A stretch of DNA of 64,000 bases from Hormiphora californensis (GCA_020137815.1 CM035354.1:6386001-6450000); one strand, 5' to 3'. Positions 1 through 64,000 are shown, counted from the stretch's first letter. The notes: generated from the sequence alone by a model not told the origin. Translations and numbers: made by a program.

Positions 1-67
1 ATGCACTGGTTAATAGGGCGAAAAATAAACAAGAAAGTTAGAAAAGAAACCGATTTGTATTGTGGCG

Positions 68-150
68 GTCAGGCCTGAGGCCAATGCTCTGACCGCAGTT
101 CTCGCGCGCTCCGAGAAACGAGAATGGGTCAGGCCAATGCTCTGACAGCT
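68..150. repeat. Short dispersed element: GTCAGGCCAATGCTCTGAC direct repeats around a TTCTCGCGCG(..)AGAA hairpin
   Basis: Same architecture at 1818-1887; single units at ~1254-1272 (reverse strand) and ~7118-7142. Confidence 0.7.
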
Positions 151-559
151 CGGACATATTTTTACTGGTTTCTATGAATGGACAATTAGCCATCTGGTCT
201 GCATGAACCCAACCATAAAAGCGAGAAAGAGAAAGGGAGAGCGAGAGAAAAGGGGTGGGGGATAAGACATATGTAATATAAACGTTTCGCTTGATGGCAT
301 AGGTAATAATATCGGCGGACGCCAGTGGTCCAGTTTGCTAAGTACAAACCGATTATGTAGTAGGGGTCCCCTTTTATGAGAGATTCGTCGAGTCGACGAC
401 AAATCTTTCATAATCCTAAAGTTAAGAGGAATCGATTTACTCACTACATATTATCATTAGAGTGTTAATCGATTCCTGTTTATTTGGCAAAATCTAATTT
501 TTGAATTGCTCCCGAATTGCTACAAAAGAAAGCCGAAAAAAGTAATTTCCCCCTATTAG

Positions 560-3031
560 TTACGACAAGTCACCTTTGTACTACCAATGCGCATCTGTGG
601 CGGAGAAACTCATGCCCTGGGCCTCTGTTAGGACTCTTCTTGATGCCAACCTTCTAGCAGACAAAACACCGGTAAGATATTCTAAGTTGCAATCAGGGCG
701 TTGTTTTTCCGTGATGGGGGATATGGATGAGGCAAGTGCTAACAGCTGGGCTTGAAGATCTTAAAAGAGACCTTAGAGATCGGGAGAGAATGCCGTTTTA
801 GTGGGGCCAGGTGCCAGTGGGACAGGTATCATGGGCCAGCCTACCATCGTATCATGACACTATATTCCCAGGCAATATCTGTTTTTGAAAGCCTAAAGAG
901 TACACTGGAAAGTGCGATTGATGCCGTTTCGGGGACCCTCAGCCCTGAGTTCACGACCCGTCTCAAGAACAGAGCCCACTATCTCCGAGAGAAACTAGGG
1001 TACCCTTCATGGCTACTGGAGGCCAAGAAGGTTGACGAGTATTACAACAAAATGGTAGGTGATTAACCTCTGAATGGGCCCTACAAATTATACAGGGAAT
1101 CCAAAATCTTAATTCTTGTAACTCTTGTAATTCTTTTGGGTAATAGAGCTCATTTTGAAAAACTATTAAATCGGCGCTGCGGACCCCATCTGAGAATCAA
1201 ATCGGGGTCTGGCGACGCCAGACAGGGGCTGTTTCATACCGTTTCATACCCTGCTAGAGCATTGGCCTGACAGTTCATACCAATCGCCAGGGATTTAGTT
1301 TGGACGCCAAGGACTACTTTGGCAACGTAATGGCCATGTCACAGTTTAGGAAAAGCAACGTGCTTCTTTCAACTGAAGAACAGTATACAGACGGAGAGGG
1401 GTAAGTAGAAATTAAATATGCTTATAATTTCACCTTACCCATACATTGATGAACGTGACACCTGTCAGCGCGATACCTAACATTGTGACTCCATCACTCC
1501 AGTCCAAACCATCCCATATTCCACTAGGTGGGACACATTCTACGGGGACAGTGAGGCATCATATTATCTCCACGGCAACCAGATCTACATTCCTAATTGG
1601 TATCTCTTCGCACCGGTTTACTCTCACCAAATGCCTGACTCCTTCAACTACGGGGGAATGGGAACCTGGGTCGCTTACTACATGGTCTATGCCCTAGAGG
1701 ATGACTGTAAGTGATTTCTCAAACTTTGTTGAGTACTCAACATCTCAAACTAGGATCTGAAGTTTAACTGCGGAATCATAATTCACAAAGGGCCTGATAG
1801 GGACCCTCACTAATACACTGTCAGGCCAATGCTCTGACCATGACAGTTCTCGCGCGAGAATAGGGTCAGGCCAATGCTCTGACAGCTAATACAAAGGTCC
1901 CTAAGGTCCATAGGGTCCTTATAATTCCCTACTCCAGAGGGTCCCTAGCGTGGTTGAGTTTGGTAAAATTACTCCCGATTCTTCCCACACAGATCGACAG
2001 TATTATGATGACAAAGGTCAGATCCTGCCCCTGAATATTAGTGAAGCAGATGGAAATGCTTATCAGGAGATCAAGAATTGTAACAACTTCATAGCCAACA
2101 AAACCTATCTCCCACCGGGCGTTGATAAACCGGTAAAGATATTACATTTAACAATTAACATTTAACATCATCAATCATTTGATCGTTATGATCTAATCCG
2201 GGGCTCGGTTGTTGAGTAAGGGGGAACAGGGTCGAGCAAGACAATCATGATCATTTGAGTCGTTTTTTACTAACACACAGCACATCCCATCTGTTTCAGC
2301 TGCCTATAGGATTTGGAAGTAGCATGGGAGTGGAGACATTGCATTATGATATCATCTCAGCTAACATGGCTTACAAGGTACACACTACACACTGTGTAGT
2401 AGACACACTGTTATAGCCTGTGTAGTAGGTAAGGCTATAACAGTAGTCATTGTTTGTCATAAAACAGCAAAAAGGGACAATTCACTGCTTGGGAATGTGG
2501 AGACCTATAACAGTCCTACACCCAATATTTCTAGTAATTCAGGTCCCCCACGTTCCTTGTTAGCTCAACAACATATTCCAGGCATGGAAAAGCAACAAAA
2601 AAGGAAGTCAGTTGGCCCCCGCTTTGCCACCTGATGCTGATAAAACCTTTTTCTTGGCTGTTAGTCAGTTCTATTGTTCTACCCGATACTCCCCCAGCAG
2701 CTACTACCACAGACTGTGAGTATGATGAATCTTTGCATACCGAGAATCGAATTTGATGAGGGTCGGGTGAAAACTATGTGTACATATAACATTATAACAC
2801 ACAGTCATGTGTATTAAAAAGTGCTTCAAATAAACCAGCAATGAAATGAATCAGCTAAACAGTGCTTGAAACAGTGCTTCAACTTACCAAATCCCTATGA
2901 TCAGCTGATAGAGATTTCCCTGTTTCAGGTTGAACGGTATTGCTGCATCACGTGTCGAGTTTACTTCTGCTTTTGGATGCCGCTCCACTGATCCCTTGTA
3001 TAACGATGGTTCGACTGTCTGCTACCTCTGA
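560..3031 (+). CDS. M13 family (neprilysin/ECE-like) peptidase homologue, 3' exons only; zinc motif degenerate
   Basis: Manually spliced exons ~560-671, 872-1054, 1291-1400, 1528-1706, 1993-2131, 2300-2377, 2582-2715, 2929-3031 give KLGYPSWL..VDEYY, NQIYIP..PDSFNYGGMG, RQYYDDKGQ, TFFLAVSQFYC, EFTSAFGC..CYL*, collinear with the M13 C-terminal domain. The 5' part lies outside the window. Confidence 0.85.
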
Positions 3032-3096
3032 TTTGAGCACGGAGAGATAGCTGTAAAATGTTTAGTGACACGTTAGTGGTAGTCAGGGGCTTCATC

Positions 3097-3193
3097 GGTA
3101 ACGAAATTACCCCTAAGCTAAGGCATCGCGGCAGTGCCAGTATGGTACGTTTTACGTGCCCGCAAGGCGCAATGTAGGGGTAATTTCGTTACC
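3097..3193. mobile_element. Tiny MITE with 18-bp TIR GGTAACGAAATTACCCCT
   Basis: Perfect terminal inverted repeats; no exact TSD seen; related remnant near 57190. Confidence 0.6.
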
Positions 3194-3445
3194 AAGGGGT
3201 TTCAAGGGTGTATTTGGAGACTGGTTAGATATATAGGCGGTCTTATAAAGGTCACAGTACACGAATTGTGTACATGTGTAAAAACATTGAACGTGTATAG
3301 TACACAATTTACACTTATACAAAATTGTTCACATTATATCGAGTGTTGTGTGATATGAATGTGAGAGTGTAAATATACGATTTTATAAACCCTTACCCTT
3401 AAATTATCCTACTCTGAGGCAAAACATTACTATCATTGAAAATTA

Positions 3446-3839
3446 GGGTCACCACACACCAAAGTTAAAATTAAAATTAAAATTTGACGTTTTTGGTCAT
3501 AACTCTGCCATTTCTTGGCAAAATTGCTTCATTTTGGGCTTGTTGGAAAGAGGGCATCGAGCCCGTTCTGAACAGCCCAAGAAACTTGAAATCGGCGCAA
3601 AGTGCGCGGCGTTACAGTGCAAAATGTGTGTGTTAAAATTTTAAAATTTTAACGCGCACATTATGCGCCTTAACGCCGCGCACTTTGCGCCGATTTCAAG
3701 TTTCTTGAGCTTTTCAGAACGGGCTCGAAGCCCTCTTTCCAACAAGCCCAAATTGAAGCAATTTTGTCAAGAAATAGCAGAGTTATGACCAAAAACGTCA
3801 AATTTTAATTTTAATTTTAACTTTGGTGTGTGGTGACCC
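3446..3839. mobile_element. Foldback (near-perfect palindromic) MITE, ~394 bp
   Basis: Left half is the reverse complement of the right half (GGGTCACCACACACCAAAG...CTTTGGTGTGTGGTGACCC); AAAATTA is directly repeated on both flanks. Confidence 0.85.
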
Positions 3840-4164
3840 AAAATTACTTTCAATGAAAGTATCACTATCAATTTCTCTCTCTCTTTCTTTAGAGAAAGAG
3901 ATCTCTCTTTCTTACTTTCTCACTTTTTTCTCTGTTTCTTTCTCTCTACCTCTTTAATTAGTTGATGATATCCCTCAAATTTTATCACTTCCTTAGCCAT
4001 ATTTGAAATTGGCACATGTGTTTCAGCTCAGCTGACAATTCGAATGTGTTTGAGATGCTGTGTGTGTTAAATAACTCTAATTAAAAGTAAATAACTATTC
4101 TCTTTCTCTTGATAGTTATAATCTCGGCCCATTCTCGCTTTATTTCCTAAAATCCCCCCTCCTT

Positions 4165-7100
4165 TTAGTCCACTGGACGCACTTCAAACTTCTTCTTCAC
4201 AACAGACTCCTTCTTGGCATTAGTCCCACTACCATTAACTATCGTGCTATTGTTCCCCTGTTGCTGTTGCTGTTTCAGTCTGTTGATATTACCGTCCGAT
4301 GTTGAAAACACACAGTTGATAGGCTTGTACGTTGGTTTGTAATTCCCCTGAAACAGGGAGAGGTTAGTTGGAAAAGCGTGGAACAATGGGACGTGCTATG
4401 GGCGATAAGAAAAAGAATGAAATGTTTAATGAACGTCTGATTTTTTCATGCTCGAACAAAGAAAGAGAAAGCGGGCGGCACACACACACAGAAGAATTTT
4501 CTCAAACTCAAACTGTTTCTTTGTTTCATAGCAAAGCGTGTTTTCATGTTACCAAATTAACTTCAAATGAGTCGTTAAATGTAAAGGGATGACCCTGATC
4601 GATATTTGTAGTTCGTCTCTGTTTTATCTTCACCAAGTCAGGGGCCTACATGGGGTGTGAACAGTGGTGGAGGGGTTGTAGGGAAGTGAGGGAAATTCAG
4701 CATCCATTTTGAACCCGACCAGCTTGGAAATGAACCCTCAAATCAAATGAAAATGAGAGGGAAGCGAGAATTCATATTGCGCGCGCGGGATCCCATGCTC
4801 TATTTTACGCTTACCTTCCCCGACTTTCATTACAAACCACCTGTTTGGCGATAGCGCGCGCGGGAGAGGAGGGCTAATAATCTGTGACCAAATTACATTA
4901 CGGAACCAGGGTTTGGTAAATAGTTTCAAAAAGATTGGAAACACCCACCGGCCACCTGATTTGTGTAAGCGGAATCAAGGGAGAGAGCGGGAAATATACA
5001 TATTTTAAAGAGTAATAATTACTGTTAACATTTATCCAATTTTGGGGGAAACAAGCTTTGATAGACATGAAAAATAGAGGAGGTTTTACAAATGAGTGTA
5101 TCTTGTATATGCTGTAATTACCGATAATGCCGATACGGAGAATGTGCTACACAGAGTGTGCTGCTTGGCTATAACAGAGCTATTATAGACACACACATTT
5201 ATACACGGTTTAGGTTACGTTACAGGCTACTAATTGCTAATCACACGTGAGCCTAGAAGGAAGTATAAGTACAACATTATCACATACATTTTGCGAAAGG
5301 TTGGCACGTGGAAAACTGACACTTGCAGCAGGTCAGTAGGGCAAAAAGGGAGAGGGGAGAGAGGAGAGAAAAACAGAGAGGGAGAGAAAAACAGAGAAGG
5401 ACAGAGAGATCGTGGAAGCCTATCGAAGATAAGATATTGTTATATCGAAATATTGGTAAGTCGGAAGAACGTGTCCGTTTGTCTCATGAGGCCTCATGAG
5501 GCGCCTCATGAGACCTCATGAGGCACCTCATGAGACATTTTCAGCTGTTTCAGTGCCTCATGAGGCCTCATGAGACCTCATGAGGCGCCTCATGAGGCAC
5601 TCATGAGGCCTCATGAGGCCTCATGAGACACTGCTCATGAGGCCTCATGAGACATGTGCCTCATCCCGACTTTGTTTTGATGTCTCATGAGGCCTCATGA
5701 GCAGTTTTGACATGAGGCATGTCTCATGAGGCCTCATGAGGCCTCATGAGGCATATCTCATAGTATAGCTATAGGATTAGGGTTAGGGTTAGAGTTAGGA
5801 CCAGGTTTCGGTTCCAGTTAGGAGTACGAACCTAACCACTTAGCCCTAACCACTAAGCCTAGGGGTTAACCCCAACCAATAGGCGTAGGCCCAGAAGTCT
5901 ATCCTTAACCCTAACACTAACCCTAACCTTAATCCTAATACCAAACGAAAGTTAGGGTTAGGATTAGTGTTTGGGTTAAGGATTGAACCCTAGGCCTTGG
6001 ACCTAGGTTTATCATATTATTATAACAGTTTGCCAGTTTGGGGTTAACCCCTAGGCCTAGTGGTTAGGCTCGTACCCCTAACTGGAACCGAAACCCGGTG
6101 CTAACTCTAACCCTAACCCTAATTCCTATAGCTATACTAACTCTAAGGTGTCATGATATATGCCTCATGAGGCCTCATGAGACATGCCTCATGTCAAAAC
6201 TGCTCATGAGGCCTCATGAGACATCAAAACAAAGTCGGGATGAGGCACATGTCTCATGAGGCCTCATGAGCAGTGTCTCATGAGGCCTCATGAGGCCTCA
6301 TGAGTGCCTCATGAGGCGCCTCATGATGTCTCATGAGGCCTCATGAGGCACTAAAACAGCTGAAAATGTCTCATGAGGCCTCATGAGTGCCTCATGAGGT
6401 CTCATGAGGCGCCTCATGAGACAAACGGACACGTTCTTCCGACTTACCGAAATATTTGTCATTGAATAGGTAATGAAAAAGACGACATCGAAAAAGAGAC
6501 GGAGGGAAGGGGGAGAGAGACTGTTGGAGAAGCCATTATATAACCGAGACACTCTTTACTATGACACACGGACATACACACACTTGTATACACCTAGTGT
6601 AGTGCCATCACTTGAGTAGTATACAACATTACAGTTTACACATGACTTGAGTAGTATACAACATTACAGTTTACACACAGCCGCTAGCCGCTTTTGTATA
6701 ATCTTGGTACATGGTGGGGCAGGGACCTGGGACATAGTCAACAGCTATAGAACTGTGGCTCCGATAAGGCTCTGACAAGGCAGTTACAAACTATTAAAAT
6801 ACCTACAGACAAACAGAGGGTTACACAAAATCATCATCAGGTTACACACTAACCCCCACAGTGGCCAGTGGCCACTAAATCTCTGAAATCACAGAAACAG
6901 TACCACTGCGAGGGGCACTGTGCTACACACTGTTACACAGTGGTCAGTGTACTAGGTAACCTGTCGAATTCTCTATACGTACGGTGACTGTTGAGGAGGA
7001 TGCGAGACGCTTGTATCCCTCAGTAGACATCATATTCTGTATGGCCGTGGTGGGCAGGTAGAGGACTGTAGCACTCTTTTTAAACTGTCTCTTGTTCCTG

Positions 7101-9364
7101 AAACAAGGAGCAAACAAGCTGTCAGGCTAATGCTCTGACAGCAAACAAGCAATTATATTACATGTAGAGTACTGGTGGAGGGACACTCCTGATCCCCTTG
7201 CTGGTAGCCAAGAAATTTGCCCCTCATTCTATCCAGTCTATCAAAATGTTTTCTCAACAAGAATTATTGCATTATGTATTCATAATGCTGTGTTTCCCTG
7301 CCCTACCGTTTCACATGTCAGTGACATTGTCACTGCCAACAGGATCAAGGCTTGGTCATAATGTAATGTGAGATGCATACGATCTAGCTGTCAGTATACT
7401 TCTCACATAGCTTAGAGTTAGCTAACTCCCAATCACATGACACTTGCTAACCAGCTTTTGACATTCCAACTTAACTACTTATCTAACATCTCACACTTGA
7501 CTCGCAAGATGAAAATGTGTATGTAACACGCGAAACGCGCGGCAGAGCATTTCATGTTTTGTTGAGTGGCACGCGCACAAACGTCCATCAAACTGTGTCA
7601 ATGAGGTGTTTGATGAAGGAGTAGCTCGTCACTGTGCGCGCGGCTCTAGTTGCTACACCGTTGCCCTCGCAACGAAAGTGTGACCAAAAAATGTCCCTCT
7701 ACCGATTAGTTAGTATACCAAAATGTCGTTTTCGAATTCTAACCCTGCTATGCCTTTTTACAAAATAAAAAGGCATCCGGGTGAATGCCTTCGGCATTCA
7801 CCCGGGCAGGGAAATAAAATATTGAAATTTGTAGCAACAAATTTTCGATCTATCTGAGCTAGATAGATAGTATCTCCCGAAAGAAATATCACTTACAAGG
7901 ACCCATTATAATAGAGGAGGGAGGCTTTTAGGTCGAAACAAATACACTTTTTAGTTTTAAGTCCTTTTATCATGTACGCTCTATTTATTTTGCACTTATC
8001 GTGATAGTAACAGGTCAAATGCGATATAAACTCTCCATTTGTCGCTGTTACAATTGTAGAACACGTCTAATGACCTTCCAGCATCGACCAGATCAAACAA
8101 ATCACGTCATGTACATGTGGCTCTAGTAAAAACTTATTTCATTGATAACCCGCTAAAAGTTTTTAACGCGTTCCCTAGGGTAAGCTGGGGTAAAAGTGGC
8201 CCATTTTTAACGTTTTGGGTTCTAAAATACGCAATATATACAGCAGGAAGAAAAAAATTATATAGGCTATCCAATGAGACGTTTTCTTTTCAGCCAAGCT
8301 AATTTTTAAAATCTGCAAGTTTTATTTAATGGGTTAATTAATCAATTCAAATAATTTGGTGAGGCGTTTTTTGGAAAATTTGCATCGGGGCAAAGTGGCC
8401 CAAGCCAATAGCATTGCTCGATTTTATCACGTGCCTGGTGTTGTTAGACGAAACCATCAAATTATGGGCAAAGTGGCCCATGTTCTGCACCGGAACATGG
8501 GCCACTTTGCCCCTAATTTGACCGTCTGGACTACATGGCGCCTGCATTCCAATGTCACGTGGTATTGCAGGCGCCATTTCATTGGTCCTAGAGGTGGGCC
8601 ACTTTGCCCCAGACCGGACCACTTTGCCCCGGAGAGTGGGCCATATTCGCCCCGATTTCACAAAATTGACAATTTAATCAACTTAATATTGAGTTTTTTG
8701 AAAAAAATTTATATCAAGATTTAGAAGGATAAAAAACCTAACTGGCAGTTTTTGCAAAATTAAAATCGGCCAACTCAAACAGAAATTACAGCAGTTTTAA
8801 AGCAAAAATCCGGAACAGAACGAGCAGGTCTCCGCTGGAGAAAAAGTCACGTGACCACATGTAATAACTAGGGCCACTTTGCCCCAAACATGGGCCACTT
8901 TCCCCGGTGGGCCAAACTACCCCAGCTTACCCTATAGGCCAATAAGTGATAAAAGGTCGCGTGTCTTTTGATTTAAAAAGACTGCAAATTGTGATAAGTG
9001 ATTAGCATAACCCCTCTTATCAGGAGCGACAAGACATTGGCCCAAACATTGTTCCAGCATGTTCCCGAAGTTTGTTTTTGCACACCTATCACCTTTACAG
9101 AGGTACAGCTTGTCTCTCTTACTCATAATTTATGGGCCACCCTGTAAATCGTGATAAAATCAGTTTGACAAGTTGTTTACAATACCTTACTGATGAGGAG
9201 AGGGACTGGTAACTGCCATGACTGTCCGCTAGTGAGGCAGGGGCAGCCAGGGGTGAGGGTGGGGGATGGAGAGGTGGTCTCGTTGTCTCACTGACATGTC
9301 TGGAGTGACCTCTTTTTGGAATATGGTGGTTGGAAGACGCTGGTGAGGATGACCTATCATCTTT
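4165..9364 (-). CDS. Unknown Ser/Pro/Gln-rich protein, 3' exons
   Basis: Exons ~9364-9186 (KDDRSSSPASSNHH..PPLHPPPSP), ~7097-6983 (NKRQFKKSATV..) and ~4348-4165 (GNYKPTY..KKKFEVRPVD*) join in frame through GT-AG sites. No recognisable domain; 5' end not found. Confidence 0.45.
5455..6448. mobile_element. Foldback DNA element (Merlin-like ends) with (CTCATGAGGC)n arrays and internal TTAGGG/CCCTAA-like repeats
   Basis: TIR GGTAAGTCGGAAGAACGTGTCCGTTTG; exact 8-bp TSD GAAATATT at 5447-5454 and 6449-6456. GGTAA start plus 8-bp TSD fits Merlin. Confidence 0.85.
7256..7814 (-). mobile_element. Helentron-associated non-autonomous element (HINE/DINE-1-like), copy 1
   Basis: Near-identical to 59311-59875. 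On the minus strand: 5' TTTCCCTGCCC, subterminal inverted copy GGGCAGGGAAA, stem-loop GCATTATG..CATAATGC, then CTTGTT end. Confidence 0.75.
8178..8932. mobile_element. Non-autonomous DNA transposon, TA-flanked (Tc1/mariner-pogo/Fot1-like)
   Basis: 15-bp TIR GGGTAAGCTGGGGTA / TACCCCAGCTTACCC, TA on both sides, repeated internal GGGCAAAGTGGCCCA motifs in both orientations. Confidence 0.8.
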
Positions 9365-9661
9365 CTGAGAGAGACAGAGGGAATATTAGTTGGACTAGTT
9401 TTATATCAGCTCTACTATACCATGGCTGTTTTTTAATCCGACTTGTAGTTCTAAAGATGGCCTTGATTAATTTTATATCTCAGCTTGATCGAGATTAGAT
9501 CTATCGATCAATTTATAGCATTCATTTCACAATCTATCTTCTCAATTTGTCCTAGAACGACAGCAAAGAGAGAAAAAGATAGATCTTCCCACTTTGTCAT
9601 TTTGAGCAGCTAATTCTGCTGTTTTATCAGTCACCGTAGCAGCTAGAGTGAAGTTTTAATA

Positions 9662-9832
9662 CAGTCGGACCCCGATTTAGGGACACCCTCGGGGGAAAGG
9701 CTCTTGTCCACTAAATCGGGGTGTCCACTAAATCGGGGTCAAATAAGGTTAATTTCCTATATCGGGGGAAAAAATCCTGTCCCTAAATCGGGGTGCCACT
9801 AAATCGGGGGCTCCTAAATCGGGGTCCGACTG
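9662..9832. mobile_element. MITE, CAGTCGGACCCCGATTTA family (TA TSD; Tc1/mariner-pogo-like)
   Basis: TIRs, TA TSD and internal TAAATCGGGG repeats; relatives at 11670, 40071 and 61085. Confidence 0.9.
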
Positions 9833-10622
9833 TACTACTGACATTTTGGTTCTCACGATACCTAACTCATGAACTTAAACTGTTCAAAATTTGTGATCCT
9901 ACCTGTGATAGGTTATGCAAATAATGATTATAAAATCTACGTACTGTATATAATTTTGTTATAGTGGCAGTTTGCCTCGCTATACTCCACTACAAATATT
10001 GTAAATCACAATTGTGACAGTGCCCCCAGTCTTTATCAGACATGACTGTGAATTTTATCTTGTCAAACATCTCTTGCTCTGTCATGTATCTAAAATATTG
10101 TGAATTGTCTGAGCAAATATGACGTTCTTTAACAAGATCTCACTAGTTGTGACTTCCTCTATCAAGTCGGTGTTAATATATAATGTTGTTCAAATTCTTA
10201 TCTAAGCATGCACTTGACACTGACACATCTCCCAATATAGTTCAAGTTTCATTACGAGATAATATCTCTCCCGTCGAATAACTCAGCAGTCGCGACCATT
10301 CGCTGAAAGTGATCATCGCTAAACCACGAAATTTGTCACTTGTTCTTGACTAATTGGATCGATAATCGATTCTTGCATACCACCTCATTTATTTTCAAGT
10401 TCTTTTTTAGCTTGCTCTTTACTTTTAGTATTCCTCTAAAATTTCTTTGGCAATAAAAGTTTAAAGTGGCATGGTTTTCTCCAAACTTTCACCTTCCAGT
10501 TCCACCACGTGTGCAAGTTTGCAGGTGGCCAATCGACCGTGTAGTTCTTTCACGAAGGTCCATTAGTCATTTGAAAATAACACGTGCAGTATTTCTTTTG
10601 CAACTCTTTCGCACTCTAAGTA

Positions 10623-10685
10623 ATCAGTGAGGAAGTTTTGTTTTCTCCTTCAGCCGGAAGGAGAAAACAAAACTTCCTCACTGAT
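10623..10685. repeat. Perfect 29-bp hairpin with 5-nt loop
   Basis: ATCAGTGAGGAAGTTTTGTTTTCTCCTTC-agccg-reverse complement; 16-bp direct repeat CACTCTAAGTAATCAG at ~10612 and ~10722. Confidence 0.9.
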
Positions 10686-11669
10686 ATGCGGCTAATAAAC
10701 AATCAACCAATCCTTATTCTCACTCTAAGTAATCAGATTTACTGATACTATTGTTGACTTTCCGAGCCAATTCACATCTTAGACTTAGTGACTGTGATTT
10801 CGATTCTCACTCTCTTGAGTCAATGAGTCTTGGCTGCTTGCCTTGGACACTGTGTAGACATTTAATTACCACAGTTGTCTTCCGAGCACAACTGCAGTAA
10901 TTAGACGAACGAGCCCGATGTATCGACTATCGACGGTCGACCCGTTTAAACGCTATTAGTTTTAATAACCAACGTAGGTAGATGGCTATCTCTGAGCACA
11001 GCGCTATATAAGCTAGATCACTTCATCATCAGCCTAATTGTATAGCTTGTATCTGTTTAGTTTGCGTCGCGTCAGCTCCATGACTATAATTATATTGGCA
11101 AGTTTTGATCCTGAACTCAAATATCACGAATATGTTCCTCTAACTCACGTATAATTCCAGCTCTTCAGTTTGGGTTGTCGCTGACACGTATTTCCCCCTT
11201 TTTCTTCGGCCTGGCCGTCTGCAAACGTACCTGAATTTAGGGGGTCATTTGGGTGTGGCCACGACATAATGAATAAAATTAGAAGAATCACTAATTCCAC
11301 TCGACCCCTGGGTTATTTATTTTATGCACACTTTTGTGACTTGGTGAGGTGAGATGAATTAGAAAAGAAGCTGTGGTAATAAACAAGATTGAAACATGAT
11401 AAAGGGAGAATAAGGAATGTTTTTCTCTGTCCTGGAAAATGATCAGAGGTTGGTTAAAACACAATATATTCTTATCATTCTCTCAGCGTGTTTGTGTTTC
11501 AAACAACTCCATTATAATTTTCAGGTCACAAGGGGGAATTATTTAGAATTTATATAAAAATATGCGATGGGTCTCTCGACATCATCTTATCATATTCTAT
11601 AATAACAATGTCTGTCACTTCCCTCAATCTCTCAATCACTTTCTCGTATCTATCTCAACTATAGTTATA

Positions 11670-11841
11670 CAGTCGGACCCCGATTTAGTGGCATCCTCGC
11701 GGGGGAAAAAATCCTGCCACTCAATCGGGGTGCCACTAAATCGGGTTCAAATAATGTTAATTTTCGTACATCGGGGGAAAAAATCCTGCCACTAAATCGG
11801 GGTGCCACTAAATCGGGGGCCACTAAATCGGGGTCCGACTG
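11670..11841. mobile_element. MITE, CAGTCGGACCCCGATTTA family
   Basis: TIRs and TA TSD as in the 9662 copy. Confidence 0.9.
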
Positions 11842-12039
11842 TACCACAAACCATTCATTTTGGGAGCAGTGACAGGTTAAAACAAGGACCGGTTGACTGT
11901 TTATGAAGAAGTTGTCTCTTTTTATTTACAATTCATCTTGTCCATTCGAAAAAATGCAAACTTTCTAGGTCACATGGCCATGGCCCGGTATTCCAGACAT
12001 TCCTCATATTATATCGTCATTGGACCTTATTTTTCACTT

Positions 12040-12292
<253 letters not shown>

Positions 12293-14135
12293 CCTGTCAT
12301 CCTCAGTAAATGAAGGGGTGGTGAGATATCTGCAAAATGACTTTATACGAATGTGAATTTTTCTAGTGGGAAATAAAAATTATGGCCCTTGAAAAATGCT
12401 AAGATATGAATGATGGTGTATCTTCTAAGTAGAAATCTCAGTGATATGTTCAAGATATTACATCCGGCCCGATCAATTCATGATAATCTTATTTCTCGCA
12501 AGACCCTTTTTCACATCACGTATTTCACATCACGTATTTTTCTAACTCTATCTAGCAGAAAGGTCTAACTCTATCTAGTAGAAAGACAATAGCTTTCATT
12601 CCACCTAACTGCTCTCATGACTCATTGTCTCTTGGCCAGGGGAAGTATACGATCTAGAATTAAATAATTCCCAGGGGGAACATAATATTACACAATAATC
12701 GGATAAATTTCATCCTGGTAATATTTACATCGACCAGCAATATATTGAAAATTCCTGACGTCATTCTGACCTCTAATGAAATTGGTCATTCGCCCGATAT
12801 ATGAAGCAAAGTCACGTTATAATGTAACTTGGAGATAACTCTCTTGGTCGAATGATCTTTATCCAGCCGGCCAGTTGGTAAATTCCATTCAATAAAATAT
12901 CAACCAGAGTTTAATAACCAAATCGATTACTGATTATAATATTGGCCGATAAGAATCACTCTCTGTACAGAGAAAAAGACCTCAATGAATGGCTGGTGAG
13001 TAGTAAATGAAGAGATGGGTACTTATAGACAGCACTTACACACAACTCAATAGAAGGATTGAGAGGAATAGAACGAGACTGACGTGTAGGACGAATTCTG
13101 TACACCGGGGAGCTCGGGCGTTCAACGAGCACTCGCATCCATCTTCACTTTCTGAAAAAAGGAGGGTTTTTAGATCCCAATTGGAACAGCTCATAATTAT
13201 GAATGTAGTCAGCATGTTGCAGTGGGTTAATAACCCGGTCGCTTGTAGTGGGAACACGGTAATGGAAAACGGAGATACAGGATGAAGACGTGCAACCGTG
13301 GCCAATCAGTGCGCTAGTATGACAAATGCAATTTTTGCCGCGTGTTATGCAAAGTCCGTGTCTCTGGTCTCATTACTGTAATGCGACTACAAGCGGCAGC
13401 GTAACACAACAATAGTGTGTCACTATTAGGACAAAGGAAACTAGGCAACAATAGTCGACCAAAATCTCTCTGCCAGTACCTCCCGATATCAGCCATCATA
13501 TGTTCCTTGCCCTATAATATACCTACTTAAATATGTTTCCAATAAATAGTTCTTCAATAAATACCGTACCAAAAATAATGCTCTAGATTTCCCCAATTTT
13601 TACTTGTTATATTCTATCCTTCCATTTTTACTTGTTACATATATTCTATCCTTCCTTTTGGTTTACAAAATTTGCCGTGGGAAGCGGCGAGAGTTGCCTA
13701 GCTAGACTCTGTTTCGCGTGCTATGCCCCGACAAATTTAAAGGAGGGTTAGAACATAACAAGGCGAGAGGGGCTGAGAGGGGGTCGAGCAATGCAACCTT
13801 TTAGCAAGCTAACGCGTGGCAGCATCATGAATATATACCAGTGCTACTAATACATATAATACAGTTACCTGTTTCTAATAAATCGCTATTCTTCGTTCCC
13901 ACAGAAAAGTTACCGCCTGCTGATGCCGTAGTGGAGAAGTTGTTTTCCCGTTTATTCACGCCATTTCGTACTTTCATTCTCTCCTATATAACATTGCAGA
14001 CAGATCATTATATGTGTAAGAACTAGTGAAGAGTATATATTTATTGAAATATTCTGAAATATATTAGTCTGCAACACCCTATATCACTCTAACCCAATAA
14101 TTTGTCACAGAACAGTGTTGAGAACCGCCCCCCGA

Positions 14136-15146
14136 ATGAACATGACATTTAACACGACCAGCTTCGTCCCCTACCTCATGACTCAGCCAACACCAGTGGA
14201 GCAGTACATCATGGCAACATGGACTCTATCCCTGTCTTTAATATGTCTAACAGGCAACACTATTGTGCTCAAAGGAACGAACCATCTCCGTCTGGATCGC
14301 ATCACAAAGGTGTTTATCCGGCATCTTGCAGTTGCTGATCTATTCAATGCCATGGGCAACCTTGTTATCGCATGGTTCCAGTTTACCAAACAACCCTTTT
14401 TTAAAGACATGACACTTTACTGTGTCCTACACACGCGGTATGTGTACTTTTTCGGCGGCCTAGATATATTTTTTGTTGCAGCCATCAACATCAGTAAAGT
14501 GCACGTGTTACTTTTCCCAATGGTCGCTCGAGCTCGACAGCGGAAGACGGGGGAGATCATTGCAGGGAGTTTCTGGGTCTCCCAGTTTCTGCTCCAGATA
14601 TTCACCGGAACCTACAGCGCCCTGACTGGCACAGGATGGGGATTTTTCGCACGATCCTGGTACCAGTGTACCATTCTGGGAATGCAGAAGAGGGTTAACT
14701 TCATCAACAACTTAGTCATGGTCCTCTTACCAACTGCTATTGTAATAGGAACTACCGTGTGGATGCTTCGCTTTGTTAGGACGAGGGTCCGGGGCTACCA
14801 AGCCACCGTTCTTATGCCGGTCATGGTTTCCATTGTGTTCATCTGCTCTTTCGTGCCCTTTACAATTACTAACGTATACAGGACGAACAATGAAGGAACC
14901 GCAGCACTAGAAGCGACCTGGTTTATCCTTGCCTCCCGATATGCTATGTGTCTCATACTCGTAAATTATTCTGCGAATCCGGTGATATATTTCTTTACCG
15001 TGAGGAGTTTTAAGGAATGGTGTCTAACCCTGTTGGGAGCGCAGACATCCAATCGCTTACAAATGTCACGGAGCAAGGAGGGAACGAGCGATCGTGCTGT
15101 GAGTGGAACGACGGGAGCGTCACGGCACACTACTTCTGTACTGTAA
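14136..15146 (+). CDS. Intronless rhodopsin-class (class A) GPCR
   Basis: Seven hydrophobic segments; GN in TM1 (LTGNTIV), LAVAD in TM2, Cys at the top of TM3, CSFVP in TM6, NPVIY in TM7. DRY position reads ISK. First ATG at 14136. Confidence 0.9.
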   Translation: MNMTFNTTSFVPYLMTQPTPVEQYIMATWTLSLSLICLTGNTIVLKGTNHLRLDRITKVFIRHLAVADLFNAMGNLVIAWFQFTKQPFFKDMTLYCVLHTRYVYFFGGLDIFFVAAINISKVHVLLFPMVARARQRKTGEIIAGSFWVSQFLLQIFTGTYSALTGTGWGFFARSWYQCTILGMQKRVNFINNLVMVLLPTAIVIGTTVWMLRFVRTRVRGYQATVLMPVMVSIVFICSFVPFTITNVYRTNNEGTAALEATWFILASRYAMCLILVNYSANPVIYFFTVRSFKEWCLTLLGAQTSNRLQMSRSKEGTSDRAVSGTTGASRHTTSVL

Positions 15147-15431
15147 TTTAAACAAGGTAGGCTCTGACAATGATAAACAAGGGCCCCAGCAGGTACAGTG
15201 CACCAAACGCACCCACTGCTGTAATAGGACACTTTCACAGTTGGCTGACTTGGAGCACAAAACAATTTGAAATATATTAACATGCTGGTATTTGTGTTTA
15301 TGTTCGCTAAAAGCTGATATAATATTATATTGTTTGTTTATAGCGGTAAAGATTGTGAGACCCCAATAAAATATAACCTAAATTATTTTCAAGTCTAAAC
15401 TCAATGTTTTTAAATCAAAAACGAAATTGTA

Positions 15432-16300
15432 AGGTTTACAAGTTTACAAGTTTACAATAAAAGTTTTAGTGTACACAACAGGCCTTCCCTTAGTGGGTCC
15501 ACCTAAATAAATTAAACACGTATCACCTCTCAGCCACTCTCAGACATTTACAGCACATTGAGGGGAAATATCATTGGGAAGTGATGGATAGCCTCTGACA
15601 GGGGGACGGTCATAAAAGCCTGTCAAGTAATTGCCCAGGGATGATTTGAATTGACCTAAGCTTCCGCAAGAGTTAACGGCCGCTGGCAACCTGTTCCACA
15701 GGTGAGCAGCTCTCGGTCCGAAGGAAGAATGGTACTGATTCGCTCTCCAGGTCTCAGCCCGATAAGGAAACACTGGTGGGACTAACCTCATACCCAGCCT
15801 TGCACTGTGTTGGAACACAAGATTTGCAGAATTCGGAACAAACCCATGGATCGTCTTCCACACATGTATCAACATGTAACGTTGTCTCCTACGTTGAAGA
15901 GACATCAGGTTGAGAACTTTTAATCTCTCCCAATAGTCGAGATTCTGCATTCCATCAAGTCTTCTAGTAAAACACCGTTGGACGTTCTCAATTGACTTGA
16001 TGTCCCCAGACTTTGACGGATCCCAGACCAGACAACAATACTCCAAAATTGGTCTGACCAGTGATTTGAAGAGTTGCAACATTACCTCTGGTGAACGATC
16101 TCGAAAAACACTGAAAATCCACCCAGATAGGAGAGAGGCTCTCCTCACAATGGTGGCAATGTGCTTAGACCAAGAACCATCCGAGGACATCTGGACACCC
16201 AAGTCACGGACATCAGCTTCAGGAAACAGTTGTACTCCAGATTTTGTGGTATACGAACATATGTCGACTTCCGGGGTGGTCAGGCAGACATTTGGCTGAA
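15432..16300 (-). mobile_element. 5'-truncated non-LTR retrotransposon (CR1/L2-type ORF2 C-terminus)
   Basis: ORF 15540-16202 carries LFKSLVRPILEYC..W.P, IENVQRCFTR and DYWERLKVLNLMSLQRRR; the 3' end carries tandem (TTGTAAAC)n at ~15435-15460. Confidence 0.9.
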
Positions 16301-16685
16301 ACTCAAATTAATTTGTTTAAAGTAGTGTTGAAAAGTTACTGGATATGTATAAAAATGACAAACAAGGGGTAAATAATAAAAATAATACGATTGATCTGTG
16401 CGAGCAAATGGACGAGATGGGTGGAATTATAATCAGCGTGAGGTGCCAGTGTTGAGCGTTGATTGGTTAATTTGACTAAACTAAACGGTTTCTGATAGAT
16501 AATCGATAGCACTCGTCAGTTACCTCCAAAGAGGGCCCTAGCCATACCATAACGGACAGTAATAACTCATCTCTACCGCCAAAATCGATAAATTGTCATC
16601 AGAGCAAGTAGCGACGTCGGACGTTCCAAAAAAGAAAAAAGACAGTTTTCGATTTTTTAAAAGTTCAATTCTATTAAATATATAT

Positions 16686-17587
16686 TAGAGTGATCCATAA
16701 TGATTTTCGCTAGCTATTTTTTCGGGGTTTCGTTCATGGGAGCCCTAAAATTTTTACAGGAACTTGTTCGGCACGAAATTTTGATCTCACAACACCATTT
16801 TTAGGGACCAGTCTATGTTTCTTCCAAAGGCTATAGCCCGTTTTCTAGTGGTTGGCCACTATGCCGTCTTCCGTATCAAAATATGGTCAAAATGCAAGTA
16901 AATTTTATGAGAATTAGCGGTTTTCACATATAAAGTAGTCCATTCTATCAGTTGTCATCGGAAACAAGCCATTTTGAGCCGAAAAATATGCTGGATTGGA
17001 GTAGGGGGCTAAAAATCGCCCGAAAAGTGGCACAAAATGTGATTTCAAATTGCCTGTTTTCGGGCAACATTTTTGAACTTCAATTTTAGGCCTTCTAAGA
17101 TATCCAAAACCGTCAAATAACTTAAGCATCATGTAGAACTAAGTTTGATTTGTAATTTGAGCTTTCAATCTTGGCAAAAGACCAACCAGGTCCGTGGTGA
17201 CAGCCTTTCAAAGTGAAAAAATGGGTTTTTGACCAATTTCTAAAAATAGCCCACAAAATAAAATGTGAAAATCGGATTTAGATTTAATTTTTACACAAAT
17301 GTCCCAAAAAGATGTCTTTCTTTCCCTATAAAAAGTCCTGGATCCATTGGAATCAATTTACGGCCTCTACAGGGCTAAAACCAAGGACTGAAATTTGGGT
17401 TGTAAGACCGGAACAAAACTGAACTTCATAAATAGTCCGTCACCGGTAAAATTCTGTCATTGAAAACTTTAAACATGGTCTTAGGGTTAACAAATAGTCC
17501 AAACTAAAAGATCCTGTAGAAATTTTTGGTCTCTATCATCACTAGCGATCAGGAAGTACCTAGCGAAAATCATTATGGATCACGCTA
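16686..17587. mobile_element. Non-autonomous DNA transposon (TAG..CTA ends, hAT-like)
   Basis: 28-bp TIR TAGAGTGATCCATAATGATTTTCGCTAG with one mismatch; TSD ambiguous in AT-rich flanks. Confidence 0.75.
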
Positions 17588-18578
17588 ATATTATATTCAA
17601 TTCGGATCACGAAGCGCGCGGTAATAAAATATGCGCGGCTCAGATTGAAGATTTGCGCGTTCCAATTTAAAACACGCGCGCGCCTTGAAGTCCATATTTT
17701 CAAGTTTAAAGTCGCGTTGGATAACAAGTTTCTGATTGGCCAACAGGTAGACACATGAATGAATTAATTACACTAATGAACTTTGCGATAACATAGTTCG
17801 GTAATGTTTTTATTCCATATAAGGCGATCACCTGCTTCAGTGCTGTGAGGCACGTGCTTGAGGAGGCCATATATGGGCATCACCTGCGCACCATGTAGGG
17901 AATAATTCAGCTACTGTCTGATTTGTTGGGAAGCGCGTGGCAGACCATTTCTTTTGGTATGCCTCACAGCCGTGCTACCTCTCTTTCTCTCGCTCTCTCT
18001 TGCCGTGATGCTTTAGTTGCAATTGTTGTCACTCCCTAAATGCTATAATTGCTCCTCCTTTCTGCCTAATCGCTTTCTGTAGTTTAAACGCCGCTCTTTA
18101 CTCCACTCTCTCAGCAGCTAATTTCGACTTCTTCCAATAGGAGTAAATCCTCTAGTTAATTGTGTGAACGCCAAGATTGCTTTCAGTCGAAGCAACCCTT
18201 CCTTCAGCACCTCGCTGACCCCAGCCTCCAGTCGGGCCCAGGGCTGGCCACTACTAGGATCGGGGGCAGCATCATTAGGTGGGTGTGTTTCCCGCCCAAT
18301 TTGTGTATTGTATAGTGTGGTGAACCTCCCCCCCCCATTATACATTGTAATTATCCTCCCTCCCCTGTGTTAAATAAGGCGGGCCATTGATCTCCCTCCT
18401 AAGGAAAGTAGGGTCCAACATCCCGCCCTCTCCACCCCCCCCCCCATTATGATACTAACGAGGGTCTTAATAGGGCCCTCTATTGTCCTGAACCGCCTAT
18501 CTGACGAGAATGCCACGAGTGAATATTTGGAGAACAATAGCCCCCTTAGACCTTTTAACCGACCATATAGTATAATAA

Positions 18579-18655
<77 letters not shown>

Positions 18656-18925
18656 ACTCTCTCCTCACTCCTTCCCTAAACCTCCCGGCTCCCTTTGGTA
18701 AATAACACATCTCATTTGGCATATTGCTATATCGAGGGAGAGAGGGAGAGAGGGAGAGAGAAATGGCGGTAGAAAGGCCGGCGACCATTTGTCACCGGTT
18801 GACTGACTAGCCCCCCATGAACTATTTAACACTCCTCCACCCTCCATAATATATATTACTCAGACCCTGACATGCTTCACCCCAATCCCCCTCCCTATTT
18901 CTCACACTCTCCCCTCTATCTCAGG

Positions 18926-30901
<11,976 letters not shown>

Positions 30902-31671
30902 ACAATCCCACAGAAAGCAGATGAGGTCTAAAGAAACAGATGGTGTAGATAGAGAGAGAGAGGATTGGAGCCAGTACCTTCCAGAGATGGAAGAAGAAGA
31001 TGATATATGAATGATATTGAGAAAGACTGATATAGCGATGGATTCGTTAAAGTGTGTGTATTGTGCGGTAAAGTGCGGCGGTTTAGTTTTATAAAGGCAC
31101 ACGCCACACTTAACTTAAACTATTTTTAATCTTCTTTACTATACCACTTGGTTATCGAAGTGTGTTGAACGTAATCCAGGAGAGGGAGAGAGAAAGTGAA
31201 AGACTGTATCTGTAAAAGATGGTTCGAGGGAGTGATTGAGGAGAGAACGAACGAAAGTAGGGAGATGGGATGGTGTGTTCAACCATTATATATCAGACGA
31301 TTTTCCGTCAGTTTATCTACTTTGTATATCTGGTAGTTAGAACCCTGTTTTCCCCCGTAACAGTTGCATTGTTCGTACTGTCTTAGTCTAACCTATCATC
31401 ACAGTACAACGTAGTAATTAGCCCTATAGCGGTAAAATTGCTCTGAAAATTGTTTCCCCTCGAATATTGGTTCATCACATTTTACTTTTTATGTTTAAGT
31501 TATGTGTTTTTAGTTAAAGAAGTTACTATCGATATCTATAGTTTATCTTATCAAGGATCCCCAGATTCCTTTATTTTTTTGTGGCGATTGGACTTGGAGT
31601 CTAGATAAGGTGACTTGTGTCTTTGACGGCAGTCCAAATTGTAGTTTCTGCCCCTCTCTGTGCGATCAGAT

Positions 31672-31739
31672 CTGTCTGGCGGTACCAACCGGATCTCAGC
31701 ACACTGAGAATCAAAACGAGGTATGGCGCCGCCAGACAG
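31672..31739. mobile_element. Very short MITE-like element, CTGTCTGGCGG..CCGCCAGACAG
   Basis: 11-bp TIR; related sequences at ~1172-1225, ~34526-34564 and ~35130-35185. Confidence 0.55.
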
Positions 31740-32376
31740 CTTATGCCCTAAACTTATGGAACGAATGCCCTCATCCATGCCTTTACACTACTACTACTAC
31801 CCCGTCTTCTTATTAGAGGTCTAATATATTATTATATCTAATGTGTGATGAGAACTGTATTCAGCTCGGAGATATGTGACATTTTGATTAAATTTTTATC
31901 AAATGAAAGTCTTTGTGCTTAATGAATCCCTCCCCCAATATCTATCTGGTGGTCCAGATATAATACCCACTATAATATTCCGATATCTTCGTGTCACTCC
32001 ACCTTGCTAATCGACACTTCCCAGTTTCGTCACGATATCACGTGATACTACTCTGATATTATCACGTGCCCATCTTTCCACGTGGTGGGTGGCAACTTCA
32101 TTTTCACAATTCCACGTCAGCATTACAATGCATTGGTACTATACGGATATTGGATAACGTTGCGTTCATCAACGGCAGTTGAACTTGATGATCAAGTTCA
32201 ACTACCGTAATGTAATATCAATGAATATGATCATGCCTTGTTGTTGCCATACATCATACTCAACAAATGCAAATCATGCCGGAATCGGGCTTACTCAACA
32301 AGGGCTGACCCTTTCTTGCGGTGAGATTGAGAGTGGTCACACATATTGATATAGATATTAGATATTATGGCATGGC

Positions 32377-33347
32377 GGGGGGGGGGGGGGGGGCAACGAA
32401 TTTTTTATATATTTCCTTAATTTTGGAATTTTTTATATATATATAAAAATATATAAAAATATATAAAAATATATAAAAATATATAAAAATATATAAAAAT
32501 ATATAAAGTTATATAAATAATATATAAAAATATATAAAAATATATAAAATAAACCCTTTTTTCACCCCTTTTACTTTCAAAAAAGGGGATTATTTCCATC
32601 TATTGTTCACTTGAATATGTTTCATAGAGTGTTTGAGAGGGTGATAGCTGTTTTACATAATTGAGAATGTGTTCAAAAGTGAATTATGCACTGTCAAAAG
32701 TAGAACTGGTGAAGAGTTGTTCCGGCCTAATAATATCTACCAGTTTTGGTGTGATTTCAATCATTTTTTGTATGTTGATCCGTGCAGATGTACTAGAACT
32801 GGTGAAGAGAGGTTGGGATCGCGAAACTAAAAAAACAAATCATTTTTGACGTCATGACGTTATTGACGCGACGTCACGATGTTACAAACGTCACATTGAT
32901 GACGGAAAATCATCAGGATTATCTAGATGAAGATGCTGACCAAGTTTGAGATCAATTGAATGATATTTGATCCCGCTATGGCGAAAAACAGCTTTCTGTT
33001 TTCACACTTTCGGCACAATTTTTTATATATTTTTATACTAGCCTTCTATCTAGATTTCAGGGCCCCTTAGCTGCAGCAGACGCTGTGTGGGGTCCTTAGT
33101 GTGTACGGTTCTGATGTGTGTATTGATTTCTTTGCCTTTGTAAGTATACCTAAAATAGTTCTTCCCAGTAAAATATATTTTTTATATATTTTTATATATT
33201 TTTATATATTCATATGTATTTTTATATATTTTTATATATTTTATATATATATAAAAAATTATGTTTTTTTTTTTCAAAAAAAAGGTATATAAAATATATA
33301 AAAATATATAAAAAATGAGCGTTGCCCCCCCCCCCCCCCCCCCCCCC
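32377..33347. mobile_element. DNA element with poly-G/poly-C termini and inverted (ATATATAAAA)n arrays
   Basis: G17-CAACG at the left end and CGTTG-C23 at the right; direct repeat GGCATGGC(GG) on both flanks gives an 8-10 bp TSD. Confidence 0.8.
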
Positions 33348-33952
33348 GGCATGGCGGTATCTCACAGTCACATTGAACCCACACATAACATTTAACAAGG
33401 CGGCCTCGTTTTAATTCTGAATCAGTGTGCACACCCCGCTTTGATTCTCAAGCGCACTATCCTTTAGGATCGAAACGAGATCTGGCTCAACACTCAACTC
33501 TCAATGTCTTGCACCGCCAGATAGTCTGGACAGAATGGACCATGTTTCCTATTTCGACTTGTTGAGTAAGCTACTCAACAAATTTGGGCCAATTTCTATC
33601 TGTCCATCTTGGTATGAAGGTGACAACTACATCGTTTTGCGGGGATAAGAATAAAAATAAATTCAAGACATTGTCAATCTCTAAAAAGAATAAAACTCCC
33701 ACAGTCGAATATTTCTGCCAACAATTAGAAGGCAATAACTGTCAAAATGACAGCTGTCAGTTGTCACTCACTGGTCGAGAAATCTTTAATCAGTCACAAT
33801 AAAATAAGTTATTTGAGTCCCTCAATCAAAATTAAATGTATATCAAATTAAAGCAATACCCCTCCAAGTTTGTTGAATCAATAACTCATAGTAAGGTCAA
33901 CCACAGATCACACAGCTACAGTAGTAGTACTGTACTACTAGTACAGTGTCAA

Positions 33953-36265
33953 TTAAAAGTCCCCCATATCCAGAACAGTACATTGTACCACAACAGGTGG
34001 TTCAGTGGAAACCGTAACGTAACTATAATCCACATCAGATATCCACCGATCAGTGAACAGTCCCCGGATATCCGCTAATGTACACGTGGGAGGTGGATCA
34101 CAGGAGATGGACCGGAGAGAGGGGGTTTCTTGGAGGAGTGCCAGTAGGTACATGTGGTCCACATTCCTTAATAGACACCCTGATGATGGGATAGTTGGGT
34201 TAGAGGGAGAGAGAGAGAGGCTCGTGCCACTGCCTAGGGGAGGCAGGTGGCAACCCTATAGCTTTTAGGTCAAATAGGACCTTGGCAGCGTTACATACAG
34301 GGGATAGCGCGACGTGCCCAAAATAGGACCATATTCGTCACAAAGGAAACCTACCCATAATATTGAGGTGTGTCAGCTTTGAGAACCTGATACCAAGAGA
34401 AGCTGCTATGTTGGCCTTCAGTGGCAATCTGAGGGAGAGAAAAGAAGGTTCAGATACACAATATACAATACAAAAGATAGTGACTCCCGTACTCATTCAA
34501 TTCAAAATGTACTTGTTCATGTTCTTTCTGGCGGCGCTCAGATGGCGTCTGCAGCGCCAGACAGTTCATGTTGGGTAACTCAACAATAAGTTACACCTTA
34601 CCCCTTGAGATCAAGTTTTGTAATAGAAGTACAGGAGACAGTGAGGCCAAGGAACCAGTGGGTATCAGGAACTGCAGTACCCCTCAGACTCAGCTCAGTA
34701 ACTGTATTGGGTAGGACACATTCAGGTAGAGTGCCTGTCAGACTAAGGCATACCCTCTCTAACGACCTGTTTAGGGTTTGTGGTTCAGAAAAGTATACCC
34801 ATGATAATTGTGATTTGTGCCCTAAATTGAGGGCTTGTCTCAATTCATGAATGTCATTCAGAAACTCAACTCTCATACCGTATTTTGTCGAGGTTAAGTT
34901 TGCCGGTTACACGCCCCTGAATCCTGAGATCAGTTATCAGCGAAATAGGGAAGTCCACAGGTCCAGTGAGGTGACAGTGGAGCAGGACACATGTTTTGAG
35001 GTTGTGGAGATGGTTAGAAAGGACAGCAAACCTATCATTGTTGACCCCTGATACCTGTGGGAAATAATAACGATGAGGAGCCGCATGCAGTGTAGTTAGG
35101 GGCAAAAATGTAGTAGGTAAGGGACTGTCTCGCGGCCCGATCGAGCACTGATTTGAGAACCGAACGGGGTCTGGCACCGCCAGAAAGGTTAAGGCACAAA
35201 CCTCTAGACAGGTGAGGTAGGTAAATATTCCACCCATGTTACTCGGTAGGGAGGAAGGGTAGTTAATGGTGAGGTGGGTCAGTGTGGAGGGTAACCGGTC
35301 ATCAGTTATACAGCCTATCTCTGTTACGGTTAACTTGCGTAGCCCTCTATAATGGTTAACCCACTGAACGCTGTAGTCATCCATCTGATAGAGAGGTGGT
35401 TCTTGTTAGAGAGGAAATGAAGGGTATTATAGGGGATCAATGACAATCGGAACTGTTCAGATGGGTTGAGGGAATGAAATTAAATTTATTGCCACAAAAG
35501 AACTCACGGGCCACAAACCCACTCACGGGCCATAACCCACGTGCCACAACTCACCAGTGAGCCCCCGTGGACATGAAGAGCGAGTTGAGTTAGATCTCGA
35601 AAGAGGCACAGACTCCGTACCACCTTTAGCAGGTACTTGGTGGTGCAGGAAACAGAGAGGGAGGATACAGCAGGGTGGTGTTTGTGTAGAAGTTGGACAC
35701 ACACTGGATCTGTGAAGGGAGGGAGAGGGTTATATATTGGGTCTTTGGAAGAGAGAGAGAGAGTAACTGGGGCGTTTATAGATCGCATTCCCCCCCCATT
35801 CATTTGGAACTCAATGATTGATTTCACACATACACAGGAGCATACCTGTATTACGAAGAAGAACTGAGACAGGTTTTCGTGTTGCAATCATTCTCCACAG
35901 GTGTTTAGCCTTTGCTGTCTTACTGGTGCACTTTAGTACACACACCTTGCCAGCAAGCAGGGAATCTTCCCCTGATAGCAGACCATGCCATCTCCTGCAA
36001 ACCTGGGTGAAATTGATTGTTAATTGTTATTGTGAGGTTTTAGTTTGTTGAGGGTGGGTAGTTTTAGAGAACTCCTAATCAAGATCCGGCAACTTCATAA
36101 TCATAAAGGCTGAATGGAGGATTAAAAGAACTTTAAAATAATATTGCATGTACTCTTTGAAGGCAGGTGTTTGCCGCTATAAAGTACCTTTGCACAATTT
36201 ATGACATCTCGAGTGTTGAGGTAGCCGAATATAGAGAGCAGGACCTCATTAGCTAGGTAGTCCAT
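33953..36265 (-). CDS. F-box / leucine-rich-repeat protein
   Basis: Exon 1 MDYLANEVLLSIFGYLNTRDVINCAK joins VCRRWHGL (F-box consensus). Downstream exons have LxxLxL-type repeats (LRKLTV, LTHLTI, VTELSL, ITKLDL) and end ..DMGDF* at 33953. Confidence 0.8.
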
Positions 36266-36675
36266 TCAACATTTCATCAATCCATCCCTGAGTGGAAGAT
36301 TGGTCAAGGGAAATAATAAATGGGAGATGTTTCAGGGACAGAAATTATGGCACCAGGATCGCTTGTTAGCGCCGCGCTGCGCGGCTCGATAACTGCGCTG
36401 CTGACACTGTACATGGGGCAACTTTTCACGCTGCAAAAGAGCTAGCGATATGCAAAAGTTTCCAAGGTAACAGTCGTCAGCAGAGAGACGAGTCTTATTT
36501 CAATCAAGGCTGAGTCCGAATTGGCAAAGTTGAAATTTAAATTTAGTAAACTGGTCAATATTACAACAAAAGATAAACCCTTTCAAAACACACGCACACA
36601 ACGTTAAACTGCAAAATGTAAAAGAACGACAAACAACAAAAGCTAGAACAATGGGAGGTCAATATCTATCAAGTT

Positions 36676-38019
<1,344 letters not shown>

Positions 38020-38223
38020 GCTAAAAAGAGAGGGAGGGAGATACAAGTTATAATGAGTGGATAGGATCAAGGAGAGGGGGACACGAGGAAGGTAAAACGG
38101 AAACAACAGAATTCAAAAGGCAAATTGAAACTTTTCAGAGCGGTAAAAAGATGAAAATAATTTAAATTTAGACATGTCAGACACAATTCCCAGTCACGCA
38201 CACAGATTAAAATCAGGATAAAT

Positions 38224-39060
38224 TTAAAAGTTGACAACCTTTGGTTTCGGTTTATCAGGTTTTGTTTCAGGTTTCTTTTTCACAAACTCTCCAAAATCTA
38301 ACATTCCATCGTCATCAAGACTTCCCCCATCACCCATTGTCCTCAATTTGATGGTGTTATTCGTCCTTCGCTTCTGTTTAGTCGGACAATCCTTTGCAAA
38401 GTGCTCCACATCACCACACTCCTTACAACAACCCCCGTTAGGATAAAGACCCCTGGGGTTATCAGGACAAGATCTTGACAGGTGACCTGTTTCATTGCAA
38501 ACAAAACATTTGGCGTGAGGAAAACCGTTTATATCGTGTCTCCTACAGGCCGCTGAGGTGTGCTCAGTTGACCCACATTTGAAACACATTCCAAGACCTT
38601 TTTCAGATCCTTGGGGACATTTTGATGCCTTGTGGTTTGTACTCCTACACACAAAACAAGGGTTGTCCTTGCCACGGCGTCTCTTGTGAACATCAGCCCG
38701 ACTTGCCTTCCGTGCCTCTGGATCCATCTTAGAGAACTTCATTGAGCCTTTGCCCTGTTTTCTTCTGAACTCCCCACCGTTATCTGACTGGCCACCCTGC
38801 TTCCTCCTAAATTCACCATCTGACTGGCCTCCTTTACCTGATTTCTTGTTGAATGAAGGAGCACTACTACCTGCTGCTGCAGTGGAAGCAGCCTCTGCAG
38901 CTATCGCTTCATTCACAACCTGCTGTTTTGGTTTCTTCTTCTTCTTCAACTTCTTAACAACCCCATCCTGTTTGGCAGGTATGGACTGTTTCAGGGAGGA
39001 CCAAGCTGACCCGTCCTCAGCTTCTTTCTTACCAGCTTGGGGTCTTGCGTACCGTGTCAT
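38224..39060 (-). CDS. ZCCHC9: CCHC zinc-knuckle protein, single coding exon
   Basis: Four CX2CX4HX4C knuckles, including CFKCGSTEH and AKCFVCNETGHLSRSCPDNPRGLYPNGGCC..VEHFAKDCP; basic tail ending KVVNF. Confidence 0.88.
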   Translation of the reverse strand: MTRYARPQAGKKEAEDGSAWSSLKQSIPAKQDGVVKKLKKKKKPKQQVVNEAIAAEAASTAAAGSSAPSFNKKSGKGGQSDGEFRRKQGGQSDNGGEFRRKQGKGSMKFSKMDPEARKASRADVHKRRRGKDNPCFVCRSTNHKASKCPQGSEKGLGMCFKCGSTEHTSAACRRHDINGFPHAKCFVCNETGHLSRSCPDNPRGLYPNGGCCKECGDVEHFAKDCPTKQKRRTNNTIKLRTMGDGGSLDDDGMLDFGEFVKKKPETKPDKPKPKVVNF

Positions 39061-39334
39061 TACACTAATAGTAAAGGGAGTGGTGGTGATTTGTAAAGTA
39101 GCACGGAATGAATTGGCAGTTACACTGCTTCTAGAGAAAGGGGGGGGGGGTGATTGACGGAATGAATTGGCATAGCAGCGAATCGAACATCGCTGGAGAG
39201 GACATGATTAATCAAAACCAAGTTGTTCTGTGCAATTTTCACATCGATTACATATTTACACTCTATACAGCATAGAAAACACTTTACACACGTAAATAAA
39301 AATGTCTCTGTTGTATATAATATCTGGAATGGGT

Positions 39335-42300
39335 TTATGAAAGTTTCACGAAGTTCGCTGACGCTACAGATAGTCCTGCTTTCCTGAAAATAGGGAAGTT
39401 TTTGTGAGCATTGAATGAAGGGAAGGGGGAATAGGAAGGATGTTTCATACCAAGATTCATTGCTTTTAGAAAGAAAAACAGGTCATTCAGAGATTCAGAA
39501 ACAGTTGGAAAAGTTGTGCAATAAGTGATAGAGCTGAACAGATAAAGAAAAGAAATCCCAATTCCATGCAACGTTATTTTATGATTTGTGGGAGCCGTGC
39601 TTGGGTTATATAATTTGTGTAGTACACAGTGCAGGGGTCACCTATTATCTCATGTTTCTCTCTTTAATTGTGATCAGAAATCTGATGGTGCTTTAGAAAA
39701 CGGTTGGGACGTCATAATGGATGTCAAAGGTGCCGTGTCCCTAAAACGTGATAAACACTGAACAGATAAAGAAAAGAAATCCCAATTCCATGCAACGTTA
39801 TTTTATGATTTGTGGGAGCCGTGCTTGGGTTATATAATTTGTGTAGTACACAGTGCAGGGGTCACCTATTATCTCATGTTTCTCTCTTTAATTGTGATCA
39901 GAAATCTGATGGTGCTTTAGAAAACGGTTGGGACGTCATAATGGATGTCAAAGGTGCCGTGTCCCTAAAACGTGATAAACACTGAACAAACGGCTAATAT
40001 ATTTGTTGGAGAAAAAAGGAGGAAACTATGATAACTACCACTGTACCTGAGCTACGCAGACAGCAAAATACAGTCGGCCCCGATTTACCGGGCGAAACCC
40101 GGCCCTTTTCCCGGAGCATCCCGGTAAATCGGGACTGTTATAGAAGGAGAGAGATTTAGAAGTACTGTACAAGAGACTTACGCTTCAGTCAGGAATGTAC
40201 TGAGAGATATCTGATCTTTTTCACACCCATCTGGTCGAGCGTTATACTTCTTTATTCCCAGAGTTTTCAGAGCTGAAAAGGAAACACATTTATGGTATGA
40301 AAAATATTAAAAATAGTCCACCATTTTTATTGATGGTAACCGTGATAACTGTGAGGGGGGGGGGAGGGTCAACAAAACCTACCACTCCTGTACTGTTCCA
40401 TGCTGATGAATCCCTTGCTAGTGACATCCAACATTCCAAAGACAGCAGTGATATTAGCATCTGTGAACATGGAGGGATAATCTCCCTTCTCGTCCCTGAA
40501 CTGCTTCAATGTTTCCAGGTACTTTATCATGAACTTCTTGGCGTTCTCTGTAATGATGGTGAGAGTTAGCGACCTTATTATATTTTGGTAGTGCAGTTAT
40601 TTTGTAGTAAATTTGACGCCAATTGTACATCTAAATTTCCAGAAATGTTGTGGGTGGAAATAAAGCTCCCCTTGCATGAGCGCAAATAATATTTTATGAA
40701 GGAGCAACTAGCAACGGCGACGATGCCAAGATAGAGATTCAATGTTTTCTTCTTTGAAGTTTTGTTCTGTGAGTCTCTCAAGCAGATATAGATTCAATGT
40801 TTTCTTCTTTTAAGTATCGTTCTACGAGTCTCTCAAGCAAGGATCGTCAACGGAGATGGCGTTCTCAAAGAACGGAGGAAAAGGTCCAAGCTGACCGTGA
40901 AAGGGAGAAAAAACGCAAGCGATTAGCGAGATGGCGTTCTCAAGGAATGGTGGAATTGAATTGTTCATACACGGAAACAGTGTCAAGCGAGTCAACTGAG
41001 GTACAGAAACAAGCTGACCGTGAAAAGGAGGCGAAACGCATGAGATTAGCACGTGCCTCTTCCACTGCTACAGATAACAGTATTTACAGTAAGCATGAAA
41101 ATACCATGATACGAAGAAGATTGGCAAACTCTTCCTCTACTGCTAATATCACTCCCTGTGAACACTCTCCAGAATTAATTGACTTGACTATCATGGACAC
41201 CACCTCTTCTACTCCATCCAATGATTTGATCATCATCCCAACTGAATCTCATCCAGACCCTGCATCATATACAGGAGGTATTATAATGGAAGGGTCAAAT
41301 ACCGAACCGACCCTCTGTACATCCACAGCTGCTGGGGAATCATACAAAGAGGCGAGAAGAATGAGAAGAAAAAGAGATGCCGAGATATGGGAGCATATAA
41401 AAAGGGAAATGGATGAAACTGGTGAGGGACTGATGGAGGGTGTCAGTATTGATCCTCTGGCCAATAGGAGACGGGAATGGAAACGATTGTATCGTGCACG
41501 AAAGAGGGCCAAAATTCGAGCATATAAGAAGAAAGAGGGAACATATGTTGCACCGAACCGGAAAATGGGTGAATTAGGTGACTTACTCGATACCGTAGAG
41601 GAGAAAAGGGAAAATAATACCAAATTTAGGTTGCCTTATGAATATTGGAGGAAAATGAGGAACATTACTTTACTCCAAAGACTGAAAGATCGAAACAGAC
41701 AATTGGAGAAGGAGTTGGCTGAAGAACGCGGGAGAGCTGATAAAGCTGTGAGCTTTCTGGAAGAGATTGAATCTCAGTTAAGGGTACGCTAACCAAAATT
41801 TTTTTTCGAGTGCAGGGAAATCTCTCACCGTAGGGTTGTAGGCCATACCAAGGAGACCTCAAATATGCAATTTTAGCCCTTAAGTCGAATTCATATTTTT
41901 GCTACAGCTGTTTAAAAAATGTCCTGAAAATACGTTTTTGGCATCTCAAAATTTTTTTTTCAAAGATAGGAGCATGAAAATTTGGGGATTTGAAAAGGAC
42001 ATGAAGGTGAATAACCACAAAAAATTTTTTTGCAATCCGAGCTGATTTCCGGTCCTGAGATGGATTTCTTTTTTTCCACTTTAACGCCCTATTTGGCAAA
42101 GTTCCGAAAACATGTGAAAGCTGTAAATTGGTGAAAAGTTGCGTCTAACGATTATCTAAGTGGCCATAAATTTTGGGCGTGTCCTTATTTGAGATAAGCT
42201 GTACGGAGTTTTTTTTTGTGAAAGCCGTCATTTCAGAAATAAATAAATTCCCTGTATCTCAAAAACGGCTGATCGTAGAGACCTGAGACTATGCTTAAAC

Positions 42301-43430
42301 GATTCAGAAGGTCCGATTTTGGGGGGGTCTTCTGAGAGACATTTTGCTCCTACTTCAACCGTTTTTGCTGTAATTGCGAAAAACAAATTCTATGAAAAGG
42401 GCAAAAGCTAAACTCCAATATCCTGTAATTAGGGAATTTTAGCTAAGAAAGGACCGAAACTATGGAAAAATGTTTAACAAGCTAATTCCTTCACTATTTG
42501 GTCCATATGGGTCCCTATAATCATCAAAAACAAAATCACAAAAAATCCACGATGGCGAAGATGGGTTATTGTTTTTCGCAATTACAGCAAAAACGGTTGA
42601 AGTAGGAGCAAAATGTCTCTCAGAAGACCCCCCCAAAATCGGACCTTCTGAATCGTTTAAGCATAGTCTCAGGTCTCTACGATCAGCCGTTTTTGAGATA
42701 CAGGGAATTTATTTATTTCTGAAATGACGGCTTTCACAAAAAAAACTCCGTACAGCTTATCTCAAATAAGGACACGCCCAAAATTTATGGCCACTTAGAT
42801 AATCGTTAGACGCAACTTTTCACCAATTTACAGCTTTCACATGTTTTCGGAACTTTGCCAAATAGGGCGTTAAAGTGGAAAAAAAGAAATCCATCTCAGG
42901 ACCGGAAATCAGCTCGGATTGCAAAAAAATTTTTTGTGGTTATTCACCTTCATGTCCTCTTCAAATCCCCAAATTTTCATGCTCCTATCTTTGAAAAAAA
43001 ATTTTTGAGATGCCAAAAACGTATTTTCAGGACATTTTTTAAACAGCTGTAGCAAAAATATGAATTCGACTTAAGGGCTAAAATTGCATATTTGAGGTCT
43101 CCTTGGTATGGCCTACAACCCTACGGTGAGAGATTTCCCTGCACTCGAAAAAAAATTTTGGTTAGCGTACCCTTAAGGGCCGCACTTTGAAAGGACTGAT
43201 GTAATATACGGTTTTTTTTTCTTTTTCAAGCCATGCCATAATTTATATTATTCTTAAATTTAAAAACGTGTTTAATACTCTACCAAAATACTATCAGCTA
43301 GCCTCCAAGTAGCTCATTAACCTGGTTGTGTGTGGATAAGAGCAGCAGTCATGTTTTCAAACAGCTCTGGGATTCGGTGCTTCTGAACATAGGCCTCAGC
43401 CATCTGCTTCTTTGGGTTAGCTGCAGACAT
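39335..43430 (-). CDS. EFCAB10: EF-hand protein with N-terminal RIIa/Dpy-30-like motif
   Basis: Not in the ORF track. Exons 43430-43322 (MSAANPKKQMAEAYVQKHRIPELFENMTAALIHTQP), ~40547-40383 (ENAKKFMIKYLETL..YPSMFTDANITAVFGMLDVTSKGFISMEQYRS), ~40272-40182 (ALKTLGI..ISLSTFLTE) and ~39383-39335 (AKAGLSVASANFVKLS*). Confidence 0.82.
39534..39988. repeat. Exact 224-bp tandem duplication in an EFCAB10 intron
   Basis: Units start at 39534 and 39758, bounded by CTGAACA microhomology (third occurrence at 39982). Confidence 0.9.
40071..40137. mobile_element. Degenerate short member of the CAGTCGG..CGATTTA MITE family
   Basis: CAGTCGGCCCCGATTTACCGGG...CCCGGTAAATCGGGACTG. Confidence 0.65.
40797..41792 (+). 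CDS. Intronless 331-aa Arg/Glu/Lys-rich helical protein, antisense in EFCAB10 intron 1
   Basis: Long open frame with two copies of (T)ExxQADRExExKRxRLAR, a Ser/Thr linker and a C-terminal coiled-coil-like segment. Expression unverified. Confidence 0.6.
   Translation: MFSSFKYRSTSLSSKDRQRRWRSQRTEEKVQADREREKKRKRLARWRSQGMVELNCSYTETVSSESTEVQKQADREKEAKRMRLARASSTATDNSIYSKHENTMIRRRLANSSSTANITPCEHSPELIDLTIMDTTSSTPSNDLIIIPTESHPDPASYTGGIIMEGSNTEPTLCTSTAAGESYKEARRMRRKRDAEIWEHIKREMDETGEGLMEGVSIDPLANRRREWKRLYRARKRAKIRAYKKKEGTYVAPNRKMGELGDLLDTVEEKRENNTKFRLPYEYWRKMRNITLLQRLKDRNRQLEKELAEERGRADKAVSFLEEIESQLRVR
41782..43172. mobile_element. Foldback non-autonomous transposon with ~600-bp TIRs and TTAA TSD (Kolobok-like GG..CC ends)
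   Basis: TTAA-GGGTACGCTAACC...GGTTAGCGTACCC-TTAA. The arms are nearly identical, which explains the mirrored 65-aa ORFs. Confidence 0.9.
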
Positions 43431-43778
43431 CTTTCTGGTGCTATAAAATTAGGATTTAAGTGATTGTTTTTTGATTCAGTCAGTAAGTCGCTAAAACAAG
43501 TAACAACTAAAAAAGAAGAGACACCAGTTCGCCAAACAAGTCCAAAAAACGAAGAAAACGGCCATCTTGGAAAACGAGGCTCAAAACAGATTCATGAGAA
43601 ATTTCAAACTGAAAACTACACGCGCGGCACGAAGAAGCATTCTATTGACTTGAATTTCGCGCCGTACGTTACAGTCTTCTCTCATTTATTGTGGAGTTCT
43701 AGGTGAAAATGAAACTCATCTCATCAGTGTCTACGAATAAAATACTCCAATAATAACATTAATAAAAAGGCATAAAAA

Positions 43779-46700
43779 TCACTCTTTCGTGTTTTTTCGC
43801 GTCCAGCTGACCAACTCTCCGAGGAGGGTCAACTTGAAATGTTCTGCTATGTTCTCCAAAATGTCCAACAACTGTTGATAGTCAGCACTGTGTTCCAGAG
43901 TGGCAAAACTTCCCGCACAACTACAATAGTCCGCCATATTGCTACTCTTTACCCCATTACACTTGGTACACACCAAATCCTGGAGGGCAAACCCAAGGTT
44001 CCGCTCCTGGAGTTTGGAGATCAGACGACCCTCAATAGTGCTCCGATCGTAGGGCGTCTGACAATGGGCACACAGCCAACATGGGGGTGGCCCCTGATCT
44101 AGATAGGGGTCCCTACACAAATCCAGATCCCTACAACTACTGCACTTGCTGCAAATCACCTCCGGTAGTACAAACGAGAGGCAAGGATCCTTGAAAATAG
44201 CTGCCTCGGAGAACTCTCCTACAGACACCAACTTGAGCAGGTCTCTCTTCAGTTTATGGACCTGGGCAGCTATGGTGGGATCCAAGCTGAGAACCTTGCA
44301 GACAGACTTGATGAATTCGAGAGAGGGACACTTTAGTTCAAGATGGGAACCTGAAGAGAAAAAGGAGTAGTTAGGAAAAGTGAAAACCAGCTTATCAATG
44401 TAATGGGTATGTTATGTGTTCAACTGAACAGAAACAATTAGAGGAATATGAAAGCTGTACAAATCACGTACCAGGTAGATCCGGGAACACGTTCCTATCG
44501 CCCAGTACTCCACTAGGCATGGAGCTATGTACCCTCTGGACTATACCAAACAGTTGCCCCTGTAGCTTTTCATGAACAAACTCTTTTAGGGTACTGTGAT
44601 CGTGTAGTTCTGTCTTCTGGGAGGCTCTTCTGATAGGGGTCTCACCCGGGACATGCTCCTCTAGAGACACAGTTAGACTCTTGTTAACTGCCTGGGAAGT
44701 GGGGATACAGTTAGACTCTTGTTGACTGCCTGGGAAGTGGGGATACAGTTAGACTCTTGTTAACCGCCTGGGGATTGAGCTAGACTCAGTTTGTAGAGAA
44801 AAGAGATATTTCGACATTTCTAAACCAATCAAATCATCACACAATATGAAACTCTACAGATTCTACTACCTGTATGTAGCCAGCGATTATCAACTGAAAG
44901 AACTTCTGTAAACTACCATCCTCAGGGAGGAACTTCTTTATGTTCCAGTTCATTTGGATTGTGGGAGCGAGGCTGCCCTGTTCTCTGAGGGCTCCTCCAT
45001 AGTTCACCACATCCATCCAGAGTAGGTTCTCCCAACTCTTTGTTACCTGGTGGAAAGATGGAGGGGTGATTGATCAGTTACCTGCAGTAGAGGGGCAGAC
45101 CTGGGTAAGTAATTTTATCTGAGGAGCAGAGTTGGGGTATATCATGGAATGGACAATACCCTACTCTACCATATTTCATGCAATAAGGTGGGCGTGAGTG
45201 ACACAGTTGTAAACAGAGTGAATGTTTATCGCGTGGGTTGTACTTTCATTGATATTTCTTTGTGTTTAAATTAGAGCCCTCCCGATGGGAAGGCAAACCA
45301 AAAGGAAGTGTTACCGGCCTCCGAAGAGAGCCAGTTGAACACTAAACTCAGCTTACCTCAAATTAATTTGTTTAAAGTAGTGTTGAAAAGTTTGAAACTG
45401 CTGATGGCGTGCTGGACCGGCCTCCCAACTCACACTACGCTACAAACTCGGTGCAGGTGACTTCTCCCAATATGGTATAATGCGGTTGATAGCTGTCACG
45501 TGTCGGGCACGTGCTTGCTTCTTGGCAAGTCTGGACATGCCAGAAGTTGCACGTGATCAGAGGCTTGCACAATCACATTATCCCATTGTGTCACGTGCAA
45601 TTGAGACGTCCCAAGAGAGGGTTCCCAGAAGGCACGTGATTATCATGTGATAGCACAGTAGGAAACTGGCAATCTCATTATCCCTTTCTGGGAAAGGTCA
45701 CATGCTTTCTACAGAGCCTATCTACGTGTGTTCGTAGTTACATGTGACCCCACGTGACATAATGGTATAATGTGATTGTGCGAGCCTCCTATCACGTGCA
45801 ACATCTGGCATGCCCAGACTTGCCAAGGAGCAAGCACGTGGCTGACACGTGACAGCTATCAACCGCATTATTCCATATTGGGAGAAATCACCTGCACTGA
45901 GTTTGTAGCGTAGTGTGAGTTGGGAGGCCGGTCCAGTACTCCATCAGCAGTTTCAAACTTTTCAACACTACTTTAAACAAATTAATTTGAGGTAAGCTGA
46001 GTTCTAGTGTTCAACTGGCTCTCTTCGGAGGCCGGTAACACTTCCTTTTGGTTTGCCTTCCCATCGGGAGGGCTCTAATAAACACAAAGAAAATAGAAAA
46101 ACAACCCATGCTTATTCCAGCATCCCGCTACCCACAAGAAGAGCAGTTCGAACACATACCTGCAGATCTAGACACCGGAACAGTTCCTGACTGGTGATAC
46201 TGTTGACAATGTAAGTGACATAGTTATCAGCGTCCTCTGTTGTCCTTTTCTTGGTAGCCAGAATGACTCTGTTCATGTCGCAGTACACAATGGAGGAACC
46301 AAGCTTACGGAACTGCGGGGGAAGGTGAGATTTAGAGGGCGAGAGGGATTCTGGGGTGGGGGATTCAGGAGGGGAGAGGTTTAGAGAACTGGGGTGAACG
46401 CCAGGATAGGAGGGGTACAGAGAAATCAAGATAGATTTTAGAAATGATGGGAATCTGGAATCTGGAGTTAGGGATTCAGAGAACAATTAAATTTCGACAA
46501 CGCGTTACCTCCATTATGAGTTGCATGAATAGTTTCTTGATGGCACTGTTGACGACCCTTGCCAGGGCAGGGTCGAACATCAAGGAGGCAGGACTGGTTA
46601 ACCACCGGTAGAAGTGAACTAGCTGGCCATCAGCCAGGGTGTTCCCCGAGGAGGAGACCTAGAAGAGAGAGAGAGAGAGAGAGAGAAAGTTGTAATACAG

Positions 46701-48008
46701 TTATATGAGATCTGTCTTCGAAGTTTGTAATTTGTTCCAATTTCAAAAGTTTCAAATAATATGTAAAGGTTGTATCACGTCCCATACTAAAGTATGCGAG
46801 ACACGTGAGATCTGACAGATACCTGATGAAGCCATCCCATGACCATAGTTTTGAGAACTTTGAAGGCGGGATTAACCTGTGCAGCCTCATCATAAGCAGT
46901 CACCATGGCATGACTTCCCTCACCATCCAACCCGACCTGCAGGGAGAGAGAGGGCATTAGCTAGATGGACTTTTGTAAGTTTCTGAATAATGATCTCCTA
47001 TGATTTAGATACATGGGGTACATACCATGACCTTCGTATGACATGTACGAGGGTTATTGACAGAATTCTAACACGAAATATTATAACTTTCTCATGATCT
47101 CTATCAATTTATTGTTCTCGCTTACCTTTTGATGGACTGAATCCAGTGCTACAGTTGTTACACCCTCCAGATCGTTTATGTGGTGACTATGTAGGATTGT
47201 ATTTACCGCTAGACCCTCCAGATTTACCTGGAATGAGACATTGAGAAACTTGTTAGCAGATATTCCTGGCCCTTTCACACAAGACATAAATATGTGACAA
47301 AGAGATTCAGAATGATTAAACAGGGGGGGGGGAACACTTACCTCGACACAAACAGTGTTATAGGCAGCAGGGAAGTTGAGAGACAGAACATGATCAGCGG
47401 ACCCAGTCAACCTCTGATCATCTTCCTCCTTGCCCCCTAGATCGGGCAGGGGAGAGGTACTGGCCCATAACACGTGGTTACTCCTATACAGGTGACGAGC
47501 ATAGAACACGTCAGCTGCCAGGATTGTGACGTCACTTGGAATGTTGCCAATTGGAATGTGGGCGTAACGGGCGTAGAGGAGGTGTTGTTCCAGCCACTTT
47601 AGTGAACTGAGGGGATGGAGACTGGAGTTAGTAAGTTAATCCATTCATATACCTACCCTACCATGTATCACAACACCCTTCAACTAATATCTACCCCAAA
47701 CCATCTAGGTCTCAGCTAACATCAAATCCTAGCCCACTTGAAGGTTCTAACTGGTTTAGGTACCTAAAGTAGTGAGAGAGCATCTTGCGGGCCCCGTGTC
47801 TTTGCCAATCCAACATGGCTATTGAGTCAGTGTGATCAAATGGTACTCGGACCACGGGGAAGGTTGTTACTGCCGCAACCTGAGGGGGGAAGAGACATGT
47901 TAGTAACCACTAACCATGTCGACTTTAAAAAAGGGGTGATCTGTTGAAAAGGGGTGATTGCGGTATTTTTTGCTCGATTCATATCCGGGTAAAATATAGA
48001 GAGAGAAA

Positions 48009-48061
<53 letters not shown>

Positions 48062-51000
48062 GAGAGAGAGAGAGAGTGAGAGAGAGAGAGAGAGTGAGAG
48101 AGAGAGATAGATACAAGAAGCATGAAAGATAGAAGCTCGAAATATATAAGGTGCCGTTAGATATTGATCACCTAAGAAAAAGTGTAAACATATCAAGACC
48201 CACAATGACAATGAGGGTAGGAATCACAACCCACAAATCTCCCTCAGTTCCCATGTGTAAACACTAATTGGGACCAGTTATTATTGTGTTATTGTGATCA
48301 TGGGGTTTGTTTTGGTGCTCCTGACCGTGCTCGTCAGCGCTGTCAGCACTGCCACCGTTTCTGAGTGCAAGCTTCAGGATAAACAGCTTCTCAAAGCACG
48401 TGAGTTAATTGTGTTTGTACAGTTGTTGAGAGTCTGTTGTTTACTGTTGTTTAGAGAGAAAGTGTCAAACTATAACTGGACCAACTGAACACCATTCTAC
48501 CACTATCAAACATTGAGTCGCTGTGTAGTAATTCTACTAAACCCATCTATTCGTGCAGTTATCACAGAGGTGAGTAATATAGCCTCGTTTGAGGCGTGTG
48601 TCGAGTATTGTCAGAACTATGAGGGGGACGATGAATGTGTGGCAGTTGTCTACAAACCTAAGAAGAAACAGTACGTGACTAGATCAGTATAACGTGTTTA
48701 TTATCCGTACCATTCTAAAGATTCCAATTGATTAGTTTTGACTAAATAATCACTTGTTTTGTTCAAACCCATTTTAATTACACAGGTGTAATCTGAAGAA
48801 ATGTGGTCACAATGCCCCATCTACAAAGGCCACAAACCAAGCCCTGAAACTCTGCTGTCTGACTGGTACATGTGATACCTGCCAAGACTCCTGTTCTGAT
48901 ACCACGTGTGCTGAGGACGTGGGAAGTGCTGTGGGTAGTGCGGTCAGTGAGTGTCTAACTACTGGAACCTGCGGACTGGACGCAACCTCAAATATTGCAA
49001 ACTGCAAACTAGAGGATCAGCAGATGTTAGGAGGACGTAAGTTTATACCATCCGAGTCAACGATGGTTGCATTGATCACTTGTGTAACCATGGTAACTAA
49101 CTCCATTGTTTCAGTGATAAAGACTGTGAAGCAGGTTACAACTTTTGAGAACTGTGTCCAGGAATGTAAAAACTACGAGGGGGACGATGTGTGTGTTGGT
49201 GTAGTTTACAAGACTAAGAAAAAATTGTGAGTTATCATCAATGATCATGCAAAGTTTATTCACTCATATCAAACATAAGCACCAAGAAGATTTTATGAGT
49301 AACGGAGCAATTCTCATCGTATGCCAGTCTAACCCATTCTTGTTTCATAGCTGTAACATAAAGAAGGATGGTCACGCTGAACCGACAGCTAAAGTAGACT
49401 CTAACTCGCTGAAACTGTGTTGTATCACTGGATCATGCAATCTGGGAGCGGATCCAGAACTTGCAAAATGCAAAACAGTGGATACCCAACTTTTGGGAGG
49501 ACGTGAGTTGAAACAAATCATAGCAATCTGCTGATTTAGTAGGAAAATGCAGCAACTAAATCGATATTGTTTCAAAGTGGTTGACATGTACCTTCTTCTT
49601 CTTCGCAAATGAACCCCATGTTTTGTTACAGTGATCAAGACAGTGAAGGGTGTGACATCTTTTGACGACTGTGTAAAACTTTGCCAAAACTACGAAGGGG
49701 ATGATAAATGTGTGGCATCTGTCTTCAAAACCGCCAAAAACTGGTACGTTTCGTTGTTTCTTGCTTGAGTTTCTTCAAAGGATATCATCCTGGATTTCTC
49801 AAACAAAGAACCCGACTTCCTTCACACCCTACTATTTACTTTAGGTGTAACCTTAAAAAGTGTGGTCACGCTGCTGGAACCTACATCGCCAGCTCAGAGG
49901 CCCTGAGACAGTGCTGCCTGACTGGTACCTGTGACACTTGCCAAGATTCCTGTGCGGATAAGGATGATTGTCTGGGACCTGTAGTAGACGCAGTGGAGAC
50001 AGCCATAAGCGATTGTTATGAGACTGGAACGTGTGATGTAGAGGATGCCACTTCGGATATCTCCAAGTGTAAACTAGAGGATCAGCAGATGTTGGGAGGA
50101 TGTAAGTGGTGGTATCAAGATAAATTTTGGTAGATATAGTTTTGTGGTTACCATGGTAACTAACGATGTTTAATCAAGTCACATGTGTAACCATGGTAAC
50201 TAACCCCGTTGTTTCAGTGATCAAGACTGTGAAGCAGATCACAACTTTTGAGAACTGTGTCCAGGAATGTAAAAACTACGAGGGTGACGATGTGTGTATT
50301 GGTGTAACTTACAAGACTAAGAAGAAATTGTGAGTTGAAATTCTTTTAGCAACCTTTTAACTCTTGGAGAATTTGGTTTTTTTTGTGAAACATGCCAGTG
50401 TAAATCTAAAATCCCTGACACCCCCTACCCAACTCCCCCGTCACTAGTTGCAACCTAAAGAAGGCTGGCCACGCAGACCCCAAAGCTAAGGTGGACTCCC
50501 ACTCTCTCAAGATCTGTTGTCTCACAGATACCTGCAGTACCACAGCCCTGTGTTCTGGTGACAGCTGTGACGTCTCCCCCATAACCACCTGTCTGGCAGA
50601 CTCATCCTGTGATTGTTCAGGAGCGTGTTGTGCCTGTACTAAGGATACCTGCGGTTGTATTGGAGCAGATTGTACCTGTAGTGGCTCTGATTGTACCTGT
50701 GGACCTCTTGGGTGTGGGTGTTCTGCCCTTGGGTGTGGGTGTATTGGTCCAGGTTGTGGCTGCACCGGTTCCGACTGTGGATGCAATGGTGCGGGATGTG
50801 TCAAGATAGCCGCGGAGGAGGGAAAATGTTCAGCTCTAGGGTCCGTCACTATTAACTGTCTCGCCACAGGGACCTGTGTCTGTACTGGATCAGGGTGTGG
50901 ATGTACAGCTGCCACCTGTGGGTGTGTCGGTGCGGCGTGTGGCTGTTCTGGATCATCTTGTGCTTGTGGATCTGCTGGGTGTGGGTGTACTGGTGCTAAT

Positions 51001-54000
51001 TGTGGCTGCACAGGATCTGGGTGCACGTGTAGTGGAGCAGCATGTGGGTGTACCGGTCTTGGTTGTGCTTGCTCGGGATCCTCTTGTACAACAGCTGTAG
51101 CAGTTGCTAATTGTGTTACCGCGGGAACCTGTGCTTGTACTGGGGCTGGGTGTTCCTGTGGTGCTGCTACTTGCGGCTGCGTGGGTACCGGCTGTGCCTG
51201 CAGTGGATCTAGTTGTAGCTGTGGCTCTGCTGGTTGTGCGTGTAGTGGCGCTAACTGTGGGTGTACCGGTTCTGGTTGCGCCTGTTCCGGTGCAGGATGT
51301 GGTTGTGTTGGGGCTGGTTGCGCCTGCTCAGGAGGATCTTGTACAACAGCCGTGGCTGTTTACAACTGTGTCACGGCCGGTACATGCTCCTGTACTGGCT
51401 CAAGTTGCTCCTGCGGGGCTGCTACTTGCGGCTGCGTGGGTACCGGTTGTGCCTGTAGTGGTTCTAGCTGCAGTTGTGGCTCTGCTGGATGTGGTTGTTC
51501 TGAAGCTAATTGTGGTTGTACCGGTTCAGGATGTGCGTGTAGTGCAGCCACGTGTGGCTGTGTTGGAACTGGTTGCGCCTGTTCAGGGGGGTCTTGTACA
51601 ACAGCTGTAGCAGTTGCTAACTGTGTTACTGCGGGAACCTGTGCTTGTACTGGGGCAGGATGCTCCTGTGGTGCTGCTACTTGCGGCTGCGTGGGTACCG
51701 GATGTGCCTGCAGTGGATCTAGTTGCAGTTGTGGCTCTGCTGGATGTGGATGTAGCGGCGCCAACTGCGGCTGTGTGGGTAGTGGTTGTGGTTGTAGCGG
51801 TGCAAGTTGCGGCTGCACAGGTTCAGGGTGTGCATGTACCGGGGCAAGTTGTACCATGGCAGTAGCTGTGGCCGGTGGGTGCTCTGGAGCTGGCTGCTCG
51901 TGTGCCGGCAGCTCCTGTGGGTGTACCGGCGCGGCATGTGGTTGTACCGCTGCCACATGTGGATGCAGTGGTTCCAACTGTGCATGTAGCGGATCTGGGT
52001 GTGCCTGTGGGTCTGCTGGTTGCGGGTGTACTGGCGCTAACTGCGGGTGTACCGGGTCTGGCTGTGGTTGCAGTGGGACAGGTTGTACTTGTGCAGGAGC
52101 AGGATGTGCGTGTACGGGAGCTGATTGTTCCTGTTCCGGTGGTGGCTGTGTTTGTATTGGACCGGCTTGCACTATTGGAGCAACCTCTCTTGGCTTCAAC
52201 TGGTGGTACTTGTTAGCAATTGCTGCCGGCCTGGCGCTCCTCTCTGCTCTCACCATTCTTATTCTGGTTCTGTGCGGATGTTGCAAGATCCATTCTGTTC
52301 CCTGTCCTATTGGTGGAGGTAAGAAAGGAGGTGGTAAACCTGGTAAAAGGGCTGCGAAGAAGGGTAAAAAACCAGGAAGGAGGAACAGGAAGAAGTACTC
52401 TGAAGTGGATTCTAATGGTTCTGGTTCTGATTCCAACTCGTCCTCTTCCTCTTCATCATCTTCGTCGAGTAGCTCATCTTCTTCTTCTTCGTCGAGTAGC
52501 TCATCATCAAAATCAACAACTTATGTTTAAACTCAGATTGTATTGATGAGAGCCCTGATCTCAGAGTTGATTGAACTTAAATCTAACATATAAAGCCAAT
52601 TGGCAAAATTACGTTTTGATCCGTGATGGAAGATAAAGTACATGTACGATTTGAAAGGTACAAAGTATTAATAAACTAATATTATGTTTGGTAGACTAAT
52701 CTATTATTATTCATTTTTAGAAGCTTTGTAATCTATTACTATTCATTTTTAGAAGCTTTGTTTTATTCGTGTAAGTCATTGCCAAATGTTTGAACCTCTG
52801 TCTCTATGTCCCCCTATCCCACCAACACCCCACCATCTATATGCAACCCACCAATGTCTATAACTTACCCCAATGGCAGTTGGGTCAACACTTTGAACCA
52901 GTAACACCACACACTTGTGCCTTTCCTTATAATCCGTCATGTACCTCTGGATGGCCCTGGCAGTTGCCTTCGTGCTTCCTTCAACCCTGACCTGATGGAA
53001 AATGGAGTAAAATATTGCTCTTCCGCGTTAGAAAAAGCCCTGATTTTGGTTGTGCTGCGGGAGAGGATTAGAGCCTAGAAGATCCAAAAAAATAAATGAG
53101 GACAGTGATAGATAATATTAGAGAACGACTAAAAATCGGGTTGATGCTCAACCAACCGAACTCCGGAACTCTCCACGATTGTAAACATGACCTAAACTCC
53201 TCTCATTAACACATTACACATGTCACATACCTCAAATCTCATGTCCTCAGGGGGAGGGTAGTTAGCGATATCTGATGATAGTTCCCCGTACACCTGTTTG
53301 TAATGATTTCCCAGACTACCCACGCTGTTAGTTTTGGAGGTGTCTGTTACGAAGAGGGTTCCCTTGTGTTCCGCTCCACTCATTATTGCCACCATACCCC
53401 GTCCACCTGACATGCCTATCTCGTACACATACAGGTACTGCGGAAATGGGGGGTCAGGGTGAATAATACTGTAGTCAATATTATGTTGGAGTGACAAACT
53501 ATACAAACCTGAACGGTGGACAGATAGTTGACTTCGGCTTCCGATTTGAATTGTAGTGTCTCAAGTTCGAAGACATCGCTAGTGTCGCCAGTTAAACTTC
53601 TCTCCCGGGCGTGGGATCGGTCCACCCCGCACACACAACCCAGTTGAACAAGCAGTCTGAAGAGTGGTGTCATGCCCGTCTCGTAGACTCCCTCAATGTC
53701 CGGGCCAGCCAACTCTGTCGATATTTCACCTGCAGCGAAGAATTGTAATGTCCTTGATTTCGGCCTTATCAATCACACAGTATCAGATGCAGTAGCTCCT
53801 ACACATTTCTGTCTAGCTTGTGCAATACTTAACAACAAAGGACTGCACGAGCGCAGGTTATATATCCCTACCTGCCTTGCTCGACCCTGTTGTTTGAAAA
53901 ATAAAAAGTGTTTGAACCAAACAAATCCCTACCGGCATGCTCCTGGAAAATCTCCTCAGGTACTGTATACTCGTAGAGGTAGATCACGGGCACGGACCGG

Positions 54001-57000
54001 GGTAACAACCGGCTACACTTTCGCCAGAGAACACCCGAGTCTGTGTCTTTGGGCTCGCGGCAGTTCACGTAAAATGTTCGGGGAACAGTCACCTTGGGAA
54101 ACAGAAGTTAATATCTTTCAAACAAAACTTCTCAAATGAACGTCGAAGTGGTGGTCATTTAATTGGTCATTTAATTCGTTCAGCGTGTTAAGCAAAAGTG
54201 CTGTTTCTGACATAAAATGATCTGTTTCTTATAACACACTATGCTGTCTTATAATAAGGGAAAACCACGTGTAAACACCGCTTCTCTTCCCTCTCTCATC
54301 TAACTCATACAACTTTCCTCTCTCAACTAACTCACACTCCACCATTGGCATCCGCATTTTGCACGTGTACCACTTGAATTATAATGACACTGACAGACGA
54401 ACAGAGATGTGATAGCTGACAGCAATAAAAATGTCTATCTCTCTTTCTAATTTTCCTCACCTTGACCTGTTGTATGCTCCCTCCAATAGAGACCCACAGC
54501 CGAAACAACCCTGGTGTATCCAACTGGACCACCTCGATGACCTCCCACACCCCACTGAGGAGACTCTTGAGGCCCTGCCTAACAAAACCATCCATGGTGG
54601 TACCGGTCCTCGCTGGTTTCTCTCCCCCGCCCCGGGCCACCACCTTCCCTGAGTTTGCCCTGATCTGCTTTTGTAACTTCCACTTCTTCTTGTGGAAGGA
54701 CAGCCAGGATTTGAACTGGGCTGCACCTTCTTTGAATATTGGCGGGTCACCCAATTTGTCTCTCCAGTGGCTAGGAACCTCGTCAGTAGATCGCTGTCTT
54801 TTTGTCTGTTGCCGTTTGTCTGCTGCAGCAGTGGTAGGGGTTGTGGTTGAAGCGGTTTTGGGTTGGTTGTTGGTCAGTGATTTGAGGGGAGCCCTTTTGA
54901 AGACCTCTGTGAGTTTTCTCTGTTGATGGCTATCGTTCTTCTCCCGTACCATCTTGTACAGCCAGTCAGGGTGTTGGACCCGTGGTACTGGATTACTGAC
55001 ACCTGAAAATGGAATGCTTCGTTAGCATGGATTCTGAAATGATGTTATCGTATAACACCACCACCATAACAGTCGGAAGTACTTCTACTGGTGTACTATT
55101 TCTAGTGCGTGATAGTGAACATTTCTCTTGGAGCTAAACACTCTGATCTGACAGGTGTTTTTGTTGTTGAGTAAACACGATTTCAAATAGACTAAATTTA
55201 AACCAAAAGTATGACATTATGAATTTTAAAATTACAGTTCCAATCTCTTCTTGTCACAGGGACACATCTCTTCCTGTTACAGTTCCAATCTCTTCTTGTC
55301 ACAGGGACACAGCTCTTCCTCTACAGTTCCAATCTCTTCTTGTCACAGGGACACAGCTCTTCCTTTACAGTTCCATTCTCTTCTTGTCACAGGGGCAGAG
55401 CTCTTCCTCATCATCCTGCTTGCCATAATCCGTAGCCGGATCAGCCTTCCTCCACTCGCTCTCTCCTGTTGATACCAGTATAGGGTACCTAGAGTTGTAG
55501 AACAATCGACACCTGCTGTCGTATCCACGGGCGAGTTTAGCAAATCCCTTGTCTCCCCAATCAGCTCCCCACGAGTTCTTTATCAGGTAGTAGTCAGGAG
55601 TGTATCCTACCCCGGTGACAGCGTGGTTATCTATGTAATTACACGTTTTGTCTGTCAAAATACCCCAGGCGTAGTTGGTGAAGCGGTCAGTCGCTACGAT
55701 CGTCATGGCGATGGCACCCTGACCTAAGGCAGCAAGATTATAGCTCTCAAATCCTCTGATAACCTTATAATCATCAATCCGAGCTGCGACGAGAGAGTTC
55801 TCTGTGTTTCGTTGCAGACAGGAGCCTCGTGCACCTCGGTAAGGGTAATCGGAGGTGCCAGCCAAGTGTTTCTTCCGCCTGGCATGGTCGAAGCAGTGGT
55901 AGATCCGGCCGTGGTTGCATCCCTTGTAAGGATAAGTGGAGGCACAATCAATACATTCCTGCTCTGCAAAGTTCCTCAACACGCCCGTCTCCATGGCATA
56001 CCGAGTTTCCAGACTTCCAACTGCGGCAAAAGCCCACCCCGATCCACACGATCCTTGATCTTTGACGGGGGTGACCTTGTCTAGCCAGAATAACCGACTG
56101 GGGGCCTTCAGGTTCATCATTTTAGGGGGTTCTTCCTCATCCGAACCGGCTGGTTGCTCACTTCCAGTCCTGTTTAATCCAATGCGACTTTCCTTCTCCG
56201 CACTAGTCATGGCGGAGAATTTGTTGAGTTCAAAGTGAGCTTTCTCTCCCTTGACATCATTCAGCTCGGCGACATAGTGAGCGTTCTGTTTAAACAACCT
56301 AAACCTCAATCCGTCCTCTTCTGCCGAGTTATATTGGAGATGTTGATCTCCCTTGAACTTCCGGTACAGCTGCAGAGTCTTCATAGGGCTGCGGAGGATG
56401 GTCTTGAGTCCATCGTCTGTAGCCTGGGTCAGAGCGAGCTGGGAGAGTAGTATTAACAGGAGCTTCATATCTTCTCGGGTGGAATTGTTGAAGAGAATAC
56501 CGCTCAGTATTTTTATATACACGAGTTTCAATTGTGAAGATCTGGACGAGAAGTGTGAATCATATTTGTTTTTTGCTAATTGATTTTCCTGGAAACTCCA
56601 TCTTTGTTTCTGTTCACCCTGTTGAACTCTTCAAGACAAGGCTTAAGACCCGGCTATTTAAGGAAGCTTTCGTTGATCCAGAGAGCAGTAGCACCTGAGT
56701 CATCTCGTCTTTGGGTCACTGGTTCTGTTCTGGTCTGGGTTTAGTGTTCCCCTTAGGCAGACGTTTATTTAGACAGTGTTATTCCTCATTACATTTACCG
56801 GGCTTGCAGTAATAGCTGCTGACTTTGTAATAGCTTTGAGAGCTGCTGTCTTTGAGTAACATGAGAGCTGCTGACTTTGTAATTTAGCTTATTCAGTGTG
56901 AGAGCATTTTTATGCCTATCTAAGTTGGTTCGTATTTTATGAGGCCCGTATTTTCATCAATAAAAGTCTATCTATGGTGTGTTTAAATCCAGATTTTAAT

Positions 57001-60000
57001 AGTGTGTGTCATAAGTAAGGAAGGTGTTATAATTTAGGTATACCGCTCTGACGCTGAGCAGTGTCAGTCAAAATTCAGTTTGCTGGCCCTGTTTTGCCTG
57101 GGCGGTATACAAAAACTTATATTATTATTATTATTATTATTATTTGTTTCTGGGGACATAGGTGCAAGATACTCAATTAATTCTTCTTGGTAACGAAGTA
57201 ATTTCATTACTAAGAATTTTTCCAGGTACAGATACAACTTGTTACTTTAGAGTCTACTCTAGCTCTAGGAATGGAAACTTTTCTAGCACTTCATTCGTCA
57301 ACTCTTATTGTTATCTAGCAACCCTCACACGTTAGATTTAATTGTTGAAATTAACACACATCAACCATCTGGTGATAACTATGATCGAGGAGGACACGTA
57401 CTGAACTTTTCAATTGTGGAAGGTCTGGAAACGACATTGGTTCTGATTTGAGTGATTCGCCCGATGGGGAACCTGTTTGAAACAGAACCATACACAGCTA
57501 CTCAAATATAACATGTACCTTGTAGAGCGGCGGGAATGGTGATGATCTTCATGATGGCGCTACCAAATCTCTCTATGTAGTAATCCCAATCCAGGATATC
57601 CCGGATATCAAGGCTCACCTCCCCAGGTGCCTTCATCCACCTTCTCAGGTAGTACTTCTTAACCGCTGGTTCAGCCTGGAATATTAGGTGTTGGGAATTC
57701 ACTTGCAATAGAGTTCTCGCTCTTGTGTACCTATAACTTCAGCTTCAGTTACTCACACTGTATCATACCTGAACCCATCACACGGAAGACAGTTTGTTGA
57801 AAAGTATGTTTTCACAATTCAAGTATTCACCTGGAAAATAGCAACAGGAATGGCTCTCTCTGTCACGGGACTTCCCTCCGGTTTTCTCGCAATAATAAAT
57901 TTGCAGTTCAGTCCCTTATCCTTTGTCATTTGGTCCCCGAGGAACTCTGCAATCCTCTTGGCGGTACTGATCGATGTGCTCTTTTGGTCTCCGTACTCCT
58001 CCAGTTTCCGTGACATTGATCGCTGGGAGCTGACCAGGTCGAATAACTCTTCATCAGGGAGGTTGGCTGCCCGAGAGTACAGGATGTCTAGCCAGTAGTC
58101 AGCTACCTGGATGAGGGTTGCCGGTTGGGTTGTTAACTTGATCAGGGATCAAGGATCATTGGTACAACCACTGCAGGCACCATGGTGCTTCAGTGGTGCA
58201 GCAGGGGTTGTTGTTATGGTGATGTCATCGTGTTACCTTAGCAACCGAACCGTAGCAGGTTTCCAAGTTGTTTCCATCAAGGAAAGCGCTAAAAACTGAA
58301 CTTTGGAAGTTTTTGATCAACCCTAGCTCTCCCCTTCGTTTCAGCTCAAAACCCTTCAACTCGGCTAAACTGCCATCAAAGTTAAACACAGCGTATCTCT
58401 TTTTCAGTTTCTTTCCCTCCTCTTTTGCAGCTGGCAGGATCATAGCCTGGTAGGGTCCGTCCACCTCAAAGAAGATACTGTTCTCCGACTTGATGCTGAA
58501 GGGGAAGGTTAATTAGTGACGTCACTATCATGGTGGTTACCATCGTTACCATCGTTACTAACGGGTTGTTACCTGTAACTAAGGGTCGCTGGATCCTCAA
58601 GGTCGTGATATTGATCGTTAGTAAAGTGTTTGAAGACCATGACGTTGAGCATTGCACCAGGATACGATATGGTGAGCTTCTGCTTCCTTGGATCTGTATA
58701 GAAGGTTACGAGTAAGTTAACTCAAGTTTTAATTGATTAATTAAAGCAGAAATTACGAATAAAATATGTCCATCTAACTAATATTCTCACCCGGGTGGTT
58801 GGTTTTAATTTCGTAGTTCTCAGGAAATGACCCGGGAAGGCAACACCAAATCCCATCCGTATCGAGTTCGAGAGGTCGACCAATCTCGTCAATGATTTCC
58901 CTCGCTTTCTTGATGATGTTAGCTCCTGAGAAATTGATAGATAGATATGTATATAGATAGTTAGATAGATAGACAGAAAGATAGACAGAAAGATAGATGG
59001 AAAGATAGATGGAAACTCATCCTACCTGTGTAACAAACTATACCCGCCATTTCCATCGAATACCACCGGGCGCCCTTCCTCATCACATAACCGTAGAATG
59101 AATTCAGGATGCACTTATGGGCCAGCTGTAGAGAATCGTAAAGTACCACCTGCCCTGCTAGTCTCTTTATCTCCACAGGATCGCCTTTCTTTACTGCTTC
59201 ACCGTGCTTCTTTCCAGCCTGCATGAATTCAACATGTGAAACAGGGTTATCTTTATTCCGAAACATGACTTCTAAATGTTGTTGTTGGAAGGGTAACTTA
59301 TTTTCTACAAAACAAGAATTATTGCATTATGTATTCATAATGCTGTGTTTCCCTGCCCTACCGTTTCACATGTCAGTGACATTGTCACTGCCAACAGGAT
59401 CAAGGCTTGGTCATAATGTAATGTGAGATGCATACGATCTAGCTGTCAGTGTCAGTATACTTCTCACATAGCTTAGAGTTAGCTAACTCCCAATCACATG
59501 ACACTTGCTAACCAGCTTTTGACATTCCAACTTAACTACTTATCTAACATCTCACACTCGACTCGCAAGATGAAAATGTGTATGTAACACGCGAAACGCG
59601 CGGCAGAGCATTTCATGTTTTGTTGAGTGGCGCGCGCACACACGTCCATCAAACTGTGTCAATGAGGTGTTTGATGAAGGAGTAGCTCGTCACTGTGCGC
59701 GCGGCTCTAGTTGCTACACCGTTGCCCTCGCAACGAAAGTGTGACCAAAAAATGTCCCTCTACCGATTAGTTAGTATACCAAAATGTCGTTTTCGAATTC
59801 TAACCCTGCTATGCCTTTTTACAAAGTAAAAAGGCATCCGGGTGAATGCCTCCGGCATTCACCCGGGCAGGGAAAAAATGATCACATTGTTTTATAGCCT
59901 GATAAAATCATCTGTTCATTTTTCGCTCCTACTGATGCGAGATATGGATTGGTATGAATCACTCTTCCGCCGGTCCGATAGAGAATTATGTACAGACCTG

Positions 60001-63000
60001 TTTATTGAGTGCTTTGTACTCGTAACGCCTATCCCTGAAGGACCGGACCGTGTTGATATAGAATGGGTGCTCCCTTTGGCATATCGTACTTGCTCTGTCT
60101 TCCGTTTTAGTTATCTTAACCTGCAGGTGAGCGGGTGAGAGGAAGAATGAGACCATGGGGGAGGAGGAGGGTTGTAGGAGAGATGGAGAGGGAGTGACTC
60201 AACCTTCCACTATCACAGTATTCTAGCAAACTAAATTCTAACCACCGTTAGATCTAGCAATATGTTGACAACATATCTCTTCCTACTTCTTCCCACCGCT
60301 TCAACCGGGGCTGATATCGCTCTCAGTATCAGTGAGGCTACTGCTAGAACAGTCTACAGAGACGACGGTCGAGAGGGCCCGAACTGGGCCTTGGATGGCG
60401 ATACTAGCACGTTCTATCACTCTGGAAATGACAGCCGACCAGAATGGCTGAAACTTACTCTTGCTAGAGGAGGCAATGTTCAAAAAGTTGAAATAATCAG
60501 CAGGTAAACGGGGAGGGGTACAGGTAAGCGGGGAGGGGGTACAGGTAAACTGCCCACTCCATACTGTCTTTCTGTGAACCATTTCGCCCACCATTTCAAT
60601 AAAATTTATCGCAACAAATGATTTTGTTTTACTCTTAGGTTGGATAGACCTAAGCGACTTCTTGGTACGACAGTTAACCTCATTGGACCTTTCACCACAA
60701 CAATCTGTGGGACTATCAACTCAGTTAATAAACTCGATTTCGTGGAAGCCCAGACCTACACAGTTCCCTGTCCTACTACCAAGGAACTGACTCTCGCCGT
60801 TTTTCTTTACGATGATATGATGAGCCCGGGCTCTGACACGAAATTAAATTTTCTTGTCATGAACATAGCAGAGGTCACGGTCTATGGATCGACCGCGGTG
60901 CTGTCAGGTATTTTGTTTTCTTCGAATATTCCTGCCTCACTTCTTTCAACTTTCTTGGCTTTCTAGTATAACTCCAACTACTCCTTCTTTTAACGGATGT
61001 ACTGTACATCATGTACAGCTATTCAGGCGACTCAAGTGTAGAACAATTCAATTTAAATATGTAACCAAGATATCCAACAAGCTACAGTCGGACCCCGATT
61101 TAACGGCCCCCGATTTAGCGGCACCCCGATTTAACGGCAGGATAAATTTCCCACAAAAATTTTTTGAAATTTTTTTATGAATTTTTTTTTTTAAATTTTT
61201 CAAAGGTGTATCAACCACGTCCGAATCGTGTTTCGAATCGATGCATCTTATTGCATGTCTTGGTAATGAAATTCCCCCTCTGCGCTAGCTCACGGAGGGG
61301 TAATAATATCGCTTGTACGGCGGGAAAAAAATTCCTGTGTCCAAACTACAAAACAGAAAGTTCTAATTTTTTGAACATACCGAGGAAATTGTCTGAGCTA
61401 CCATTACATACCGGAATTTTTCGATATTTTGGCCATTAACACTGTTTTTGTTTTTGGAAAACTATGAAGATGCTGGAATTTGGCTACAAAAACCTTCAGA
61501 AATGTGCAAAATGCCATTCCAAAGGTATTAGAGGTGGATTCATTGATAACTAAGCTATAGTCGAGTCAGAAAAAATTCCACAAGATTGGAATTTTATGCC
61601 CATATAAGGAGTTATGCGACACACCTCTGTTGTTAAACATGTGGTGTAATCGCTACCGGTCGTTACTTTCTGTAGAATTCAGGTCCTGGTTACTATACAA
61701 ACTAGTACCATACGTTTTAGATAGGTTTTAGACAAGTTTTCGATAACTTTTTATGAGAAGGTCCCGTAAATTTTCATTTTTAGGTAGGCGGTATTGTCAC
61801 CCCTATATGCAATAATAGGGGTGACTTCGTAACCAATTGCATGTCTTGCCGGTAATTAGACAGTTCGAAGCGAACAGATATGTGATCCCCATGGGGCCCA
61901 TCGAATCGCAAGTTATCCGAGCGTCAAAATTGCGATTCAATGGGGATCACGTGTCGGTTCGTTTCGAACCGTCTAATTAGCGACAGGGCGTGCGATAAGA
62001 TGCACTGATTCGAAACACGATTCGAACGTGGTTGATAAACCTTTGAAAAATTTTCAAAACTTTTTTTGCAAAATTTTACAGAATGATTGTCAATGCTTTG
62101 ATCGGTGCTCCCTATGAATTTTCAGAGAAAAAGATATTTTGAAATTCGAATTCTTCCTCACCCCGCTGAAAGTGCCCTGATTCGGTATGGTATCACGTAT
62201 CGGTTCGTTTCGAACCGTCTAATTAGCGACAGGACATGCGATAAGATGCACTGATTCGAAAAACGATTCGGTCGTGGTTGGTAGTAGTGTACCTTAGAAA
62301 ATTTTTCATAAATTTTTTCGAAATTTTTTTAAATTATTTTCCTTTTCTAATCAGAAATGATTATATAATGGACATTGCATTTTGATTTAACACTTAGAAG
62401 TGTTTTAGTATAGCATTTTGGACAAAAATAGGGTTTTATGGACCAAATAGGCTCTACCCCGATTTAACGGACACCCCGATTTAACGGACAAAACCCTTTC
62501 CCCCGAGGGTGCCGTTAAATCGGGGTCCGACTGTATTTGTTGTTTTGTTGCCGCGGGGGGAAGTTTGTATGTATGTATAGATCGTGTATCTTACCCTTCC
62601 ATAGGCACGTTTGCAGTACTCATTAAGCCTCTTCTTGGCAACCTCGGCCCGCTCAAGGGGAGGCAACTCATGGAATGTTTTGGGAACCCCCTCTGAGCTC
62701 TTCGTAACCACTCTCTCGCTCTCCAGCTGCTGCACGATACTTTGATACTCGGCCCTGGAGGCGGGAGAGAAGTCACCCCTCCACTTCCAGTCCATAGTTC
62801 TCTGGCACCTGCACAAGGAATTGGGTTGTGTGGTGCGGGATGTGAAACAGCTGTATAGACTTGTCTCAATCAGACAGGTCGTTTCCCTCACTTTATCTCT
62901 CTCAACCTATTTTTCTCCTTCACTCAAAAACACGGTAGGAATTACGAAAAGTGCAGCACTGCCGGTACCTTGATGAGGGTTTGTTGAAATCACATGCAGC

Positions 63001-64000
63001 ACAAGTGATCTGATCTACGAGGGCGGTTGGCTGGAGTCGATTAGTTAGGATAATATTGGGATACATAGCACCCACATCTAAATGGTATATCATCGGCTTC
63101 TCCACTCGATTAGGAGTATCACGGAGAGATGTCAGGATCTCTGTTATCTCGGATATCACCTAGCAAGATCATAACAATTAGCCATTAATTAGCGGATAGC
63201 TACCGTAGAGAAAGAAGTGTTGTGTGCTGCAGTAGCGACCAAGATATCTATATTGAAGATATCATGACCCCTGGTTGATATAGTTTTTACCTCCTCGAAG
63301 TTGGTCACATACTCCATTGGTACTTTCTCCTCCTTTTCGATGGCAAACTTCATCGTCTCCTCCAGCTCATCCAGCAACGTCTGGAAGGCAGAGGGGGTAA
63401 CCCGGAATTTGATGGGAATATCCGCCCGGAAAACTCCTGACTCCAAGGCTTCAACGTGACCACCCACGTAGGTTTCTGCTTCCAAAAGGTGGCCATCAGT
63501 GGTCATTTTACCGAGTTCTGCCCTTTGCTTGTTTGGAAACACAATGTTCTCCCTGCAGAGAGATATAATGTTTTATGAAGGAGCACCAAGACAATGCATT
63601 TCAAAACATTGAGATCTGAAACAACCTACTTGTAAGCTTGGACCATGAGGAGCGCCTCACACAGGGTTCCAGATCCCTTTCGAAGGACCTCATCAGGAGG
63701 CATTGGCAGGATGGTACACAGGGCAAAGGTGAAGGGGTGGACATACTTCATGTAGAGGTAATAGGTTGCTACTGCATCTGATACACTGTACGTAGACATC
63801 ACCTGGCAATGAAGTATAGTTAATCAAACACCTGTCAAATTAAGTGGTTTGTTAGGAAAGGAGTGGTAGTTGGAAATGGGGCAGCCTTTCCTTTTCATAT
63901 AATTTATACAGGCCCTCGAGGGGGTGTAATCCCCATCGAAGGAAGTGCATGATATAGTCACATATATACCTGAGGTTGTTCAGCTGCCATTCTGCACATC
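43779..64000 (-). CDS. POLE: DNA polymerase epsilon catalytic subunit (roughly 25 exons in the window; 5' end outside it)
   Basis: [109 protein letters not shown] and C-terminal CysA/CysB zinc motifs (CSKC..DLDLC; [13 protein letters not shown]). Confidence 0.98.
45255..46092. mobile_element. Foldback element in a POLE intron
   Basis: Arms TAGAGCCCTCCCGATGGGAAGGC... are inverted over more than 300 bp. An internal 34-bp piece (CTCAAATTAATTTGTTTAAAGTAGTGTTGAAAAG) also occurs at ~16301. Confidence 0.85.
48300..52530 (+). CDS. Nested antisense gene: type I membrane protein with 4 PAN/apple-like modules and a CxCxGxx-repeat stalk (~1,096 aa)
   Basis: Nine in-frame exons: 48300-48399, 48559-48670, 48786-49036, 49115-49226, 49351-49502, 49632-49743, 49845-50101, 50218-50329, 50448-52530. 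Signal peptide [18 protein letters not shown]; [26 protein letters not shown]; basic and poly-Ser tail; TATA-like TATATAAG at ~48143. Confidence 0.85.
55232..55410 (-). repeat. Four tandem 44-45-bp copies of the cathepsin gene's last codons and stop
   Basis: Each unit reads EE(L/M)CPCDKKR(M/L)EL* on the minus strand. Confidence 0.9.
55365..56468 (-). CDS. Nested same-strand, intronless cathepsin L-like (C1A) protein, catalytic Cys replaced by Gly
   Basis: Signal peptide [16 protein letters not shown]; I29-like propeptide ([10 protein letters not shown]....LN; LNKFSAMT); [20 protein letters not shown]; TATA-like TATATAAAA at ~56511-56519. Confidence 0.9.
   Translation of the reverse strand: MKLLLILLSQLALTQATDDGLKTILRSPMKTLQLYRKFKGDQHLQYNSAEEDGLRFRLFKQNAHYVAELNDVKGEKAHFELNKFSAMTSAEKESRIGLNRTGSEQPAGSDEEEPPKMMNLKAPSRLFWLDKVTPVKDQGSCGSGWAFAAVGSLETRYAMETGVLRNFAEQECIDCASTYPYKGCNHGRIYHCFDHARRKKHLAGTSDYPYRGARGSCLQRNTENSLVAARIDDYKVIRGFESYNLAALGQGAIAMTIVATDRFTNYAWGILTDKTCNYIDNHAVTGVGYTPDYYLIKNSWGADWGDKGFAKLARGYDSRCRLFYNSRYPILVSTGESEWRKADPATDYGKQDDEEELCPCDKKRMEL
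59311..59875 (-). mobile_element. Helentron-associated element, copy 2, in a POLE intron
   Basis: Differs from 7256-7814 by a few substitutions and a small GTCAGT duplication. Confidence 0.75.
60262..60966 (+). CDS. Nested antisense secreted F-type lectin (fucolectin / F5/8C-like domain)
   Basis: Exons 60262-60503 and 60639-~60966: signal peptide, [50 protein letters not shown]. The 3' end is uncertain (possible donor at ~60908). Confidence 0.78.
61085..62533. mobile_element. 1.45-kb long member of the CAGTCGGACCCCGATTTA family (TA TSD)
   Basis: Same TIRs as the 170-bp MITEs; internal repeats of GTTCGTTTCGAACCGTCTAATTAGCGACAGG; no transposase ORF seen. Confidence 0.88.

Follow-up and report, generated by a model that had tools for sequence, protein, structure and literature searches.

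Among described proteins, the closest counterparts of the heads reported here are apicomplexan adhesins, namely Toxoplasma MIC4 (4a5v, 2ll3), Sarcocystis SML-2 (2yil) and Toxoplasma P104, which carry six-cysteine apple domains in tandem and in pairs (excerpts of PMC3261864 and PMC8247436). The MIC4 consensus spacing is CX3CX5CX11C, and chondroitin sulfate is a ligand of one PAN/apple protein of Toxoplasma (excerpts of PMC3261864). For the stalk, the IRI domain of the ryegrass ice-binding protein (IBP; 3ult) is an NxVxG beta-roll (excerpts of PMC5744647, PMC7383708 and PMC13080227), whose NXVXG/NXVXXG repeat makes 14–15 residues per turn (excerpt of PMC5744647) with four in-facing residues (excerpt of PMC13080227). 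Insect antifreeze solenoids consist of short Cys/Gly repeats braced by inward cysteines, with 10-residue coils in the midge and 12-residue coils in Tenebrio (excerpt of PMC13080227). The trimeric autotransporter adhesins UspA1, BoaA and YadA are long adhesins of the cell surface whose heads sit on stalks, and these heads, like RTX beta-rolls, form two-sided rolls. In domain architecture, the PAN-ZP proteins NompA and LET-653 combine a signal peptide, tandem PAN domains and a single transmembrane (TM) helix, as is predicted here, and differ in placing a ZP domain before the TM helix, where the present protein has a Cys heptad stalk and no ZP domain.

We analysed a window of 64,000 nucleotides from the ctenophore Hormiphora californensis (GCA_020137815.1 CM035354.1:6386001-6450000), which holds a gene for a protein of known kind, a predicted apple-domain surface protein, on a predicted stalk solenoid that is possibly new. 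As the preliminary description had anticipated in not recognising the architecture, the combination of apple heads with a Cys-Gly stalk was not found in the databases and literature searched. The features of the locus are as follows.

47880..52868, minus strand: intron of POLE, which encodes the catalytic subunit of DNA polymerase epsilon; hosts the nested gene; 4,989 nt, GT-AG
48300..48399, plus strand: exon 1, with the ATG, the predicted signal peptide and Cys1 of apple 1; aligns with the N-terminus of relative P0005
48300-48353, plus strand: predicted signal peptide (aa 1-18), from hydropathy
48559..48670, plus strand: exon 2, 112 nt, phase 1/2; apple 1 core, Cys2-Cys4; Pfam PAN_1
48786..49036, plus strand: exon 3; apple 1 Cys5-Cys6, long Cys-rich linker, apple 2 Cys1
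49115..49226, plus strand: exon 4, 112 nt; apple 2 core
49351..49502, plus strand: exon 5; apple 2 Cys5-Cys6, short linker, apple 3 Cys1
49632..49743, plus strand: exon 6, 112 nt; apple 3 core
49845..50101, plus strand: exon 7; apple 3 Cys5-Cys6, long linker, apple 4 Cys1; duplicate of exon 3
50218..50329, plus strand: exon 8, 112 nt; apple 4 core; duplicate of exon 4
50448..52530, plus strand: exon 9; apple 4 end, Cys-rich linker, stalk, TM, cytoplasmic tail, stop
50650..52170, plus strand: CxCxGxx heptad stalk (aa 471-977), six runs with short spacers between, 132 Cys
51085..51849, plus strand: the three full units of 255 bp (85 aa), with one 15-aa spacer and 10 heptads apiece
52204..52284, plus strand: predicted TM helix (aa 989-1012) and juxtamembrane CGCC, from hydropathy and sequence
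52321..52527, plus strand: cytoplasmic tail, with a Lys/Arg/Gly patch, YxxV motif, poly-Ser and C-terminal T-Y-V
52670..52675, plus strand: AATAAA, candidate polyadenylation signal, 140 nt past the stop

The gene structure put forward in the preliminary description, an intron-nested gene of nine exons with module cores on exons of 112 nt in phase 1/2, held throughout. All eight introns are GT-AG with phases alternating 1/2, the coding sequence of 3,291 nt translates into an open frame of 1,096 aa with a single terminal stop, and exons 2, 4, 6 and 8 each measure exactly 112 nt. The whole gene (48300-52675) lies antisense within the single POLE intron, which is backed by an in-frame GT-AG junction and by Pfam matches to DUF1744 and zf-DPOE. 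Such nesting is ordinary for this clade; an excerpt of PMC8527503 counts 2,357 genes nested in introns in H. californensis. Antisense Pro/Gln-rich open reading frames were rejected as the true gene, being mirror frames of the repeat without a splice model. An Rfam scan of the whole window gave no match. One sequencing run, presumed to be RNA, contained no splice junction of this gene at 85% or 80% similarity, which carries no weight on expression.

Four head modules are present as proposed, although module 1 carries LKA where the pattern of the others has LGG, and the modules end not at NLKK but beyond it, at an L-x-x-C-C motif that contains the sixth apple cysteine, 22 residues past the fifth. 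All four share the spacing C-x23-C-x3-C-x8-C-x11-C-x21-C, that is, six cysteines in apple spacing with the C2-x3-C3...C4-x11-C5 apple core, and differ from the MIC4 consensus by three extra residues between Cys3 and Cys4. Scanned as exon pieces, three of the four cores matched Pfam PAN_1 (exon 2, E 0.0044, 17.3 bits; exon 4, E 0.013; exon 8, E 0.0045), all at 15.8–17.3 bits and thus below the cut-off of 21.4, and the exon 6 core scanned alone matched no Pfam family. Because the exon pieces score under the Pfam cut-offs, the apple assignment leans on P0005, a contiguous relative with a signal peptide, one module, a Sushi domain and a TM-like stretch, whose alignment runs across the exon 1-2-3 junctions. 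P0005 has the exact MIC4 spacing CX3CX5CX11C (consensus from an excerpt of PMC3261864) and scores E 4.3e-5 (23.9 bits, cut-off 27) against Pfam PAN_4; its module matches the MIC4 apple domains at E 1.5e-5 and SML-2 at E 0.0096. Its ten best Atlas matches with a family assignment all fall in the PAN family or its clan; none scores above 0.85, and they serve as a lead only. A profile of P0005 together with the window exons (A4) reached solved apple domains at E 0.004-0.11, whereas the 36-column core profile from the window alone found none. Judged by cysteine spacing and these matches, the four modules are best read as divergent six-cysteine apple/PAN domains, as originally suspected.

Further relatives attest to individual exons. 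Exon 7 is identical to a Pleurobrachia bachei fragment (P0002) at 80 of 85 aa, the fragment being near-identical to the exon and divergent in its intron-derived part, a match that places the host among the pleurobrachiid ctenophores; P0003 matches exon 4 at 34 of 36 residues, and P0004 the 3' part of exon 3 at 37 of 41. Homologue searches, limited by their word index, returned none among 2,499 candidates of 257-2,000 aa for head profile A2, only P0005 itself among 344 for P0005, and none among 7,994 candidates of 381-1,213 aa for the exon 9 frame, where low complexity is a further limit. An Atlas search with exon 9 gave no usable match, a result that informs neither on novelty nor on absence. 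A metagenome scan with the core profile yielded two loci from 166 pattern matches, both by chance: one is the wrong frame of a transporter-like gene and the other an unrelated open reading frame.

Within the gene, a two-module block has been duplicated, exon 7 copying exon 3 and exon 8 copying exon 4, and modules 2 and 4 are identical at 63 of 72 aa. The apple domains are separated by Cys-rich linkers of 16-51 aa, which have a C-x-x-G-T-C motif in common with the stalk spacers. The block duplication, this shared motif and the terminal T-Y-V of the tail are additions to the preliminary description. The net charge of the apple domains is mildly basic (+2 to +4), and the C4-C5 hairpin of each head is Lys-rich, with 4-6 Lys per 17 aa.

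The stalk answers to its earlier portrayal as more than 500 aa of C/G/S/A/T with a 7-residue period. It spans 507 aa, 88.8% of them C/G/S/A/T and only 9 charged, with 59 heptads in six runs (6, 10, 10, 10, 10 and 13). Cys autocorrelation peaks at 7 (0.83), 14, 21 and 85, and clean CxCxxxx-CxC tiles number 54, where 2,000 shuffles gave 0.38 on average and never more than 3. Cys fills positions 1 and 3 of 54/54 tallied heptads, and Gly fills position 5 of 40/54; T-C-T occurs in 0/59, and there are no regular Thr rows, since Thr takes position 2 in 4/59 and position 4 in 18/59. The proposed 85-aa higher-order units are borne out by a 255-bp period (TRF, 50964-51774, 3.2 copies), but only three are complete (starting at aa 616, 701 and 786), their starts are not uniform (one ten-residue sequence in two units, another in the third), and the two flanking units are degenerate. 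Cys is kept at 22/22 positions among the full units, while 7-8 of the 22 Cys codons differ synonymously. The dN/dS among these three units is 0.08-0.15, a summary that omits unit 0, which at 86-aa spacing is out of register in an ungapped comparison, and unit 4, which is degenerate and near saturation; head cores give 0.09-0.19 in 6/6 pairs. These values, not near 1, agree with the protein-level selection suggested previously, and a pseudogene or DNA-level satellite is rejected because the frame is open and dN/dS is below 0.2.

At position 4, beta-branched residues occupy 22/30 odd but 6/29 even heptads, a signal that fades as duplicated runs are removed (p 0.010 for runs A, B, C and F; 0.025 for A, C and F; 0.37 for A and F). 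This alternation and the four runs of exactly 10 heptads match the needs of a 14-residue coil. Both AlphaFold models of the stalk, which are of low confidence (mean pLDDT 47.5 and 55.7, pTM 0.25 and 0.40), place one strand in each heptad. The best match was to an RTX beta-roll (Z 8.9, rmsd 2.2, 71 aligned); second, and highest in identity, the pLDDT 55.7 model matched ryegrass IBP 3ult (Z 8.2, rmsd 7.6, 93 aligned, 22% identity). Against RTX the rmsd is low, against the autotransporter and ryegrass rolls it is near 7.5, and a Z near 8 among repeat proteins may reflect merely a common arrangement. Foldseek found nothing at E 0.001 or better for either model, the stalk profile had no match among PDB sequences, stalk pieces matched no Pfam family at E up to 10, and the 703-aa exon 9 frame matched none at E up to 1, with no ZP domain.

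A stalk solenoid resembling a two-sided beta-roll is plausible on these low-confidence models, in keeping with the solenoid foreseen in the preliminary description; its beetle antifreeze analogue is rejected, the period being 7 rather than 12 and T-C-T being absent. The roll of heptad half-coils in ryegrass IBP is the better analogue: it has two inward residues per heptad, as predicted for the stalk, and Gly at an equal offset, and its coils have the 14 residues predicted for the stalk. The inward residues are Asn and Val there and would be Cys at both positions here; ryegrass IBP has 7-8 coils and the stalk would have about 30, without Thr rows and within an animal membrane protein, and at rmsd 7.6 hand or geometry may differ. 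Lacking NxVxG and Asn ladders, the stalk is not a member of that family, and the likeness is one of register without sequence homology shown. The autotransporter and RTX rolls (Z 6-9) are bacterial, without a Cys core and at 8-20% identity, a fold analogy only. Insect antifreeze proteins differ in coil length, and the stalk would have four Cys per coil.

Kyte-Doolittle windows exceed 2.0 at starts 1-3 and 989-1000, consistent with the signal peptide and TM helix predicted earlier, and the juxtamembrane CGCC, basic patch and poly-Ser are all found in the sequence. The CGCC is a likely palmitoylation site, and the terminal T-Y-V fits the class I PDZ-ligand pattern. The protein is, by prediction, membrane-anchored type I with cytoplasmic motifs, and this anchor and these motifs favour a stalked receptor or adhesin over the structural fibre first suggested.

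We give about an even chance to the reading that this is a single-pass surface protein with four apple/PAN heads likely to bind glycans or proteins, on a stalk forming a disulfide-filled, two-sided beta-roll. Each CxCxGxx heptad would form one short strand and a turn, and two heptads a 14-residue coil with four Cys pointing inward, where grass ice-binding proteins place Asn and Val. Disulfide bonding of these cysteines in the oxidising secretory pathway would give a stiff, locked rod of ~14 nm (29.5 coils), split by the 15-aa spacers into five-coil segments. Held above the glycocalyx at its tip, the heads may serve in multivalent adhesion or recognition, and CGCC, basic patch, poly-Ser and T-Y-V may link the protein with the membrane and with a PDZ scaffold. 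Given the Lys-rich hairpin of each head, polyanions such as sulfated glycans are the foremost candidate ligand; sulfated mannans occur in the mesoglea of P. pileus (excerpt of 10.64898/2026.02.02.702917). The apicomplexan adhesins, linked by sequence through P0005, likewise probably bind glycans or proteins in adhesion. They lack the Cys3-Cys4 insert and the 16-51 aa linkers, and whereas MIC4 is anchored via MIC6, the ctenophore heads sit on their own stalk, TM helix and tail. A bolder version, possible though somewhat doubtful, is that the stalk is a new solenoid, a heptad beta-roll with an all-cystine core. It would have grown by heptad expansion out of an apple-domain linker and arrived by convergence at the register that grass ice-binding proteins have in NxVxG. 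As a segmented nano-rod locked by covalent bonds, it would display four lectin heads on the surface of a comb-jelly cell, possibly in prey capture.

The low confidence of the models leaves room for a stalk without a single-chain fold, whose 132 Cys cross-link neighbours into a membrane-anchored coat or fibre, with the apples for assembly or decoration. Keratin-associated and nematocyst wall proteins offer an analogy for such cross-linking, and the very small, nearly uncharged residues and extreme Cys density would suit it; the strict 7-residue register, the 10-heptad runs and the exact Cys conservation exceed the needs of random cross-linking, and both models agree on one strand per heptad. 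We consider a coat rather unlikely. The same 132 Cys, in CxC pairs amid small residues, resemble metallothioneins and could act as a membrane-tethered metal-thiolate sponge facing sea water or a vesicle lumen. We find this improbable: signal peptide and TM helix imply an oxidising compartment, where cysteines usually form disulfides, the stalk pieces have no Pfam match, and storage has no need of four apple heads. Metallothioneins, moreover, are small and soluble without signal peptide or TM helix, and the present protein has 1,096 aa, a hydrophobic N-terminus and a TM helix. That the stalk binds ice is most improbable; it is like ryegrass IBP in modelled fold and in heptad register, but T-C-T and regular Thr rows are missing, and membrane anchor and apple heads would go unexplained.

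A role in prey capture, as a colloblast or tentacle receptor or tether holding adhesive or recognising prey glycans, is a specific form of the stalked surface-protein reading and compatible with it. The host is a tentaculate pleurobrachiid, and the literature speaks of the colloblast adhesive as an unknown protein (excerpt of 10.1101/2020.06.27.175059). Signal peptides and TM segments are over-represented among colloblast candidates, though single-pass TM and low-complexity proteins are not (excerpts of PMC6278862); we rate this role as quite unlikely.

Little is known of the surface and adhesion proteins of ctenophores, and this gene adds a concrete candidate, amenable to expression, for a lineage-specific receptor in adhesion or recognition. 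If true, an all-cystine 14-residue beta-roll would extend the disulfide-braced solenoids beyond the 10- and 12-residue coils of insects, and the stalk fold would supply a rigid scaffold of great simplicity and tunable length. The C-x-x-G-T-C motif in both linkers and spacers suggests a route by which a new repeat fold may grow from a domain linker.

The gene model of the apple-head/heptad-stalk protein is solid. Spliced by coordinates, it joins nine exons and lies within a host intron:

48300-48399, plus strand: exon 1
48559-48670, plus strand: exon 2, core of module 1
48786-49036, plus strand: exon 3, linker
49115-49226, plus strand: exon 4, core of module 2
49351-49502, plus strand: exon 5, linker
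49632-49743, plus strand: exon 6, core of module 3
49845-50101, plus strand: exon 7, linker
50218-50329, plus strand: exon 8, core of module 4
50448-52530, plus strand: exon 9
52670: AATAAA, after the gene's stop
47880-52868: host intron holding the gene antisense, 4,989 nt, GT-AG, flanking exons joined in frame

All eight introns (78-159 nt) have GT-AG borders, with phases alternating between 1 and 2, and the 3,291-nt coding sequence is open to its sole, terminal stop (1,096 aa). The nine-exon splicing of the preliminary description thus holds, as do its module-core exons of exactly 112 nt (exons 2, 4, 6 and 8) and its nesting of the gene in an intron. Seven introns contain a stop in the incoming frame, the exception being intron 3 (78 nt), which is open. 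Retention of this intron (49037-49114) would add 26 aa to apple domain 2 with no stop, and a GTAACCATGGTAAC-type near-palindrome is present in introns 3 and 7. Hydropathy of the spliced protein reveals a hydrophobic N-terminal stretch and one transmembrane segment. The exons flanking the host intron encode DNA polymerase epsilon (POLE; Pfam DUF1744 E 2.5e-38, zf-DPOE E 2.2e-21); Hormiphora californensis has 2,357 nested genes, so nesting is common in the clade (PMC8527503, available portion).

Other features of the window are as follows:

55365-56630, minus strand: single-exon papain-family cysteine protease with I29 propeptide (Pfam E 2.6e-46)
44900-46010: repeated element, with contig depth about 1,000-2,700 in X1 (a sequencing run, RNA by guess) and many loose ends
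38224-39207, minus strand: single-ORF protein with four CCHC zinc knuckles (Pfam E 3.6e-14), presumably ZCCHC9-like
14058-15146, plus strand: intronless rhodopsin-family GPCR (7tm_1 E 3.9e-12)
5483-5752 and 6253-6420: two arrays of a palindromic decamer, a CTCATGAGGC-type repeat, from tandem-repeat finding

The protease shares its strand with POLE and lies within a 2,516-nt stretch (55001-57516) that is skipped, with ends of GT-AG type, in two X1 contigs; it is a second nested gene, parallel to POLE. Its catalytic motif reads CGSGWAF, placing Gly where we would expect the nucleophile Cys, and the enzyme may be inactive. The repeated element, which includes two similar copies (near 45405-45650, plus strand, and 45722-45943, minus strand) and had no match in the Rfam search of the window, is probably a transposon or SINE-like repeat within a POLE intron.

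Profile A2, built from the head exons, matched four proteins among 1.84 billion representatives at an E-value threshold of 0.001. P0002, a Pleurobrachia bachei model, is identical at 80/85 aa over exon 7 and gapped and divergent upstream, in its intron-derived part, which supports the exon 7 border; the match puts the host species with the pleurobrachiid ctenophores. P0003 and P0004 are fragments matching exon 4 (34/36 identical) and the end of exon 3 (37/41), respectively. P0005, contiguous over 209 aa, combines a single module with a signal-like start, a Sushi domain (Pfam 21.6 bits, over cut-off) and a TM-like stretch; its collinear alignment with exons 1, 2 and 3 gives independent support for the splice junctions. 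This occurrence of the same apple subtype on another stalk hints at a small family of receptors whose ectodomain spacers were swapped. One 118-nt X1 contig matching 48842-48882 with 7 differences weakly hints that the run includes a further copy of the end of the module.

Each head module spans 72 aa with a Cys spacing of 24-4-9-12-22 in all four copies, which reads as the six-Cys apple pattern; modules 1 and 3 carry one extra Cys. Scanned as single exon pieces, three of the four weakly matched PAN_1 (E 0.0045-0.013, under the Pfam cut-off), and a core-only profile of the window modules found no apple structures. The P0005 module matched PAN_4 (E 4.3e-5, under cut-off), MIC4 (E 1.5e-5) and SML-2 (E 0.0096), as well as PAN clusters in the Atlas protein cluster resource at 0.85, a lead only. 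It has exactly the MIC4 consensus for Cys2-5, CX3CX5CX11C (PMC3261864, available portion), whereas the window modules have three extra residues. The heads are probably divergent apple domains, in keeping with the PAN/apple heads first described. Duplication of a two-module block gave rise to the head: modules 2 and 4 are identical at 63/72 residues (39-42 in the other five pairs), exon 3 aligns closely with exon 7, and ~57 nt are still common to introns 3 and 7. All six pairs of head cores have dN/dS of 0.09-0.19, with dS often near saturation. Despite a Lys-rich C4-C5 hairpin region (6, 6, 4 and 6 Lys per 17 aa in modules 1-4), net charge per domain is just +2 to +4.

The stalk (residues 471-977, 507 aa) is 88.8% C/G/S/A/T with 132 Cys, and holds 59 heptads of consensus C-[G/A/S]-C-[S/T/V/G]-G-[A/S]-[G/S/T/N] in runs of 6, 10, 10, 10, 10 and 13; 54 clean tiles were observed against 0.38 expected (maximum 3 across 2,000 shuffles). 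Its three full-length 85-aa units share 85-91% identity in protein versus 74-82% in DNA (dN/dS 0.079, 0.151 and 0.107) and retain 22/22 Cys, 7-8 of whose codons differ, confirming synonymous variation under a conserved Cys pattern, as expected of selection on the protein. An Ala/Val-rich stretch followed by C-x-x-G-T-C closes the 15-aa stalk spacers and recurs in both long head linkers, suggesting that the stalk unit arose from a head linker through heptad expansion. The repeat matched nothing in Pfam, and no stalk relatives were found in the protein collections, Atlas or PDB sequences searched, where low complexity limits such searches.

A single-sequence model of 300 aa of stalk had a mean pLDDT of 47.5; for 107 aa modelled from a six-row alignment it was 55.7, climbing to 62-69 across residues 41-90, where almost all heptads contain a three-residue strand. 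The best fold matches among 48,161 chains were two-sided beta-rolls, the same classes as in an earlier comparison with another stalk model: RTX (Z 8.9, rmsd 2.2, 71 aligned), ryegrass ice-binding protein 3ult (Z 8.2, rmsd 7.6, 93 aligned, 22% identity) and autotransporter heads (Z 6.2-7.6, rmsd 7-8), Z values in a range possibly meaning just a common arrangement. The ryegrass repeat, NXVXG/NXVXXG, has 14-15 residues per turn (PMC5744647; PMC7383708, available portions) and four in-facing residues, with Val and Asn each forming two ladders (PMC13080227, available portion). CxCxG shares the NXVXG register, a sequence argument independent of the stalk model, but has Cys at both inward places; that the stalk itself binds ice is extremely improbable. 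In a 14-residue coil the two faces should differ, and beta-branched residues occupy position 4 in 22/30 odd versus 6/29 even heptads (p = 7e-5 for all runs, 0.010-0.025 with near-duplicates dropped, 0.37 for the two terminal runs only). At a strand spacing of ~0.475 nm per coil, 29.5 coils give a predicted length of ~14 nm. Extracellular topology suggests disulfide pairing in the stalk; solenoids braced by disulfides have been described for coils of 10 and 12 residues (PMC13080227, available portion), and the papers searched yielded no CxCxG heptad solenoid.

After the transmembrane segment, the tail carries CGCC and then a patch of Lys, Arg and Gly (16 K+R in 84 aa); a YxxV motif and poly-Ser follow, and T-Y-V forms the C-terminus. 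Going by known motif patterns, CGCC would presumably be palmitoylated, YxxV would act in sorting and T-Y-V would be a class I PDZ ligand. The likeliest reading, to which we give about an even chance, is a stalked surface protein whose apple heads, borne on a disulfide-cored beta-roll, would act as a multivalent lectin or adhesin, and whose tail would tie it to an intracellular scaffold. MIC4 has six apple domains in pairs and binds terminal galactose (PMC8247436), and P104 binds chondroitin sulfate (PMC3261864; both available portions). Since the mesoglea of P. pileus contains sulfated mannans (10.64898/2026.02.02.702917, available portion), sulfated glycans would be the prime candidate ligand.

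The stalk Cys could instead be cross-linked between molecules into a coat, which we consider unlikely, or bind metal as thiolates, which is very unlikely. A colloblast-specific role would be compatible with a lectin or adhesin, but the available portions of PMC6278862 and 10.1101/2020.06.27.175059 do not name the gene's protein, and such a role seems quite unlikely. Returning to the surface lectin or adhesin, head-on-stalk type I adhesins are known already and the apple-head/heptad-stalk protein is a variant of these, whose all-cysteine heptad roll, as modelled, is possibly an element new to science.
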